Assembly (NCBI GenBank): GCA_001819815.1
Contig: MHNO01000009.1
Location: 460 to 64,459 of the forward strand
Length of the DNA stretch: 64,000 nucleotides
Source: Candidatus Ryanbacteria bacterium RIFCSPHIGHO2_02_FULL_45_17b
Lineage (GTDB): Bacteria; Patescibacteriota; Minisyncoccia; Ryanbacterales; 2-02-FULL-48-12
Reading direction: 5' to 3'
Below, one piece after another: positions 1 to 64,000 of the stretch (positions are counted from its first letter, which is position 1; every line of letters begins with the position of its first letter). The notes below the pieces were generated by a model. The model had not been told where the DNA came from. It was given only the letters and a program-made list of their open reading frames with translations, and made no database searches. Both the position numbers and the translations under genes were made by a program.

Positions 1-2
1 GA

Positions 3-197
3 GGTCGCTCCAAAGTACGGAGCAAACGCATACCTGAGAATGTCTGTACCGATGACGAGCACGAGTGGGGAGAGATGGAGGGTGATGTGGAGCTCAAAGA
101 ATTTCCGTATTATTATAGTGATGTTAAAGCGTTTCTCGCGGCCAAAACCCTCTGGGAATGGGAACATGTGTTTTGGTTAAAAAAGATTGGATATTTG
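3..197 (+). CDS. 3' end of an unidentified gene; the gene enters from beyond the window start and no start codon lies in the window
   Basis: Open frame from position 3 with coding-like composition (...EFPYYYSDVKAFLAAKTLWEWEHVFWLKRLDI) ending at TGA 195-197. Not in the ORF track because it has no Met in the window. Confidence 0.3.
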
Positions 198-250
198 AGA
201 TAACTGCGGTCAGCAGAAAAATTGCCGTAAATAACGGCCATAAACGTATG

Positions 251-283
251 AACGCCCTGTTTCGTGTCGCGAAACAGGGCGTT
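251..283. terminator. GC-rich hairpin between convergent genes (candidate bidirectional terminator)
   Basis: aacgccctgtttcg-tgtcg-cgaaacagggcgtt is a perfect 14-bp stem. It lies 3' of the minus-strand ORF 306..749 and 3' of the plus-strand partial ORF ending at 197. Flanking T-runs are weak. Confidence 0.4.
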
Positions 284-305
284 GGGCTTGAGGTTGCTAG
301 GCACA

Positions 306-749
306 TCACTCTTCGGAGCTTCGAGAAATATGCTCCAAGAGCCAAGGGAGCTCTTCGATAGTGATCTTCGGAAACTCTATTTTTTGAACTGGGGATTTAG
401 CGGCCTCCGCCTTCTCCAGCTCACCACCACAAATATAATTGAGGAGCTCATGAAGCGCCCCGGGCGACATGTTGCAGACAAAAGTCTGTTGCTTTGGGGA
501 GGTCAGACTTCCTTCCCATGGGTCCCCCCACGTGTTGCTGACAACTTCCTGTCCTTTTGTAGATAGGTGCACCCTTAGACACTTGTTTTCACTAGGGTGC
601 GTGATAATAACCTCAATCAACCTTTCCCCTGCAATTGTTATCGTGCCCCTGGTAACTGCCTTACTCCCCCTTAGAGCTGCCTGCGCAATTTCTGTCATGT
701 GGGCTACCAGTGCCCCGAAACCAGGAAGGTTTGCGCTTTGGTTAACCAT
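306..749 (-). CDS. hypothetical protein (about 147 aa)
   Basis: Internal start MVNQSANLPGF... is preceded by a strong SD (AGGAGGT, 6 nt spacing). No recognisable motif. The track ORF 306..797 extends further upstream. Confidence 0.45.
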   Translation of the reverse strand: MVNQSANLPGFGALVAHMTEIAQAALRGSKAVTRGTITIAGERLIEVIITHPSENKCLRVHLSTKGQEVVSNTWGDPWEGSLTSPKQQTFVCNMSPGALHELLNYICGGELEKAEAAKSPVQKIEFPKITIEELPWLLEHISRSSEE

Positions 750-977
750 GTTGTACCTCCTAATTGTGAATTTGATAGCATCATACAGAACTAGCATAGT
801 CTTGTCAAGTACATAACTTTACCAAGCGGTTTGAAGCGAGCGGCAGCGGGAAATCACCATGGCTTTCTATCAGAATGCGCTGGAACTTGGTATCCCATTC
901 ATCGTCGTTGATACGCAACGTTTTTCTCCAAACCAATGCGCCGACATAATAATTGCGGCACTTGGAAACTAAGCAAA

Positions 978-1008
978 GGGCGATCAAATTGGTCGCCCCT
1001 CTTTTATT
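978..1008 (+). terminator. rho-independent terminator-like hairpin
   Basis: gggcga-tcaaattgg-tcgccc is followed by ctcttttatt. It sits just 3' of a 37-aa sORF (859..972) and about 30 nt upstream of the CYTH gene. Confidence 0.4.
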
Positions 1009-1036
1009 ACACTAAAAAAATTGTTACGATGATGTT

Positions 1037-1648
1037 ATGCAACAAATAAAATCTAAAAATATAGAGGTTGAAATTCGTGCGCGTCTTGATAATACAACCG
1101 AATTTAGAAAAGTACTTAATACTATTGGTGTAAAGCAAGTATCTTCGCTCTATGTGCATGATATCTACTTTTGTCTAAAAACCGCAAACAAAGTTGAGGA
1201 TGTAGAAATGAATAAAATCGGATCATATAGTCTTCGTCTGCGCAAATCAAAAAAGGAAGGAGAAAATGAACATATCACCATCAACACAAAGACCATTACT
1301 AATTATGGTGATCATAATGCATGGGAAGAACACGAGGTTGAGGTCAATGATTTTTTAGAAGCCGCTGAAATACTAGACACCACCGAATTTAAACCTTTCT
1401 TTGAATTAGAGAAAACGAGATATGTTTACGCATTGGATAGTATGGAGATATGTGTTGAAGATATAATTGATTTTGGCGGAGCGGTAGAAGTCGAGATTAT
1501 GTCATTAAAAGGAGAAGAAAATAGTGCTAAGGAAAAAATTTTGGATTTTCTTAACAAATGTAATATTAGTAATGAACATATAGTTCCTAAAAGTATTACC
1601 AATATCATTATGAAAGAACGCGCGTTCAAGCAGGAAATCACCATATAA
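1037..1648 (+). CDS. CYTH-domain protein (class IV adenylate cyclase / triphosphate tunnel metalloenzyme-like)
   Basis: N-terminal IEVEIRARL resembles the CYTH EIEhKhrl motif. Size about 200 aa. Function is a family-level guess. Confidence 0.5.
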   Translation: MQQIKSKNIEVEIRARLDNTTEFRKVLNTIGVKQVSSLYVHDIYFCLKTANKVEDVEMNKIGSYSLRLRKSKKEGENEHITINTKTITNYGDHNAWEEHEVEVNDFLEAAEILDTTEFKPFFELEKTRYVYALDSMEICVEDIIDFGGAVEVEIMSLKGEENSAKEKILDFLNKCNISNEHIVPKSITNIIMKERAFKQEITI

Positions 1649-1650
1649 AA

Positions 1651-1971
1651 ATCCCTCACGCAGATTGGAAATGGGGTCAGTCCCCATTATTAGTAAAGGC
1701 AGAAAACTGGAAATGGTCCAGTCTATGGAGAAGGGAATACGGTATCGTAAAAGACCAAAAACTCCTTTCCAAATGGCCAATAGAAATTCCTGATGAGTAT
1801 CTTCAATTTATCAATGAACCGCAAACCGCACCAGAATTAGAAGATATACGCCACAGTGTCATTAAAAGCAAACCCTACGGCGATGTTGCCTGGGTTGAAA
1901 AAATATCAACTAAACTCGGACTGGAACAGACACTTCATGCGCCAGGACGACCAAAAAAGAATGGGGACTGA
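1651..1971 (+). pseudogene. C-terminal remnant of an IS200/RayT-like HUH (Y1) transposase; no start codon and no HUH N-terminal domain
   Basis: Frame-1 translation ...LLVKAENWKWSSLWRREYG...LGLEQTLHAPGRPKK* resembles the conserved YPWSS...LG.E.F...RGRPRK C-terminus of COG1943 transposases. It begins directly after the CYTH stop codon with no Met. Confidence 0.4.
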
Positions 1972-2422
1972 CCCCATTATCCGGAAAATCCTTTTATTGA
2001 CTAGGGATCCTCGGGGTCTGGCTTCTTCGAATAAACTCGCGGGTATTCGGAAGAATGTGCCTAGGTCAGTCTCATCAAAAATCCCAGTCTATATTGAGTT
2101 TGCGCAAAGAGCACTACGATTATTGGAGTCTCATAGTCTTGTTTTGCTCCTCCGATACGAAGATCTCTGTGCAAATCCATCTGGCACAATCCGCAAGGTA
2201 TGCAACTTCTTAGGTGTAACCTACAATGAGTCAATGTTGCAATTCAAAGAGGACCGAGGGCATGTACTGAAAGGTAACCGTATGATATTTGACGAGAGAA
2301 ATACAATCTCTGAAGATACAAGCTGGATTGATATCCTGACAAGTAATGAGATTTTTTCACTTGTAGAGAATCAACAGCTAATATCCCTGTATCAAAAACT
2401 TGGGTACAAACTTACTAACTAA
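1856..2422 (+). pseudogene. N-terminally truncated sulfotransferase (PAPS 3'-phosphate-binding half only)
   Basis: LLLTRDPRGLASS matches the RDPRD...S 3'PB motif, and YEDLCANP...FLGV matches the sulfotransferase C-terminal signature. The 5'PSB P-loop (PKSGTT) is absent. The first ~40 codons overlap the transposase remnant in another frame. Confidence 0.5.
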
Positions 2423-2436
2423 GAGGAGGGCTGTTC

Positions 2437-3300
2437 ATGTTTGCAGTCCTGTCATATGACCCCCAGAAAGTATGGGTCGACCAGAAGGCAGGCATGGTTG
2501 TTGTAAGAAAAAGAACCATCCCCCATGAATATGAGGGGATACTACAGGCACACCAATATCTTACGCGATATCCCTTGAGTCTTCTAGTAAACGGTTCCAT
2601 CTACTCTGTTAAACCAGTCCCTTTAGTGTCCTGGGAAAATGAAAAGTCCTTACTCACCACACTATTTTGTGATGGTGAGAATTTAGAACACATTCTTAGA
2701 AAAACAAGTCTCGCAGAACGATCCTCATGGTTAATATTCTGCAAGGATTTATTTTCTAAGATGCGCTCGATAGGATTTCTATGGGGAGACTGCGCTCCAA
2801 GAAACATAGTCATCCAAGAAAAAAAGCGCTTAGTAAGGATAATGGATTTCGAGAGAGAACAATGCTTCCTAAGCACATCGGTTGATGAATCCAGCTTCCG
2901 TAGGTTCGTACGCAATTATGCGTACGAGGAGTTCTCATCGTTTTTATTCAAATCTGAACAGAAAAAGGTTTTCTCTGAGTCTCTTAAGGGGGAAACAATG
3001 GAACACATCCATTTAACCAAAATTACTTCTATGAGAAGACGCAGAATACTCGAGAAGCAATTCGGACGGAAAGAGGCTTACGCGGGGAGAGAAGTTGAGG
3101 ACGTTGAGGACATCATGGTATTCGCCGCTACACCATTTATGTTGGACGGAGTGGTATACTTCCCTATGGATTTTCTTGAAAAGATCGGGAGAAACGGAGG
3201 ACTAGATGCCTACACGCGAGTTGTTGAAAAAATCAGAAAACTCGCCGACACAAAGGATAGATTTCGGGAGCTTACGAAAGCTAGAGCAACTCTCCGATAA
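2437..3300 (+). CDS. protein-kinase-like fold protein (atypical kinase; Kdo/WaaP/RIO/APH-like)
   Basis: LWGDCAPRNIVI resembles the catalytic loop HGDLhpgNil, and IMDFE is DFG-like. An SD AGGAGGG lies 7 nt upstream of the ATG, immediately after the sulfotransferase stop. Confidence 0.55.
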   Translation: MFAVLSYDPQKVWVDQKAGMVVVRKRTIPHEYEGILQAHQYLTRYPLSLLVNGSIYSVKPVPLVSWENEKSLLTTLFCDGENLEHILRKTSLAERSSWLIFCKDLFSKMRSIGFLWGDCAPRNIVIQEKKRLVRIMDFEREQCFLSTSVDESSFRRFVRNYAYEEFSSFLFKSEQKKVFSESLKGETMEHIHLTKITSMRRRRILEKQFGRKEAYAGREVEDVEDIMVFAATPFMLDGVVYFPMDFLEKIGRNGGLDAYTRVVEKIRKLADTKDRFRELTKARATLR

Positions 3301-4048
3301 CTTTGTCCTTTTTTCTTCACCAGATGGTAGCGTATTTCTAGGTTCTCCTATGTATAACATCCTCATCGGGGCTAAGCACGAAAGATTTATACCGCGTAGT
3401 GGATTAATACTAGGAGAAGCACTAATCAGAAACAAACTGACTTCCAAGCATGGTCTCGATATCGGGACAGGAGAGAGTGGAATTCTAGCACATTGTCTAA
3501 TTGCGGCTGGAGTACAAACAGTTACTGCAGTAGATATAAAAGCTTCAGCTTTGCATTATGCAAAGAGCATGGACTTGAGAGCGGGGAGCATAACATGGAT
3601 AGAAAGCAACATCTTTGCTAAGCTCACGGTGGATGTTTTATATGACATAATAGTTAGTAATCCACCACAGATGCCTATGAGAACTCCTGGGGAACTGCAT
3701 GACTATGGGGGAGAGGATGGACGAGAAATCATCCTTAAAATCATAGAAGGCTGTTCTTCCTTCCTGACTACTAACGGACAGCTATACATCCTGTGCTTTG
3801 ATTTTCTAGGAGTTGATACCCCATATAATACCAGACCTTCCTTAATTGCTATCGCTGAGAGTATGGGCTTCAACTCCATAATCATATCTAGAAATCAACG
3901 CCGAGTGCGGAATCACGGGAAAACAAAAGAGAACATCGCTTGGATCAAGGAAGTATATCCTGGCTATGTATTTCGAGAGCTGGATGATGGAACTTTAATT
4001 CATGACGTTTTTGTTTTACAACTCAAACGCGTCAGTTTAGTCCCATAA
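3206..4048 (+). CDS. class I SAM-dependent methyltransferase (HemK/PrmC-like with an NPPQ variant of the (D/N)PPY motif)
   Basis: Motif I LDIGTGESGILA and motif IV IVSNPPQMP. The first ~48 codons overlap the upstream gene, so the real start may be the ATG at 3350 (MYNILIG...). Confidence 0.65.
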   Translation: MPTRELLKKSENSPTQRIDFGSLRKLEQLSDNFVLFSSPDGSVFLGSPMYNILIGAKHERFIPRSGLILGEALIRNKLTSKHGLDIGTGESGILAHCLIAAGVQTVTAVDIKASALHYAKSMDLRAGSITWIESNIFAKLTVDVLYDIIVSNPPQMPMRTPGELHDYGGEDGREIILKIIEGCSSFLTTNGQLYILCFDFLGVDTPYNTRPSLIAIAESMGFNSIIISRNQRRVRNHGKTKENIAWIKEVYPGYVFRELDDGTLIHDVFVLQLKRVSLVP

Positions 4049-4075
4049 AGGGAGATTCGTCTCCCTTTTTAATTT

Positions 4076-4564
4076 TTAATCAAAAGGAATTTGCTTGTAC
4101 ATAGCCAACGGGTAAGATTCATTTCTTAACCATTGATGAACAATAGCGAATGAACGAGAAGAGATAAATTCCTCTTTTGGGATACTGGCGATTTCCTCTC
4201 TCGTGAACCACTTGACTTCTATAATTGATTCTTGCCGCAAATCTTGATCTTCTTTCCTCGGGATAGCTGGCTTACCTTCAGTTGCTTCAACCAAAAACGC
4301 GAACAGAGCGCGGAATTTCGTTTCATCGGAGGAAATGTAAGCACCTAGAAAGTTTTTAACTTCAACATTCACCAAAGCCTCTTCTTTACATTCGCGGATA
4401 GTTGCTTCCAGAATTGTTTCATTCTCTCTGTCTCCGTATGTCCCCTGAATAATATTCCATAAAGGCCTATCTTTTTTCTTAATCTTCTCCTTGATGAACA
4501 GAGCCTTGTCGCCAACCTGATTAGTTACAAGCGCACCTACTTTAATTTTTATATCGTCAATCAT
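4076..4564 (-). CDS. NUDIX hydrolase
   Basis: Nudix box GTYGDRENETILEATIRECKEEALV (G x5 E x7 RE x2 EE). Likely start is the internal MIDDIKIKVGALV; the track ORF runs to 4630. Confidence 0.75.
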   Translation of the reverse strand: MIDDIKIKVGALVTNQVGDKALFIKEKIKKKDRPLWNIIQGTYGDRENETILEATIRECKEEALVNVEVKNFLGAYISSDETKFRALFAFLVEATEGKPAIPRKEDQDLRQESIIEVKWFTREEIASIPKEEFISSRSFAIVHQWLRNESYPLAMYKQIPFD

Positions 4565-4670
4565 AAACAGTATATTAACATAAAAGTACTGGCATAAAAG
4601 GCACTCTTGCGCACCACACATAGTTCGCACTCAAAGCTCTCCCAAACCTGTGCATACGTCGGAGATTTCT

Positions 4671-5360
4671 TTACAACTCTTTTGTTTTGGTATGCGAAAA
4701 ACTATTTGACAAATTAAAGTTTTTTAAATAAAGGGAGGACTTGGAAGAAATAAGTTGTGACGCTAGTGTTTTTGGATATTTTTGTAAATAGGCAGCAACA
4801 AAATCATACCCCAAAGTATAAGCTGTCCAACGAGGAATCCTCCTTACTACTGAACCATAGAACCATGCGTTATGATCATATGTGGACATATTCCATTCTT
4901 TAGAAGCTCGTTCTAAAAATATGTTCTTTTGTTTTTGAGTTAATGCAATAGACCACGATAGTGGATTTTTTCTGCCCGTTACCTCTATAGCAAAATGGTC
5001 GGCGAGTCCTTCAGATATTATGGCTTCAAATAATGTTTCTTTGTGTATAGGAGTACGGAAACGAATGGCATGGTTTATCTCGTGGGCAAGTATATAAGGA
5101 AGCTCTTTTTTAATTCCGTCTTGAAATTTTGAATTTCGTGGATCCAGTGAAATAAATACAACATTGGCACAGGGCGTATACCCTCCGATACCAGTTTCTT
5201 TGAAAGTCGCCCCAGGATTATTATAAAAAACTACATCAATATCCTCCAGTGGCACGAGCTTTTTTATTAACATCCCTATAGATTTTGTTACAGAGCACAG
5301 TTCTTCCACAAATGGATTTAAACCTTTTGAACTAGATAATATGTGCACGTTTATAGACAT
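4671..5360 (-). CDS. putative Zn-dependent peptidase (HExxH; DUF2268-like)
   Basis: HEINH motif in ...YILAHEINHAIRF. Size about 229 aa. The family assignment is from memory. Confidence 0.45.
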   Translation of the reverse strand: MSINVHILSSSKGLNPFVEELCSVTKSIGMLIKKLVPLEDIDVVFYNNPGATFKETGIGGYTPCANVVFISLDPRNSKFQDGIKKELPYILAHEINHAIRFRTPIHKETLFEAIISEGLADHFAIEVTGRKNPLSWSIALTQKQKNIFLERASKEWNMSTYDHNAWFYGSVVRRIPRWTAYTLGYDFVAAYLQKYPKTLASQLISSKSSLYLKNFNLSNSFSHTKTKEL

Positions 5361-5640
5361 GGAGAAACAACCATTTTATATCACCCCCTCTCTTGCTTGA
5401 TTACTCACGCGAATAAGTGTGGGTTTGAAGGATGGCCCATACTCCATTTGTAACCTAACATTTCCATCCTAGAATATCCACGGCACGTTATTCACGATTT
5501 TTACAACATATAGAACTCTCCCAAACCTACATAAGGGTGTACAGCGAAGGAAATTATTAGCTCATTCTCAAGGAGGAGAAAAATAAACACACAAGTCACT
5601 AATGGAGCAACTAACTCAATTTGGTCCTCTCAAAAATTCA

Positions 5641-5684
5641 TATAGGCTAAGCAACAATAAAGTTGCCTAGCCTATCTTTTTTTA
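5641..5684 (+). terminator. rho-independent terminator-like hairpin
   Basis: ataggctaagcaac-aataaa-gttgcctagcctat has one mismatch in a 14-bp stem and is followed by ctttttttat. It lies about 20 nt upstream of the pyrophosphatase-like gene. Confidence 0.5.
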
Positions 5685-5702
5685 TCCACTATAATAAAAA
5701 AT

Positions 5703-6080
5703 ATGCAGGATAATACTAAACAGTCAGGCAATTACGCTACACAATTTATCGGCAAAGAAGTAGAAATAATAATTGATCGACCCCTTCATTCGAAACATCC
5801 GAAGTATGGTTTTGTTTATGAGATCAACTATGGATTTATACCAAACACAAAGGCTCCAGACGGCGAGGGAATAGACGCATATCTTCTTGGCATCGATGAT
5901 CCAGTCGAGACTTATACAGGTAAATGCATCGCCGTCGTTCATCGCCTCAATGATGCCGATGACAAGCTTGTAGTGATACCGGTGTCACTTGGTGATGTAG
6001 ACGACGAAGAAATCCGAAGATCAACACATTTCCAAGAACAATTCTTCACTTCCGAAATTATTCGGGAAACAGATGAATAA
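5703..6080 (+). CDS. family I inorganic pyrophosphatase-like protein, N-terminally short and divergent
   Basis: EINYGFIPNTKAPDGEGIDAYLLG aligns to the PPase NYGFIPQT...DGDPLDVLV region. DADDKLVVIPV aligns to DEAGEDAKLVAVP. Only 125 aa, with DGDPLD changed to DGEGID. Confidence 0.55.
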   Translation: MQDNTKQSGNYATQFIGKEVEIIIDRPLHSKHPKYGFVYEINYGFIPNTKAPDGEGIDAYLLGIDDPVETYTGKCIAVVHRLNDADDKLVVIPVSLGDVDDEEIRRSTHFQEQFFTSEIIRETDE

Positions 6081-6127
6081 GAATAAGACCGAGAGTTTTT
6101 TTGCTCTCTGCCGTTTTTAATTAAAAT

Positions 6128-6463
6128 ATGAACATAAAGTATACAATTTGGAAAATAAAATCGGGCAAGCTGGAAGTTTGGAAAGCTTGGTGTCATGAAT
6201 TAATGACTACTCGTTACGAGGAGGCGCTTATTACTATTTCGGAAGAAAACTTAGTCCATGAGAAATGCGTTATTTTTGAAAAAGAAGGAGAAAATTATGT
6301 AATATATACACATGGAACAGTAGAAGGAAAAGCAAAAAAGAAAGCAAATATGGATCACGCAGTAAACAAAAAACACTTCAAGATAATGAAAGAATGTCTG
6401 GAGTATGTATATGATACTGGTTGGTTTGCACCTCTGAACGGGTATGAGCTTGAAAGAAATTAA
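6128..6463 (+). CDS. hypothetical protein
   Basis: 111-aa ORF with no recognisable motif and AT-rich island codon usage. Confidence 0.35.
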   Translation: MNIKYTIWKIKSGKLEVWKAWCHELMTTRYEEALITISEENLVHEKCVIFEKEGENYVIYTHGTVEGKAKKKANMDHAVNKKHFKIMKECLEYVYDTGWFAPLNGYELERN

Positions 6464-6597
6464 TTATGTTGTGCCAAAGATAGAGTCCTTGTGGACTAGG
6501 TTGCAATAAAAAACCAATTTTTGCAAGTTATTTCACTTATCCACAGCCTTTAGCACCGGCTTGTAAAATTTATTGATATATGGTATAATCGTGGCAT

Positions 6598-7326
6598 ATG
6601 GAAACAGCTACCCTTGTTAATTTCAAACAAAAATTTAACACCCCGCCCCCTGTATGGTTTAAGGATGTAAAAGAAGAAGCGTATAAAAAAATCACCACAG
6701 CGCCATTTGCGGAAGCATGCCGACGAGGCGACAAAGAAAGCATAAAAAAACTGATAGTTGGTTTGTGGCCTTTTGTTGATGTGTTTCCACGACTGGTAGG
6801 TCAAAAATATATGTATCTTTTTACTAATCCACGGTTGTACTTTCGACATGGACCACTAAACATGTTGTCACTTGCATCTAATACGGTTGTGTTTTTAAGA
6901 AGTATAGCGAGTGATGAAAAAAGTCATCGTTTGTTATGGCTTGATTCCGGATCTGCGGTTGGTTTGGAATATCCAGAAAATTATGCTCCCATCAGCCCAC
7001 AAACACAAGTTTGGAAAGATGGAGTTGCGAATGAAACTGAGCCTTCAGAAATGCTTTTTGGATACGTTGCCATTGAAATTATAGCGGAATCTGTAAGTAA
7101 AGATTTGATACACTCAGATATTTTTAAATCAACCCTCGGCGAAAAAGGAATGAAGTGGTTTCTAGTACACACCATTGATCATGGCGATATATCACATGAA
7201 AATCTAGAACTGCAATTAGCCTTAGCCTTTCATAGAAAACATGATGAAAACATTTCTGAAATTGCCGCACGTAAAATTATGAAAGTGGTGGATGATTTCC
7301 TCGCGTCAGCAAACGCGTGTGTATAG
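6598..7326 (+). CDS. heme-oxygenase-like fold protein (TenA/PqqC/CADD-type iron-containing redox enzyme-like)
   Basis: Helical protein with candidate metal ligands in ...YVAIEIIAESV... and ...LVHTIDHGDISHE.... Tentative. Confidence 0.4.
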   Translation: METATLVNFKQKFNTPPPVWFKDVKEEAYKKITTAPFAEACRRGDKESIKKLIVGLWPFVDVFPRLVGQKYMYLFTNPRLYFRHGPLNMLSLASNTVVFLRSIASDEKSHRLLWLDSGSAVGLEYPENYAPISPQTQVWKDGVANETEPSEMLFGYVAIEIIAESVSKDLIHSDIFKSTLGEKGMKWFLVHTIDHGDISHENLELQLALAFHRKHDENISEIAARKIMKVVDDFLASANACV

Positions 7327-7347
7327 GCTAACATATCTCATCTCTAG

Positions 7348-8994
7348 ATGACGTTTATAAACATCGTCGCTCTTACCGTCACGGCTATATATTTAATGCT
7401 AGGTGGTATCGTCTACGCACACAGCCGACGACAGATGAGTGAGATTTTTTTTGGGTTACTATCACTCTGTCTCACGGCGTGGGGACTTGCCACTTTTCTT
7501 ACTGTTTCAACTTCGCAATCAGCCTTACTCTTCAAAATTGGCATATATGCACACTATGTGGCGGGTAATCTTATATTTCTTAGCTTTTTTTGGTTTTCAG
7601 TTTATTTTCCGGAACGAACAAAACGCTCGCTTATACTGCCTCTTCTCATTACGCTTATTGATAGTGTTATTATTTTTGCCCTCATATTAAGTAATTTCTT
7701 ATTTACATCATTTTTTATTGATCTTGCAAATCAAAAACAAGTCATCTTTAACAATATTGGCTATACCCTCTATACCTTATGCACTTTAGCACTCTTTGTT
7801 GCAGGGACGATAATACTATTCAAAAAATATAAAAGACAACATGATGCTAATAAAATACCTATTCTTTACGTGTTTTTTGGTAGCATCATGGCAAGCGTCC
7901 CTGCGCTTATTTCAAATCTTATTTTACCTGCTTTTGGACAGTTTACCTTTTTTGCGATGGGCCCTATTTTTGGCATTTTTTTTGTAATTTGTATTGCTTA
8001 CGCCGTTTTTAAGCATAACCTTCTCAATGTAAAAATTGTTGCCACGGAGTTTTTTGTTTCTCTTATTATTCTCATTCTTGTTATTGAGGTATTTTCGGCG
8101 AATTCAATTTTGGAATTCGTAATAAAGACAATCACCCTTGCCGCGGTGTCTATTTTGAGCTATCTCATCATCCGGAGCGTGTTAAAGGAAGTACAAATCC
8201 GCGAGCAAATAGAACAACTTGCCGGAGATTTAGAAAAAGCAAATGAAGAACTTGCGCGCATAAACCAAGCAAAATCAGACTTTATTTCCATGGCTTCACA
8301 CCAATTAAAAACACCCTTGTCTATCATCAAAGGATATATTTCCATGACCCTTGAGGGAAGTTTCGGGAAAATAACCAAAATGACAAAAGACCAGCTGGAA
8401 AAAGTTTTCATTTCAAATGAACGGCTTATTTCTCTCGTGGAAGACTTGCTTAATCTTTCCCGCGTGGAAGAAGGCCGCATGAAATATGACTGGAGTGAAG
8501 AAAACATTCCGGACATCGTTCAAGAAACGGTAGAAGAAGTGCGCGTAACAGCGGAACATAAACACATTAAACTCATCTGGAAATCGCCAACAGAAAAACT
8601 CCGCGCCCGCGTGGATCTCAATAAAATCCGAAATGTTATTTTTAACATGCTTGATAACGCCATAAAATATACCGAAAAAGGATCAATCACGGTTGCCGTA
8701 ACACGACACGATACAGCCATTCGTGTTTCCGTAACCGATACCGGCAGGGGAATTTCCGCGCCGCAAATTCAAAAACTCTTTACCAAATTTACGCGCATAG
8801 TTGAAGGAAAAAGCAACCTTACGACGGCAGGTTTTGGGTTGGGACTATACGTTGCGCGGCTTATTGTGGAAGAACACGGCGGCCGCATTTGGGCTGAATC
8901 CGCGGGAATAGGAAAGGGAAGCACCTTTATTTTGGAATTGTCGACGGCAAACCAAGGAATTGAAAAAGGTGGGAAAAATGCTATATTGAAATAA
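7348..8994 (+). CDS. sensor histidine kinase with multi-TM N-terminal sensor
   Basis: About 8 predicted TM helices, then HisKA H-box MASHQLKTPLSII and HATPase_c G-boxes (TDTGRGIS, GFGLGLYVARLIVEEHGGRIW). No adjacent response regulator. Confidence 0.85.
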   Translation: MTFINIVALTVTAIYLMLGGIVYAHSRRQMSEIFFGLLSLCLTAWGLATFLTVSTSQSALLFKIGIYAHYVAGNLIFLSFFWFSVYFPERTKRSLILPLLITLIDSVIIFALILSNFLFTSFFIDLANQKQVIFNNIGYTLYTLCTLALFVAGTIILFKKYKRQHDANKIPILYVFFGSIMASVPALISNLILPAFGQFTFFAMGPIFGIFFVICIAYAVFKHNLLNVKIVATEFFVSLIILILVIEVFSANSILEFVIKTITLAAVSILSYLIIRSVLKEVQIREQIEQLAGDLEKANEELARINQAKSDFISMASHQLKTPLSIIKGYISMTLEGSFGKITKMTKDQLEKVFISNERLISLVEDLLNLSRVEEGRMKYDWSEENIPDIVQETVEEVRVTAEHKHIKLIWKSPTEKLRARVDLNKIRNVIFNMLDNAIKYTEKGSITVAVTRHDTAIRVSVTDTGRGISAPQIQKLFTKFTRIVEGKSNLTTAGFGLGLYVARLIVEEHGGRIWAESAGIGKGSTFILELSTANQGIEKGGKNAILK

Positions 8995-9036
8995 TTCGAT
9001 AGGGGGTCATCGAATGACGTATTATTATTTCAATCT

Positions 9037-10434
9037 ATGGAACAAAATCGTACCTATACCAAAGATATACTAAACAAGGAAGGCTCTGAAGTTACTCTCA
9101 TGGGGTGGGTTGATGTTCGGCGTGATCATGGGAAACTTCTTTTTATTGATCTGCGAGACCGCACGGGCACCGCGCAAGTGCTGTTTATGTCAAAAGATGC
9201 CGAACTCTATGCCAAAGCAAACACCCTGCGCCCCGAGTGGGTAATTCAAGTTACGGGCATAATCGGCAAACGTCCCGACGGCATGAAAAACACCGAGACC
9301 ATAACGGGAGATTGGGAACTCCAGGCAACGGAACTTATAATTTTAAGTGAAGCAAAAACACCACCTATCCCCCTAGACTCTGATGGCCGTGATATTGAAG
9401 AAGAGATGCGCCTCAAATATCGTTATCTTGATCTGCGCCGGCAACGCATGACACGAAACATTCGCCTTCGACATAAAGCAACCACACTGGTGCGAGAATT
9501 TTTGAATAATCAGGATTTTATTGAAATAGAAACACCCCTGCTCACTAAAACCTCGCCAGAAGGCGCGCGGGATTTTTTAGTTCCTTCACGCAAATACCCG
9601 GGTAATTTTTTTGCGCTTCCGCAGTCGCCCCAACAATATAAGCAACTGTTGATGATCGCAGGTTTTGAGCGCTACTACCAAATTGCGCGCGCGCTCCGTG
9701 ATGAAGATCCACGCGGAGACAGACAATACGAACACACACAAATAGACATAGAGATGTCTTTTGTAAACGAACAGGACGTGCGCGCAATTGCAGAAGAAAT
9801 GATGATACATGTGGTCGAAGGATGTGGAAAAAAAGTACTCCAAAAACCATTTCCTGTTTTTACCCATGAAGAAGCCATGAAAAAATTTGGCGCCGACAAA
9901 TTTGATCTGCGTACCGAAAAAGATCCCGATACGCTCGCGTTTGCCTGGGTGGTAGATTTTCCGCTATTTGATAAAGACGAAGAAACGGGACACATTACAT
10001 TTGCCCATAATCCGTTTTCCGCTCCCAAACCAGAACATGTAGAAAAACTGTTTGCCAGAGAAGATCTGGAGCACCTGTGCGCACAGCAGTATGATTTGGT
10101 CTGCAATGGCTATGAACTTGCCTCCGGGGGTGTGCGTATTTCTGACCCAATGATACAGCGAAAAGTATTCGAGATCATGGGGCTTACCCCCGAAGAAACA
10201 GAAGAGCGTTTTGGACACCTTATCGATGCATACAGCTATGGAGCACCGCCGCATGCCGGCATCGCACCTGGTCTGGATAGGCTTGTCATGATCCTCGCAA
10301 AAGAAACGGGCATCGCGGAAGTCATTGCATTTCCGAAAACAGGACAAGCCCGTGATCCCATGATGAACACACCTAGCCCTGCGTCAAAAAAACAACTGGA
10401 TGAGCTTGGCATAGAAATTAAAAAAACACCTTAA
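9037..10434 (+). CDS. aspS: aspartyl-tRNA synthetase (short form lacking the GAD insertion)
   Basis: Class IIb motifs FFALPQSPQQYKQLLM, FERYYQIARALRDEDPRGDRQYEHTQIDIEMSF, GGVRISD and PHAGIAPGLDRLVMIL. Confidence 0.9.
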   Translation: MEQNRTYTKDILNKEGSEVTLMGWVDVRRDHGKLLFIDLRDRTGTAQVLFMSKDAELYAKANTLRPEWVIQVTGIIGKRPDGMKNTETITGDWELQATELIILSEAKTPPIPLDSDGRDIEEEMRLKYRYLDLRRQRMTRNIRLRHKATTLVREFLNNQDFIEIETPLLTKTSPEGARDFLVPSRKYPGNFFALPQSPQQYKQLLMIAGFERYYQIARALRDEDPRGDRQYEHTQIDIEMSFVNEQDVRAIAEEMMIHVVEGCGKKVLQKPFPVFTHEEAMKKFGADKFDLRTEKDPDTLAFAWVVDFPLFDKDEETGHITFAHNPFSAPKPEHVEKLFAREDLEHLCAQQYDLVCNGYELASGGVRISDPMIQRKVFEIMGLTPEETEERFGHLIDAYSYGAPPHAGIAPGLDRLVMILAKETGIAEVIAFPKTGQARDPMMNTPSPASKKQLDELGIEIKKTP

Positions 10435-10438
10435 TCTT

Positions 10439-11158
10439 GTGTACGTTGTCCAAACAGATACATTTGAAGGACCTCTCGAACTCCTTCTTGACCTCATTGA
10501 AAAACAAAAACGTTCCATAAACGAAGTGTCTCTTGCCGCCATCACGGATGCATACGTAACAGAAGTAAAATCGCGAGCTTCCTTCGCACCTGATGAAATC
10601 GCTAATTTTTTGGTTGTTGCCTCGACGCTCATGCTTATTAAATCTCGATCGCTTCTGCCAAACCTCCCCGTCACTGATGAAGAAGAGTCGCACATACAGG
10701 AACTGGAAAATCGCCTTGCTCATTTGCACCGCGTGCGCGAACTTTCAGGGCATATATCAGAACGTGCGACCGGGGGAAACCGCATGTTTGAACGTACTGC
10801 TTGCTATGATCTTCCCGCGCTCTTTTACCCGCCCAAAGAAGTTACGCCGGTACTCCTCCATGAACGCATGCGGGCGCTTATGCGCGCATTGCCTGTGTTT
10901 TCTTCTGTGCGATTACCAGAAAAAACCCTACAACACATTATATCGCTAGAGGAAAAAATAAAAGAACTCATGACGCGCGTGGAGCAATCATTTACACACT
11001 CATTTCGGACATTCATGGGTTCGGTAACAGAAAAATCAGAAATTATTGTAAGCTTTTTGGCTCTTCTTGAGTTAGTGAAGCAAGGGCATATCGCTGTTGA
11101 TCAAGGTAACGCATTTGGGGATATCACCATCCAGCACAAACCTCAAACAACCACATGA
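10439..11158 (+). CDS. scpA: segregation and condensation protein A
   Basis: GTG start. FEGPLELLLDLIEKQK is the ScpA N-terminal signature. Followed by scpB. Confidence 0.8.
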   Translation: MYVVQTDTFEGPLELLLDLIEKQKRSINEVSLAAITDAYVTEVKSRASFAPDEIANFLVVASTLMLIKSRSLLPNLPVTDEEESHIQELENRLAHLHRVRELSGHISERATGGNRMFERTACYDLPALFYPPKEVTPVLLHERMRALMRALPVFSSVRLPEKTLQHIISLEEKIKELMTRVEQSFTHSFRTFMGSVTEKSEIIVSFLALLELVKQGHIAVDQGNAFGDITIQHKPQTTT

Positions 11159-11712
11159 TATCACCCAAAGAACAACTCCCATCCATTATAGAAGCGCTTC
11201 TTTTTGTTGCGGGAGAACCCTTGTCGATCTCTATGCTTGCAAAACATGCCGGATGCTCCGCGGGGGAAGTGAAGGAAGCAATCGTTTCATTAGAAAAAAT
11301 ATTCCAGACGCGCGGCATCAGAATTTTACAAAAAGATGAGCTTGTCTCACTCGTAACAGCAGCGCATCTTGCCTCATATGCAGAACAACTCATCAAAGAA
11401 GAATTGCTGGGCGATCTTTCAAAAGCCGGTCTGGAAACTCTTACCATTATTGCATACCACCATCCCATAACCCGCGCCGATGTTGATTATATTCGCGGTG
11501 TAAACTCTTCTTTTACGCTCCGTAGCCTTACCCAGCGAGGACTTGTTGAACGTCTATCCGCTGAAAGCGGAAGAGGATACCGCTACCAGCCCACAATAGA
11601 ATTTATGAAATTCTTGGGCATCACTTCATTTACGGAACTGCCGGAATTTGAAACTGTGCAAAAAGAACTTACGCGGGGGATTGAACAAGCGCCCCAAAAA
11701 GAGTCATACTGA
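11155..11712 (+). CDS. scpB: segregation and condensation protein B
   Basis: IEALLFVAGEPLS and YHHPITRADVDYIRGV...LVERL are ScpB wHTH signatures. Start overlaps the scpA stop (ATGA). Confidence 0.85.
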   Translation: MISPKEQLPSIIEALLFVAGEPLSISMLAKHAGCSAGEVKEAIVSLEKIFQTRGIRILQKDELVSLVTAAHLASYAEQLIKEELLGDLSKAGLETLTIIAYHHPITRADVDYIRGVNSSFTLRSLTQRGLVERLSAESGRGYRYQPTIEFMKFLGITSFTELPEFETVQKELTRGIEQAPQKESY

Positions 11713-11716
11713 ATCC

Positions 11717-12667
11717 ATGGGATCATCATTCCGATTTATTGTAGTTTGTTGCGCACTCACGGGAGGAGTACTGTTTTTAGCTCTGCCCATTAAACCATCG
11801 CGCACCAATTTGAACGAAGCTACATCATATGCCACCTTATTAAACGCCACCGATACATCCACGCGTGATGCTTCCAAAACAGGCTCATCTTCGCCGCCGC
11901 ATATTACGGCGAAGGCGGCAGTTATATATGATCCGCTGCAGAATGAATTTCTTTTCCAAAAAAACGCCGATGATCCTTCCGGTATCGCAAGTATTACAAA
12001 AATAATGACAGCAATCGTAGCGCTTGAACGCGTAGGAGAAAATGACATTATAGAAGTTCATACATCAGCAATCGAAACAGAAGGCGATGAGGGAGCACTC
12101 TTGGACGGTGAACATTTTACTCTCCATAACCTTATTATTCTTATGCTCACTGCATCAAGCAACGATGCGGCAGTTGCCATTGCCGAACACGTCGGATTTC
12201 TCCAGGGGGCTTCTTCCTTTGAAGAAAGTCAGAGAATTTTTGTGCGCCTTATGAATGAAACCGCAAAAAATAGGAACCTCAAAGATACACAGTTCCAAAA
12301 CCCTACCGGCCTTGATATTGATGAGACAGCAGGCATTGTAAGCAACGTGTCAACGGCGCGAGAAACGGCACAATTGATAGGATACGCGCTCCGGTATCCA
12401 CTCCTCTATACCATGAGTCCGACTCTCTCAACGCTCTTATCTGAAGAAGGCAATGTGCACATTCTTTCTCCTACTCATGTATTACTTATGAACGAGTCCG
12501 GGGTTATCAGCGGGAAGACAGGATTTACTGATATAGCAGGCGGCACGCTCGCGACAGTCGCAGAAATTCCTGTTGGCAAACTCTCCATTGTTGTTATCCT
12601 GGGTTCCACGCGCAATGACCGCTTTCAAGATACCTTGCATTTACTTGATTGGCTCCGCACCCAATGA
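11717..12667 (+). CDS. dacA: D-alanyl-D-alanine carboxypeptidase (S11, PBP5/6-like)
   Basis: Signal/TM N-terminus; SxxK motif in GIASITKIMTA; SxN in ASSND. Start chosen at the ATG after the scpB stop; the track ORF starts at 11648. Confidence 0.75.
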   Translation: MGSSFRFIVVCCALTGGVLFLALPIKPSRTNLNEATSYATLLNATDTSTRDASKTGSSSPPHITAKAAVIYDPLQNEFLFQKNADDPSGIASITKIMTAIVALERVGENDIIEVHTSAIETEGDEGALLDGEHFTLHNLIILMLTASSNDAAVAIAEHVGFLQGASSFEESQRIFVRLMNETAKNRNLKDTQFQNPTGLDIDETAGIVSNVSTARETAQLIGYALRYPLLYTMSPTLSTLLSEEGNVHILSPTHVLLMNESGVISGKTGFTDIAGGTLATVAEIPVGKLSIVVILGSTRNDRFQDTLHLLDWLRTQ

Positions 12668-13731
12668 ATACGCCAGACCTTACTGTTAACATCATAAAAG
12701 TGCTTGGATCAGCAGGAGCTGCTTTTTTTATCGCGCTTGCCCTTACGCCGCCTCTTGTGCGGCTCATGCAAAGCAAGAAACTTTGGAAAACACATAGCGG
12801 AAAAAAAGCGCTTGCGGGCGGGGAAGCAAAACTATTTAACGCATTGCATAATGAAACAAACACGCCGCGCGTGGGGGGCATTCTTATTTGGGTAAGCGTA
12901 CTTACATTATTATTTCTTTTCTGGAGTTTTGATACGCTCACAGATCACTCTGTTCTGGAAAAGCTTAATTTTTTCTCAAGATCTCAAACGTGGCTTCTTG
13001 CATTTACGCTTGCTGCCGCGTCGCTCTTGGGCCTTGCAGATGACATGCTTCAAATTTGGACATCGCGCCACCGCAAACTTTCCGGAGGCATCGACCTTGC
13101 CACACGGCTTGCGGCTGTTTCTTTGATCGCGCTTGTCGGCGCGTTTTGGTTTTATTTTAAGCTTGATTGGCGCACCATATATGTCCCCGGCATGGGGAAT
13201 CTCTTTATCGGCGCATGGTATATCCCATTTTTTGTACTTACCATGATAGCCACGTTCAGCGGCAGTGTGATAGATGGCATTGATGGCCTCGCGGGAGGCG
13301 TGCTTGCCTCCGCGTTCACTGCGTATGCCGGCATCGCGTTTTTTCAAAATCAAATAGATGTAGCCACATTTGCGGCGGCCATTGTGGGCGCGCTCCTTGC
13401 GTTTTTGTGGTTCAACATACCGCCAGCCAAGTTCTGGATGGGCGAAACCGGTATCATCGGACTTACGACGACGTTGACCGTAATAGCATTTTTTACCGAT
13501 TCCGTGCTCATGCTCCCGATTATTGCGTTCCCGCTTGTGCTTGCCAGTGCTTCGGATATTGTACAAATCACCGCGCGAAAATTATTTGGGAAAAAAGTTT
13601 TTCGCGTAGCGCCCATCCAACACCATTTTGAAGCGCTCGGCTGGCCGTCGCATCAAGTTACTATGCGTTTCTGGGTAGTAAGCATTGCCTGTGCTATCAT
13701 AGGAGTAGCGATTGCATTAGTGGGACGGTAG
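12649..13731 (+). CDS. mraY: phospho-N-acetylmuramoyl-pentapeptide transferase
   Basis: Polytopic membrane protein. GSVIDGIDGLAGG resembles NAINLIDGLDGLA. PIQHHFEALGWPSHQVTMRFW resembles PIHHHFE..GW.E..VV.RFW. Confidence 0.85.
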   Translation: MAPHPMNTPDLTVNIIKVLGSAGAAFFIALALTPPLVRLMQSKKLWKTHSGKKALAGGEAKLFNALHNETNTPRVGGILIWVSVLTLLFLFWSFDTLTDHSVLEKLNFFSRSQTWLLAFTLAAASLLGLADDMLQIWTSRHRKLSGGIDLATRLAAVSLIALVGAFWFYFKLDWRTIYVPGMGNLFIGAWYIPFFVLTMIATFSGSVIDGIDGLAGGVLASAFTAYAGIAFFQNQIDVATFAAAIVGALLAFLWFNIPPAKFWMGETGIIGLTTTLTVIAFFTDSVLMLPIIAFPLVLASASDIVQITARKLFGKKVFRVAPIQHHFEALGWPSHQVTMRFWVVSIACAIIGVAIALVGR

Positions 13732-13773
13732 TACCACGAAATACATAACATAAAACTATGTGTTCCATGTTAT

Positions 13774-15366
13774 ATGAAATATGATATTCTCATACAAAAT
13801 GGCACCATTGTGGATGGCAGTGGAAAAACTCCGCGCGCGGGATCAGTTGCCGTAAAAGATGGGAAAATTGCAGATATCGGCGCGCGCGTAAAAGGGGACG
13901 CAACAACTGTTATAGACGCCACGGGTCACATGGTCTCGCCGGGTTTTATAGACATTACCAACCATTCCGACACGCATTGGACGCTCTTTGACTACCCCTC
14001 GCAAGCAAGCATGTTGCGGCAAGGCATCACCTCCGTCATAGGCGGATCCTGCGGCACATCGCTTGCTCCGTTAGTCCACGGATCCGTGAACGCGAAATCA
14101 ATTCAGAAATGGGTTGATGTATCGCAAATCAATGTCAACTGGCTTCGCATGAAAGAGTTTTTTGAAGAACTCCAACGCCATAATGTAGGAGTTAATTTTG
14201 GAACTCTGGTAGGGCATGGCACTTTGCGGCGAAGTATTATGGAAGATGCCGTACGTCCTGCAAACATGGACGAAATTCAGCGAATGGGATATCTCCTTGA
14301 TCAGGCCCTTGAAGAACATGCATTTGGTCTTTCGTTAGGCCTTACATTTAGTCATGGGCGGCCAGCCACGGATGAAGAGCTGATAGAACTTGCCAAAATT
14401 GTCGCGGCCCGTGATCGCCTTCTTACCGTGCATCTGCGCGATGAAGGGAAAGATATTCTGCCTGCGATAACCGAGACATTACGCATAGCGCGCGCGTCTG
14501 GAGCGCGCACACATATTGTTCATTTCAAATTGCTTGGAAGAGACACATGGAATCAGTCTTCTCGCGCGCTTCATTTATTGCGCAGTGGCAGGGAAGAAGG
14601 TCTGGACATTACAATAAACACGTTTCCCTACCAGTGCACCGGATCACTTCTGTATACTCTTCTCCCTCCGACAAACAGGGATGGCGGGAAAAATGTAATC
14701 TTGCACCAAATAAAAAATCCACAGAGCCGGCGTCTTTTAATCGCAAATCTTCGTAATCTTACATTACATTACGATGCCATATTCATTGCTTCTGCCAAAC
14801 ATACGCCACAAATTACGGGAAAGTCTCTCAAGGAACTTGCCGAAGACTGGAACATAACTCCTGAAGACGCGTTTCTTGATGTCCTTATGGTGAACGATCT
14901 TGCCGTAACAATATATAGCAAAACAATCAATGAAAAAAATATGGAAGCAATCTATCGCGAGCCCTATGCATACTTTGCGACGGATGGCATAGGATATGAA
15001 ATACCAAACACCAACGATATCATGGCGCATAATGTGACACATCCGCGATCATTTGGCGCTACTGCGCAATTTTTAGGGCACCTTGTGCGCGACACATCTT
15101 TGCTTGCGTGGGAAGACGCGATATCAAAAATGACTCTTGCTCCGGCAATGCTTCTGCGCTTACAAGGCGACAGGGGATTATTAAAAAAAGGCGCGCCCGC
15201 CGATATAACGATATTTGACCCCGCTCATATACAAGACCTGGCCACATACCAAAACCCATTTCAATATCCCGTCGGCATACCATGGGTTATTGTAGGGGGT
15301 GTGGTTGCCGTACAAAACGGAGAACTCACCGAAAAAAGAGTTGGCGCCATTTTACTAGCCGGATAA
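13774..15366 (+). CDS. amidohydrolase-family protein (N-acyl-D-amino-acid deacylase / D-aminoacylase-like)
   Basis: ILIQNGTIVDGSG...VKDGKIADIG, then VIDATGHMVSPGFIDITNHSDTH (metal-binding region) and C-terminal PADITIFDP. Sits between mraY and ftsW. Confidence 0.7.
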   Translation: MKYDILIQNGTIVDGSGKTPRAGSVAVKDGKIADIGARVKGDATTVIDATGHMVSPGFIDITNHSDTHWTLFDYPSQASMLRQGITSVIGGSCGTSLAPLVHGSVNAKSIQKWVDVSQINVNWLRMKEFFEELQRHNVGVNFGTLVGHGTLRRSIMEDAVRPANMDEIQRMGYLLDQALEEHAFGLSLGLTFSHGRPATDEELIELAKIVAARDRLLTVHLRDEGKDILPAITETLRIARASGARTHIVHFKLLGRDTWNQSSRALHLLRSGREEGLDITINTFPYQCTGSLLYTLLPPTNRDGGKNVILHQIKNPQSRRLLIANLRNLTLHYDAIFIASAKHTPQITGKSLKELAEDWNITPEDAFLDVLMVNDLAVTIYSKTINEKNMEAIYREPYAYFATDGIGYEIPNTNDIMAHNVTHPRSFGATAQFLGHLVRDTSLLAWEDAISKMTLAPAMLLRLQGDRGLLKKGAPADITIFDPAHIQDLATYQNPFQYPVGIPWVIVGGVVAVQNGELTEKRVGAILLAG

Positions 15367-15379
15367 TATACGTTGGCAT

Positions 15380-16483
15380 ATGGTTGCTTCTCGCGCCCAT
15401 TCACCTGATTACAAACTTTTTATTGTTACCATTATTCTGGTATTGGTGGGCGTTTTCATGATCGCATCCGCTTCTCCTGTGATAGGCGAGACCCGATTTG
15501 GAGAAGTATATTTTTTCCTAAAAAACCAGCTCGTGGGGGTGGGGGTGGGAGCTGTAACATTTCTTGCAGGATGGCGCATAAAATATACCTTTTGGAAAAA
15601 AACAGCGCCGCTCATACTTGTCGCGAGCCTATTTCTTATGGCGCTCGTGTTTATTCCGGGAGTCGGCCTTGAATTAAAAGGCGCCGCTCGCTGGATAGAG
15701 CTGGGTCCTATTACCGTACAACCCTCCGAAATAACAAAATTAGCTTTCATCATCTACATAGCGGCGTGGCTGCAAGCGAAACAAAAAGATGTTAGAAAAT
15801 TTTCAACAGGGTTTCTGCCTTTTCTTGTCATGTTGGGCACCGTTTCTCTCTTTTTCATTCTACAGCCAGATATAGGTACATTGGGAGTTCTTGCGATAAC
15901 AGCCACTCTTTTATTCTTTGCGGGCGGTGGCAAACTTGCCCAGATTGGTATATTATGTCTTATAGGCATAGTGGGATTATGGATGATTGTATCATTACAA
16001 CCTTACCGGCTTGACCGTATTACGGTATTTTTGAGACCAACCGAAGATATCCAAGGAATTGGATATCAATTAAACCAAAGTCTTATTGCTATCGGTTCAG
16101 GCGGCTTTTGGGGTAAAGGATTTGGTATGTCCCAACAAAAGTTTTATTACTTGCCGGAACCTACCGGAGATTCTATTTTCGCGGTTTTTGGCGAGGAATT
16201 TGGTTTTATGGGCAACATCATCCTTATTATGCTGTTTCTTATATTCAGCTGGCGCGGTATACGTATTGCGAACCGCGCACCTGATTCCTTCGGCAGTTAT
16301 CTCGCAATGGGAATAACCCTGCTTATAGTCATTCAAGCGTTTATCAATATGGCTGCCATCAGCGGCCTGGTACCTCTTACAGGTCTTCCGTTGTCGTTTA
16401 TCAGTTATGGATCATCCGCGCTTGTAATAAACCTTGCGGCTGTCGGTATTTTAATGAATATTTCTAAATACACGCGCATATGA
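15380..16483 (+). CDS. ftsW: SEDS-family peptidoglycan glycosyltransferase FtsW
   Basis: 10-TM protein with PSEITKLAFIIY and GSGGFWGKGFGMSQQKFYYLPEPTGD. Synteny mraY-X-ftsW-murG. Confidence 0.8.
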   Translation: MVASRAHSPDYKLFIVTIILVLVGVFMIASASPVIGETRFGEVYFFLKNQLVGVGVGAVTFLAGWRIKYTFWKKTAPLILVASLFLMALVFIPGVGLELKGAARWIELGPITVQPSEITKLAFIIYIAAWLQAKQKDVRKFSTGFLPFLVMLGTVSLFFILQPDIGTLGVLAITATLLFFAGGGKLAQIGILCLIGIVGLWMIVSLQPYRLDRITVFLRPTEDIQGIGYQLNQSLIAIGSGGFWGKGFGMSQQKFYYLPEPTGDSIFAVFGEEFGFMGNIILIMLFLIFSWRGIRIANRAPDSFGSYLAMGITLLIVIQAFINMAAISGLVPLTGLPLSFISYGSSALVINLAAVGILMNISKYTRI

Positions 16484-17631
16484 AAATCGTTATGACAGGC
16501 GGAGGATCGGGAGGACATTTTACCCCTCTCCTTGCCGTTGCCAGAGAAATTCGCCGTATCGCGGATGAGGAAAAAATTGTCTCTCTTACTATTCTATATA
16601 TTGCCGACCAGCCATTTGATCCCGAAGCGCTTCGTATGGACGATATTCAATTTATTAAAATATCTTCGGGAAAAATGCGCAGATATGCATCATTATGGAA
16701 TATCGTCGACCTGTTTAAAACATGTTTTGCGCTTTTGAAAGCATTTTGGATACTGTATCGCGAATTTCCTGATGTTGTATTTAGTAAGGGGGGGTTTGTG
16801 AGCTTTCCCATACTTGCCGCCGCGCGTTTCTACGGCATTCCGGTAATCATACATGAATCTGACAGCGTCCCGGGACGCGTAAATGCATGGGCAGCAAAAT
16901 TTGCAGATCGCATCGCCATATCGTTTCCTGAAACATTGCAATATTTTCCCAAAGAAAAAACGGCATACCTGGGCAACCCCATACGCAGCAGAATTCTTGG
17001 CGGTAATGAAAATGAAGGCCTTGCTTTGTTCGCGTTGGAATCCCATGTACCTGTCATACTTGTTCTTGGCGGCTCGCAGGGCGCGCAATCAATCAATACG
17101 GTATTTCTTCAAATCGTAGGAGAACTTATAGAAACATGCCAAGTTATACATCAGACGGGGAAGAATAACTATACTGATGTTCTCAAACAAGCGTCCGTGT
17201 TATTGGAAAAATCCCCTCATCGCAGCAGATATCGTTTATTCCCGTTCCTTACTGAAGACCAACTCCGAAACGCTTCTCATCTCGCGCGCGTGATTGTTTC
17301 TCGCGCGGGAGCCGGTGCCATTTTTGAAATTGCCGCATGGGGCATTCCCAGTATTTTGATCCCGCTTCCCGAAGCCGCAGCCGACCACCAGCGCCACAAT
17401 GCCTACATGTACGCGCGAAATGGCGCTTGTAGCGTGATTGAAGAATCCAATCTTACGCCGACAGTTTTATTGAATGAAACACGAAAGATTCTCTCCGATG
17501 ATGAGCGAAGAAACCGCATGTCAGCCGCGGCGCAAAAATTTGCGCGCATTGATGCAGCGGAAAAAATAGCCCGGGAAGTCATACTCCTGGGTCTTCATAA
17601 GCAATCATACTATGGAAACAAAAGACCCTAA
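16480..17631 (+). CDS. murG: UDP-N-acetylglucosamine--LPS N-acetylglucosamine transferase MurG
   Basis: MKIVMTGGGSGGHFTPLLAV and GGSQGAQSIN motifs. Confidence 0.85.
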   Translation: MKIVMTGGGSGGHFTPLLAVAREIRRIADEEKIVSLTILYIADQPFDPEALRMDDIQFIKISSGKMRRYASLWNIVDLFKTCFALLKAFWILYREFPDVVFSKGGFVSFPILAAARFYGIPVIIHESDSVPGRVNAWAAKFADRIAISFPETLQYFPKEKTAYLGNPIRSRILGGNENEGLALFALESHVPVILVLGGSQGAQSINTVFLQIVGELIETCQVIHQTGKNNYTDVLKQASVLLEKSPHRSRYRLFPFLTEDQLRNASHLARVIVSRAGAGAIFEIAAWGIPSILIPLPEAAADHQRHNAYMYARNGACSVIEESNLTPTVLLNETRKILSDDERRNRMSAAAQKFARIDAAEKIAREVILLGLHKQSYYGNKRP

Positions 17632-19021
17632 AATCCGAACACGTTTCCCCCCGAGCCCTACCGGCTGGCTCCACGTGGGAAATGTGCGTACCGCGCTTTT
17701 TAATTATCTTTTTAGCCGCCATCACAACGGCGCGCTTGTATTGCGGATAGAAGATACCGACAAGGAACGGTCCCGTAAAGAATTCCAAGACGATATTACG
17801 GAGCAACTCTCCTGGTTAGGTCTTAGCTGGGATGAATGTTATCGGCAATCGGAACGTTTGGAAATCCATAAGACATATCTCCGGCAGCTTTTGGAATCGG
17901 GGAAAGCGTTTTATTGCGCGCACAGCAAAGAAGAGCTCGAAACGGAACACAAACGCCAAATGGAAGAACGGGCAATCCCGCGACACATATGCGGTCAACG
18001 AGACGAGGGGAGGGAATCAGGTGTTATTCGTTTACGAAACGATACGGACGTCACGCTTTCATTTGCTGATCGTATCCGCGGAGATATCACGTTTGATCCA
18101 CAGCTCCTGGGAGATATTTCCATAGCGCGGGAACTGGAATCACCTTTGTATAATTTCGTGGTCGTGGTTGATGATGCCGAAATGAATATAACGCATGTGA
18201 TCCGAGGAGAAGACCACATTCCAAACACTCCTAAGCAACTTCTCATCCAACAAGCGTTGGGTTTTTCTCGGCCTATCTACGCGCATCTTCCGCTTTTGTT
18301 GGGAGCTGATCGCTCAAAACTATCAAAACGGCATGGCGATACCGCTGTCCGCGATTATCGCGCAGCAGGATATATGCCTGAAGCGATAGTGAATTTCTTG
18401 GCGCTTCTTGGTTGGAACCCAGGCACAGACCAAGAACTATTCACTTTGGAAGATCTCGTAAGAGAATTTACATTGGAAAAAGTGCAAAAAGGAGGCGCGA
18501 TATTCAATGAGGAAAAACTTGCATGGATGAACCGCGCCTATCTGCGCAGTCTTTCAATCGAACAGCTTGCTTCAAATCTTACGCCATTCATAGAACAAGC
18601 AGGCAAGAAAGACTTGTCTACGGATTTTATAAAACGCATCGCGTATGTGGAAGCACCGCGCCTCTCGCGTCTAAAAGACGTAGAAACAAATCTTCCGTTC
18701 TATACGGAAACATCCGTATATGATTCCACACTCCTCCGATGGAAAGGAACGCAGGATTATACTGAAATTATCGGACACCTTAAAAACGTGAGACAATTAT
18801 TGTGCGACATTCCTGAAGCAGATTTTTATGACATGCATCATATTGAGGCCGTGATTATGCCCTATGCCACCGCGCATTCGAGAGGTAACGTGCTCTGGCC
18901 GCTTCGTGTTGCGCTCTGCGGAAGCGAAAAGTCGCCGGGGCCATTTGAGATCATATATGTTATTGGAAAAACAGAAGCATTGCAAAGAATAGACAAGGCG
19001 ATAAAACTTCTTGACACATAA
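17612..19021 (+). CDS. gltX: glutamyl-tRNA synthetase
   Basis: RFPPSPTGWLHVGNVRTALFNYL (HIGH variant HVGN) and KLSKRHG (KMSKS). Confidence 0.9.
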   Translation: METKDPKIRTRFPPSPTGWLHVGNVRTALFNYLFSRHHNGALVLRIEDTDKERSRKEFQDDITEQLSWLGLSWDECYRQSERLEIHKTYLRQLLESGKAFYCAHSKEELETEHKRQMEERAIPRHICGQRDEGRESGVIRLRNDTDVTLSFADRIRGDITFDPQLLGDISIARELESPLYNFVVVVDDAEMNITHVIRGEDHIPNTPKQLLIQQALGFSRPIYAHLPLLLGADRSKLSKRHGDTAVRDYRAAGYMPEAIVNFLALLGWNPGTDQELFTLEDLVREFTLEKVQKGGAIFNEEKLAWMNRAYLRSLSIEQLASNLTPFIEQAGKKDLSTDFIKRIAYVEAPRLSRLKDVETNLPFYTETSVYDSTLLRWKGTQDYTEIIGHLKNVRQLLCDIPEADFYDMHHIEAVIMPYATAHSRGNVLWPLRVALCGSEKSPGPFEIIYVIGKTEALQRIDKAIKLLDT

Positions 19022-19026
19022 CATAC

Positions 19027-20304
19027 ATGTCTCATCAAACGCGCACAGCTTCAATAGCAACAACTATGCTCGTGGTATTGGCAGGTGTTTTTCTTATGCA
19101 TCCATTATCATACGCCTCTGCGGCCACAGAATCCGAACTTCGGGCGCGAATGGAAGCACAGCAAAAAGAAATACAAAAACTGGAAAAAGAAATTGCCGCA
19201 TACCACAAAACGCTATCACAAACCACTGAACAATCAAAAACACTCCAGCAGGAAGTAGCACGCATAGAAACACAAATAAAAAAAGTAAACGCGGATATGC
19301 GACTTACTCAAAATCGCCTTGCCTCCACACAGCTTCAAATAGAAGAGTTGGATGGGAATATAGCTGAGAGCCAATCAAAAATGGAAGCACATCGTCAGAC
19401 ACTTGCCGAAACATTACAAGCGGTATATCAAGCAGATACGAATTCGCTTATGGAGGTGTTATTGCAACATGAGCGTATTTCTGATTTTTTTGGAAACCTG
19501 GAAGATTTGGAACATCTGGAAGAATCTATCAATAGCAATCTTGCCTCTCTTCGCGAATCAAAAAAAGTTCTTGAGGATGAGCACGCCACCCGCACGGAAC
19601 AGAAAAAAACACTCTCTGCTCTTGACCGTGAACTGCAAAGCCGACGCGTCATAGAACAAAATGCCAAAAAAGTAAAAAATACCCTGCTTGCAGAAACAAA
19701 AAATGAAGAAGCGCGCTATCAAAAGTTAGTGCGGGATCGTGAAGCAAAACGGGAAGCGATGTTAAATGAAATACAGCGTACAGAAGATGAATTGAGAAAA
19801 CTTATAGATCCTTCAACCATCCCCGGATCGCACGCCGGCATTCTTGCCTGGCCCATTAAAGGCAGTGTTGCGCTTACCCAAAGTTTTGGGAATACACCGG
19901 ATTCTCAAATTCTATACAATGGCAAACCCCATAATGGCATAGATCTGCGCGCTCCTATTGGCACACCCCTGCATGCCGCTGATTCAGGCGAGGTATGGGA
20001 GACAGGCAATACAGACGCATATGCAGGTTGTTTATCTTATGGTAAATGGGTTCTTATCAAACATCCCAACAATCTTGCCACCCTGTATGCGCACCTTTCA
20101 CAAATACTAGTCACACGTGGAACTTCCGTCACGCGGGAGGATTTGATAGGATACACAGGGGAGACAGGATACGCTACCGGACCGCATCTCCATTTTGGCG
20201 TATACGACGCGAGCACCATGCAATTTCGTTCATCAAAAATAGCAGGAAGCAACTGTCAATTCTTGCCGTATGGAGGTTATTTGAATCCACTAGCATATTT
20301 ATAA
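19027..20304 (+). CDS. M23-family peptidase with N-terminal coiled coil (EnvC-like murein hydrolase factor)
   Basis: Signal peptide and a long coiled coil, then M23 motifs HNGIDLRAPIGTPLHAADSGEV and GETGYATGPHLHFGVYD. Confidence 0.8.
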   Translation: MSHQTRTASIATTMLVVLAGVFLMHPLSYASAATESELRARMEAQQKEIQKLEKEIAAYHKTLSQTTEQSKTLQQEVARIETQIKKVNADMRLTQNRLASTQLQIEELDGNIAESQSKMEAHRQTLAETLQAVYQADTNSLMEVLLQHERISDFFGNLEDLEHLEESINSNLASLRESKKVLEDEHATRTEQKKTLSALDRELQSRRVIEQNAKKVKNTLLAETKNEEARYQKLVRDREAKREAMLNEIQRTEDELRKLIDPSTIPGSHAGILAWPIKGSVALTQSFGNTPDSQILYNGKPHNGIDLRAPIGTPLHAADSGEVWETGNTDAYAGCLSYGKWVLIKHPNNLATLYAHLSQILVTRGTSVTREDLIGYTGETGYATGPHLHFGVYDASTMQFRSSKIAGSNCQFLPYGGYLNPLAYL

Positions 20305-20310
20305 TGAATC

Positions 20311-20520
20311 ATGAATAAAGGTATTATACAACTCATTATTATAATCATTCTCTCCGTAATTATTTTAAGCCTGCTGGGCGTAAGTTTGCGCGCATTGTTT
20401 ACCGATCAAACGCTTAAAGAAAATTTTATGTTCGTGTGGGATTTTGTTCTGCACGCATGGGGGACATACGTATCGCCTTATCTGCAGACGCTTTGGCAGA
20501 AAATTCAGGAGTTACGATAG
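20311..20520 (+). CDS. small hydrophobic hypothetical protein (69 aa)
   Basis: Single TM helix (IIQLIIIIILSVIILSLLGV). No homolog recognised. Confidence 0.3.
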   Translation: MNKGIIQLIIIIILSVIILSLLGVSLRALFTDQTLKENFMFVWDFVLHAWGTYVSPYLQTLWQKIQELR

Positions 20521-20550
20521 TGATTTTTAATAAAGTAAAAACAAATAGTA

Positions 20551-20667
20551 AGCGGGGGCAGGATTGTGCGACGTGCTTACATGTTGCACAATAGGGTCGT
20601 AATGTCGCAAAAGATATATTGTGCGACGTACTATTGTACACTCCCCCTCCCTGCGCAATTTTTTTAC
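20551..20667 (+). promoter_or_regulatory. complex dyad-symmetry element with a U-tract (structured terminator/attenuator or operator cluster)
   Basis: Outer G-run gcgggggcagg pairs with the C-run cctccccctccctgcgc. Inside are ATTGTGCGACGT at 20563 and 20619 and inverted copies (catgttgcacaat, tgtcgcaa). The element ends in caatttttttac. Confidence 0.4.
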
Positions 20668-20703
20668 AAAAAAGCGCGGGAAACATAATTCCTAGTAACA
20701 ACC

Positions 20704-21888
20704 ATGCGTACCTCCTATTCGGCGCTGGAAACACTCCGGCAATGCCCGCAAAAATATAAATTCCAGGAAATAGACAAGATAAAAACTCCCAAATCAAAGG
20801 AGGCGGTTTTTGGCACACTCATTCATGCTTCCCTTAAATTTCTTTTTTCACGCGACCCGCTGTACCCTTCTCTCGATGAGGTAATTGCGAACTTCCGCGA
20901 CTCCTGGCGTGCGTCTGAGATAGCAAACATGACAGAAGAGGAACGTTCTTTGTATTTGGCACAAGGTGAGAATATATTAAAACGATTTTATGCGAAAAAC
21001 CAGCCGTGGAATTTTAATGTGGTAGACATGGAATCTCGTTTTGAGCTCTCAGTCACTGACCCTACAACCGGAACTACACATAATATTGCCGGCATTATGG
21101 ATCGTATCGATAAACCCACGGACGATACTTTTGAAATTATAGATTACAAAACAAGCCGCACCATGAAATCGCAAGAACATCTAGATTCTGATCTGCAGCT
21201 TTCGCTGTATCACCTGGGTCTATTGCGCCGGTGGCCCCATATACAGGCAAGCAACATTGCGCTCTCCCTCTACTATGTAAAACATAATGAAAAGATAACA
21301 ACGGCTCGTAAAAGCGAAGACGCGAAACGTGTCGAGGAACACGTACTTGCCACCATTCGTGATATCGAAGCTCGTACCACCCAAAACGATTTCCCTCCCC
21401 AACCATCGGCGCTCTGCGACTGGTGTGGGTATAAGGCCATGTGTCCCGCCTGGAAATTCATGTTCATGGAACATGGAACACGTACCATGGAACAAAAAAA
21501 TATCATGGGCATATTGACAGAGTATTTTGATATTAAAAAAGAAACACAAAAACACGCAAAACGGCTTGCGGAATTGCAGATGGATATCAAAGCATACATG
21601 GATCAAGAAGGTCTCACCCGCGTATTTGGAGATGCAGGTGTTATTTCAAAAACCATACAAGAACGCTACGTCTATGACTATGAAAAAATTCGTGCCGTAC
21701 TCGAAACACATAATCGTCTTGATATATGGAACGCGCTGTTACAACCAGATGACAAAAAATTAAAAACTATTATATCTTCCCTGCCCTCTCCTCTCAAAGA
21801 GCAGGTTTTGGAAGCCCGATCGATTGCGAAAAAATTTGAAGTGCTCACCGCAACTATAAAAAAAACGTTCGAAGAACATGCGTCATAA
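20704..21888 (+). CDS. PD-(D/E)XK nuclease-superfamily protein with a Cas4/AddB-like Fe-S cysteine cluster
   Basis: N-terminal Cys (LRQCPQKY); IMDRIDKP...EIIDYKTSR core (D...D/E-x-K); C-terminal CDWCGYKAMC (C-x2-C-x5-C). Confidence 0.6.
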   Translation: MRTSYSALETLRQCPQKYKFQEIDKIKTPKSKEAVFGTLIHASLKFLFSRDPLYPSLDEVIANFRDSWRASEIANMTEEERSLYLAQGENILKRFYAKNQPWNFNVVDMESRFELSVTDPTTGTTHNIAGIMDRIDKPTDDTFEIIDYKTSRTMKSQEHLDSDLQLSLYHLGLLRRWPHIQASNIALSLYYVKHNEKITTARKSEDAKRVEEHVLATIRDIEARTTQNDFPPQPSALCDWCGYKAMCPAWKFMFMEHGTRTMEQKNIMGILTEYFDIKKETQKHAKRLAELQMDIKAYMDQEGLTRVFGDAGVISKTIQERYVYDYEKIRAVLETHNRLDIWNALLQPDDKKLKTIISSLPSPLKEQVLEARSIAKKFEVLTATIKKTFEEHAS

Positions 21889-22269
21889 TCCCTCACACCC
21901 AGACGCAATAGTGTATCCTGCTTTTTCAGCTGCTTGCGCTGATGGAAACCAAACCTTATTTGCTTCCTTGACGCGGCTAAACCCTCCGCACCATGGATAG
22001 TAATAACGCGTGCCATTTCGACTTGTTGCCACCAATCCCGGAAGCCCGGAAGCTGCCATGTAGGTATCACGAACATCCGTTTCTGACAGATTGATCTGTC
22101 TTTCTTCGACTTGTATCGGACTCCGTTCCTGCCATAATAGAGCAATCCGCAGCAAACCCGCCATAAGCACAGCGCCTAAAAACGCCGTACACGCCCAAAA
22201 CACGCTATCTCTGCTCTCTTCCCACCACTCCTTGCTATTTTCTCTAAGTCTTGCTACTCTTTGGAGCAT
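21883..22269 (-). CDS. membrane-anchored hypothetical protein with a Cys-containing C-terminal domain
   Basis: One TM helix (VFWACTAFLGAVLMAGLLRIALL), then a YYYPWCGG...ASGCEG motif. Unknown family. Confidence 0.4.
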   Translation of the reverse strand: MLQRVARLRENSKEWWEESRDSVFWACTAFLGAVLMAGLLRIALLWQERSPIQVEERQINLSETDVRDTYMAASGLPGLVATSRNGTRYYYPWCGGFSRVKEANKVWFPSAQAAEKAGYTIASGCEGL

Positions 22270-22314
22270 ATACTAATCTTAGTTGCCTAGCGCTTAAAGC
22301 CTAGAGTCTAAAAA

Positions 22315-22596
22315 ATGGCACATACAAAATCTGCGGGTTCTACCGCGAATGTTCGCGACTCACAAGCAAAATATCGGGGTGTAAAAATACATGATGGAGA
22401 CCGCGCTGTCGCAGGCAATATTATTGTCCGCCAAGTTGGTTTACGCATTCTCCCGGGAACAGGCGTTCGCCAAGGACGCGATTTTACGCTCTATGCCATT
22501 CGAACTGGTCTTGTAAAATTCTCTGCAAAACGAAAGAAACGATTTGATGGAACTACTACACGAAAGAAAGTGGTAAGCGTCGTTGCTAATTCTTGA
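22315..22596 (+). CDS. rpmA: 50S ribosomal protein L27
   Basis: MAHTKSAGSTANVRDSQAKYRGVK...AGNIIVRQVG matches L27 MAHKKGGGSTRNGRDS...AGNIIVRQRG. Confidence 0.9.
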   Translation: MAHTKSAGSTANVRDSQAKYRGVKIHDGDRAVAGNIIVRQVGLRILPGTGVRQGRDFTLYAIRTGLVKFSAKRKKRFDGTTTRKKVVSVVANS

Positions 22597-24238
22597 CGTC
22601 TTTCTTCATCGCGGCTTGTATAAAAGCAAGAAACAATGGATGCGGGTCTAAAAACCGAGATTGAAATTCCGGATGAAATTGTGTTCCCATGAAAAAGGGA
22701 TGGTCTCGCAGCTCGATTATTTCCGCAAGGTCTCGTTCCGGGTTTACTCCGGAGACAACGAGACCCTTTTTTATTAAACGCTCGCGAAACATATTATTGA
22801 GTTCATAACGATGGCGATGGCGTTCTTTTATGCGTGGCAAACCATACGCGCCATACGCCTTTGTTCCCTGTTGCAAGCGGCATGTATACGATCCCAAACG
22901 CATAGAACCGCCCATATGACGCGTGGCGATATTCTCTTTTTGTTCCGGCAACACATCAATCACGGGATATGTCGTTTTTGGATCTACTTCCGTGGTATGG
23001 GCGCCTTCCATGTGAACGACATTCCGCGCGAACTCTACAACCGCCAAGTGCATACCGTAACATAACCCGAAGTAGGGCACGTTGTTTTTTCGACAAAATT
23101 CTATAACGCGTATTTTTCCTTCCACACCACGACTGCCAAAACCTCCGGGCACCACGATACCATCAAAATCACGCAAGCTCCACAATAACTTTGGATCACG
23201 TTCATATTCTTCCGCGTTTAACCAATGTAATTCCGGAAACCGCTTTTCCGTCCACGCCGCGTGTTTCAGCGCCTCAATTACCGAAATATAAGAATCAGAA
23301 AGCGTAAATGCGCCCGTGCCAAAATACTTTCCCACAATTCCGATTTTTATCGGCTTCTTTGCGTCGCGCGCCTGCCGCATGCGCTCCTGCCACGCACTCA
23401 TGTTCTTCTTTTTTTTCGAAACCGACATGCGAAATTTTTTCAACAACCTATCACCCAAGCCTTCCTTTTCATAATTCAAAGGCACTTCATAAATAGAAGA
23501 AACATCGGGCGCTGAAATAATATCTTCCTCTTGCATATTGCAAAATACCGACACTTTTTGCTTCCGTGGTTTATCCAACGGAACCGATGACCGCGCAAGA
23601 ATGATGTCCGGCTGAATTCCAGCCGTATTCAAAGAACGCACCGCGTATTGCGTAGGTTTTGTCTTCATCTCTCCCAACATCTGCGGTATGGGAAAATAAC
23701 TCACCATCACAAAAAGAACCTTATCGGGATGTTGTAATTTCATCATACGGCCCGCCTCCAGGAATAATAAATTTTGGTACTCACCTACCGTACCGCCGAT
23801 TTCTACCATAACAAAATCCGATGACGTGCGCGTGCCCGCGCGTTCAATCCGTTGTATAACCTCTTCCGGCACATGGGGCACCACTTCCACACACTTGCCG
23901 TCAAACTCGAGATTACGCTCTTTTGTTATAACAGAAAGATACACCGCCCCCGTTGTCATGTAGTTATAAGCATGCATCTCTTCCCCCAAAAACCGTTCAT
24001 AGTTGCCAATATCCTGATCACACTCCATGCCATCAGTAGTAACAAAAACCTCCCCGTGTTCTACAGGGTTCATGGTTCCCGCATCTACATTGATGTAGGG
24101 GTCTATCTTTACTGCCGTTACGCGATATCCGCGTGATTGCAAAATGTTACCGATGGAGGACGTCGCAACACCCTTGCCAATGCCGGACATCACTCCCCCC
24201 ACCACAAAAATATACCGCGTGTTATGATTAGAGCCCAT
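22586..24238 (-). CDS. pyrG: CTP synthase
   Basis: N-terminal synthetase domain (IFVVGGVMSGIGKG) and C-terminal GATase with the GLCYGMHLAVVEFARNV catalytic Cys region. Confidence 0.95.
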   Translation of the reverse strand: MGSNHNTRYIFVVGGVMSGIGKGVATSSIGNILQSRGYRVTAVKIDPYINVDAGTMNPVEHGEVFVTTDGMECDQDIGNYERFLGEEMHAYNYMTTGAVYLSVITKERNLEFDGKCVEVVPHVPEEVIQRIERAGTRTSSDFVMVEIGGTVGEYQNLLFLEAGRMMKLQHPDKVLFVMVSYFPIPQMLGEMKTKPTQYAVRSLNTAGIQPDIILARSSVPLDKPRKQKVSVFCNMQEEDIISAPDVSSIYEVPLNYEKEGLGDRLLKKFRMSVSKKKKNMSAWQERMRQARDAKKPIKIGIVGKYFGTGAFTLSDSYISVIEALKHAAWTEKRFPELHWLNAEEYERDPKLLWSLRDFDGIVVPGGFGSRGVEGKIRVIEFCRKNNVPYFGLCYGMHLAVVEFARNVVHMEGAHTTEVDPKTTYPVIDVLPEQKENIATRHMGGSMRLGSYTCRLQQGTKAYGAYGLPRIKERHRHRYELNNMFRERLIKKGLVVSGVNPERDLAEIIELRDHPFFMGTQFHPEFQSRFLDPHPLFLAFIQAAMKKDVKN

Positions 24239-24337
24239 CTCAAAAATAATGAGAAACTAGAATGCTTGGATTTCGTGCAGTAGAAATATAAGTATTATAG
24301 CCCTCAAGTAGTTACATATATCTTTGTTAATGCACGG

Positions 24338-24799
24338 TTATTTTTGAGAGGGGCTCTGGTCACGCTCCACTGTTATGGAAATAATGCCAGTAACCATGTC
24401 GTCAAATATTACCGTAACGGGATACGTTCCCAGTTCTTTGATGTGCGCTTCCAGATGAATGTGCTTCTCATCAAGATTATGTCCCTTCCCTGCTAATGCA
24501 CTTACGATATCCGCTTCTGTAACAGATCCAAACAGATGACCCTCGTCAGTCGCTTTCCGTAAGATAACAATCTGTTCCTTTTGCAACGCCTCCAGAAACA
24601 TGGCAAATGCCTCCTGATCTTTCGCGTGCTGATAAGCCGCGTCTCTCTGCATACGCTTTGCCTGCTCCAAACCGGCGGCTGTTGCCAAGTGGGCAAGTCC
24701 GCGCGGGAAAAGAAAGTTGCGAAAATACCCGGATGAGACATCTTTTACGTCACCTGCGTGTCCGAGTTTTTCTACTTGTTTTCGTAAAATTACCTGCAT
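24338..24799 (-). CDS. rplI: 50S ribosomal protein L9
   Basis: MQVILRKQVEKLGHAGDVKDVSSGYFRNFLFPRGLA is the canonical L9 N-terminus. Confidence 0.9.
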   Translation of the reverse strand: MQVILRKQVEKLGHAGDVKDVSSGYFRNFLFPRGLAHLATAAGLEQAKRMQRDAAYQHAKDQEAFAMFLEALQKEQIVILRKATDEGHLFGSVTEADIVSALAGKGHNLDEKHIHLEAHIKELGTYPVTVIFDDMVTGIISITVERDQSPSQK

Positions 24800-24810
24800 A
24801 TGCCTCCATG

Positions 24811-26022
24811 TTACTCCATTCCTTTTATTATTTCAAGAGCTTTTTCCATCTGTGGATCTTGTAATTTTTCAACGTCTTCCGGGGTTATTTCAACCACAAT
24901 GTCCGGATCGAGACCGTTTTCAGAAAGTGAAATACCTGATGGAGTGAGCCAACGCGCTATGGTTACTTTCAATGAGGTAGTATTCGTGACATCAACCAGC
25001 TCTTGCACAGAACCTTTGCCAAATGTTTTGGTGCCAATAAGCTGTGTCTTTAAATGATCACGTAAGGCTCCTGCAAGAATTTCGGATGCCGACGCGGAAC
25101 CATTATTCACAAGTATTACTGTGGGGATATTGCTGAGCGCGTTATATCCATGGCTTCTATGCTGAAGTTCAGTGCCATCACCAAATGCTTCCCGCGCAAC
25201 AACTTTCCCCGACTCCAAAAACCAACTTGCAATATCTACTGACGCTTCTAAAAACCCGCCGGGATTGTTTCGCAAATCAAGAATAAGTTTATTGCTTCCC
25301 GAACGCGCCATTTCTTGAAGCGCTTTGCGAAATTCAAGCGGAGATTGTTCTGAAAAATTATACAGATGGATCACAAAAACACCGCCGTCTCGTTTCTCCA
25401 TATCAAGAATGGGCACATGAATAGTATCGCGCGTAATCTTTATAACACGCATTTCGTCTTCCCCGCTCCGTAAAATAGTAAGCGCAACAACGGTTCCTTT
25501 ATCCCCGCGAATAAGGCGCACAGCTTCATCAAGCGTCAACTCTGTCGTTATGACATCATCTATACGCGCAATTTTATCGCCTGGAAGCAATCCGGCTCCC
25601 GCTGCGGGCGAACCCGTAAGCGGAGAAATGACAGTGAGCACCCCCTTGCGCATGCCGATCTCCGCGCCTATACCCTCAAATTTTCCTTCAATTTCTGACT
25701 CAAAAAGCTGTTTTTCTACCGGCGGAAAAAATACGGTATAGGGATCATCAAGCGCGGCAACCATACCGCCTATAGCGCCATATACCATTTTCTGCCTATC
25801 AAGCCCATCACTTGCGACATATTTCTCCTCTATTAAATTCCATGCTTTCCAAAATGGCGAAAAATCGACTTCCGCCGGTTTTGCGGTTTCTTTGTTGTAT
25901 AACGATGTCACTTGGTCTATCGTCGGCCGCTGACTGTAGCCCACATACACCCCTACGCCAAACCCCGCTCCTATAACAAGAAACGCAGCAGCAACCAAAC
26001 TTATTTTTCTCATACATTGCAT
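24811..26022 (-). CDS. ctpA: carboxyl-terminal processing protease (S41)
   Basis: PDZ region (GDKIARIDDV), LDLRNNPGG and ILVNNGSASASEILAGAL with the catalytic Ser. Confidence 0.9.
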   Translation of the reverse strand: MQCMRKISLVAAAFLVIGAGFGVGVYVGYSQRPTIDQVTSLYNKETAKPAEVDFSPFWKAWNLIEEKYVASDGLDRQKMVYGAIGGMVAALDDPYTVFFPPVEKQLFESEIEGKFEGIGAEIGMRKGVLTVISPLTGSPAAGAGLLPGDKIARIDDVITTELTLDEAVRLIRGDKGTVVALTILRSGEDEMRVIKITRDTIHVPILDMEKRDGGVFVIHLYNFSEQSPLEFRKALQEMARSGSNKLILDLRNNPGGFLEASVDIASWFLESGKVVAREAFGDGTELQHRSHGYNALSNIPTVILVNNGSASASEILAGALRDHLKTQLIGTKTFGKGSVQELVDVTNTTSLKVTIARWLTPSGISLSENGLDPDIVVEITPEDVEKLQDPQMEKALEIIKGME

Positions 26023-26033
26023 TTCTTAAGTAT

Positions 26034-26070
26034 CGCAAAGAAAAAAGCTCTGGTCAATTGACCAAAGCTC
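26034..26070 (-). terminator. rho-independent terminator for the upstream membrane-protein gene
   Basis: On the minus strand: AGCTTTGGTC-AATT-GACCAGAGCT (10-bp stem, one G.U) followed by TTTTTTCTTT. Core palindrome is TGGTCAATTGACCA. Confidence 0.6.
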
Positions 26071-26099
26071 TAACAACTTCGTTTTGATGATACCGTTTA

Positions 26100-26900
26100 T
26101 TATTTAGATTTTTCTTCCTCGCCTTTCTTTGGAATAATCGGGCAAAATCCCTTATATAGTGCCGTGATATTTTGCATAAACAGGCTTCCTTGAGCGGTCA
26201 CACCTTTAAACATTTGCAGTTTTGCTATTACAATAACAAAGGCAACAACGAGACAAATAGCAAAAACCACAATACCAAGCCAGTAGAAAACCCCCAACAC
26301 AGCACTCCAGCCAAAAGTTTGTATGCCCCCGAGAATCCAAACAAAACCTACATTGGCGCTCACAAACAGCGCCAGAAAATAAAAGGCTACTGTACTGTTT
26401 GCTTTATATTTTAGCACAAGGTTCCAATACAGGAACGTGAATACTATGTTGTATGAGATCGACCACACTATCAAATGAAGCATGCTTGTAAATTCATCCT
26501 TTTCATTCCAGGCAAAAAAATGATCATACCCTCCCGTACCAACTGAATAGGTAGTGTTTATTATCGCATACATAGATGCCAGCATTACAAGCCACAGAAA
26601 CAGAGTGAAAAAAGTAAGCCACGATCCTCGGCATACCGAAACCCCAGAATACTCTTTCCAAGAATCCCACACCGTCTCCATATAGCGAGAATACGAAGTA
26701 TGGTAAAAATCTTCCGACCAAAGAAATGCAAAAAAAGTGAGCATGGAAAGTTCAAGTAACACCAATACCACTTTTACTATGTCCAATAATAACTTGCCTT
26801 GGTTACTTTCTGGTGATAACCCAAAAAGATATACCGACACACCAGCCACAAAGGCGATTGCCCCCAAGAGCGCTCCACGCGCTTTGTTAATGTTCTGCAT
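26100..26900 (-). CDS. polytopic membrane protein, function unknown
   Basis: At least 6 hydrophobic helices. No motif recognised. Has its own terminator. Confidence 0.5.
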   Translation of the reverse strand: MQNINKARGALLGAIAFVAGVSVYLFGLSPESNQGKLLLDIVKVVLVLLELSMLTFFAFLWSEDFYHTSYSRYMETVWDSWKEYSGVSVCRGSWLTFFTLFLWLVMLASMYAIINTTYSVGTGGYDHFFAWNEKDEFTSMLHLIVWSISYNIVFTFLYWNLVLKYKANSTVAFYFLALFVSANVGFVWILGGIQTFGWSAVLGVFYWLGIVVFAICLVVAFVIVIAKLQMFKGVTAQGSLFMQNITALYKGFCPIIPKKGEEEKSK

Positions 26901-26981
26901 AATAAGACCTCCTTATTGTGTGGATTTAGACTTACTCCTATCATACTTCCATAAAAATTACAAGTACGGTACACTAAACAT

Positions 26982-27887
26982 ATGCCCGTTATCCATGGAA
27001 AAAATTTTATTTGGACGCACCTAGAAAAACCAACGGAAGACGACATATTGGAAATTGCCAAAAATCGAGACCTTCATCTGCTGGTAGTTGAGGAGCTTTT
27101 GCATCCCACATTTCATCCAAAAATAGAGGTATATGATTCCTATATCTATCTCGTACTCCATTTCCCCCGCTTTGACACTCGCGATACAACCCATGGCACC
27201 GAGATTGATGTTGTCATCGGAAAAGATTTTTTTATTACCGCCCAATACGCGCGTATGCCTGTATGTGAACAGTTCATAAACGCCTGCGAAACAGATAAGC
27301 GAAAATCAAAACAATATCTCACAAGCGTCGGTGAGCTCCTGTATTACCTGCTTTCCGATCTTTTTAGAGATTCATTCCACGAACTCGAAAAAATGGATAC
27401 GGTCATTTCTGCCATGGAAAATATTATTTTCAAAGAACGAAATCGCGACTATATAGAAAACATCTCTCTTCTGCGGCGTCAAATACTCGATTTTCGTCAC
27501 ACTATTCATTCTCAACAGTCGGTATTGCAATCTCTGGCGGATGAAGGAAGGGAATTTTTTGGAAAACATATGCAGCCGTACATAAGCCGTATTACGGGAA
27601 ATCATCTTCGGATGTGGCACATTTTGGAAAATCACAAAGAAACCGTGGAAGCGCTGCACGAAACAAATGAATCACTTCTTTCATCTCGCGCTACGGAGAT
27701 AACCAAAAACCTCACCATCATGGCTTTTATTATTTTGCCGCTTACTCTTGTGGCAAACATTTTTGGCATGAACGTGGCGTTCTTTCCCATTGTCGGAAAC
27801 CCCTATGATTTCTGGGTTATTGTAGGCATTATGCTCGCCGGAATTACGGGAATGTTTATATTTTTCAAATGGAAAAAATGGATTTAA
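26982..27887 (+). CDS. corA: CorA-family Mg2+/Co2+ transporter
   Basis: C-terminal two TM helices with GMNVAFFP (GMN motif) and ...FFKWKKWI. Confidence 0.85.
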   Translation: MPVIHGKNFIWTHLEKPTEDDILEIAKNRDLHLLVVEELLHPTFHPKIEVYDSYIYLVLHFPRFDTRDTTHGTEIDVVIGKDFFITAQYARMPVCEQFINACETDKRKSKQYLTSVGELLYYLLSDLFRDSFHELEKMDTVISAMENIIFKERNRDYIENISLLRRQILDFRHTIHSQQSVLQSLADEGREFFGKHMQPYISRITGNHLRMWHILENHKETVEALHETNESLLSSRATEITKNLTIMAFIILPLTLVANIFGMNVAFFPIVGNPYDFWVIVGIMLAGITGMFIFFKWKKWI

Positions 27888-29251
27888 AACTTTACAATAC
27901 CCTTTCGCGAAAAAAGGAACTATTCAAGCCCCTCAAAAAGGGGGTTGTTCACATGTACACATGCGGCCCTACGGTATATAACTTTGCACATATCGGAAAT
28001 CTTAGAGCTTACCTGTTCCAAGATATTCTAAAACGTGTGCTCCAAAAAAATGGGTACCAGATCAATCATGTAATGAATATTACGGATGTAGACGACAAAA
28101 CCATTGCAGGTGCCAAAGCCGCGCGAATATCTTTGAAAGAATTTACGAGCACATACGAAACTGCCTTTATCCAAGACCTCAAGAAACTCAACATCATATT
28201 ACCAAGTACCTTTACTCGCGCCACCGAACATATTCCCGAAATGATCGATGTAATACAAAAACTTGTCGCCCACCAATACGCCTACATGAAAGATGGTTCC
28301 GTATATTATGATGTTTCTGCTTTCAAGCCATACGGCAAACTAGCACATTTGGACAAGAAAGGTCTTAAAGCAGGAGCACGCGTGGATGTAGATGAGTATT
28401 CTAAAGATGAAGTTCAGGATTTTGTTCTTTGGAAACAACAAAAGCCTGATGAACCTGCTTGGGATTCGCCCTTTGGTAAAGGCCGCCCCGGGTGGCACAT
28501 TGAGTGCTCAGCTATGTCTATGAAAGAACTTGGCGAGACGTTTGATATTCATACGGGAGGAGTTGATCTTATATTTCCTCATCATGAAAACGAAATCGCG
28601 CAATCGGAAGCGGCAACAGGAAAACTGTTTGTCCGTTATTGGCTCCATAGTGAACATTTGCTCATAGATAAAGAAAAAATGTCGAAGTCTCTTCATAATA
28701 TATACACACTCCAAGATATTGAGGAGAAAGCCTTCTCTCCGCTTGATTTTCGCTATCTTGTTCTTGGAGCACACTACCGTTCAAAATTGAATTTTACCTG
28801 GCAATCATTGGAAAGCGCGAGACATGCGCGCAAAGAATTGGAAGAGTTTGTACGCGAAGTTCTTGCGGAAAAAAAAGATCCTAAAAAACCACTGCCTGCC
28901 TTTTACGCGTCCGCGAAAAAACAATTTTTAGCGGCAATTACCGACGATCTTAATTCTCCAAAAGCTTTAGGTGTTCTTTGGAAATTTATACGCCACTATC
29001 GCACGACAAAAACAAAACACCCTGCATCAGCTTACGAGCTCATGGTAACATTTGATGCTCTATTAGGACTTGACCTTTACGCTGTTAGATCCATACAGAT
29101 ACCTGCTACCATCAAAACGTTAGTAGTAAAACGCGAAGAGGCCCGCCAAAAAAAGCATTGGCTTGAAGCAGACATCCTTCGTGGCGAGCTTCAAAAGAAG
29201 GGCTGGGAAGTAAAAGATACTGCCCACGGTTCTATTATCACAAAACGGTGA
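27878..29251 (+). CDS. cysS: cysteinyl-tRNA synthetase
   Basis: MYTCGPTVYNFAHIGNLRAY (HIGH) and KMSKSLHN (KMSKS). Start taken at MDLKLYNTLSRKKE. Confidence 0.9.
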   Translation: MDLKLYNTLSRKKELFKPLKKGVVHMYTCGPTVYNFAHIGNLRAYLFQDILKRVLQKNGYQINHVMNITDVDDKTIAGAKAARISLKEFTSTYETAFIQDLKKLNIILPSTFTRATEHIPEMIDVIQKLVAHQYAYMKDGSVYYDVSAFKPYGKLAHLDKKGLKAGARVDVDEYSKDEVQDFVLWKQQKPDEPAWDSPFGKGRPGWHIECSAMSMKELGETFDIHTGGVDLIFPHHENEIAQSEAATGKLFVRYWLHSEHLLIDKEKMSKSLHNIYTLQDIEEKAFSPLDFRYLVLGAHYRSKLNFTWQSLESARHARKELEEFVREVLAEKKDPKKPLPAFYASAKKQFLAAITDDLNSPKALGVLWKFIRHYRTTKTKHPASAYELMVTFDALLGLDLYAVRSIQIPATIKTLVVKREEARQKKHWLEADILRGELQKKGWEVKDTAHGSIITKR

Positions 29252-29336
29252 TTGCTTGTTGCCCACACATTCTCTACACGTTATCCTCCAATTTGGTGTT
29301 TGTTTCTAAAATTACTCTCGCCTATACTTATCCTAT

Positions 29337-30725
29337 ATGGCAGGCACTTCAGCGTCTAAAACCTCTTTTTCCATGCAATCCGCGCCTATTGCCGGCGTTC
29401 GTATGCCACCCCAAAACGTGGAAGCCGAAATGTCAGTTTTGGGTTCTTTAATGCTTGATAAAGAGGCTTATAACAAAATTGCGGATGTATTGCGTCCGGA
29501 AGCATTTTATCGCGATCAGCATCGCGTTATTTTTGAGGCCATGCAAAATCTGTTTGAAAAACGGATACCCATAGACGTGCTTTCCACATCAAACCGCCTC
29601 CGTGAAAAAAAGCACCTGGACACCGCGGGCGGCATGAGTTATCTTACGTCGCTTGTTACCATGGTGCCGACCGCAAGCAATATCGTGCATTATGCCGAAA
29701 TTGTGCAGAGAAAATCTACCCTGCGAAACATCATTTCCATATCACAAGAAATAAACCAGCTGGGATACCAGGAATCAGATGAAGTAGAGACATTGTTGGA
29801 TGAAGCTGAAAAAAAGATTTTTAGTATTTCTCACGGATCGTTGCGCCAACGGTTTGCCCCCGTTTCGGAAGGACTCGAGGCCGCATGGGATCGCATTGAT
29901 AACATGCAAGACGGAAACGCATTGCGCGGAGTTCCTACCGGATTTACCCAGCTCGACAATTTGCTTTCAGGTTTTCAAAAATCTGACCTTATTCTTTTGG
30001 CAGCCCGCCCGTCATTTGGAAAAACAAGTTTGGCGCTTGATATCGCCCGGCACGCCGCGGTTACCAAAAATATTCCCGTAGGCATCTTTAGCCTTGAAAT
30101 GTCTACGGAACAACTTATAGACCGCCTGCTTGCCGCAGAAGCAAACGTGGATTCGTGGCGGCTCCGCACCGGCCGCTTAAAACATGATTCAGATGATTTT
30201 ACGCGCATTCGCGATGCTCTTGGACGCCTTTCAAAAGCCCCGCTCTTTATTGATGACGAACCTTCCAATAATATACTCCAAATGCGCGCCATGGCGCGGC
30301 GCCTGCAGGCAGAACATGGTCTTGGGCTTATCATTGTGGACTACATACAACTTATCACCTACCATAAAGCAGGTTCTGAAAGTTTAGTGCGCGAAGTCAC
30401 GGAAATTTCTCGCGCCTTAAAAGGACTCGCGCGTGAACTTGCCGTTCCTGTTATTGCCCTTTCCCAGCTTTCACGCGCGGTTGAACAACGCCATCCATCT
30501 ATTCCAAAACTTTCTGACCTGCGGGAAAGCGGAAGCTTGGAACAAGACGCGGATGTTGTTATGTTTATTTATCGCGAAGATAGATACAAAGATTCCGATG
30601 ACAATAAAAACATTGTGGAACTTCAAATCGCAAAACATCGCAACGGACCTTTAGGAAAAGTAAGTCTTTATTTCAATCAGGAAATAACTTCGTTCAGAAG
30701 TTTAGAAACCCATGGCACATCCTAA
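29337..30725 (+). CDS. dnaB: replicative DNA helicase DnaB
   Basis: N-terminal PPQNVEAEMSVLGSLM, Walker A ARPSFGKTSLALDIA, Walker B LIIVDYIQLI. No intein. Confidence 0.9.
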   Translation: MAGTSASKTSFSMQSAPIAGVRMPPQNVEAEMSVLGSLMLDKEAYNKIADVLRPEAFYRDQHRVIFEAMQNLFEKRIPIDVLSTSNRLREKKHLDTAGGMSYLTSLVTMVPTASNIVHYAEIVQRKSTLRNIISISQEINQLGYQESDEVETLLDEAEKKIFSISHGSLRQRFAPVSEGLEAAWDRIDNMQDGNALRGVPTGFTQLDNLLSGFQKSDLILLAARPSFGKTSLALDIARHAAVTKNIPVGIFSLEMSTEQLIDRLLAAEANVDSWRLRTGRLKHDSDDFTRIRDALGRLSKAPLFIDDEPSNNILQMRAMARRLQAEHGLGLIIVDYIQLITYHKAGSESLVREVTEISRALKGLARELAVPVIALSQLSRAVEQRHPSIPKLSDLRESGSLEQDADVVMFIYREDRYKDSDDNKNIVELQIAKHRNGPLGKVSLYFNQEITSFRSLETHGTS

Positions 30726-31320
30726 ACATATTCAGCGAACAACAGAACTTCTCGGACAACTCCCCGGTATAGGTCCGCGCCAAGCACTGCGGTTAAGCTA
30801 CGTTCTTGCGGAAAAAAATATCATATGGCGAAAAGAATTAGCTCAATTACTAGAATCCTTTGACGCGCAACTTTCGCGCTGTGAACTTTGTTTTCGCGTT
30901 ATGGAGCAACGCGGGTCTTCTTATTGCGATATATGCAGTTCACCTTCGCGCGCAAAAGATAGCATTCTTGTTGTTGAAAAAGAGTCAGACGTAGAACAAT
31001 TTGAAACCTATCAACAATTTCAGGGAACATATCATGTAACCGGTGGTACTATCTCCCCGCTTGAAAAAAATCCCGGCGAAAAACTGCGCTTACGAGCATT
31101 GTTTGAACGCGTAAAAACTTACCCCGCGCGCAGTACCATGGAAGTTATTATAGCCACTTCAAACACACTTGAGGGCAATCAAACAGCAGCCTACATTGAA
31201 CGCATTCTCCAACCTCTCCAAATAAAAATAACCCGCCTCGGACGCGGGTTGTCTACGGGAGCAGAGATTGAATATGCCGATCCGCTTACGTTGGAACAGG
31301 CACTTAAAAATAGAAAATAA
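30712..31320 (+). CDS. recR: recombination protein RecR
   Basis: HhH LPGIGPRQALRL, a C4 zinc finger (CELCFRV...CDICS) and a Toprim domain. Confidence 0.9.
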   Translation: MAHPKHIQRTTELLGQLPGIGPRQALRLSYVLAEKNIIWRKELAQLLESFDAQLSRCELCFRVMEQRGSSYCDICSSPSRAKDSILVVEKESDVEQFETYQQFQGTYHVTGGTISPLEKNPGEKLRLRALFERVKTYPARSTMEVIIATSNTLEGNQTAAYIERILQPLQIKITRLGRGLSTGAEIEYADPLTLEQALKNRK

Positions 31321-31331
31321 AATTGCGTGTT

Positions 31332-31367
31332 AGGCGACTCGACCGCCAATTGGCGGTCGAGTCGCCT
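31332..31367. terminator. bidirectional hairpin terminator between recR and rplU
   Basis: aggcgactcgaccgcc-aatt-ggcggtcgagtcgcct is a perfect 16-bp stem. The minus strand has a following T-rich run (caattttattttctattttt). Confidence 0.55.
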
Positions 31368-31381
31368 ATTTCCTCACAGAC

Positions 31382-31693
31382 TCAAATTTTCGTTATCTCA
31401 ACCTCCGTAAAATGCTGGCGATGACCTTGCTTGCGGCGACGGCGGGTTTTTGAATGATACCGCAAATTAGTTATTTTTTTCGCGCGGGCGTGCCGAAGCA
31501 CTTTCGCAGATACGCTGGCGCCCTCCACTAACGGAGTACCGATTTTTGCCTCTCCCTCCTCTCCTGCCACCAACAAAACTTCATCAAACGAAAAGTCCTT
31601 CCCTTCTTCAATAGGCAGTTTTTCTATTTTGAGTTTTTTTCCGGGTTCCACAACATATTGTTTCCCGCCTGTTTTGATGACTGCAAAAGACAT
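31382..31693 (-). CDS. rplU: 50S ribosomal protein L21
   Basis: MSFAVIKTGGKQYVVEPGKKL is the L21 N-terminus. The track ORF extends 9 codons further upstream. Confidence 0.9.
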   Translation of the reverse strand: MSFAVIKTGGKQYVVEPGKKLKIEKLPIEEGKDFSFDEVLLVAGEEGEAKIGTPLVEGASVSAKVLRHARAKKITNLRYHSKTRRRRKQGHRQHFTEVEITKI

Positions 31694-31730
31694 GAAAAAA
31701 TAGTACCAAATTAAGAACATATTGTATATC

Positions 31731-31759
31731 TTGACAAATAGTAAAAAAACTACTATGAT
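31731..31759 (+). promoter_or_regulatory. near-consensus sigma70-type promoter for the small-gene cassette
   Basis: TTGACA (31731-36), 17-nt spacer, TATGAT (31754-59). SD AAGGAGG 6 nt before the ATG at 31787. Confidence 0.5.
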
Positions 31760-31786
31760 AGTTTTAAAAGAAAAAAGGAGGCAGGT

Positions 31787-32029
31787 ATGGCACTAAAGCT
31801 CATTAACACGGAAGAGATCTGGCTCCGTATTGCGAGCACGCACGAACATGTTGTTCTCCCGCCAGGGGTATGGGTTGTGCAACGCATACCTAATCCAATA
31901 GAAGGACAGACCGCTCGTTGGGTTAAACTAAGAACGAGTGAGATGGGGATCATCGGATCTGCAGAGGAAGCCCTTTTGGGGAATTACCCTGATGTGGTTG
32001 AACTTATTGAAGAGGAGGAATCACGATGA
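31787..32029 (+). CDS. small hypothetical protein (80 aa, acidic C-terminus)
   Basis: Strong SD and a consensus promoter. Its stop overlaps the next start (ATGA). Confidence 0.5.
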   Translation: MALKLINTEEIWLRIASTHEHVVLPPGVWVVQRIPNPIEGQTARWVKLRTSEMGIIGSAEEALLGNYPDVVELIEEEESR

Positions 32030-32334
32030 GTCATAGTATAACGGTTGATGTGAAAGAACCAAAAGCCATAATTGTCTTCAAAACCACATTTAATTTGTAC
32101 GAAGGCAGTACTAGTTTGGAAACGCTTTTCGTGCTTTCTTGCCGCATTTCCCAAGAGACAATATTCAAGGCACATCTGGCACCACGAGGATACAAAACAC
32201 TTGATCTCACCTCGCCGGAGGAGATTATTTCAAAAGAAGTGCTCTTGCGGGAAGTTGAGACAGTGGCTAGAATCATCAGAGAAGTCTATAACAAACCTAA
32301 AGCAAATATGCAAATCCAACAAGACCTTTTTTAA
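32026..32334 (+). CDS. small hypothetical protein (102 aa)
   Basis: SD GAGGAGG 8 nt upstream. Translationally coupled to the preceding ORF. Confidence 0.5.
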   Translation: MSHSITVDVKEPKAIIVFKTTFNLYEGSTSLETLFVLSCRISQETIFKAHLAPRGYKTLDLTSPEEIISKEVLLREVETVARIIREVYNKPKANMQIQQDLF

Positions 32335-32364
32335 AAGGCCCAACATTTCGAAAGGAGTAAAAAG

Positions 32365-32538
32365 ATGAACATAGTATTCATTCTGACAGGTGTGGTTATT
32401 GGATTCATTTTGCTGTATCGCTGGATACAGCCGCTCCGTTGTAATGGTTGTCAGATGTTCCTAGTGCGACCCATGACGAAACGACACGTAACGTGCAATG
32501 CGTGCGGAATGACTAACAGTGTCCCATTCCTTATTTAG
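32365..32538 (+). CDS. 57-aa membrane-anchored zinc-ribbon protein (not in the ORF track)
   Basis: SD AAGGAG 9 nt before the ATG at 32365. TM helix IVFILTGVVIGFILLY, then CNGC...CNAC (C-x2-C-x15-C-x2-C). Confidence 0.45.
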   Translation: MNIVFILTGVVIGFILLYRWIQPLRCNGCQMFLVRPMTKRHVTCNACGMTNSVPFLI

Positions 32539-32554
32539 GGCAGTTGGAAACACT

Positions 32555-33607
32555 TCAAGAATCCTCCTCCCCTACCGGCTTCTCCAAAAGTATCGCTTCT
32601 ATAGCCCCCTCTCCGCCGGCTATACGGACAATGTCCTTATCAATTTTCTTGAGCTCCTTATAGCCGACATTATACGTTCCTACCAGGGTACCCAATTGGG
32701 TGCCCATTTTTATTACATAACTGTCGTAGTTTACAAGATGCTTTTTTAACGCTTCCACGTTTTTGCGAATATCTTTCGCGGATTCTTCAATTTGAAGCGC
32801 GCGCAACCCCTGAAGCACGGTCTGTAAATATGCGAGAAACGATGTGGGAGAAACTATAATGACATGTTTTTCTTTAAACGCGTATTCAATCAAGTCTTGG
32901 GTAGAAACCTGCACCGCGCCCACTTTGTTTATCAATAAGTCATAATAAATTGCTTCCGACGGAATAAACATAAACGCAAAGTCCATGGTATTCTCCGCCG
33001 GTTTTATGTATTTGGATGTCTCGTCAATGCGCGTTTTTAAGTCTTGTTTGAATACTTTTTCGAATCGCTCGCGTTCTGTCGGATCATTCGTGGCAAGAAT
33101 GCGCTCGTAATTTTCGAGTGAAAATTTGGAGTCCACGGGAACAATTTTATCTTTAATGAATACCACCGCGTCCACCAAAGAACCGTCTTCAAACCCATAT
33201 TGCATTTGATAACTTCCGGGCGGGAGAACATTTTTTAGCACCGTTTCCAAATAGTATTCTCCCAAGACGCCGCGCTGTTTGGGGTTGCGCAAAATATCCT
33301 GCAAGCCTTTTAGCTGATCGGCAAACCCCATCACCTGCCGGTTTGTCTCATCGAGCTTCGTGAGGCGTTCGGTAACATCCTGAATAATTTTACTGCTGTG
33401 CTGAAATTGCACCTGCATAGATTTATGCGACTCCCCCATGTTGCGATCAAGCGTACGCGCGATTTCCTGCACTTGGTTTTGGAGAAGAATGAGCGATTGA
33501 TTATCTTCCGGTTTTTTTTTCATGCGGGAAATAAGCCATATAAGGACGGCAAATCCTAGCATAAGTACTACGATGGTAAAGATATTGTAGAAATACATAG
33601 GTTTCAA
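32555..33607 (-). CDS. rmuC: DNA recombination protein RmuC
   Basis: N-terminal TM helix, coiled coil, and the conserved C-terminal FAFMFIPSEAIYYDLL...VIIVSPTSFLAYLQTV region. Confidence 0.7.
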   Translation of the reverse strand: MKPMYFYNIFTIVVLMLGFAVLIWLISRMKKKPEDNQSLILLQNQVQEIARTLDRNMGESHKSMQVQFQHSSKIIQDVTERLTKLDETNRQVMGFADQLKGLQDILRNPKQRGVLGEYYLETVLKNVLPPGSYQMQYGFEDGSLVDAVVFIKDKIVPVDSKFSLENYERILATNDPTERERFEKVFKQDLKTRIDETSKYIKPAENTMDFAFMFIPSEAIYYDLLINKVGAVQVSTQDLIEYAFKEKHVIIVSPTSFLAYLQTVLQGLRALQIEESAKDIRKNVEALKKHLVNYDSYVIKMGTQLGTLVGTYNVGYKELKKIDKDIVRIAGGEGAIEAILLEKPVGEEDS

Positions 33608-33617
33608 GTTTTAAGTT

Positions 33618-36290
33618 CTATTCAACCTGTTCTCTTCTAATAAACCACCATTTCCCAACTTCAATCAATAGGATGTTTGATATACCAAATAATAGAATGA
33701 GACCAACATCGGAGAATGAAATAGAAACTAAAGAAAGTATATTTGAAAGCGACTCAAATAAAAAGGCTAGCATTAAAAGCGATAAACTTATAGCAAGCGC
33801 CAGCCAAAAGAACAGGTTCCCAAGAAATGATATATTCCATAACGGGCGGCGCAAACTTCGCAGGGAATACCCAAAGAAAATGGAATCAATCGCGAGCCCT
33901 AAAAACATAAGCGTGCGAATGCGCGCAAGTTCATATCCATTCCATTGTAAATATAAAAAGAGTCCAAAAAGCACCAAATCAGTAGCAATGCCTATAATAA
34001 AAATAAGAAACCACATTTGACGCGTAAATATACGCCGTTCACGCCCGCCATTACCACGCGGCTTCATGACATCTTGTTCTTTCGGTTCAAACGCGAATGC
34101 GAATGTCAACAAACCCCCTCCCACAATATTGGTCCACAAAATTTGCGTAGCGCGCACCGGTAACGGAAAACCCAACAACAGCGCTCCTCCCACCAGGATA
34201 ATTTCCGTAAATCCCGTAGCAAACACAAACGTAATTACTTTACGAAGATTGTCCACAATAACGCGTCCCTGCTCAATAGCCTTCACCAACACACTGAAAC
34301 TGTCTTCCAACAGCACAATATCAGAAGCCTCTTTCGCAACTTCCGTACCAGAACCAAGCGCAACTCCCACATCCGCGCGTTTGAGGGCAGGCGCGTCATT
34401 TACGCCGTCTCCGGTCATGGCAACCACCGCGCCTTTTTTTTGCCAAGCTTCCACAATACGAAGCTTTTGATGGGGCAAAACACGCGCGTATACCGCGATA
34501 GATTCCACGCGCTCCGCCAATGCTTCCGGTGACATTGCTTCTAAATCATCCCCCTCTACAACGGCATAATTCGCCGTGTCAATTCCCACTTCCTTCGCTA
34601 TGCGCTCCGCCGTGAGACGATGGTCGCCTGTTACCATAACAGCGCGTAGCCCTGCTTGGCGCGCCAATTGCATAGATTCTACAGCGTCGGGGCGTAATGG
34701 ATCATGAAACGCAATAAAACCAACAAACACCAGTTTTTCAAAAAAATCAGCAGTATCCGCCGTTGGTATTTTTTCTGCTGTCTCCAAACGAAACGCGGTT
34801 GCAAGCACGCGGTTACCGCCTTGGGAAAGATGTTCATGAGCTTTTTGCAGAGCTTCGAGACGTTGCTTGGTAAGAATCAATGTGCGCCCCCCCACATACA
34901 CGCGCGCGGCATATTTCAACAACACTTCCGGCGCGCCCGTGATACGAAGCAGGGTACCTTTTTTCGTTTTATGTAATGAAGCGGAAAACCGTCGCTCGGC
35001 TTCAAAAGGTAAAAAATCAATGCGTGGATTTTCAGCAAACACATGCACAGGGCGCACGCCTGCTTGAATACCTGCCAAAAGCATGGCGCGATCCGTGGGT
35101 GTTCCGCGTGTTATCCATTCACTTAAATCCGCGTCTGGATTTTCAATAAACGCGCCGGATGTGGAAACGCCAATGATGAGCGCGGCGCTTGCGTGCGCCT
35201 CCTGCGTAAGAACATCGGACGGATCTCCAAACAATTGACTGCCGGTAACAACTTTGGAAACCTGCATGTTCGCCTGTGTGAGAGTTCCTGTTTTATCAGT
35301 AAGAATGATGTTAGTGGATCCAAGAGTTTCTGCCGCGGTAAGCTTTTTTACTAATCCGCCGCTTTTTAAAATCCGTTCCATCCCAAGAGCTAAAATAACC
35401 GTAACCGCCACCGGAAGCCCCTCGGGAACCGCGGCAACCGCGATGGCAACCGACGTAAGAAACATTTCTGTCGCAGACTCCCCGCGCAACAATCCAAGCG
35501 CAAAAATAACGCCTACCGTTCCAAGAACAACAACACTGATAAGCTTCGCGAGAGAAGCCATGTCGCGCTGAAGCGGTGTTTTTTCTTTACGGGTAGTGCC
35601 AACCATAAGACTTATCTTCCCAAACTCCGTATAATGCGCGGTATTAACCACAAGCGCTCGCGCGAGACCTTCTTCCACCAATGTACCCGCCCATACCATA
35701 TTCGTGCGATCCGTAAGATGCGTGTGTTCCGGAAGCGTGCCGATTTTTTTATCAACGCCAATCCACTCACCCGTAAGCGCTGATTCATTTATGCGAACAT
35801 TCCGCCCATCAAGCATGCGCGCATCCGCCGGCACATAATCACCAGCGCGCAACACAATAACATCACCCGGAACAATATCGGTTGAAATAACCTCCTGTTC
35901 GGCGCCGTCGCGCACCACAACCGCGCGGCGCGTTACATGTTCCTGCAATTTTATAAACGCGCGTGATGCCTTACCTTCCTGTACAACACCAACCACCGTA
36001 TTTACGAGCACGGTAAATACAATAACAAGAGCATCGGCGCGTTCATCGAGGAAAAAAGAAATAACCGCCGCGGCAAGAAGAATAAGAACAAGCGGGTTTG
36101 CGAATTGATGCAAAATAATACGCAAAAGATGAAATTCTTCACTGCCGCTGATACGGTTTTCCCCTATTCGCTCTTTCCGTCTCTTCGCCTCTTCTTTTCC
36201 TAATCCTTCATGTGGATGTACCTCAAAATGCTTAGACAACTCGTGTTCTGAAACCGCGTGCCACGCATCTTTCTTTTGAAGAGATATCAT
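33618..36290 (-). CDS. cation-transporting P-type ATPase (P2-type, Ca2+/Mg2+-like)
   Basis: DKTGTLT phosphorylation site, TGDHRLTAERIAKEVGI, GDGVNDAPALKRADVGVALG, and a cation-ATPase N-terminal domain. Confidence 0.9.
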   Translation of the reverse strand: MISLQKKDAWHAVSEHELSKHFEVHPHEGLGKEEAKRRKERIGENRISGSEEFHLLRIILHQFANPLVLILLAAAVISFFLDERADALVIVFTVLVNTVVGVVQEGKASRAFIKLQEHVTRRAVVVRDGAEQEVISTDIVPGDVIVLRAGDYVPADARMLDGRNVRINESALTGEWIGVDKKIGTLPEHTHLTDRTNMVWAGTLVEEGLARALVVNTAHYTEFGKISLMVGTTRKEKTPLQRDMASLAKLISVVVLGTVGVIFALGLLRGESATEMFLTSVAIAVAAVPEGLPVAVTVILALGMERILKSGGLVKKLTAAETLGSTNIILTDKTGTLTQANMQVSKVVTGSQLFGDPSDVLTQEAHASAALIIGVSTSGAFIENPDADLSEWITRGTPTDRAMLLAGIQAGVRPVHVFAENPRIDFLPFEAERRFSASLHKTKKGTLLRITGAPEVLLKYAARVYVGGRTLILTKQRLEALQKAHEHLSQGGNRVLATAFRLETAEKIPTADTADFFEKLVFVGFIAFHDPLRPDAVESMQLARQAGLRAVMVTGDHRLTAERIAKEVGIDTANYAVVEGDDLEAMSPEALAERVESIAVYARVLPHQKLRIVEAWQKKGAVVAMTGDGVNDAPALKRADVGVALGSGTEVAKEASDIVLLEDSFSVLVKAIEQGRVIVDNLRKVITFVFATGFTEIILVGGALLLGFPLPVRATQILWTNIVGGGLLTFAFAFEPKEQDVMKPRGNGGRERRIFTRQMWFLIFIIGIATDLVLFGLFLYLQWNGYELARIRTLMFLGLAIDSIFFGYSLRSLRRPLWNISFLGNLFFWLALAISLSLLMLAFLFESLSNILSLVSISFSDVGLILLFGISNILLIEVGKWWFIRREQVE

Positions 36291-36446
36291 GTCTGCATAT
36301 TACCATCTCGTGAGCAAACAAAAAAATTCCCCTATCTGTGGAGAAGTTATCGCACTTGGCGGTCGGACCGCCAAGTGGTGTTGCTAATGATAGCTCTTAC
36401 AGGCGAACCACCAGTTACACTCTCTTGTGCGCATAAAACGTATCTG

Positions 36447-36522
36447 TGGCGGCCCCACGGGGAATTGAACCCCGGTTTGATGGATGAGAACCATCTGTCC
36501 TAGGCCACTAGACGATGGGGCC
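36447..36522 (-). tRNA. tRNA-Glu (anticodon CUC)
   Basis: 76-nt cloverleaf: acceptor GGCCCCA/TGGGGCC, D-arm GTCTAGTGGCCTAGGAC, anticodon stem GATGG/CCATC with loop TTCTCAT, T-arm CGGGGTTCAATTCCCCG, encoded CCA. Confidence 0.85.
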
Positions 36523-36565
36523 ACGTCAAAACATACTTAACTATACTGTATATGCGCAATAATTC

Positions 36566-36596
36566 AAGAAAAATCCCCTAAGCTGACGGGGATTTA
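36566..36596 (-). terminator. rho-independent terminator at the end of the dcw operon
   Basis: On the minus strand: AAATCCCC-gtcagctta-GGGGATTT followed by TTCTTGAATTATT. The hairpin contains the stop codon of the zinc-ribbon ORF. Confidence 0.5.
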
Positions 36597-36865
36597 TCGT
36601 TATGCTTTGTTTTCTTTCGCTCATTATCTTTACATACGCCGCATTCCCATCCGTTCACATCAGCTCGAAATGATAACAAAGTTCCGCATCTTGGGCATTT
36701 CATACCAATACAACTCACTTCGTTGCACCAACTTCCACCACGCTCACCGGATCGACAAAACCGATCATAGAAGCATCTTTTCACAGACGCTTCTTTTTCA
36801 TGTCCTTTCACAAAAAATCCCCCTTTGATAAACAGTATACCACGCTCTTTATCTAGTTTGTCCAA
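36578..36865 (-). CDS. small Cys-rich (zinc-ribbon) hypothetical protein
   Basis: Four Cys pairs (CFYDRFC, CNEVSC, CPRC, CGVC). Overlaps the murF stop by 12 nt. Confidence 0.4.
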   Translation of the reverse strand: MDKLDKERGILFIKGGFFVKGHEKEASVKRCFYDRFCRSGERGGSWCNEVSCIGMKCPRCGTLLSFRADVNGWECGVCKDNERKKTKHNDKSPSA

Positions 36866-38190
36866 TATTCCTCTTGGCGCACCAACAAATCCTTTTTAAG
36901 TTCCGGATGCGCCATAACCTCTTCCACCGCCCGCTCCATCCGCATAGATTGCGAACCTTTTACCAACACCACATCCCCCGGTTGCAACATGTTCTGAAGC
37001 AATTTCCCCGCCTCCACCGCGCTTCCCAATTCATGCACCGATTCCCGCTTCATACCGCGTTCCATTGCCTCGCGCGCGATAAATTTTGCCCGGGGGCCCA
37101 CGGTAACAAGGATATCTAGAAAACCTGCCGCGAGTTCTCCCATTGTTTGGTGTGCTTGAATAGTGAATTTGCCAATTTCAAGCATATCAGCCAGCGCCGC
37201 GATGCGTCTACGCGCAGGAACATCGCGTAATGTATCAAGCGCGGCGTGCATTGCAATAGGAGAGGCGTTATAGGAATCATCCAACAATATGGAATTTTTT
37301 ATGCCTTCCAAAATATGCAAGCGACCCGCAAGCGGCTGATATCCCTCGAGAGCGCGCGCGGCAGACAACGCATTGATGCCAAAATAACCCGCAACCCCAA
37401 TAGCCGCTACGGCCATATATAATTGCTGTTTTCCTAAAACGTTCTCTACATGCAGGGGAACCGTAGAACCTTGGTAATCGATTTTACAACGTATACCAGC
37501 AGGGACTTCTATATTCAGGGCATTTTTTTGTGTAAAAAGAGTGTATTGAGACGCGCGAATATCAGCGCCTTTTCCGAAACCGAACGTAACAACCTTTCCG
37601 CGAGCTTCGTTCCGCATATCATACACTATCTCGTCATCCGCATTTAAGAGCACCAACCCCGTAGATAGCGTTCCACGCGCGAGTTTTCCTTTCTCGAACG
37701 CAAGCTCTTTCGGACCAGAAAAAAACTCCACATGAACAGGAATTTCTCCAATGGCTGTTATCACACTCACGTGTGGTTCTATGATGGATAAAATACTATC
37801 CATATCCCCCGGGCGATCCACACCCGTTTCCAATACCAGTATCTCGGGGTACTCTTTTTGAAAACGCGCCAAAAACCCCCGCATAATCACCGCTCCCCAT
37901 CCTATCGGCGACCGCCACGCAGTGGAAAGCCCCAGTATGGTAAGGGGAATGCCAAAAGCACTGTTATAGCTTTTGGGACTTTTACGCACATGATACTTCG
38001 CGGCAAGCACAACCGTAATTGCTTCTTTTGTGGAAGACTTGCCCACACTTCCGGTTACCGCAACAATCTTTGGCTTGAATTTTACAAGCACTGCTCGCGC
38101 TTCCCAAGCGAGAATTGCCAAAACAATTTTTTTTAAGAATGAACTCATATACAAGGTTTCAGGATTTTTATCTATCCGGTAATATCCCAT
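36853..38190 (-). CDS. murF: UDP-N-acetylmuramoyl-tripeptide--D-alanyl-D-alanine ligase
   Basis: Mur ligase P-loop VTGSVGKSSTKE, a Mur ligase middle domain and the C-terminal domain. Confidence 0.85.
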   Translation of the reverse strand: MGYYRIDKNPETLYMSSFLKKIVLAILAWEARAVLVKFKPKIVAVTGSVGKSSTKEAITVVLAAKYHVRKSPKSYNSAFGIPLTILGLSTAWRSPIGWGAVIMRGFLARFQKEYPEILVLETGVDRPGDMDSILSIIEPHVSVITAIGEIPVHVEFFSGPKELAFEKGKLARGTLSTGLVLLNADDEIVYDMRNEARGKVVTFGFGKGADIRASQYTLFTQKNALNIEVPAGIRCKIDYQGSTVPLHVENVLGKQQLYMAVAAIGVAGYFGINALSAARALEGYQPLAGRLHILEGIKNSILLDDSYNASPIAMHAALDTLRDVPARRRIAALADMLEIGKFTIQAHQTMGELAAGFLDILVTVGPRAKFIAREAMERGMKRESVHELGSAVEAGKLLQNMLQPGDVVLVKGSQSMRMERAVEEVMAHPELKKDLLVRQEEYWTN

Positions 38191-39856
38191 AATAATGGAT
38201 TATAAACTCTGACAACTTATGGAATGGCTCTGATAGTGTTTGAGAAGCATAGCGCACCCCGACTGGTTTTTCAAGAAAAATCAATACCAAAAATTGAGGA
38301 TCAAAAGCGGGGGCATATCCAAAAAATGTGTGTAAATAAGAATCAGAATATCCGCCGTCGGCATCTGCCATCTGCGCGGTCCCCGTTTTTGCGGCAATAT
38401 AATACCCAGGCATAGCTACCAAACCGCCCGCGAGTGTCTTGTCAACAACTTTTGAAAGCATGCGCGAAACGATTTCCGTTGTCTCTTGCCGCAACACGCG
38501 TCTGCGCACCGAAGGAACTGTTTTTGTAACAAGTGTGTCTCCCTCCATAACGCGATCCACAATATACGGCCGCACCAACTCCCCTCCGTTCGCAATTGCC
38601 GAAAGCGCGGTCGCAAGCGCCATGGGAGTTACAGCAATACCTTGACCAAACGAAGCCGTCGCATATTCTACTTCTCTTCCTACCTCCAAATTTTGCATAT
38701 TTCCCGCTATTTCTTGCGGAAGGTCGATGCTTGTTGTATCTCCCAAACCAAACCGCTCCATATAATCCTTAAACTGCGGCATACCAAGCTGTTGCATAAC
38801 AAACACCGCTCCCGTGTTTAATGATTGATCTAAAATATCATACATGCTTTGCGTGCCGCGCCCTTTTCCATCATAGTTTTTTATTTCAGCATCCCGTACG
38901 CGCACAAAGCCCGCGTCATAATACGTGGTAGCTTCTGAGACAGCATATGCGTCAAGCCCTGCCGCCATTGTTAAGGGTTTTACAATAGAACCCATCTCAA
39001 AAACTTTTTGCGTAAAGGGATTCAAAAATACGTCGTAATCTTTTACCGTGTTATAGGCATTTGGATCAAAACTCGGCAAACTTTCCATGGCAAGAATAGC
39101 CCCTGTTTGCGGCTGAATGACAAGAATTCCGGCGGAAACCGCGTCCCACTTTTCCATAAGATCTGCCGTAATTTGATGAGAAATAGATTGTATATGCGGA
39201 TCTATGGTCAATACGATATCGGCACCCTCTTTTTTTTCTGTGAGTGATGTTTTTCCAAATGAAGACAGAAAGCCTCCTTTCGATCTTCTATCGGTAGAAT
39301 CTCCTGAAAAACCGGCGAGTATTTTTTCATATTGCTGTTCAATTCCATATCTTCCGACGCGTTCATTGTCCACATATCCCACAAAACCAAGCGCATGGCT
39401 TGCGATTAATCCCTCCGGATATATCCGACCTTCCTCTCCCGCAATCCATACGCCAGGAATTTGCAAACGCATAACTTCCTCCGCTTTCTCTTTGGGAATG
39501 TCCTTCAGAAACACCGCGTACGTGCTTGTAGCCGAAGCACGTGAAAAAAATTCTTCCTTGTCAAAATTCATGATGCGTGCCAATTCTTCATACGCTGCTG
39601 CGATATCAGTAATTTTTTGCGGATTACCCGCAAGCATATACGCGCGTTTTGTAACAGCGGCAGGCACCAATGCTCCCTGCCTATCCGAGAAAAAAATATC
39701 ACCTCTTGTGGGAAGCGATGAAAACGCGATTGCGTGCTGTTTTGCCGCCGTTTCTCCATATACATCCGCATAAGAAACCTGGAGAAAAAAGAGGCGTATA
39801 AGAACTACCCCCGCCATACCGACCAAAAGACCTCCCAAAACAGTAAATCGATTCAT
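38168..39856 (-). CDS. ftsI: penicillin-binding protein (class B transpeptidase, FtsI-like)
   Basis: N-terminal TM helix; SxxK (GSIVKPL), SxN (SFN/SLN region) and KTG (KTGTAQ). Synteny ftsL-ftsI. Confidence 0.85.
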   Translation of the reverse strand: MNRFTVLGGLLVGMAGVVLIRLFFLQVSYADVYGETAAKQHAIAFSSLPTRGDIFFSDRQGALVPAAVTKRAYMLAGNPQKITDIAAAYEELARIMNFDKEEFFSRASATSTYAVFLKDIPKEKAEEVMRLQIPGVWIAGEEGRIYPEGLIASHALGFVGYVDNERVGRYGIEQQYEKILAGFSGDSTDRRSKGGFLSSFGKTSLTEKKEGADIVLTIDPHIQSISHQITADLMEKWDAVSAGILVIQPQTGAILAMESLPSFDPNAYNTVKDYDVFLNPFTQKVFEMGSIVKPLTMAAGLDAYAVSEATTYYDAGFVRVRDAEIKNYDGKGRGTQSMYDILDQSLNTGAVFVMQQLGMPQFKDYMERFGLGDTTSIDLPQEIAGNMQNLEVGREVEYATASFGQGIAVTPMALATALSAIANGGELVRPYIVDRVMEGDTLVTKTVPSVRRRVLRQETTEIVSRMLSKVVDKTLAGGLVAMPGYYIAAKTGTAQMADADGGYSDSYLHTFFGYAPAFDPQFLVLIFLEKPVGVRYASQTLSEPFHKLSEFIIHYYGILPDR

Positions 39857-39865
39857 ACTAGTATG

Positions 39866-40159
39866 TTATTCTGCACGGGCAACAGATGTATCATGTGAAA
39901 GAACATGCACGTTCCCCCCTGCAACCAATTCATACCGTCGAGCCCGTGCCTCCAACCAAGAACCAACAGCTAAATGAGTACGCTCTGTCTCTAGTGCCCG
40001 CAATTCTTCCTCTACATCCGCGAGGTGTTTATTCTCAGCTGACTTGCCATAGGTATGAACAGCAATTTTGTTTATGCCGTAAATATAAAGAGCTCCAAAC
40101 GCGACAAAACAAAGCGTGAATAAGATCATTATCTGTGGAGCTTTTTTATACATATTCAT
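39866..40159 (-). CDS. ftsL: cell division protein FtsL-like
   Basis: 97 aa with one TM helix and a coiled coil, positioned between rsmH and ftsI. Confidence 0.5.
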   Translation of the reverse strand: MNMYKKAPQIMILFTLCFVAFGALYIYGINKIAVHTYGKSAENKHLADVEEELRALETERTHLAVGSWLEARARRYELVAGGNVHVLSHDTSVARAE

Positions 40160-40166
40160 AATGTTT

Positions 40167-41033
40167 TTATGTGATACGTTCGGCTACACGCAATTTTGCA
40201 GACCGGGAACGAGGATTTTCTCTGCACTCCTGGGCAGAAGCGCGTATGGGTTTTTTTGTAATGCGGCGTAAGATGCCATTTCGTTCTTCTTCACGGAAGC
40301 ACTCTTTCACAATGCGATCCTCTCCCGAATGGAATGAAATAACCGCTATGCGCCCGCCTGTTGCCAATAAAGAAATTGCCTCCGCAATTCCTTTCGCAAC
40401 ATGTTCCAATTCATCATTCACGCGCATGCGTAATGCCTGAAATGTTCGTGTTGCGAAATGAATTCGACCCCGACGATACGAACCCGGTACCGCCTTTCGT
40501 ATAATTTCAACCAACTCCGCGGTAGTTTCTATGCGTCCGCGCTCGCGCTGTTCTACTATGCGCCGCACAATACGGCGCGCAAAGCGTTCTTCGCCTAATG
40601 TGAATACTATGTTGCGCAGTTTATCTTCAGGCCATGTATTAACCACATCCTTCGCTGATATACCTGAATCGGTGTCGTAGCGCATATCAAGCGGTTCATC
40701 GCGAAGAAATGAAAACCCTCTTCCGGATGATTCTACATGAAAAGAACTGAATCCAAGATCAAAGATTATCCCATTTACATTTGAAAATCCGCGCGTTTCA
40801 GCAATATGCCGAATATTCGCGAACGTATCACATGCAACCGTAAAATCTGAATCTTGTAATTTTTCAACAAGCTCATGATCACGATCTACTCCTAAAAGTT
40901 TTCCCTCTTTTCCAATGCGCTCCGCTATTGCTCTTGCGTGTCCGCCGCCATTTATGGTTGCGTCAATGAACACGCCGCCCGGCTGTGGATTAAGATGGTC
41001 TAAGATTTCATTTAGTAGTACAGGTATGTGCAT
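40167..41033 (-). CDS. rsmH: 16S rRNA (cytosine1402-N4)-methyltransferase
   Basis: MHIPVLLNEILDHL...GGVFIDATINGGGHA and HSGEDRIVK motifs. The track ORF starts 18 codons earlier. Confidence 0.9.
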   Translation of the reverse strand: MHIPVLLNEILDHLNPQPGGVFIDATINGGGHARAIAERIGKEGKLLGVDRDHELVEKLQDSDFTVACDTFANIRHIAETRGFSNVNGIIFDLGFSSFHVESSGRGFSFLRDEPLDMRYDTDSGISAKDVVNTWPEDKLRNIVFTLGEERFARRIVRRIVEQRERGRIETTAELVEIIRKAVPGSYRRGRIHFATRTFQALRMRVNDELEHVAKGIAEAISLLATGGRIAVISFHSGEDRIVKECFREEERNGILRRITKKPIRASAQECRENPRSRSAKLRVAERIT

Positions 41034-41111
41034 GGGTTTTTCCTGCTTTGAATTACGCAACAGACATCCGATGACATCATATTTCATTATTCAAGGTTTC
41101 TTAGCGCCCCC

Positions 41112-41546
41112 TCAAAATGCGCCAATCTCCCCTAATTTTTCCGCAAGCATATCCGCATCTTTTTCCACCTTTTTTTTGTAGTTGTTCCACAATTGCTCAT
41201 CCCAAATCTCAAGCCGGTTATATACGCCGGTAATAACAACCTGCTGACGTAACCGCGCGTACGCTCTCAAGTGTTCGGGAATAAGCATGCGCCCTAAGGC
41301 ATCAAGCGCGATTTCTTCCGCGCCCGCGAGCATCAAACGCACGAACCCGCGCGTAGTTGCTTGCCCTGCGGGAAGAGCGCTCAATTTTTCAGCAATGCGT
41401 TCCCACTCTTCGCGCGGATACAGAAACAAAGACAAATCCAATCCGCGCGTAAGCACCACGCTCCCGCCCAACTCGCGCCGAAACTTCGACGGCACTGAAA
41501 GCCGTTTTTTTGTATCAAGGTTGTGTTTGTATTCGCCAAGAAACAT
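41112..41546 (-). CDS. mraZ: transcriptional regulator MraZ
   Basis: MFLGEYKHNLDTKKRLSVPSKFRREL is the MraZ N-terminus, with a duplicated SpoVT/AbrB-like module. Confidence 0.9.
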   Translation of the reverse strand: MFLGEYKHNLDTKKRLSVPSKFRRELGGSVVLTRGLDLSLFLYPREEWERIAEKLSALPAGQATTRGFVRLMLAGAEEIALDALGRMLIPEHLRAYARLRQQVVITGVYNRLEIWDEQLWNNYKKKVEKDADMLAEKLGEIGAF

Positions 41547-41559
41547 ACCAAAAATTTAA

Positions 41560-41635
41560 ACTATCCCACTTACTCCCACTTTCATACACAAATATACCAC
41601 TTACGCCTACACTATACCAATGAAATACCACTCTG
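41560..41635 (-). promoter_or_regulatory. candidate MraZ operator: direct GTGGG/GTGGT repeats upstream of mraZ
   Basis: On the minus strand: GTGGG-N5-GTGGG (plus coordinates 41565-69 and 41575-79), with further GTGGT repeats at 41596-41600 and 41626-30. They start 19 nt upstream of the mraZ ATG. Confidence 0.45.
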
Positions 41636-41644
41636 TCACACAAA

Positions 41645-41676
41645 ATAAAAAACGCCTTATTTTAAGCCGTTTTTTA
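41645..41676. terminator. bidirectional terminator (A6-stem-T6)
   Basis: aaaaaa-cgccttattttaagccg-tttttt: 7-bp stem with one mismatch, flanked by A- and T-runs. Downstream of the 636-aa gene on the minus strand. Confidence 0.55.
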
Positions 41677-41869
41677 TGAACCCGTAATATATCTGGCAAC
41701 GTTCCACACATGTTTTCCACAGGTTTATATTCGCTCTATCCTGTTTCTCCTGCTGGTAATTCTTCCATCAACGTCTCGTACACAACATCTCGATCAAGAT
41801 ATTTATTCTTTTCAACGATCCGTCGCATTATTTTCTCAATCGGCCAATCCTCGAGTGATTCTGAGATAT

Positions 41870-43780
41870 TTATTGTTGCCGTTTTATGTCAGCAACCTTT
41901 GCAATCAAATCTTCATAATCTACTCCATCAGCTTCTTTGTTTAGCTCTTGGTATATAGTCTCCATTTCCTGTTGTTGGTCTTTGGAAAGCCTTGGTACAT
42001 CAAGATTAAAAATACCCAATTCTTTATCATTCTTAATCTCTTCCCACAGACGTATCACTAATTTTCCTTTCACATATCGGCCAAAGCCCGTGAGAAGAAA
42101 AGTATCTATTTTAGAAGTCTGCGCTTCAAAAGAAAACATTCCCCGGATAAGTTTGTGCGCTTCTTCTGGAGCTACCGTCTTGAGCTTTTTAAGTACCTCT
42201 TTTCTAACCAAAAAATTATATGGATAGTTTGCATCTAATAACTCATCAAAATATAGATATTCATAAACTCTGTACATTTCCTTGAGATCAGTAATGCTAA
42301 TTTCAATACTGTACTCTTTTTGTAGCTTTTCCTTTGCACGAATAAGTCCTTCCTCATCTTCTTGATCCAAAAAATCATTGATACCTTCTAATGTGTTTTT
42401 AATAACATCTTTAGAAAACCCTTTTTCAACCATTGATGCAAACAATGAGGCGGTATTGTAGATCCCGTCATGAGTGATGGGATCTGACTGAGGTATATAT
42501 CTATCTGCCGTTTTTTCACTAGCCAAAAAATGTGTTACTCCCGAAGGAAATGTATGTGTCGCCAAATCCGCCACCGTAGTTCCTAAAAACCTCTTGGGTT
42601 TACCAGGCGCGTGGTCATGAACCGCATATTGAAAATACATCAACTTCTCTATGTCCCCCATAATATTTAACACCTCTGCATAATCAAACGGCGCGACTTT
42701 CGCAATTTCACCGGATACGTTGCGGCCTAGCTTTTTGGAGTGACTATTTTGTAAAAATTCCTCCGCCTCAAGAGATGACTCAAAAGCGGCAAAATAAGGA
42801 CGCGTTAAAAATCCTAACGAGCTCTTTATTTCCTGAAGTATTTTTTTATTCATTTCTTCCTGCGTTGAATCATCTCTGTCGAAATCCTTACTCAACCGTT
42901 CCTTGAGCGTTCGCAAACCTTCCATATAATAAGCAAGCGTATTGTGTAGCCAAACCATTGTTTCGGGATTACTACGCAAATATCCAGATACTGCATCATC
43001 TGCTAATATATCCATGGTCGCCTCATTGTTGGCGATGAGCAAGTCAGTCCAATACATACTTTTTTCAGAATCTTCTAGTGGATTTGGCATAATAAGCAAC
43101 GACTCATCCATCCAATCTGCTTTGGATATCTCAAAACCATCACCCATGCTTGTATGTTCCCGCAAATATGCCGTTACATGTTCTGTATCAACAAGATCTT
43201 CCAGTACTATATGATCTTTCAAGCGATTAAAACGGTCGCCTGGCGCTAAGCCTTGATTGATATGAATGGGCTCATGGAACCTATACATAAGACGATTCAA
43301 TACTACCAGCGTTTTTTCAAATGCTGTGGGATCTTTATGATTCTCACTGGCACCGACAATAGACTCCAGAACTTTTTCCCCATCTATGGTTTTGGTGCTT
43401 AATGTAAAACCTTCTTTTTTGCCAAAATGCGGCTTAAAGGGTCCATTCTTTAACAAATCCGGCATTGCCGAAACTTGTTGGCTAAATATAACATGGGAAC
43501 CAAAATACATTTCTTGGGGCGCAAACCCAAAAGCTCCCTCCTTATTCAGCTCAACAACTGACTTACGTCCTGCAAATTCCCAAACCGCCTGAACATACCG
43601 CTCCACTTCTTCATCAGGAATCTCTGCCTCTAAGAGCATACGCCTCGTAATCGAAAGCGGACTATTTAGTGATTCCTTTGCTATATCTCGCTCTACTTGT
43701 TCTGGTAATCCCACAAGAACAGAATCTGGAAACTCCTCAACTTCAACATCAAAGTGAAATTTTTTTCCTTCTGGAGACAT
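41870..43780 (-). CDS. large hypothetical protein (636 aa) co-operonic with lysS; possible HD-type metal-dependent phosphohydrolase signature
   Basis: Long ORF 17 nt downstream of lysS. NSHSKKLGR...(41 aa)...AVHDHAPGKP resembles the H...HD spacing of dGTPase/SAMHD1-type HD domains. Tentative. Confidence 0.55.
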   Translation of the reverse strand: MSPEGKKFHFDVEVEEFPDSVLVGLPEQVERDIAKESLNSPLSITRRMLLEAEIPDEEVERYVQAVWEFAGRKSVVELNKEGAFGFAPQEMYFGSHVIFSQQVSAMPDLLKNGPFKPHFGKKEGFTLSTKTIDGEKVLESIVGASENHKDPTAFEKTLVVLNRLMYRFHEPIHINQGLAPGDRFNRLKDHIVLEDLVDTEHVTAYLREHTSMGDGFEISKADWMDESLLIMPNPLEDSEKSMYWTDLLIANNEATMDILADDAVSGYLRSNPETMVWLHNTLAYYMEGLRTLKERLSKDFDRDDSTQEEMNKKILQEIKSSLGFLTRPYFAAFESSLEAEEFLQNSHSKKLGRNVSGEIAKVAPFDYAEVLNIMGDIEKLMYFQYAVHDHAPGKPKRFLGTTVADLATHTFPSGVTHFLASEKTADRYIPQSDPITHDGIYNTASLFASMVEKGFSKDVIKNTLEGINDFLDQEDEEGLIRAKEKLQKEYSIEISITDLKEMYRVYEYLYFDELLDANYPYNFLVRKEVLKKLKTVAPEEAHKLIRGMFSFEAQTSKIDTFLLTGFGRYVKGKLVIRLWEEIKNDKELGIFNLDVPRLSKDQQQEMETIYQELNKEADGVDYEDLIAKVADIKRQQ

Positions 43781-43797
43781 AGATTTAATTTAATATA

Positions 43798-45249
43798 TTA
43801 CTTCGGCCGCATTAAGGGGAAAAACACCGTTTCCCTGATTGGGCGATCCAGTAAGAACGCAAACAACCGCTCTGAGTACGCGAAACCGGCTGTCGGCGGC
43901 ATGCCGTATTCCAATGCTTCCACAAAATCTTCGTCCATTCTCTGCGCTTCTGTATCTCCCGCCTTGCCAAGTTGAGCTTGCTCCCTAAAACGTTCTCGCT
44001 GATCAAAAGGATCATTTAACTCCGAAAATCCTTTGCCAAGTTCCGATCCTCCCGCCACAATCTGAAAACGCTCAACCCTGCCCGTATCTTCAGACCATCG
44101 CTTGGCAAGCGGTTCGATATCAACCGGCGGCAAAACTAAAAACCCGGGTTCCCAAAGGTTGGGTCTGACCTTCTTTTTAAATATAATATCTATCAACCTG
44201 CCGCGTCCCGCATGTTTTTGCGTATCAATGCTGTTATTGCGAGCGTACGTTTTTAATTCTTCTTCGGATACGCCAGCCAAATGTAATCCGGTGTATTCGT
44301 GAAAGACATCATAGTAATCTATCTGCTTCCACGGCAAAGACCAGTCTATCATTCTATCTTGATACGCATGAGTTAAACCCCCAAGTGTTTTTTCTATAAC
44401 ACATGTAACAAGACGCTCAACTATCTGCATGAGCTGTTTATAATCGGTATAAGACCAGTACATCTCCATTTGCGTATAATCTTGCAAATGTTCGCGATCT
44501 ATACCTTCGTTCCTGAAAATTCTTCCGATTTCAAATATCTTATCATAGCCGCCGACAATAAGACGTTTTAAATTAAGTTCCGGAGCAATCCGAAGATACA
44601 GATCAATATCTAAAGCATTTAAGTGTGTCTTGAATGGTTCAGCATCAGCGCCGCCAGGAATTCTTTCTAACACCGGAGTCTCCACTTCTAGCCCGCCTTC
44701 CCGTATTAAAAACGTGCGTGTTTCCTGCCAAAAAAGAGATTTTTTTACAAACAAATCTCTGGCGTTCTGATCCATTATGAGATCAAGATAGCGGCGGCGA
44801 AGCCGTTCCTCAACATCTTCCAATCCGTGCCATTTTTCCGGCAGAGGCAACAGAGATTTTGCAAGCATGCGCCATTCTGCAGCCTTCAATGTCTCTTCTT
44901 CTTTTTTGGTTGCAAACAGCGTGCCGGATACTTCTATAATGTCCCCTACGTCTACGACAGAATTAAAAAAATCGTAGGAATCTTTTCCTAATATGTCTTC
45001 TTTGAGATAACCTTGCAATGTACCTGTGCCATCTTCTATATCTAAAAACGTGGAACCGCCATGGCTTCGCATGGCACGCACGCGCCCTACAATGGAAATA
45101 GGCTGTCCGGAATGTTCTAAAGACAAAAAATCAGCGTGCGCGTTATGGATGGTATGCGTGCGTTTTGGATCCGATGGATACGGATCCATGCCATTTTCCC
45201 GCAGAAGTTCAATTTTATGAAGCCGTATTCGGCGAATTTCTTCCAACAT
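43798..45249 (-). CDS. lysS: lysyl-tRNA synthetase (class II)
   Basis: ETPVLERIPGGADAEPFKTHLNALDIDLYLRIAPELNLKRLIVGG and FEIGRIFRNEGID match LysS closely. The motif 3 region is divergent (GFAYSERL instead of GLGIGIDR). Confidence 0.9.
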   Translation of the reverse strand: MLEEIRRIRLHKIELLRENGMDPYPSDPKRTHTIHNAHADFLSLEHSGQPISIVGRVRAMRSHGGSTFLDIEDGTGTLQGYLKEDILGKDSYDFFNSVVDVGDIIEVSGTLFATKKEEETLKAAEWRMLAKSLLPLPEKWHGLEDVEERLRRRYLDLIMDQNARDLFVKKSLFWQETRTFLIREGGLEVETPVLERIPGGADAEPFKTHLNALDIDLYLRIAPELNLKRLIVGGYDKIFEIGRIFRNEGIDREHLQDYTQMEMYWSYTDYKQLMQIVERLVTCVIEKTLGGLTHAYQDRMIDWSLPWKQIDYYDVFHEYTGLHLAGVSEEELKTYARNNSIDTQKHAGRGRLIDIIFKKKVRPNLWEPGFLVLPPVDIEPLAKRWSEDTGRVERFQIVAGGSELGKGFSELNDPFDQRERFREQAQLGKAGDTEAQRMDEDFVEALEYGMPPTAGFAYSERLFAFLLDRPIRETVFFPLMRPK

Positions 45250-45284
45250 TGAATTCTAGCGCCTAGAGCCTGTCTCTCTAGATC

Positions 45285-45809
45285 CTAGCTAATTGCCACT
45301 ATAACATATTCCGAGGCTCCGCGTGGAGTTGTAACAGTTATCACTTCTCCTTTTTTGCAACCAAAAAACGCCCGTCCCAACGGAGACTCATGAGAAATAT
45401 GACCCGTAAGAGGATCTGCTTCCTCGGAAGACCCAACCATTATGTATGTTTCTTCTTTATTCGATTCCTTCATGCGCGCCACAATAGTTGAACCGATTCC
45501 AATTGATGTGGTGGAAACGCGTTTATCAACAACAGTAGCACGACGCAATAATTGCTCCAGTTCTCCAATGCGCATTTCGTTCAGCATCTGCTCTTCCTTT
45601 GCGGCATCAAATTCCGCGTTTTCAGAAAGATCTCCCAAACTCTTCGCGTATTCCAAACGCTCTGCAATTTGAATGCGCTCCTGCGTCTTGAGAGTCTCAA
45701 GTTCTATTTTGAGCTTCTCGTATCCCTCACGACTCATGTATTCAACACTTTGCCCGCCTGCATCGTTGAGAGGAGTTGTGGAATCGTTATTTTTATTTCG
45801 ATCGTCCAT
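45285..45809 (-). CDS. greA: transcription elongation factor GreA
   Basis: Coiled coil with the acidic tip (...SENAEFDAAKEEQ...) and C-terminal SHESPLGRAFFGCKKGEVITVTTPRG. Confidence 0.9.
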   Translation of the reverse strand: MDDRNKNNDSTTPLNDAGGQSVEYMSREGYEKLKIELETLKTQERIQIAERLEYAKSLGDLSENAEFDAAKEEQMLNEMRIGELEQLLRRATVVDKRVSTTSIGIGSTIVARMKESNKEETYIMVGSSEEADPLTGHISHESPLGRAFFGCKKGEVITVTTPRGASEYVIVAIS

Positions 45810-45832
45810 ATATGAGTCCCTATCCTATCTAT

Positions 45833-47749
45833 TTAACAGTTGTTTGTCAACAAACCCTGTGGAAAACACCACTGTAAGATTTCATGTGCCACGGCTGTAG
45901 CGCCAACAAGATTTCCCGCAGGCCCATTCTCCATGTTTACTACAAGTACAAGCTTGGGGTCTTCTATGGGTAAAAATCCGATAAACCATGAATGAGTACG
46001 CCCTGACTTGTCAACTTCAGCTGTACCTGTCTTTGCCGCAACGGGCAGTCTTATACTGGCAACACCCATCGCCGTGCCCTCCGTTACCGCCAAGCGCATT
46101 CCTTTCTGCACAATATCCAGACTTGAGCCGCTTATAGAAATGGGAAGCGGTGTCTGAGTACTAAGGATGTCGCTGAGTTCTTTCTTTCCATCACGGGCAA
46201 TCGTCTGTACAAGACGCGGCTGTAAAAGTTCTCCCTTGCGAGCAAGCGCCAATGTAGCTCGTGCCATCTGAAGCGGAGTCACGAGAAACCAACCCTGCCC
46301 AATACTCATATTATAAGAATCCCCCACGCGCCACAATGGATCATCGGGATACGTCCGCTCTTTCCATGCTTTGTCCGGCACCAATCCATCCTCTTCGCTT
46401 AAAAGATCAATACCTGTAGGCTGACCAAAACCAAACCGCAAGAAATAATCATGCATCCGCTCAACCCCCAACCCCTTAATAGCGCCATGACCACCGCCCA
46501 CTGTATAAAAATATGCATCAGAAGAGACAGCGATAGCTCGTAGCATATTAATGGGGCCGTGATTTTTCCAGTCTTTAAAAATAGCCGGATGGTCAGGATC
46601 AAATGGATTTGGAACTACGATGCGCCCTTCCGTGTATATGACCCTTTCTGGATCTATGACATGCTCGTCAAGAACGGCAGCGGCAAGAAATGGTTTTACG
46701 GTGGAGGCAGGCGGATAGAGCCCCATAACGGCGCGAAAAAATAACGGATGGTTTTTGTCTGATAATATACGGGAAACTTCTTCTCGCGGGACACCCGTAC
46801 TCATGACGTTGGCATCAAACCCCGGATAACTTACTAATGCAAGGACATCTCCCGTTTTTACATCAAGCGCTACTGCGGAGCCACCAGCAAATCCTCGTTC
46901 CTCCGCTATTTTTTGAATTGCCTCATAGGTAATTTTCTGTAAATCAGCGGAAATACTTAGTGTGAGATTTCCTCCCCGATCTTCGCGCCTATATACCCCT
47001 TCGGACAATACCGCGCCATGAGAATTTGTCTCTACAATCTTTACACCCGGGTTTCCGCGCAAAACTCCGTCATATGCTCCTTCAATTCCTGTTTTTCCGG
47101 CTTCCATCCATCCAATCATAGAAAGATCCTTCGCTATGTCTTCTTCGGTAACGGCGCCAACATAACCGACCACATGTCCAAATGCAGGATGCGGCATGTA
47201 GGCGCGAAGCGGCATGGGTACCACCTGAATAGAGTCTTCATCTTTGAAACGCGTCATGATATCGTTTGCGATGCTCCACTCACGTATATAATCAACCACG
47301 ATCTCTCCTTGCCCCCAATGATACTCTATAATCCCCACAACCTCCGCGCTGTCACGATTTAACAGGCGAGCCAATTCCTCCAGACGAGGCAAAAGTACAT
47401 TTTTTTGAGCTTCGCGCGTATCCACCACTACGCGAAAACCCGGCACATTGTATGCAAGGGGAACACCCACGCGATCAAAAATAACACCACGCTCGGGAAG
47501 GATGGTCTGATGCACAAGCCGATTATCCTCCGCCCGCATGGCGTACGCTCCTCCTTGGGCAAGCATAAGATATCCAGCGCGAACGGCAAGAAGACCGCCT
47601 ATAACAAAAAAAATACCGCCGACTGTCCAAAATACCCGCGTGCTTATAGGACGTTCAAAAACTCCTTCAAACCGCGTGGTATCAAACCCGGGCAAATTTT
47701 CTGTATCAACTAAGGTTTCCTCCACGGTAAGTTTTCTTTGGTAATTCAT
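45833..47749 (-). CDS. mrdA: penicillin-binding protein 2 (elongasome transpeptidase)
   Basis: N-terminal TM helix; SxxK (ASTVKPFL), SSD and KTGTAE motifs. Synteny mreBCD-mrdA. Confidence 0.85.
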   Translation of the reverse strand: MNYQRKLTVEETLVDTENLPGFDTTRFEGVFERPISTRVFWTVGGIFFVIGGLLAVRAGYLMLAQGGAYAMRAEDNRLVHQTILPERGVIFDRVGVPLAYNVPGFRVVVDTREAQKNVLLPRLEELARLLNRDSAEVVGIIEYHWGQGEIVVDYIREWSIANDIMTRFKDEDSIQVVPMPLRAYMPHPAFGHVVGYVGAVTEEDIAKDLSMIGWMEAGKTGIEGAYDGVLRGNPGVKIVETNSHGAVLSEGVYRREDRGGNLTLSISADLQKITYEAIQKIAEERGFAGGSAVALDVKTGDVLALVSYPGFDANVMSTGVPREEVSRILSDKNHPLFFRAVMGLYPPASTVKPFLAAAVLDEHVIDPERVIYTEGRIVVPNPFDPDHPAIFKDWKNHGPINMLRAIAVSSDAYFYTVGGGHGAIKGLGVERMHDYFLRFGFGQPTGIDLLSEEDGLVPDKAWKERTYPDDPLWRVGDSYNMSIGQGWFLVTPLQMARATLALARKGELLQPRLVQTIARDGKKELSDILSTQTPLPISISGSSLDIVQKGMRLAVTEGTAMGVASIRLPVAAKTGTAEVDKSGRTHSWFIGFLPIEDPKLVLVVNMENGPAGNLVGATAVAHEILQWCFPQGLLTNNC

Positions 47750-47756
47750 ACTTGAT

Positions 47757-48242
47757 TTATGCGCGTCTATATAATTTTAGTAAAACCACGTGACTACCCA
47801 TTGCCACCAATAGAGTTAAAAAACCCAAGAGACTATCATATCCGTACAGCATGATCACTTGAGATTCTTTTTCCAAAAAGAGATACAGTGCTCCAAGAAC
47901 TATGGTGTATATTCCCCACACGAGAGAAGCCACGAACCCACGCGCGGCTATACTCCGTTCATCCATCAATTTCATGTATAAACTTACACCTGCCATACTC
48001 CCTCCAAGACCGAGCGCATGCACACCAAAAGGCGCAAGAGAAACACTATCCCAGATACTGCCCATAAGAACTCCCAACACAAATGCAAACGGCGGCGTCA
48101 TGTAAGTAGCAAGATACAATGAGGCGGCCGGAAAAAACAAAAAATTTGGACTTCCGGAAGCAACAATAATCTGAAACAAAAAGAGTGCGCCTACTCCCCC
48201 GCCCGCCGCCATATTTTTTAATACCTTATTCATAAGACACAC
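47757..48242 (-). CDS. mreD: rod shape-determining protein MreD-like membrane protein
   Basis: 5-TM small membrane protein directly after mreC. Confidence 0.5.
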   Translation of the reverse strand: MCLMNKVLKNMAAGGGVGALFLFQIIVASGSPNFLFFPAASLYLATYMTPPFAFVLGVLMGSIWDSVSLAPFGVHALGLGGSMAGVSLYMKLMDERSIAARGFVASLVWGIYTIVLGALYLFLEKESQVIMLYGYDSLLGFLTLLVAMGSHVVLLKLYRRA

Positions 48243-49011
48243 TTATAACAATGTAAACGCGACGCACATCCGTAAGAGTAATGGGATGGCTGAGGCGCGC
48301 TATTTGGAAAGGTCCCGCATCGGACTTTTCTATTTGTTCTATATACCCAAGCATATAGTCTGGCGGACCAACCGAAAACAATGGCTCTCCTTTGCGCACC
48401 GGGATACTGGCTGGCACCTGTATTTCAAGCACACCAGCGCCCTGCCCTGTCGCTACTGACAAAACACCAGACTCGGGTAATGAGACACTTATTTTTTCAC
48501 CCACATGAGAGAGAAGACGCACAACCGAAGTGTGCGACGCAACGTCCGCAATCGTTCCTATTTGTATAGTACCCTCAGCAACCAGCACAGGCATATCCTT
48601 CTTCACTCCTTCGCGCTCTCCCGCATCCACCACCAAAAAGTCATCTACACGCGAAGAGGAATGTCCAACCACGCGCGCGTATACCAATTTCGTTCTATCC
48701 TCCGTTCTTCCCAACACAGCGCGTAATTCCTCATTCTCTCTTTTTATATTCTCACCAAAAACACGTTCTGTCTCAAGTATTTGATTCTTGAGACGAAGCT
48801 GACGGATTTCTTCCGCTCGCCGCGAACTATGTAAAAATACATCCAGCACATCGCCAACCACATAGCCCATCTTTGTAAATGAATACATCACAGGACGAAA
48901 ACCATCCAGCAACAGCGCATGTATGCTGTTTCCAAAATACAGGACAAGCCCTATCGCAAACATAAGCAGGATGGATAGCGTTTTTCGCCTATACCACCAC
49001 ATCGTTTTCAT
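48226..49011 (-). CDS. mreC: rod shape-determining protein MreC
   Basis: N-terminal TM helix, coiled coil (QLRLKNQILETE) and a beta-rich C-terminus. The start is ambiguous: Met codons at 49011 (MKTM...) and 49002 both overlap the mreB end. The track ORF runs to 49074. Confidence 0.7.
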   Translation of the reverse strand: MKTMWWYRRKTLSILLMFAIGLVLYFGNSIHALLLDGFRPVMYSFTKMGYVVGDVLDVFLHSSRRAEEIRQLRLKNQILETERVFGENIKRENEELRAVLGRTEDRTKLVYARVVGHSSSRVDDFLVVDAGEREGVKKDMPVLVAEGTIQIGTIADVASHTSVVRLLSHVGEKISVSLPESGVLSVATGQGAGVLEIQVPASIPVRKGEPLFSVGPPDYMLGYIEQIEKSDAGPFQIARLSHPITLTDVRRVYIVISVSYE

Positions 49012-50047
49012 GTTCCAAAAGGACATTACGCAATATGTCGAGATCCTCCAAGATAATGCCGGTTCCACGCACAACAGCAGTCAATGGATCATCCGCAATC
49101 CGCACCGGCATCCGCGTTTCACGTTCAATAATATTGGGAAGCCCGCGAATCAATGCGCCGCCGCCCACGAGCACGATGCCGCGATGCATAATATCAGCGA
49201 CCAACTCCGGTGGCGTATCTTCTACGGTAGCTTTTATAGAGCTTATAATAAGCTTTATGGAACGGGAAATAGCTTCCCGCATGTCTGTACTCGAAATAAG
49301 CACTTCGCGCGGCAGACCGGTAATAAGATCCCTTCCGCGCATAGTGGTTTCCATTTCTTCATCGCCGTCCCACACAGAACCGATTGCCATTTTTATATCC
49401 TCCGCGGTACGTTCTCCAATGAGCATCTTAAATTCGTCACGCGTAAATGTAATAATGTCTTCGTTTAATTTATCACCCGCTATTTTTATATTACGCGATG
49501 CCACAATACCGCCCAAGGAAATAACTGCAATATCCGTAGTGCCGCCGCCTATGTCCACAACCATGTTTCCTACCGGCTCTTGTACCGGCATGCGAATACC
49601 TACTGCCGCGGCCATGGGTTCTTCCACAAGATAAACTTCCCGAGCGCCCGCGTTCACCGCCGCATCGCGTACTGCTCGCCGCTCTACCTCGGTAGTGGCA
49701 GAAGGAATACCGATGACCACGCGCGGACGCGCCAAAAAACCGTATCGCACGTTGTGCACTTTGCGGATAAAATATTTCATCATTTCTTCCGTTACCTCGA
49801 AATCAGAAATGACCCCTTCCACTAACGGACGCACCGCTACAATGTGTGCCGGCGTACGCCCCACCATGCGCCGTGCTTCGTTCCCCACCGCGACCACCTG
49901 ATTTGTTTTTTGATTTATGGCAACAACAGACGGTTCGTTTATCACAACACCATCCCCTTGAACATACACCAATGTGTTGGCCGTTCCGAGGTCAATACCA
50001 ATGTCTTTGGAGAAAAATCTAAATAATCTATTGAACATATGTGCCAA
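48989..50047 (-). CDS. mreB: rod shape-determining protein MreB
   Basis: IGIDLGTANTLVYV (phosphate 1) and NEPSVVAI, in an actin-fold ATPase. Confidence 0.9.
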   Translation of the reverse strand: MAHMFNRLFRFFSKDIGIDLGTANTLVYVQGDGVVINEPSVVAINQKTNQVVAVGNEARRMVGRTPAHIVAVRPLVEGVISDFEVTEEMMKYFIRKVHNVRYGFLARPRVVIGIPSATTEVERRAVRDAAVNAGAREVYLVEEPMAAAVGIRMPVQEPVGNMVVDIGGGTTDIAVISLGGIVASRNIKIAGDKLNEDIITFTRDEFKMLIGERTAEDIKMAIGSVWDGDEEMETTMRGRDLITGLPREVLISSTDMREAISRSIKLIISSIKATVEDTPPELVADIMHRGIVLVGGGALIRGLPNIIERETRMPVRIADDPLTAVVRGTGIILEDLDILRNVLLEHENDVVV

Positions 50048-50107
50048 AAAATTAAGGAGTGAAACGATTATTCCACCATGGGAGGCGGGATACCCTAAAA
50101 AACGAAT

Positions 50108-51352
50108 CTATACAGTTTTGAGTTTCTCAACAATACCTGCCTCTGATACATATTCTATTGCCGAACGTTGTCTATTCTTTACCTCCACCATTCCCTTCTC
50201 CATGGTGCGTTTACTTACAACGATTCTCCATGGAATACCAATCAAATCCGCATCGGCAAATTTCTCACCCGCCGTACGGTCAGCGCGGTCATCATACATC
50301 ACATTCATACCTTTTTGCTCCAATGCTTGAACTATACCCTCTGCCTCTCTTTCTTTACCATCCAATACAATACCATGCACGTCATAGGGCGCAACAGAGG
50401 CGGGCCAGACAAGACCCTTGTCGTCTGAAAAAACTTCTGCGATGACCCCCATCAGCCTTGTTATGCCGATGCCATACGAGCCAAGAAAAGGCATGTTCTT
50501 GTTTCCTTCCGCATCAGTAAAATACAACCCCAACTCCTCGCATTTTTTTGTGCCGAACGTAAAAATATTCCCAACCTCTGCCGCTTTTTTCTGTTCAAAG
50601 TCAGACCTCTCCGCGTTCATTTTCTGCAGAGTTTCATCAGTAAAGATTTCTCCATTGAGCGCATGCGTACCGTCTTTGTGTACATAAATAACATCCTCGC
50701 CCGCCTCGCATACTGTCTGAAATTCGTGGCTGAATTTTTCCGTAAATAATCCACCGGATGCCGACGTAACAAATGTACGATCGCCAAGTCCGACATTTCG
50801 GAATACATTCATATACGCATCAGTCGCTTTAGCATAAAACGCTATGTGTTGTTCTTCAGTCAAAGAATAGGAATACATGTCTTTCATGATGAATTCGCGA
50901 CAGCGCATGATGCCGCTTTTTGCCCGCACCTCGTTCCGCAATTTATTTTGAAACTGGTGCACATACCGCGGCAGGTCCGCATAGCTCGCTATGTGCCCTT
51001 TTATCATGTCTGTGATAGGTTCCTCATGCGACCACCCGAACCCGATTTCATTTCCGTTTTTTAATTGCGACTTAAACCACACATCCACCGCCTCATCGCT
51101 CCACCGGTTTGTTTTTTCCCATATGTCTTTGTTTTGTATTGTTGACATAATAAGTTCCTGGGATCCCAAAGCTTCCATCTCGGCAGAAACAATACGCTTG
51201 ATAGTATTGATTACCCTAAGCCCAAGCGGCAAATACGAATATACCCCGGCCATTTCCTTATGAATAAAGCCTGCTTGAATCAACAGCTGGGCATTTCGGC
51301 TTGATTCATCCGCCGGGGCCTCCCGTCGGGTTTTGGTAAACAATTGCGACAT
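50108..51352 (-). CDS. proS: prolyl-tRNA synthetase (short form without the INS editing domain)
   Basis: MSQLFTKTRREAPADESSRNAQLLIQAGFIHK matches the ProRS N-terminus. Class II core and a C-terminal anticodon-binding domain. The track ORF extends 25 codons upstream. Confidence 0.9.
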   Translation of the reverse strand: MSQLFTKTRREAPADESSRNAQLLIQAGFIHKEMAGVYSYLPLGLRVINTIKRIVSAEMEALGSQELIMSTIQNKDIWEKTNRWSDEAVDVWFKSQLKNGNEIGFGWSHEEPITDMIKGHIASYADLPRYVHQFQNKLRNEVRAKSGIMRCREFIMKDMYSYSLTEEQHIAFYAKATDAYMNVFRNVGLGDRTFVTSASGGLFTEKFSHEFQTVCEAGEDVIYVHKDGTHALNGEIFTDETLQKMNAERSDFEQKKAAEVGNIFTFGTKKCEELGLYFTDAEGNKNMPFLGSYGIGITRLMGVIAEVFSDDKGLVWPASVAPYDVHGIVLDGKEREAEGIVQALEQKGMNVMYDDRADRTAGEKFADADLIGIPWRIVVSKRTMEKGMVEVKNRQRSAIEYVSEAGIVEKLKTV

Positions 51353-51480
51353 TCTTTGCATATGCATGCAGTATAGGAAAAAACCCGAAATTAGGCAAAA
51401 AATGAAAAAATGTGCAAAGCCGAGCATTGCACAAGAAAAAGACCTGGAAAAACCAGGCCTCTGAAAGAAGGAGCTACTTG

Positions 51481-51936
51481 TCAGTTTTCATGGAACCACA
51501 GAAGCGCATTTTGCACGGCAACCATGCGGCCCTCCAAAAGATATTCACGCAAATTTTTTGGCTGCCAAGCCGGAAATGTTCTCGAGGGCACGTTCGGCAA
51601 AGGATACCAAGGCGGCTCTTCCTTCATACAACGAAACATGCTTGTTTCCGTGAGGAACTCTCTCATACGAATATCTGCATTTTTTTCGTAACCAACAAAC
51701 CTCAAGAGCGACGAGACAATACTGTAAATCATATACAACTTATCATAGAGAAGCCATTCGGCATGCTCCACGCCAATATCACCATTCGGGATTGTTGTCC
51801 GCCTGAATAACTTATGAATATCCTCTGACTTTACATTTGTTATCTGGGCAAGCTCCGTAGGAGTGAACACAAGTTGCAATACGTATCCACGCAGTCTACA
51901 TCCGCTTAATTTTTGCAATCGTTCCCTTTTAAACAC
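51481..51936 (-). CDS. hypothetical protein (151 aa)
   Basis: Lies in the AT-rich patch downstream of the TIR-flanked gene. No motif recognised. Confidence 0.4.
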   Translation of the reverse strand: MFKRERLQKLSGCRLRGYVLQLVFTPTELAQITNVKSEDIHKLFRRTTIPNGDIGVEHAEWLLYDKLYMIYSIVSSLLRFVGYEKNADIRMREFLTETSMFRCMKEEPPWYPLPNVPSRTFPAWQPKNLREYLLEGRMVAVQNALLWFHEN

Positions 51937-52024
51937 AAACCACCTCCTTGTATCATTTTCCTTAAGAGTTTAGCATATCTTTCATCACATAGCAATTGTG
52001 CAGGCATATACATGCGTATGTATA

Positions 52025-52069
52025 AAATTCCTAAACATATCGACGGTCGTCCATTATTTTAGGAATTCC
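52025..52069. repeat. left terminal inverted repeat (about 45 bp, internally palindromic)
   Basis: aaaattcctaaacatatcgacggtcgtccattattttaggaattcc. Its reverse complement matches 52776..52820 at 43/46 positions. It contains the nested palindromes TTCCTAAA...TTTAGGAA and CGACGGTCGTC. Confidence 0.7.
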
Positions 52070-52133
52070 ACGACAGGTTATTTCACACGAACTTTTTTAT
52101 CCTCTACTGTGCAGTATCTCTATATTTGTATTT

Positions 52134-52757
52134 CTATGTCTGTTTTGGTAAAAAAAACAATCTCCGAAGATATGCATCCCCTCCCATTTTCTCTGTAACA
52201 AAATAAAGCGCCTCGTATCCTAGTTTTAAATCAGTCTTAAGTAAGGCAAGAACTTCTTCACAATCATATGGATATACCCACACACTATTCTGCAGTTTTC
52301 GAAACCCTATATTCCGAAGTTCAACACGAAGATGATTTCTTATCTTACGACGTTTTTCTATTACATCAAACATCACTATACGCCATTTACCATCCCATGG
52401 TTCAGGTGAGTTTTTATAAAACTGAAGTTTTTCAAAGCGCATTCTTCCTTTCTTGGTAAGTCGCACATGGGGTGTTTCTCCTTCCACATGATCTAGAGCA
52501 AGAATACCATCCTTAATAAACCTTTGCAGAGTCTCGCTTATCCGGTAACGCGGATTATTTTTTTTCCAACGTTTTGGTTCTACGTATTTGAGTATCTGAA
52601 CAGCATTGGGTGCCAAAATGGCAATACTCACAATCCCAGCAATACCTATAATACCCAACACCACATCGCTAACGGGCAATTTTTCGTTGTATTCCGGCAA
52701 TTGAGGAAGAAACTCATTACTCCAACCGCTTATCAATTTTTTCTTATGTTCGTACAT
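52134..52757 (-). CDS. membrane-anchored wHTH plus Cas2-like (VapD/Cas2-fold) domain protein; PaaX-like architecture
   Basis: TM helix (VVLGIIGIAGIVSIAILA); wHTH (RYRISETLQRFIKDGILALDH...VRLTKKGR); then WRIVMFDVIEKRRKIRNHLRVELRNIGFRKLQNSVWVYP, which resembles the Cas2 core YDV...R.RV...L...G.RlQ.SVF. Start taken at MYEHKKK, after the right IR. Confidence 0.55.
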   Translation of the reverse strand: MYEHKKKLISGWSNEFLPQLPEYNEKLPVSDVVLGIIGIAGIVSIAILAPNAVQILKYVEPKRWKKNNPRYRISETLQRFIKDGILALDHVEGETPHVRLTKKGRMRFEKLQFYKNSPEPWDGKWRIVMFDVIEKRRKIRNHLRVELRNIGFRKLQNSVWVYPYDCEEVLALLKTDLKLGYEALYFVTEKMGGDAYLRRLFFLPKQT

Positions 52758-52775
52758 GATGAATAGAATCAAAAT

Positions 52776-52820
52776 ATAATTCCTAAAATAATGAACGACC
52801 GTCGATATATTTAGGAATTT
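52776..52820. repeat. right terminal inverted repeat (about 45 bp)
   Basis: ataattcctaaaataatgaacgaccgtcgatatatttaggaatttt. The same peptide KFLNISTVVHYFRN appears in ORF-track translations on both strands (ORFs 51998..52198 + and 52134..52841 -), which confirms the inverted repeat. Confidence 0.7.
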
Positions 52821-52895
52821 TTTATAAATATATCGTACCATGAAAGCTCAACAGGTTGAAACAAGAAAAGCGGCTTTGGAAAGCCGCTTGCGATA

Positions 52896-53213
52896 CTATA
52901 CCACTTGTTCAAGAATAACCCACTCACTAAATGTGCCTCGTTTCTTTGCTTTCTTTTTCCGCGCGTTGTCCACTTCCTTAAAAAAAATCTTATCAACCTT
53001 ACAAAGCAAACGCACAACCTCTAATATATCCGCGAGTTCGCCCAATTTTCCTTCTTTCGTTTTTGCGTCCGCGTATTCCCGCACTTCCTCCCATAATTTT
53101 TCTACTGCATAATTGCGGCGTTCACCCGGAATTGCAATTCGACATGTCGGTGTCTGTCCCTTTTCTTTTATGATACGGGGAATCTCGTTTCGAACCAGCT
53201 TGTTGTATTTCAT
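52896..53213 (-). CDS. MazG-like nucleoside triphosphate pyrophosphohydrolase (PRA-PH-like)
   Basis: MKYNKLVRNEIPRIIKEKGQTP...LWEEVREY...ELADILEVVRLL matches the KLVRDKIPEII...ELADVLEV small all-alpha NTP-PPase family. Confidence 0.6.
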   Translation of the reverse strand: MKYNKLVRNEIPRIIKEKGQTPTCRIAIPGERRNYAVEKLWEEVREYADAKTKEGKLGELADILEVVRLLCKVDKIFFKEVDNARKKKAKKRGTFSEWVILEQVV

Positions 53214-53230
53214 AAAGGTTCCTTCCTGTT

Positions 53231-53467
53231 TTACTTTTCATCCTCCACTATATATCGAAACCGCGGGCCTTTGTAGTTATATTCCGGCATGTCTACTTCT
53301 TCCAAAAACATTTCTTTCGGTCGTATCTCAATGCGAAACTCACCGTATAGGGGCACATACAAAACCATCGGCTCTCGTGTTTCGTGATGGCATCCCTCGC
53401 CGATTACCAAGTAGTCCTTTCCTTTATAGTGCCGATAGCGCCCTTTTTTTATTTCTGGCACAATCAT
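53231..53467 (-). CDS. DUF1653-family small protein
   Basis: YRHYKGKDYLVIGEGCHHETREPMVLYVPLY resembles the DUF1653 core. Confidence 0.55.
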   Translation of the reverse strand: MIVPEIKKGRYRHYKGKDYLVIGEGCHHETREPMVLYVPLYGEFRIEIRPKEMFLEEVDMPEYNYKGPRFRYIVEDEK

Positions 53468-54186
53468 CTTTTATAAATCTTTTGGATATCTGATACCCGA
53501 CCTGCCTGACCGAGTGTATAATCATCTTGCACTACATACAAACGCCTGTCGTGAGTAGAAAAATATGCGTTTGTTTCATTCTCTTTTGTTGCATCTTCCT
53601 CGGTCTTTGGACCTGTAATAATTGTCGGCTCAATATTTATGGTTGAGAAAACTATATCGCGCATCTTATTCATTGATTCTTCATAGGCATCCCAGTAGTA
53701 TTCTTCGGTTATTGAGCTGTCAAATCGTGGATACTGCCCACCTAAAAAGACAATATCGATTGATCCTTCTATTGATTGTTCCTTTAACGTCGTGAGACAT
53801 TCAGCTAAATTAACGCTAAATTTTTCCTCAATTTCTTCCACAAATGTTGCTCCGGGATTTTGGTGAGACATGAAAGATATGTTTTCTCCTTCCCTGTTTC
53901 TACCTACGGCAACTATACCAAGACAGATAAAGTATCCTTCCGAATATTTATCTTTACTGTCAACAGGAGAAATTGCATATGAGCCATCGTCGCAACCATG
54001 CTTCATATCTCTTTTTTCTAGTTCGCCTTGTGTCGCATGCCAATCTATATTCACCCCCTCCTTTTTTATTTGGTCTATTTTTTCTTTGGACTCGGGAGAT
54101 AGTGTATCGGGATTTTCAAAGCAGGCAAATATGACTTTATCAGCCTGCTCAACATGAGATTCTCCATTAAATTCAGGTGATTCCAT
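53464..54186 (-). CDS. hypothetical protein (240 aa, acidic)
   Basis: ORF in the accessory patch. Start overlaps the DUF1653 stop (ATGA). No motif recognised. Confidence 0.4.
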   Translation of the reverse strand: MESPEFNGESHVEQADKVIFACFENPDTLSPESKEKIDQIKKEGVNIDWHATQGELEKRDMKHGCDDGSYAISPVDSKDKYSEGYFICLGIVAVGRNREGENISFMSHQNPGATFVEEIEEKFSVNLAECLTTLKEQSIEGSIDIVFLGGQYPRFDSSITEEYYWDAYEESMNKMRDIVFSTINIEPTIITGPKTEEDATKENETNAYFSTHDRRLYVVQDDYTLGQAGRVSDIQKIYKR

Positions 54187-54216
54187 GACTAAATTTTAAC
54201 AAGTTATTACTTATTT

Positions 54217-55314
54217 TCAAAAAATCTTCGTCAAATCAAAATACGTAACAACCAGCATCAAAAGAATCAGCACTATAAATCCAGACGTATGGGCAAATTG
54301 ACTTACGCGCACGCCTATCGGTTTTCCGCGTAGTTTTTCAATTATCAAAAACAGCACCCGCCCGCCATCCAGCGCGGGAATGGGCAAAATGTTTAAAATG
54401 GCAAGGTTGATAGAAAGCACTGCTATCAACTGCAAAAGATACGCGAACCCAAGCGCGCTTGCTTGCCCTGCGACTTTGGCAATACCTACCGGCCCCGCGA
54501 CGGAATTTATCACATCCGAGCTAACGATATTCGCGAAAAAGAATGCGAGACCTCCCGCTACAAATTTTGTAGTAGCAATGGTCGTTAACAACCCCTCCCA
54601 AGGCGCCCGATACCAAGCGGTTCGTATGATACCAACTTTTGCCATCGCAATCCCTAAAAGGCCCTCTCCCGCAGGCGCTTCTTTCCGAAGCCTAATTGGC
54701 AAACGCAGTTCTTCATTCACTCGTTCCACCACCATGGTTATATCTCCACCCGCGTGTGTTTTTACAAAATTTTGCACCTGCTCAATTTCCGAAACATGTA
54801 CCGTTACGGGATGCCAAGAACTTTCCGTATCAGAGGAAGGTATCAATTCAAGAATAGAATCTCCTGCTTTTACGCCCGCTTCGGCCGCAGGAGACCCGGG
54901 TATCACATCCACCACGCGCACCATCGCATCACGCGCATCTTCCCCTGCGCCCACTACGCCTGGTATGCCAATGCCATGTCCAATAGTAAAAAGAACATAC
55001 GCAAGCACAAAATTCATTCCTACCCCCGCCACAAGCACCAAAAACCGATCCCACGCGCTACGAGCCGCGAAATTATGCGGATCGTTTGCGCCATCTGCGT
55101 CGTCTTCACCCCAAATTTTTACAAACCCGCCAAACGGCAATAAATTAAAAGAATAGAATGTTTCTCCATGTTGCTTGCCAAATAATCGCGGTGGAAATCC
55201 AAACCCAAACTCGTCCACCCGCATTCCTTTCCACTTGGCAACAATAAAATGACCGAACTCGTGAGAGAGCACAAGCACAGCAATAACCAATAAAAAAAGT
55301 AAGAATGTAAGCAT
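54217..55314 (-). CDS. rseP: RIP metalloprotease RseP (site-2 protease)
   Basis: HEFGH zinc motif in TM1, a PDZ domain (IPGSPAAEAGVKAGD), an LDG motif and a C-terminal TM. Confidence 0.9.
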   Translation of the reverse strand: MLTFLLFLLVIAVLVLSHEFGHFIVAKWKGMRVDEFGFGFPPRLFGKQHGETFYSFNLLPFGGFVKIWGEDDADGANDPHNFAARSAWDRFLVLVAGVGMNFVLAYVLFTIGHGIGIPGVVGAGEDARDAMVRVVDVIPGSPAAEAGVKAGDSILELIPSSDTESSWHPVTVHVSEIEQVQNFVKTHAGGDITMVVERVNEELRLPIRLRKEAPAGEGLLGIAMAKVGIIRTAWYRAPWEGLLTTIATTKFVAGGLAFFFANIVSSDVINSVAGPVGIAKVAGQASALGFAYLLQLIAVLSINLAILNILPIPALDGGRVLFLIIEKLRGKPIGVRVSQFAHTSGFIVLILLMLVVTYFDLTKIF

Positions 55315-55343
55315 AAAACTTCAGGTGATAATATTTACATTAA

Positions 55344-55410
55344 AAATTTCTAATATAACGTCTTGCGATGACCAAAATTGGGTCATCGCAAGACGTTATA
55401 TTAGAAATTT
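55344..55410. repeat. 30-bp perfect inverted repeat (long hairpin) between frr and rseP
   Basis: aaatttctaatataacgtcttgcgatgacc-aaaattg-ggtcatcgcaagacgttatattagaaattt. The right arm includes the frr stop codon (tta at 55409-11). Confidence 0.6.
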
Positions 55411-55975
55411 ATACTTCCATGATTTCTTTTTCTTTTCTTTCTCGCAGATTCTCCAATTCTATGTTGAATCCGTCCATTTTTTTCTGCAATTCGTCTTTTA
55501 CGCGAAACTTTTCATCTTCTGAAATAATTTTATCTTTTTCAGACTGTTGAATATCTTTCCATGCGTCATCGCGGGTTCTCCGTGTTTTCATGCGCGCCTC
55601 TTCTGTTTTCCCATTCAGAATTTTAAGAAGATCTTTTCGCCGCTCTTCGGTAAGCTGAGGCAATGTCAACCGAATATGATCTCCGTCGGCAATGGGCGCG
55701 AAATTCAAAGACGAGTTCTCAATAGCTTTCCCGATTGCTTCAAGCACGCCTTTGTCCCATGGCTGAATAACCAACGACCGAGCATCAGGCGCGGAAATGG
55801 AAGCAATGTGCTTTAAAGGAGTTTTTGTGCCATAGGAATCCACGAGCAAATCTTCCACCAACGCAGGCGTTGCGCGCCCTGTGCGAAGCGATGCGATTTC
55901 CCCACGAAACCATGCGTTCGCGCTTGCAAGTTCTTGTTCGAATTCTTTGAGAATATCTTTCACTCGTTTTATCAT
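55409..55975 (-). CDS. frr: ribosome recycling factor
   Basis: IKRVKDILKEFEQELASANAWFRGEIASLRTGRATPALVEDLLVDSYG matches RRF. Confidence 0.9.
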   Translation of the reverse strand: MIKRVKDILKEFEQELASANAWFRGEIASLRTGRATPALVEDLLVDSYGTKTPLKHIASISAPDARSLVIQPWDKGVLEAIGKAIENSSLNFAPIADGDHIRLTLPQLTEERRKDLLKILNGKTEEARMKTRRTRDDAWKDIQQSEKDKIISEDEKFRVKDELQKKMDGFNIELENLRERKEKEIMEV

Positions 55976-56022
55976 AGCCTATCTCAACATAAAATCAAGG
56001 TAAAAAGTCCTCATGTGACCGT

Positions 56023-56052
56023 TCAAAAAAGCGACCTTTTGGTAAAGTCGCT
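56023..56052 (-). terminator. rho-independent terminator downstream of the truncated GT4 gene
   Basis: On the minus strand: AAGCGAC-tttaccaaaag-GTCGCTT followed by TTTTTGAACGG. Confidence 0.55.
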
Positions 56053-56117
56053 TCATACGCTTGAATGGTACCGTAGAGCGTTCTCATCGGGAAGATCAGG
56101 AGAAGCTCTATGGTTGC

Positions 56118-56774
56118 TTAAAACATACGCAAAGCCTCAGCATATAATTCAAGATAGTCAAGCGCTTTCCAAGCCAAAAAAGACAGATGCCTGTCATCCT
56201 CTGCATCCGTCCATAATGAATCTCCACCAAGAAAAGACAAATAATATCCTTCTTGGCAAGGCAAAAGACGCATAGAAACCTTGTTGCCGAAAGGTTCATC
56301 TGCGTGCATGAAAAATACTTTTTTTGCGCTTGTATCAGCAATGCGCCCTGCCGCCAGCAACTCGACATCGTGAATAAGTAAGATATCTGCGTGAACACCA
56401 GCTATCGCGTATGCGATATCTTTGCTTTGTTCAAAATAGAATTGCCATTCTCCTTCTGAAATACCATCTGCACCTACCGTGGCGCGCGACCCTTGCAACG
56501 CATGATGAATCTTTTTTGTTACGGAAAAAAAGGGATGTCTCACTGTAAGCACACGCCACATACTTTCCACCGGCAAACTTTGTTCAAACGGCACCAAGCT
56601 CTCTAGAATTTCAGCGACTCTGCCACCTGTGTCCGTCGCGCTAATATGTATAATACGTTTACCAAGAAGCTGACGCGCTAATTCTTCCAAGCGCTCCGCT
56701 TCCCTATGAGTTAAAAAACGGCGATAGTCATTAAAAGAATATATGGATCGTATGTTTGCAGGACGCAACATCAC
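56118..56774 (-). CDS. N-terminal half of a TreT-like GT4 glycosyltransferase (truncated; possible pseudogene)
   Basis: LLGKRIIHISATDTGGRVAEILESLVP and FFSVTKKIHHALQG match the TreT N-domain (GRKIAHINST..GGGVAE, FFNVTKKFHNALQG). It stops after about 218 aa, with no C-terminal GT domain before the terminator and frr. Confidence 0.45.
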   Translation of the reverse strand: MMLRPANIRSIYSFNDYRRFLTHREAERLEELARQLLGKRIIHISATDTGGRVAEILESLVPFEQSLPVESMWRVLTVRHPFFSVTKKIHHALQGSRATVGADGISEGEWQFYFEQSKDIAYAIAGVHADILLIHDVELLAAGRIADTSAKKVFFMHADEPFGNKVSMRLLPCQEGYYLSFLGGDSLWTDAEDDRHLSFLAWKALDYLELYAEALRMF

Positions 56775-56779
56775 AGTAC

Positions 56780-57583
56780 CTATAGACCATTTGTTGTATC
56801 TCTCTTACTATCAACTCCTCTCGTTCCATCTTCTTCCTTTGTTCCTTCCACAGAAAGTGTACTTGTGGCGTCTGCATCTTCTATGATCACATCTTTCGAC
56901 AGTAAATCATTTTCCGCGTCCGCGAGCTCTTTTTCTATCTCTTGCCTGATTTCTGAAACACTTTCCGCTTTTTTGCGAACAGTATCAAGAATAACACCAA
57001 TTTGTGAACTCATATCTGCGCGCTCTTCAGCAACTTGCACAAGCATTCGTTCATGAACACGGAGAGAGGATTCCAATCGCGAACTCGCATCCGCAGCGAC
57101 GGCTATCTGTTCTTTTTTGAGTGATTCAATCGCTTTATTTGCTTCTTCTGTGTTTTGTTCAAGACGAGTCGTGATTTGATCCCGCAATATATCGTTCAGA
57201 TCTCCTGCCGTTGCCAAGCGTTCCAATTCTTCAAGTCGCCGCATAGTCCGCACAACTGACCATTCCACCTCCGCTTCTTCAGACAAGGCAACCCACGTCC
57301 TCACGCGTTCGTTCACCTCTATTTTCATGGCATACAACGTGTCACCCGGTAACGCATCTTCAGCTGCGTATGAGATGCCCACGCCTACAAGCACCACGCT
57401 TGCAAAACCGGCCGCTGCTACTCGAAACGACTGCCAAAAATGCCCGTAATCAAACGGGGACAGAACTTGTAAAGAACGCATACGGCGAAGAAGCTTCTGC
57501 TGAAGAATGGTTTTTTCTTCCGACGTAAGGGTGGCATACTTCATATGCATTTGTATATCTTTATGCTTCATGTATGAATTCAC
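56780..57583 (-). CDS. putative membrane-anchored anti-sigma factor (coiled-coil, DUF5667-like)
   Basis: Immediately downstream of the ECF sigma gene and overlapping it. One TM helix (FASVVLVGVGISYAA) and a long extracytoplasmic coiled coil. Confidence 0.45.
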   Translation of the reverse strand: MNSYMKHKDIQMHMKYATLTSEEKTILQQKLLRRMRSLQVLSPFDYGHFWQSFRVAAAGFASVVLVGVGISYAAEDALPGDTLYAMKIEVNERVRTWVALSEEAEVEWSVVRTMRRLEELERLATAGDLNDILRDQITTRLEQNTEEANKAIESLKKEQIAVAADASSRLESSLRVHERMLVQVAEERADMSSQIGVILDTVRKKAESVSEIRQEIEKELADAENDLLSKDVIIEDADATSTLSVEGTKEEDGTRGVDSKRDTTNGL

Positions 57584-58088
57584 CTTCCCATAATTGTTTT
57601 GCTTTTTTTACCGCCCGATGAATCCGCACAGAAACCACATTTTCCGTCTCACCGAGAACCGACGCAATTTCACGCGGCATCAAGTCGTCAATGTAGCGCA
57701 TAATAACTACAGCTCGATATGGATCTTCTAATCGGTGAAGCACCTGAAGCACTTCTCGTCCCGATACAATATCAGCAATCCGCGCGGCATCTTGCGCGTG
57801 ATCTTCCGGATCAAATCCTTTTTCTTTTAACGCATCTAATGAATATGATTTGTGTTTCCGAACACGATCAATGACAAGGTTGTTTGCCGTACGATACAAA
57901 AACGCTCGCGTGTTATCGATGGCATTCCCATCACACACATACTCCCATGCGCGGATAAACACCTCCTGCATCACATCTTTAGCGTCTTCACGATCATACA
58001 AGCGAAAATAGCAATGCCGAAAAATGGCATCCGCGTAAGAATCATAAGCGGTTAATATCTGTTGTTCTTTTTCTTCCACACCCACCAT
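57561..58088 (-). CDS. ECF-type sigma-70 family RNA polymerase sigma factor
   Basis: Region 2 (AIFRHCYFRLYDREDAKDVMQEVFIRAWE) and region 4 HTH (PYRAVVIMRYIDDLMPREIASVLGETENVVSVRIHRA). Start taken at MVGVEEK. Confidence 0.8.
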   Translation of the reverse strand: MVGVEEKEQQILTAYDSYADAIFRHCYFRLYDREDAKDVMQEVFIRAWEYVCDGNAIDNTRAFLYRTANNLVIDRVRKHKSYSLDALKEKGFDPEDHAQDAARIADIVSGREVLQVLHRLEDPYRAVVIMRYIDDLMPREIASVLGETENVVSVRIHRAVKKAKQLWEGEFIHEA

Positions 58089-58125
58089 AGACGACGTTTT
58101 TATCCCATAATTCTTACCACCATCC

Positions 58126-58887
58126 TTATACCCGTATGTGGTATCCGACACGAAACAAATGCCACAATAACCCCCCAAGAACCAAAAGAGAGCCCATAAT
58201 AACGAGTATTCCCGTGCTCACACTCGCTTCATGCACCCCAATCATAGCATAGCGAATACCGTCAATAAAATAGAAAAAAGGGTTAAATAAAACAACCTTC
58301 TGGAGTAACGCCGGTAACATGCTGACTGAATTAAACATCCCGCCCAAAAAGCTTAGCGGCATAATAATAAACGTGTTTAAAATAGTAAGCTGTTCAAAAC
58401 TTTGAGCCCAAAGTCCGATAAGAAGTCCAATAAGAGAAAACAATACGGCTACAGACAATGCATAAAAAATAAAAAGCCCTACATGAGCAAAACTCGCGGC
58501 ACTGAATAAAACCGCGATAACATAAATGCCCATACCCACTACTATCGCGCGCAAAACGCCACCAACAATATGGCCTATAATCATCTCCCAGTAGGCAAGC
58601 GGCGCCACCAACACTTCTTCAATGTGCCGCGCGAACCGCTGAAAGTACAAGGAAAAGGCGGTTTGCATAAATGCCCCCATAATAATATTCATCATAAGAA
58701 TTCCGGGGAGCACGAAATCAATGTATTCCACGCCTCCAATATTATCAATACGTGAACCCACAATGCGTCCGAATACAAAAATATATAAAAGCGCCGATAT
58801 CCACGGCGTAATTAATGTTTGAACGGCAACCCGCGAAAATCGTCCCAGTTCCCGCCTTACAAATGTCCACAATCCTATAATATTCAT
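58126..58887 (-). CDS. ABC-2 type transporter permease
   Basis: 6-TM ABC-2 permease immediately downstream of the ATPase gene. Confidence 0.8.
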   Translation of the reverse strand: MNIIGLWTFVRRELGRFSRVAVQTLITPWISALLYIFVFGRIVGSRIDNIGGVEYIDFVLPGILMMNIIMGAFMQTAFSLYFQRFARHIEEVLVAPLAYWEMIIGHIVGGVLRAIVVGMGIYVIAVLFSAASFAHVGLFIFYALSVAVLFSLIGLLIGLWAQSFEQLTILNTFIIMPLSFLGGMFNSVSMLPALLQKVVLFNPFFYFIDGIRYAMIGVHEASVSTGILVIMGSLLVLGGLLWHLFRVGYHIRV

Positions 58888-59621
58888 ATGCCGGCAGTTA
58901 TTGTTTTCTTTGTAATTTCTAAATACATATGCTCAAGACGTTTGCCATCTTTAAGAAATGCCGAAGTATCATCAATCGCCGCTATGGATCCTTTATGTAT
59001 AATAGCAACACGATTGCATAAAAGTTCCACTTCTTCCAAATAATGCGACGTAAGTAAAATTGTCTTCCCTTCTTTGTTTAATTCACGGAGATAATCCCAC
59101 AACATATGCCGCAATTCCACATCCACGCCTGCCGTCGGCTCATCCAAGATTAAAAATGGCGGATTGTGCACCATGGCGCGCGCGAGCATTACCCGGCGTT
59201 TCAAACCGCCCGACAACATACGAAATTCTTTTTTTGCATGCTCTGTAAGATCAAACTGTTCTAAAAGATGCTCGATGCGTTCTTTGCGTTCGGCTTTCCG
59301 CATACCATAAAACCCACCCACATAGTCGAGTATGTCCCGGACACTACTAAAAATATCCACATTAAATTCTTGCGGAGCAAGCCCTACGTGCCTGCGCGCT
59401 TCACGGTAGTCTTTCACCACATCATGTCCATACACGCGGATACTACCGGATGTAATACGAGCAATGCCGGTTATACAGTGAATAGTGGTTGTTTTCCCGG
59501 CACCATTTGGTCCCAAAAAACCAAAAAACTCTCCCGGTTTTATGACAAACGAAATACCATTCACCGCGACAGCGGATCCATACGTCTTTCCCAAATTTTC
59601 TATTTCGAGCGCAGGAACCAT
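58884..59621 (-). CDS. ABC transporter ATP-binding protein
   Basis: Walker A GPNGAGKTT, signature LSGGLKRRV, Walker B ILDEPT. Confidence 0.9.
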   Translation of the reverse strand: MVPALEIENLGKTYGSAVAVNGISFVIKPGEFFGFLGPNGAGKTTTIHCITGIARITSGSIRVYGHDVVKDYREARRHVGLAPQEFNVDIFSSVRDILDYVGGFYGMRKAERKERIEHLLEQFDLTEHAKKEFRMLSGGLKRRVMLARAMVHNPPFLILDEPTAGVDVELRHMLWDYLRELNKEGKTILLTSHYLEEVELLCNRVAIIHKGSIAAIDDTSAFLKDGKRLEHMYLEITKKTITAGI

Positions 59622-59638
59622 AATAATATCTCACCATA

Positions 59639-59724
59639 CTCTATTGCTTGTAAGAAAAGTGTTCTTTATGGCCAACGAGTATGTATATAAAAGGCCATCG
59701 TAGAACACTTTTCTTGCAAGCAAT
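59639..59724. repeat. long nested hairpin (25-bp stem, 24/25 paired) between ndh and the ABC ATPase gene
   Basis: ctattgcttgtaagaaaagtgttct ... agaacacttttcttgcaagcaatag, with an inner ATGGCC/GGCCAT hairpin in the 36-nt loop. Confidence 0.55.
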
Positions 59725-59765
59725 AGAAGAAGATACAAAACGAAATCTAATCCTATGTGAAAACT

Positions 59766-61079
59766 TTAAAGTTTTGATATATCCCTCGGTAAAAACGTAT
59801 TAAGTATCCATTCAAGGGCTGTACGAAACTTAGCACGTAATCCGACAATTTTCAAAAGATACGCCACCCGATAGAGCACCCACGCGAGCACACCGGAAAA
59901 TTGAATTCCCGACACTTCAGCCAGCGCGGTGCCTTTTCCCACAGAGACAAGGAGCCCCTTATCACGCCAAAAAAACTCTTTCAAAGCTTTTTTACTCATC
60001 AAACGCACAATATTCTCCGCGGCAACTTCTCCTTCTCGTACCGCAAACTGCGCCCGCATGGGATACGGCTGGTCTCTTTCTTTTTTCTCAATCCATGCCT
60101 GATCCCCCGCAACAAACAAATACGGATAAGAAAGAACCTGCAGGTATTCATTTACTTTGATGCGTCGAGATTTCACATCTTTTAACACGCGCTTTTTTGA
60201 GACAATTTCAATCTCACGCGCCTGTACCCCTGCCGTCCAAATCACCGTACCTGCAGGAACAAACTCCCCTCCCGCGTGGATTCCTTCAGAAGATACTTCA
60301 GATAACGGCATGCCGCAAAATACCCGCACATGCTTGCTTGAAAGAATCTGAAACGCGCGATTCCCAAACCACTCATTGGCAAAACATATAAACCGCTCGC
60401 GCCCCTCGTACAAATGAATTTCTGCATATGGATACAAAAGCGGAAACGCTTTCTTCAATTCCCCATGAAGCAAATCAGCCAGTTCTCCCGCAAGTTCCAC
60501 TCCGGTGAGACCTCCGCCCGCAATCACAAAGCGCAACAGCCGCCTTTTTTCTGCTTCGCTTTTTGTAATTTGCGCTTGCTCAAAACTCTCAATAATCCGA
60601 TTCTTTACACGGCGTGCGTCTTCCAATGTGCTAAGCGTAAGCGTATGTTCTTTCGCGCCCGGTATATTAAAAAAATTCACGTCGGAACCAAGAGCAAGAA
60701 TGGCATAGTCAAATGGCACTTCTTCTTCGGATACTTCTTTTATTCTCTTGCCAGGGTCAGGAGCTTCAGGATTGAGATGATGAACCAGAATTTTTTTTGC
60801 ATCAATATCCACTCGCATAACACGCGCTTCTATAAAACGATTCAGGCAACAGGGTGGCAATGACCGAATCGACTGCGTAATGCTGGAGGGCAACAATGTG
60901 CCGGTAGCCACTTCATGTATCATGGGAACAAACGTAAAAAGATCCCGTTCACTTATGAACGTAATGTGCTTTTCTTTGGTGTCATGTAAAAGCTTATGCA
61001 AACGCAAGTAAGCGTACACGCCCGCAAAACCGGCACCTAGTATTACGATGCGTGTTTTTCCTTCCGCTTCTTTTCTCAT
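59766..61079 (-). CDS. ndh: type II NADH dehydrogenase (FAD-dependent pyridine nucleotide-disulfide oxidoreductase)
   Basis: Two Rossmann GxGxxG motifs: RIVILGAGFAGV and VIAGGGLTGVELAGELA. Confidence 0.8.
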   Translation of the reverse strand: MRKEAEGKTRIVILGAGFAGVYAYLRLHKLLHDTKEKHITFISERDLFTFVPMIHEVATGTLLPSSITQSIRSLPPCCLNRFIEARVMRVDIDAKKILVHHLNPEAPDPGKRIKEVSEEEVPFDYAILALGSDVNFFNIPGAKEHTLTLSTLEDARRVKNRIIESFEQAQITKSEAEKRRLLRFVIAGGGLTGVELAGELADLLHGELKKAFPLLYPYAEIHLYEGRERFICFANEWFGNRAFQILSSKHVRVFCGMPLSEVSSEGIHAGGEFVPAGTVIWTAGVQAREIEIVSKKRVLKDVKSRRIKVNEYLQVLSYPYLFVAGDQAWIEKKERDQPYPMRAQFAVREGEVAAENIVRLMSKKALKEFFWRDKGLLVSVGKGTALAEVSGIQFSGVLAWVLYRVAYLLKIVGLRAKFRTALEWILNTFLPRDISKL

Positions 61080-61140
61080 TACGGTAATTATACATCACTT
61101 CACGCGAACCACCAAAAAGCGATGCATAACTCTGTTGAGC

Positions 61141-61211
61141 AGAAGCAAAGCTACTTTTCAAAAAGACCATCCCCTCTCCACAGCCTCTTTTTGAAAAGTA
61201 CTTTACTTCTG
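61141..61211. repeat. imperfect ~26-bp inverted repeat between copZ and ndh
   Basis: gcagaagcaaagctacttttcaaaaag ... ctttttgaaaagtactttacttctgc. Confidence 0.4.
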
Positions 61212-61230
61212 CCACCAAACGATCGTTTTT

Positions 61231-61437
61231 CTAACTCGCTGTATATCCAAGCTCCGCGATTGCTTTAATGAGATCTTCTTTTTTTACTTTCGCGGGATCA
61301 ATTTCGAACACGCCCGTTTTGCCTTCATAACTCACTTCCGCTTTGGAAACACCGTCCATTTGGCTTGTAAGCATCTGAATCCCCACCGCGCACGACCCGC
61401 AGTGCATTCCTTCAATGTGTAGTTCTAATTTTTGCAT
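61231..61437 (-). CDS. copZ: copper chaperone CopZ (HMA domain)
   Basis: MQKLELHIEGMHCGSCAVGI carries the GMxCxxC metal-binding motif. 68 aa. Confidence 0.9.
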   Translation of the reverse strand: MQKLELHIEGMHCGSCAVGIQMLTSQMDGVSKAEVSYEGKTGVFEIDPAKVKKEDLIKAIAELGYTAS

Positions 61438-61454
61438 AGCAACAATATCTTAGC

Positions 61455-62069
61455 TTATAATAACCCTTTTACTGCTTCCTGTATCGATTTTTTTATCTCT
61501 CCCCATTTAGTTTGTTTTATCATTATAGGATCCGGTTCGCTATCCGCATCAATAAAATACGTTATACTTTTTAGTATATGAAGTTTGTTGTATTTGATAT
61601 CTTTGTACTTCTCCTCAAAAAAATTAATAAGCGCGGGAAGTCCGTATTCCTGCATCAAGAAATAAATATCAACAAAATCTTTTTTACTGCCACGAGATGA
61701 AACAGCGTCTATTTTCATGGCAGCTATGTCGCGAGCGTCCGCAAGCATAATCTTCTCAAATGAAATAAGCGGATAGGTAAGATTGTAATCATAATGGAAG
61801 AAACTTACGCGAACATCATCAAGGATGCCATTTAATGTGGTATCGTCTTCACTTGTTACCGTGAAGGTTCCAGCTTGAGAAAGTTCTTTTTTAAGCACCG
61901 TGCCGTCAAATCGTTTTTGAGAAAAAAAATCCAGATCTACGGACTCGCGATGACCAAGATGAAGCGCCAATGCCGTGCCGCCCACAAGATAAAAATCATT
62001 GATGAAATTGCATGCACCTACCTGCGCAAGAACGCCCCCTGTTTGCCTATTGATTGCTTTGGGAAACAT
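61455..62069 (-). CDS. AbiEii/DUF1814-like nucleotidyltransferase (type IV toxin-antitoxin toxin family)
   Basis: FYLVGGTALALHLGHRESVDLDFF is the conserved AbiEii N-terminal NTase motif (GGTAL...HR.S.DLDF). Confidence 0.6.
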   Translation of the reverse strand: MFPKAINRQTGGVLAQVGACNFINDFYLVGGTALALHLGHRESVDLDFFSQKRFDGTVLKKELSQAGTFTVTSEDDTTLNGILDDVRVSFFHYDYNLTYPLISFEKIMLADARDIAAMKIDAVSSRGSKKDFVDIYFLMQEYGLPALINFFEEKYKDIKYNKLHILKSITYFIDADSEPDPIMIKQTKWGEIKKSIQEAVKGLL

Positions 62070-62308
62070 TGTTCTGGATTAATAGTAAAATACATACACC
62101 AAAAATTATGGGACTTTTTATCCAGTACTCTACTTTTCTTAAGAACATCCTTTAATACATCTGCGCCGTACATATCAAGCGCCCAACGAAAATCCTCTTC
62201 GTCACCATATTGAAGGACACGCTCTATGACAAACCGCGCATTCTTTTGAATATCAATTTTACCTGCCTCTGTATCCCAAAAAAGGTTCCGTTTTTCAAGA
62301 GTGTACAT
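62018..62308 (-). CDS. small protein upstream of and overlapping the AbiEii-like gene (putative antitoxin/AbiEi C-domain-like partner)
   Basis: 96 aa (LFWDTEAGKIDIQKNARFVIERVLQYGDEEDFRWALDMYG). Overlaps the toxin-like ORF by about 50 nt. Partner assignment is by position. Confidence 0.35.
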   Translation of the reverse strand: MYTLEKRNLFWDTEAGKIDIQKNARFVIERVLQYGDEEDFRWALDMYGADVLKDVLKKSRVLDKKSHNFWCMYFTINPEQCFPKQSIGKQGAFLRR

Positions 62309-62358
62309 GTTTATATCATACCATAATGGCCTGCCTGTATTGAAGAGTCATAAACAAC

Positions 62359-62415
62359 CTACCACCCGCATGACCCGCAATGCATTCCTTCGATATGCAA
62401 TTCAAGTTTTTCCAT
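62359..62415 (-). pseudogene. diverged 5' remnant of a second copZ gene
   Basis: Minus-strand MEKLELHIEGMHCGSCGW* is about 80% nucleotide-identical to the first 55 nt of copZ at 61437, then hits a stop. Confidence 0.5.
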
Positions 62416-62425
62416 ACATATGTAA

Positions 62426-62887
62426 TTAATTTCCTATAAAATTTCCCGTTTTTACCTGATAACGCAGTGCTGATATGGTTGGTGAAAATATTACCGTCCT
62501 CGTACTTATTTTAAACCGAGCTCTAATTTCATAATGAGTATTTTCCTGTAGTGCAGTGTATTGTATGGCTTTTTCCAGCTCTGCCACATCTGTCGTAGGA
62601 AACGGGTTATTTTTTGTAAGCGGGACATAATCTTTCGGAAACACTCCGTATTGAGAATGATATTCTTCCAGTAAAATTTGTATCTCGCTTATATACACTT
62701 TCAGATGAGTATCAAATTCCAATTTGTTGGCATACTCTTCTTGAGAAATTTCTTCTCCACCAATATTTTCTTGATCTTCCTGGATATTAAATTTTTTTGT
62801 TTGCACATCACTGAAAAAATACCAAACAGCCAACACTGCCATGCATGTTATTATCAATACAACAATAGTAGCCAAGAACTTATTCAT
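62426..62887 (-). CDS. membrane-anchored hypothetical protein
   Basis: N-terminal TM helix (FLATIVVLIITCMAVLAVWYFF). No motif recognised. Confidence 0.4.
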   Translation of the reverse strand: MNKFLATIVVLIITCMAVLAVWYFFSDVQTKKFNIQEDQENIGGEEISQEEYANKLEFDTHLKVYISEIQILLEEYHSQYGVFPKDYVPLTKNNPFPTTDVAELEKAIQYTALQENTHYEIRARFKISTRTVIFSPTISALRYQVKTGNFIGN

Positions 62888-62919
62888 ACAAATAGTTTAA
62901 TATTAATAGCTCATTCATT

Positions 62920-64000
62920 TTATAAATCCTTAACATATTCCTCGTTCTTGCGCTCCATCGGCGGCACATAGCGTTTGAGTGTAAGTGAGTTTGCTACCAC
63001 CGACACCGAGCTAAACGCCATGGCAAACCCTGCAATTTCCGGGCGGAGTGTTGCTTGCGAGAAACTATAGAATATGGGGCCGAAACTTCCAAGCTGACTC
63101 GAAAACGAAACCACCCAATCAGCCGGCACCCCCAACGACGATTGTGTTACCAATAAATGAATACCGCCCGCAATCGGGACCGCAAGCACGTTATAGATAA
63201 ACGCCCAAAACAAATTTTGCCATACTTTTTTAATTGTTTTTCCAGAAAGTTGAATGGCGGTTACCACATCGCGAATGTCGTCTTTCACCAACACCACCTG
63301 CCCCGTCTGCACCGCAACATCCGTGCCGGAACCTACCGCAATACCCACATCGGCTTGCGCGAGCGCGGGTGAATCATTAATGCCGTCTCCTACCATAGCA
63401 ACAGTTTTTCCCTCTTTCTGTAATTTTTTAATAACGTTCGCTTTATCTTGCGGCAGAACTTGCGCCATTACGCGGCCGATCCCCACCTGTTTGGCAATCG
63501 CTTTTGCTGTTTTTTGATTGTCTCCCGTTATCATGATGATTTCCTTTCCCATATCTTTCAAAGCGGAAATTGCCTCAGCCACATGGGGCTTTAATGTGTC
63601 AGCCATCGCGATAAGAGCCGTGAGCTGTTTATCCACAACAAGAAATACAACCGTTTTTGCTTCTCCCTGCAAACGCTCAAGCTCTTTTTTATGGGGAGCG
63701 ATATCCAAACCGAGATCTGCCATGTACAAGGGTTGCCCCACACGCACTTCGCGTATGCCGATAGTGCCACGCACCCCTTTTCCCGCAACCGCTTCAAAAT
63801 TTTTCACCTCTTGCAAAACGCCTTGTTCTTTTCCTTTTTCAATAATGGCGCGCGCCAACGGATGTTCAGAACCGGTTTCCACGGCACCCGCAAAAAGCAG
63901 CGCGTCTTTTTCCATAATATCTTTCCGTAACATGACCACATCTGTTACCACGGGTTTCCCAACAGTAAGCGTGCCGGTTTTATCAAACGCGATTGCCTGA
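62920..64000 (-). CDS. copA: heavy-metal (copper) P1B-type ATPase, C-terminal part; the 5' end lies beyond the window
   Basis: Reading continues upstream of the track start to AFDKTGTLTVGKP (DKTGT). SEHPLA motif, ITGDNQKTAKAIAKQVGI, VGDGINDSPALAQADVGIAVG, and two C-terminal TM helices. Confidence 0.9.
   Translation of the reverse strand, partial: QAIAFDKTGTLTVGKPVVTDVVMLRKDIMEKDALLFAGAVETGSEHPLARAIIEKGKEQGVLQEVKNFEAVAGKGVRGTIGIREVRVGQPLYMADLGLDIAPHKKELERLQGEAKTVVFLVVDKQLTALIAMADTLKPHVAEAISALKDMGKEIIMITGDNQKTAKAIAKQVGIGRVMAQVLPQDKANVIKKLQKEGKTVAMVGDGINDSPALAQADVGIAVGSGTDVAVQTGQVVLVKDDIRDVVTAIQLSGKTIKKVWQNLFWAFIYNVLAVPIAGGIHLLVTQSSLGVPADWVVSFSSQLGSFGPIFYSFSQATLRPEIAGFAMAFSSVSVVANSLTLKRYVPPMERKNEEYVKDL

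Follow-up and report, generated by a model that had tools for sequence, protein, structure and literature searches.

Mobile units built from a RayT-like Y1 HUH transposase gene set between terminal inverted repeats (TIRs) have been described as TIRYTs or TIRtrons (Di Nocera et al. 2013, PMC3733652), and their TIRs carry the motif GGGGWSAS (PMC3733652, PMC6006769). The element studied here has the same architecture, with GGGGTCAG in its TIRs. As in TIRYTs, the transposase gene runs into the 3′ TIR, the TIRs also form a repeat family of their own, single and clustered, and a C-terminal tail makes the protein longer than classical RAYTs. Unlike the described TIRYTs, it resides in a CPR bacterium (Ryanbacteria; the word ‘Parcubacteria’ does not appear in PMC6006769), and the copy in the window (the whole 64-kb stretch of DNA analysed) is a multi-copy 314-bp internal-deletion derivative in which only the C-terminal 90 codons remain between the TIRs. 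Subclass 2.1 TIRYTs are reported with C-terminal HTH Pfam domains (TnpA-Y1 subclass 2.1, Quentin et al. 2018, PMC6006769), whereas a Pfam search of the tail detected neither an HTH nor a Bac_DnaA_C domain here.

The element also resembles the REPIN/RAYT systems, or REPtrons (Bertels & Rainey 2011, PMC3116915; Nunvar 2010; Ton-Hoang 2012), in that paired inverted hairpins make up the unit that moves, the presumed trans-acting enzyme is a single-domain Y1 transposase, and the composite (parent) protein finds its best PDB match in E. coli TnpA-REP (4er8). It departs from them in its RayT score (NF047646, 75.2 bits, just below the family cutoff of 80), in hairpins that lack the GTAG/CGTC tags, in a spacer that is not short non-coding DNA but 271 bp of coding sequence from the transposase, and in copies that are, as far as visible, locally clustered and not dispersed. 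With IS200/IS605 and its MITE-like derivatives (PATEs) it shares the HUH/Y1 superfamily (PF01797, 69 bits), non-autonomous deletion derivatives that end at the element's hairpins, and no evident target duplication; in contrast, the IS200 model gave only 22.6 bits (cutoff 55), the end hairpins are true inverted repeats and not same-strand subterminal hairpins, and no tnpB is present. Like classical genomic islands, the locus combines atypical composition, accessory genes missing from relatives, and mobile-element sequences with gene fragments. Unlike them, it has no integrase, no flanking attachment repeats and no tRNA gene next to it (a single tRNA was found in the window, at 36.4 kb), its compositional and synteny boundaries do not coincide, and an essential aminoacyl-tRNA synthetase gene lies inside the variable segment.

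The features of the locus are as follows.

1-203, forward: 3′ part of a PD-(D/E)XK / Cas4-like ORF (PDDEXK_1, E = 1e-3)
306-797, reverse: hypothetical protein, 163 aa (GC 0.49), left of the compositional drop
1037-1648, forward: CYTH / class IV adenylate cyclase-like triphosphate tunnel protein (PF01928, 1e-16)
1667-1980, forward: MITE-like element, 314 bp, with hairpin TIRs at 1670-1688 and 1960-1978
~1690-1971, forward: RayT-like ORF remnant (WKWSS at 1708, HAPGRPKK at 1936)
1985-2422, forward: sulfotransferase 3′ fragment, aligned to residues 156-298 of a 312-aa orthologue (contig L168)
2437-3300, forward: kinase-like protein (Bud32/RIO-like minimal kinase) with a ~90-aa C-terminal extension
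3206-4048, forward: MTS-family (HemK/Mtq2-like) SAM methyltransferase, NPPQ motif
4047-4068, no strand assigned: terminator-like hairpin between the convergent methyltransferase and Nudix genes
4076-4630, reverse: Nudix hydrolase, conserved convergent partner of the kinase-methyltransferase pair
4671-5360, reverse: DUF2268 predicted Zn peptidase (HEINH)
5703-6080, forward: family-I pyrophosphatase homologue, 125 aa, several canonical catalytic positions missing
6128-6463, forward: DUF6176 protein, last gene of the variable block
6561-6589, forward: sigma-70-like promoter match, TTGTAA-17-TATAAT with TG, the region's best (consensus match only)
6598-7326, forward: heme-oxygenase-fold protein (UndA/CADD/TenA-like) with invariant DExxH, ExxxE and H/H/H/E residues
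7348-8994, forward: 7TM histidine kinase, syntenic partner of the heme-oxygenase-fold gene, N-terminal half low in GC

The 314-bp element and its parent

The element at 1667-1980 ends in inverted hairpins of the form AATGGGG-N5-CCCCATT. Its ORF encodes only the C-terminal tail (~90 aa) of a transposase, is 57% identical to a PF01797 protein, contains neither the HUH motif nor the catalytic Tyr, and has its stop codon in the right hairpin. Five copies of the element and two solo hairpins were found inside ~9.7 kb, mostly upstream of the window, and neither occurs in the window's remaining 62 kb. All copies have the same orientation; four are 313-316 bp long, 95-98% identical and sharply bounded by the hairpins, with unrelated flanks, and the fifth is at the contig start, adjoining the tyrosyl-tRNA synthetase (TyrRS) gene. 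Ten hairpins were observed in 20.9 kb, against 0.05 expected.

A full-length parent is present on Rifle contig L084, with the same left hairpin, an intact HUH motif (PNHWHLVL) and the Tyr (RYVERN). It matches MITE positions 29-177 at 98% identity, from which it follows that the MITE lacks ~432 bp of the full element. In a second full-length relative (L007), inverted hairpins stand on both sides and the right one includes the stop codon. The 1667-1980 element derives by internal deletion from a RayT-like Y1 transposase element with flanking TIRs, of the TIRYT/TIRtron type. The sequence-only reading had described a decayed HUH transposase at this position; the remnant is indeed non-functional, but it is one of several 314-bp MITE copies and not a one-off gene. 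A full-length copy would mobilize the MITEs in trans, recognizing their hairpins on single-stranded DNA. Neither a transposition event, an empty site nor a strain polymorphism was seen for any MITE in the assemblies examined, and no target-site signature was established.

Genes at the MITE borders and the accessory cassette

The homology of the sulfotransferase to its orthologue starts at 1985 (residue 156), 5 nt past the end of the MITE. The match is confined to model positions 126-216 of 216, and the fragment therefore has no 5′PSB loop; together with it, ~155 N-terminal codons are missing. The loss of the P-loop had been recognized in the sequence-only reading, and the 5′ truncation can now be placed just past the right end of the MITE. 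The PD-(D/E)XK / Cas4-like ORF (177 aa; L002 7234-7767) begins 35 nt past another MITE copy, upstream of the window, and covers only positions 110-176 of the 247 in the PDDEXK_1 model; this gene, too, was probably cut short at a MITE. Direct-repeat MITE copies would be expected to promote deletions and rearrangements through homologous recombination. The 5′ half of the sulfotransferase was probably lost at the MITE boundary, leaving an apparently intact kinase-methyltransferase-Nudix core.

The sulfotransferase, kinase and methyltransferase genes, with the convergent Nudix gene, form what is by gene order a conserved, uncharacterized cassette on unrelated metagenome contigs. All four genes occur in the same order on L168, where the ORFs overlap; the order of the last three is kept on JGI 3300075153 and ERZ27296333, and that of the kinase and methyltransferase on L161. 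The orthologues are 36-48% identical, and five kinase-MTS fusion proteins were found. The conserved N-terminus of the methyltransferase starts by ~3269, and its gene therefore overlaps that of the kinase; the deposited annotation begins too late, at 3350.

The kinase-like protein has Lys25, Glu31, WGDcAPRN (116-123) and DFE (137-139). Its predicted core superposes best on Bud32/PRPK (TM 0.44-0.54, rmsd 3.8 Å), and members of its family match the RIO1, ABC1, APH and Pkinase Pfam models; unlike Bud32/PRPK, it has no KEOPS partners here and carries an extra C-terminal domain of ~90 aa. Like HemK/Mtq2, the methyltransferase has the MTS fold and an NPPx motif of the kind usual in N-directed HemK-type enzymes, but the motif is NPPQ, not NPPY, and its scores are far under every equivalog cutoff. 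To our knowledge, the pairing or fusion of such a kinase and methyltransferase, also with a sulfotransferase and Nudix hydrolase, has no characterized counterpart. Their folds and motifs suggest that the enzymes of the cassette may act on a single shared substrate, phosphorylating and N-methylating it and, ancestrally, also sulfating it.

Among the remaining genes, the CYTH protein has an N-terminal EVEIR motif and exceeds the cyaB cutoff (TIGR00318, 59.4 bits; cutoff 57.95), and the DUF2268 peptidase has a paralogue upstream of the window (28% identical). All ten genes called between 1000 and 7330 in the sequence-only reading hold up and are where it placed them. Its ‘modification island’ holds in so far as some of the cargo genes make up a coherent modification cassette, but this is the only conserved one, and the genes are spread over at least three transcription units that use both strands. 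The general decay that it proposed is not seen; of the nine cargo ORFs, eight are intact and retain their family motifs, the sulfotransferase being the exception.

Composition, gene order and origin of the stretch

Sliding-window analysis upheld the reported drop in GC and the compositional distinctness of the stretch: positions 1000-7330 have 38.9% GC, against 44.0% for the 64-kb window and ~0.46 for 9-20 kb, and rank near the bottom of 577 sliding 6.3-kb windows. Mean GC is 0.386 in the eight genes at 1037-6463 and 0.447 in the 47 others (Mann-Whitney p = 3e-5). Low GC continues past 7330 to ~8.5 kb, into the histidine kinase gene, and comparable values occur in genes at 41870-43780, 52134-54186 and 61455-62887.

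Neither limit proposed for the island holds. On the left, the MITE-rich variable segment continues beyond the start of the window for at least 8.6 kb, as far as TyrRS. On the right, the heme-oxygenase-fold gene (AF2 pLDDT 85.6; top Foldseek matches UndA, TenA, CADD and PqqC, TM ~0.7), which had been counted as island cargo, is followed in order by the histidine kinase, AspRS and ScpA genes in four relatives (L156, L157, L158 and L160), and then by ScpB, PepS11 and MraY where their contigs reach. From this synteny, the gene is core-syntenic with HisK-AspRS-ScpAB and not island cargo. In these relatives its orthologue and that of the histidine kinase are 4-7 GC points under their neighbours, so low GC is no marker of foreign DNA; it is a property of both genes themselves, and the compositional island therefore extends beyond the block that actually varies. 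In the comparison with relatives that had been proposed with the island, none of those examined has the 1037-6463 genes at the corresponding position; as these relatives are distant (AspRS 54-62% and HisK 55-69% identity), this could reflect loss or rearrangement in them and not gain here. In L156, L157 and L158 the heme-oxygenase-like gene directly adjoins a gene for an 826-aa membrane protein, an adjacency broken only here. A homologue of that protein (57% identical) adjoins the full-length element on L084, and we infer that L084 joins, through a repeat, the start of MHNK01000010.1, the Candidatus Ryanbacteria MAG contig to which the window was assigned.

The AT-rich stretch is probably composite: a MITE-seeded variable segment, a truncated accessory cassette and a low-GC core block. 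Up to ~6463, the DNA would be the right-hand part of a variable segment that measures at least 15 kb and lies between the 826-aa membrane protein gene and the heme-oxygenase-like gene, direct neighbours in related Parcubacteria. This segment is probably seeded with a TIRYT/TIRtron-type element and holds at least four or five internally deleted 314-bp copies of it (MITEs), and the heme-oxygenase-fold and histidine kinase genes would belong to the vertically inherited core block. The region as a whole is accessory DNA that varies, and its damage is linked to MITEs; neither horizontal acquisition nor general decay of an island is proven.

It is unlikely, though worth weighing, that no horizontal transfer occurred; i.e., that the stretch is native lineage-specific DNA, low in GC through weak selective constraint and AT-biased mutation and different from relatives through ordinary rearrangement and gene loss in a fast-evolving CPR lineage, with incidental MITEs. 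TyrRS (GC 0.356), the heme-oxygenase-like gene and HisK are clearly vertical yet equally AT-rich, the essential TyrRS gene sits inside the ‘inserted’ segment, the Rifle assemblies examined all carry the block in virtually the same sequence, and no homologue of the cassette kinase exceeds 45% identity, indicating no recent donor. This account fits poorly with the patchy cassette, for which 1.84 billion representatives yielded only 131 clusters at 50% identity and which is found on contigs of very different composition, with the single broken adjacency, and with GC that ranges from 0.33 to 0.57 within the segment.

A single horizontally acquired modification island at 1.0-7.3 kb, brought by an IS200/RayT-type transposase since decayed and with eroding cargo, is distinctly improbable. 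It would accommodate the low GC, the relatives that lack the cargo genes upstream of the heme-oxygenase-like gene, the truncated sulfotransferase and a stop codon in the heme-oxygenase-fold gene of one assembly variant. It is already contradicted by the synteny of that gene and by the multi-copy element, most copies of which lie outside the proposed island; the low GC is shared by the syntenic genes and TyrRS, and the largely intact cargo and its several transcription units also count against it. Horizontal acquisition as such was not borne out, with no phage or plasmid match and only distant kinase homologues. We know of no Y1/RayT-type elements that carry multi-gene cargo.

All data are short-read metagenome assemblies in which copy-specific MITE variants differ and several contigs start or end within the repeat, so that copy number and exact junctions are possibly partly mis-assembled. 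That the locus is itself an artefact of collapsed or mis-joined 314-bp repeats, with a chimeric sulfotransferase whose 5′ half lies elsewhere, is very improbable, even though two assemblies give the same copies different variants, as MHNK, ERZ28563803 and ERZ28563625 (which may share reads) are identical across all four complete copies and their flanks, read pairs can bridge 314 bp, and the 5′ half was not found in the 71.5 kb searched.

The candidate promoter at 6561-6589 sits just upstream of the syntenic block.

Gene content, composition and boundaries

The region is of an ordinary kind, a plastic accessory zone of a CPR genome, and two things in it are noteworthy: a MITE family derived from a TIRYT, whose candidate autonomous parent occurs in the same community, and a conserved kinase-methyltransferase(-sulfotransferase)/Nudix cassette. 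The sequence-only reading had placed an AT-rich accessory island at 1000-7330, and every gene call made there, from the CYTH protein to the heme-oxygenase-fold (HO-like) protein, was reproduced.

Genes of the AT-rich stretch
1037-1648, CYTH protein (Pfam 1e-16; NCBIfam cyaB slightly over cutoff)
1985-2422, sulfotransferase fragment (C-terminal part of models only)
2437-3300, kinase-like protein (family profile and AF2 model)
ending at 4048, MTS methyltransferase with NPPQ (PF05175)
4076-4630, minus strand, Nudix
4671-5360, minus strand, DUF2268 (HEINH)
5703-6080, pyrophosphatase homologue, 125 aa
6128-6463, DUF6176
6598-7326, all-helical HO-fold protein (AF2 and Foldseek)

The low GC content was also borne out: 1000-7330 has 38.9% GC, compared with 44.0% for the window and ~46% at 9-20 kb, and is among the lowest-GC 6.3-kb stretches of the window. 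The eight genes in 1037-6463 have a mean GC of 0.386 against 0.447 for the 47 other genes (p = 3e-5). The observation behind the island therefore stands; its boundaries have to be changed, its transposase remnant is a MITE, and the claim of horizontal transfer has to be weakened.

The right boundary at 7330 was not upheld, as the HO-like gene is syntenic with HisK-AspRS in relatives and the synteny-defined variable block stops at ~6463. At four loci from relatives (L156, L157, L158 and L160; 60-70% identity), the HO-like gene is followed by the same 7TM histidine kinase (HisK; 7348-8994 in the window), AspRS and ScpA, and on the longest relative contig this order extends through ScpB, peptidase S11 and MraY. 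The genes of 1037-6463 are missing upstream of the HO-like gene in the relatives, albeit distant ones: none of the other cargo genes was found within 8.5 kb (L156), 2.3 kb (L158) or 1.4 kb (L157). The right flank of the block, on the HO-like side, is thus conserved in these distant relatives, and the region's best promoter-like site (6561-6589) lies at the boundary between the variable and syntenic blocks.

Low GC content extends into the syntenic genes. In 3/3 relatives measured, the GC content of the HO-like and HisK orthologues is 4-7 points lower than that of their neighbors; TyrRS, a core gene upstream of the window, has 35.6% GC, and the MITE-rich part upstream of the window ranges from 42 to 54% GC, one ORF reaching 57%. 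The low-GC island (about 1000-8500) therefore overlaps the variable block defined by synteny (from upstream of the window to ~6463), but the two do not coincide. Atypical composition is not confined to the block, with HO-like, HisK and the core TyrRS equally low; nor were the integration machinery, att repeats or mobile-element similarity of a genomic island found. No integrase or adjacent tRNA was present at the block, DNA searches of the block against plasmids and phages gave no match, and there was no viral-contig match. In this region low GC goes with the type of gene (lineage-specific and membrane genes) and does not indicate foreign DNA, a reason to be wary when islands are called in CPR genomes.

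General decay, as proposed in the sequence-only reading, was not found. Only the sulfotransferase is clearly broken, and the other ORFs are intact with their family motifs, the pyrophosphatase homologue lacking several catalytic positions. In E. coli numbering, the catalytic set of family I inorganic pyrophosphatases comprises E20, K29, E31, R43, Y55, D65, D67, D70, D97, D102, K104, Y141 and K142. The homologue has a Pfam domain score of 32.9 bits and aligns with PDB pyrophosphatases across the core only; KYG stands in place of KYE and DGEGID in place of DGDPxD, the R43 loop is missing and the chain terminates short of the Y/K pair, leaving the catalytic set incomplete. The divergent DUF2268 and pyrophosphatase-like genes are separated by a 342-nt intergenic region (5361-5702) containing a hairpin with a perfect 14-bp stem (5642-5675) and, after it, a minus-strand T-run (fold z-score -2.3; no Rfam match). 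Rfam searches of 800-9100 (gathering and E <= 1) found nothing meaningful. Elsewhere in the window, at ~20-23 kb, gene orientation switches from plus to minus near 22 kb and GC skew is persistently negative from there; this convergent switch could be a replication terminus or an old inversion breakpoint.

A MITE family and its candidate parent

The startless transposase fragment was taken in the sequence-only reading to be a decayed gene. A search with it did return a Y1_Tnp relative (57% identity between the encoded tail and a 176-aa protein that has this domain), and the remnant proved to be a repeated unit, not a decayed single gene. Its reading frame (WKWSS...HAPGRPKK, about 1690-1971) is bracketed by a 22-nt inverted repeat with 95% complementary arms (1670-1691 and 1957-1978), each of which is a 7-bp-stem hairpin: AATGGGG-TCAGT-CCCCATT at 1670-1688 and AATGGGG-ACTGA-CCCCATT at 1960-1978. 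The stop codon of the remnant ORF is inside the right hairpin.

Three further whole copies were found upstream on the same contig, at 3479-3791, 4855-5168 and 6884-7199 of the upstream locus L002. The copies are 313-316 bp long (314 bp in the window, 1667-1980) and 95-98% identical, with unrelated flanks and ends at the hairpins. A fifth is represented by its 3' end only, at the very start of the MHNK contig (MHNK01000010.1, GCA_001819735.1), ~60 bp upstream of TyrRS. The copies are all oriented alike. L002 has 10 hairpins in 20.9 kb against 0.05 expected, and none was found in the remaining 62 kb of the window. Several metagenome contigs end or start within the unit, and the Rifle assemblies compared showed no insertion polymorphism.

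No target duplication was found at the copies, which have only a common GGA preceding the left hairpin and, outside the hairpins, short tandem repeats. These repeats are degenerate and directly adjoin the hairpins, as (CCATTT)n or (CATTAC)n on the right and (GAAAAT/GGAAAT)n on the left (L002 992-1040, 5167-5210 and 7198-7225; L084 5370-5416; L009 575-610). The left and right repeats are reverse complements that lengthen the hairpin foot, and might have arisen through repeated cleavage and rejoining, or through slippage.

The candidate parent is on L084, a Rifle contig from the same community. It has the exact left hairpin of the MITE followed by an intact N-terminal Y1 domain, with the HUH motif as PNHWHLVL and the Tyr in RYVERN. 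From position 5872, L084 is 98% identical to MITE positions 29-177, and the MITE is therefore a 432-bp internal-deletion derivative, without either catalytic motif. A second full-length relative, on contig L007, has a 225-codon RayT-like gene between inverted hairpins, the right hairpin holding the last codons and the stop. The unit in the window is short, transposase-free and bounded by terminal inverted repeats, occurs in multiple copies with unrelated flanks and has a related autonomous element, which are the attributes of a MITE.

The composite parent protein scores 69 bits with PF01797, and its closest solved relative is E. coli TnpA-REP. Membership of the IS200/IS605 group was rejected (NF033573, 22.6 bits; cutoff 55). 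REP/RAYT (REPIN) membership was also rejected, as the protein scores 75.2 bits with the NCBIfam RayT model NF047646 (cutoff 80), the hairpins have no GTAG or CGTC tag and the spacer is 271 bp, not that of a short doublet. RayT-like genes flanked by GGGGWSAS inverted repeats have been described as TIRtrons or TIRYTs (PMC3733652), which were later assigned mostly to TnpA-Y1 subclass 2.1 (PMC6006769). The GGGGTCAG of the element's inverted repeat fits GGGGWSAS. On these features the parent is classed among the TIRYT-type elements, with the window copy as its MITE.

The window copy retains the GGGGWSAS terminal inverted repeats of a TIRYT, including the overlap of the 3' repeat with the ORF. However, the Y1 transposase with HUH and catalytic Tyr, present in L084 and L007, is absent from the window copy, which encodes only the tail after the Tyr helix; it is therefore a non-autonomous derivative and not a TIRtron itself. 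Subclass 2.1 transposases are reported to have a C-terminal HTH domain (Bac_DnaA_C, HTH_23 or HTH_28; Quentin 2018). A Pfam scan of the composite 225-aa protein (E <= 1) found Y1_Tnp only, and the protein has a tail of ~90 aa. The MITE would be mobilized in trans, on single-stranded DNA. What was described as a decayed transposase of a CPR genome thus belongs to a MITE family that looks active and derives from the TIRYT/TIRtron class of Y1 transposases, itself little studied, and the candidate autonomous parent in the same community offers a concrete system in which to ask whether TIRYTs mobilize their own TIRs.

Metagenome contigs (loci L036-L155), mostly of high GC, very often contain the generic hairpin AATGGGG-WCWGW-CCCCATT, which therefore says little about the Ryanbacteria organism. 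Generic hairpins are often doublets 27-49 nt apart, with one triple array of 39-nt period (L140), and sometimes flank RayT homologues (L106 1904/2589; L067 1118), which suggests a widespread TIRYT-associated repeat family. The TCAGT loop was found in only four of these loci, and this element only on L084; the exact left-end hairpin was absent from the viral contigs searched.

The MITE copies all have one common deletion junction, and most differences among them leave the amino acids of the transposase frame unchanged (pN/pS about 0.10-0.15; e.g., 10 synonymous and 5 non-synonymous). This bias could reflect gene conversion with intact copies as donors, selection acting on the tail peptide or mis-assigned variants; two Rifle assemblies of the region, L001 and L002, disagree over which variant occupies which copy. 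Given the near-exclusively synonymous divergence, the retained C-terminal peptide could be expressed and regulate the transposase in trans, a weaker novelty than the cassette pathway considered below. Two solo right-type hairpins were also seen (L002 782-985 and 2208-2224). The first ends a 67-aa ORF directly after TyrRS; the last 20 residues of this ORF (…EQTFYAPGRPKKNGD) resemble the RayT tail, and it is what is left of a related element in a more degraded state. Between a solo hairpin and a MITE, upstream of the window, L002 2776-3318 is a 180-aa ORF with no family match, whose 57% GC (GC3 0.62) makes it a compositional outlier in the opposite direction.

The left flank of the variable block is known only on L084, a separate contig. 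In the relatives, the upstream neighbor of the HO-like gene is a divergent gene for an 826-aa membrane protein, and a homologue of this protein (57% identical) is encoded on L084 directly beside the full-length element; the end of L084 lies ~30 nt of repeat sequence before the MHNK contig start. On this basis the following layout is plausible but unproven: an 831-aa gene, the full-length TIRtron, TyrRS, the MITE-rich 8 kb and CYTH, followed by the MITE, the cassette, DUF2268, the pyrophosphatase-like gene, DUF6176, HO-like, HisK and AspRS.

The sulfotransferase truncation and the cassette

The sulfotransferase fragment retains LLLTRDP...SS and matches only positions 126-216 of the 216 in the Pfam model. 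It begins to align with its full-length orthologue on the metagenome locus L168 at residue 156 of the latter, equivalent to window position 1985, and the MITE ends at 1980; on the other side, CYTH ends at 1648, 19 bp before the left end of the MITE (1667). The L168 orthologue has its PRSGST 5'PSB loop at residues 12-17, in the region missing from the window protein, so that of the PAPS-dependent sulfotransferase features, a 5'-PSB loop (PKSGTT-like) and 3'-PB, only the C-terminal part is present. The missing 5' half was not found in the 71.5 kb searched. The simplest reading is that the MITE inserted into the sulfotransferase gene, and that recombination between same-orientation copies, or an adjacent deletion, would then have removed the 5' half. 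A PD-(D/E)XK ORF that starts 35 nt after another MITE copy (its 3' part is window 1-203) looks like a second case of truncation.

The genes that follow recur elsewhere. The kinase might be taken for an ORFan, as a word-indexed protein search gave two matches only, but an exhaustive HMMER search recovered a family of 131 cluster representatives. Four metagenome loci carry cassette genes.

Cassette genes at metagenome loci
L168: full-length 312-aa sulfotransferase (PRSGST), kinase and MTS methyltransferase with overlapping ORFs, convergent Nudix
JGI 3300075153: kinase, methyltransferase, Nudix (minus strand)
ERZ27296333: kinase, methyltransferase, Nudix (minus strand)
L161: kinase, methyltransferase

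Window and L168 orthologues are 48% (sulfotransferase), 36% (kinase), 40% (methyltransferase) and 47% (Nudix) identical, and in five longer family members the kinase domain is fused to an MTS methyltransferase domain.

Pfam gave no match for the window kinase-like protein itself. However, the profile of 51 family members matches PDB kinases (to E = 5e-4), and members match the RIO1, ABC1, APH and Pkinase models. The AF2 model (pLDDT 96.6) has 223 PDB kinase matches at E <= 1e-3, with the best superposition on Bud32/PRPK; across the family, K25, N123 and F138 are nearly invariant, and D137 and E139 invariant. The protein accordingly belongs to the protein-kinase-like superfamily, with a predicted bilobal fold, beta3 Lys, catalytic-loop D..N and DFG-like Mg-binding Asp. 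The methyltransferase (PF05175, 8.6e-10; all equivalog scores below cutoff) contains LDIGTGESG and VSNPPQ, and thereby has the HemK/MTS features, a Rossmann SAM site (GxGxG) and an NPPx motif. Its deposited start is at 3350 (232 aa); as orthologues align from ~residue 22 of the longer ORF starting at 3206, the true gene probably overlaps the 3' end of the kinase gene, as at other loci.

No kinase relative was found in viral contigs, and the PADLOC defense models matched generic domains only (mad2 for the methyltransferase, PDC-S07 for the Nudix), with no known defense system. It is conceivable, although we consider it rather doubtful, that the four cassette genes, for the sulfotransferase, the Bud32/RIO-like kinase, the NPPQ methyltransferase and the convergent Nudix, constitute a modification pathway that is sparsely distributed and so far undescribed. 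Such a pathway may have one substrate in common, be it a small metabolite with a hydroxyl or amine group or the end of a macromolecule, and the kinase and methyltransferase, whose genes overlap and are fused in some organisms, may be one working unit. If so, the Ryanbacteria copy would be a natural sulfotransferase-less variant made by a TIRYT-derived MITE. Gene overlap, conserved order and domain fusion link a minimal kinase to an N-methyltransferase, which makes the pair a tractable biochemical target.

The heme-oxygenase-fold gene and its neighbors

The HO-like protein has ~15 homologues, all apparently from Parcubacteria. Foldseek searches with its AF2 model (pLDDT 85.6) matched UndA (4wx0; E = 2e-4, TM 0.71) and a TenA homologue, CADD and PqqC (TM ~0.7). 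The predicted seven-helix HO-like fold is common to heme-oxygenase-like diiron oxidases of the UndA/CADD/BesC type, which have a 3-His/3-carboxylate metal ligand set on the core helices. Eight residues of the HO-like protein are invariant in the 15 homologues aligned (E107, H110, E160, E164, H191, H195, H200 and E204) and are candidate metal ligands. In L003 (ERZ28563625), another Rifle assembly of the region, T6972G (L003 position 10939) converts the codon for the invariant Tyr125 to a stop, and is either a strain-level pseudogene or an assembly error.

In four relatives the HO-like gene is always directly before the 7TM HisK gene (L156 8537-10935, L158 2378-4799 and L160 95-2559; 6598-8994 in the window), with a 10-nt overlap in L156. 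From this arrangement, the HO-like protein (possibly diiron) and HisK could be partners in the sensing of redox state, O2 or metals; none of the genes seen near the pair codes for a response regulator. The adjacent AspRS (9037-10434) is 84% identical to that of an unclassified MAG and 73% identical to that of a Sungbacteria MAG (L010 and L011), and only 54-62% identical to those of the syntenic relatives (L156-L160), whose MraY is 78% and HisK 55-69% identical. This pattern may reflect gene replacement or strongly uneven rates.
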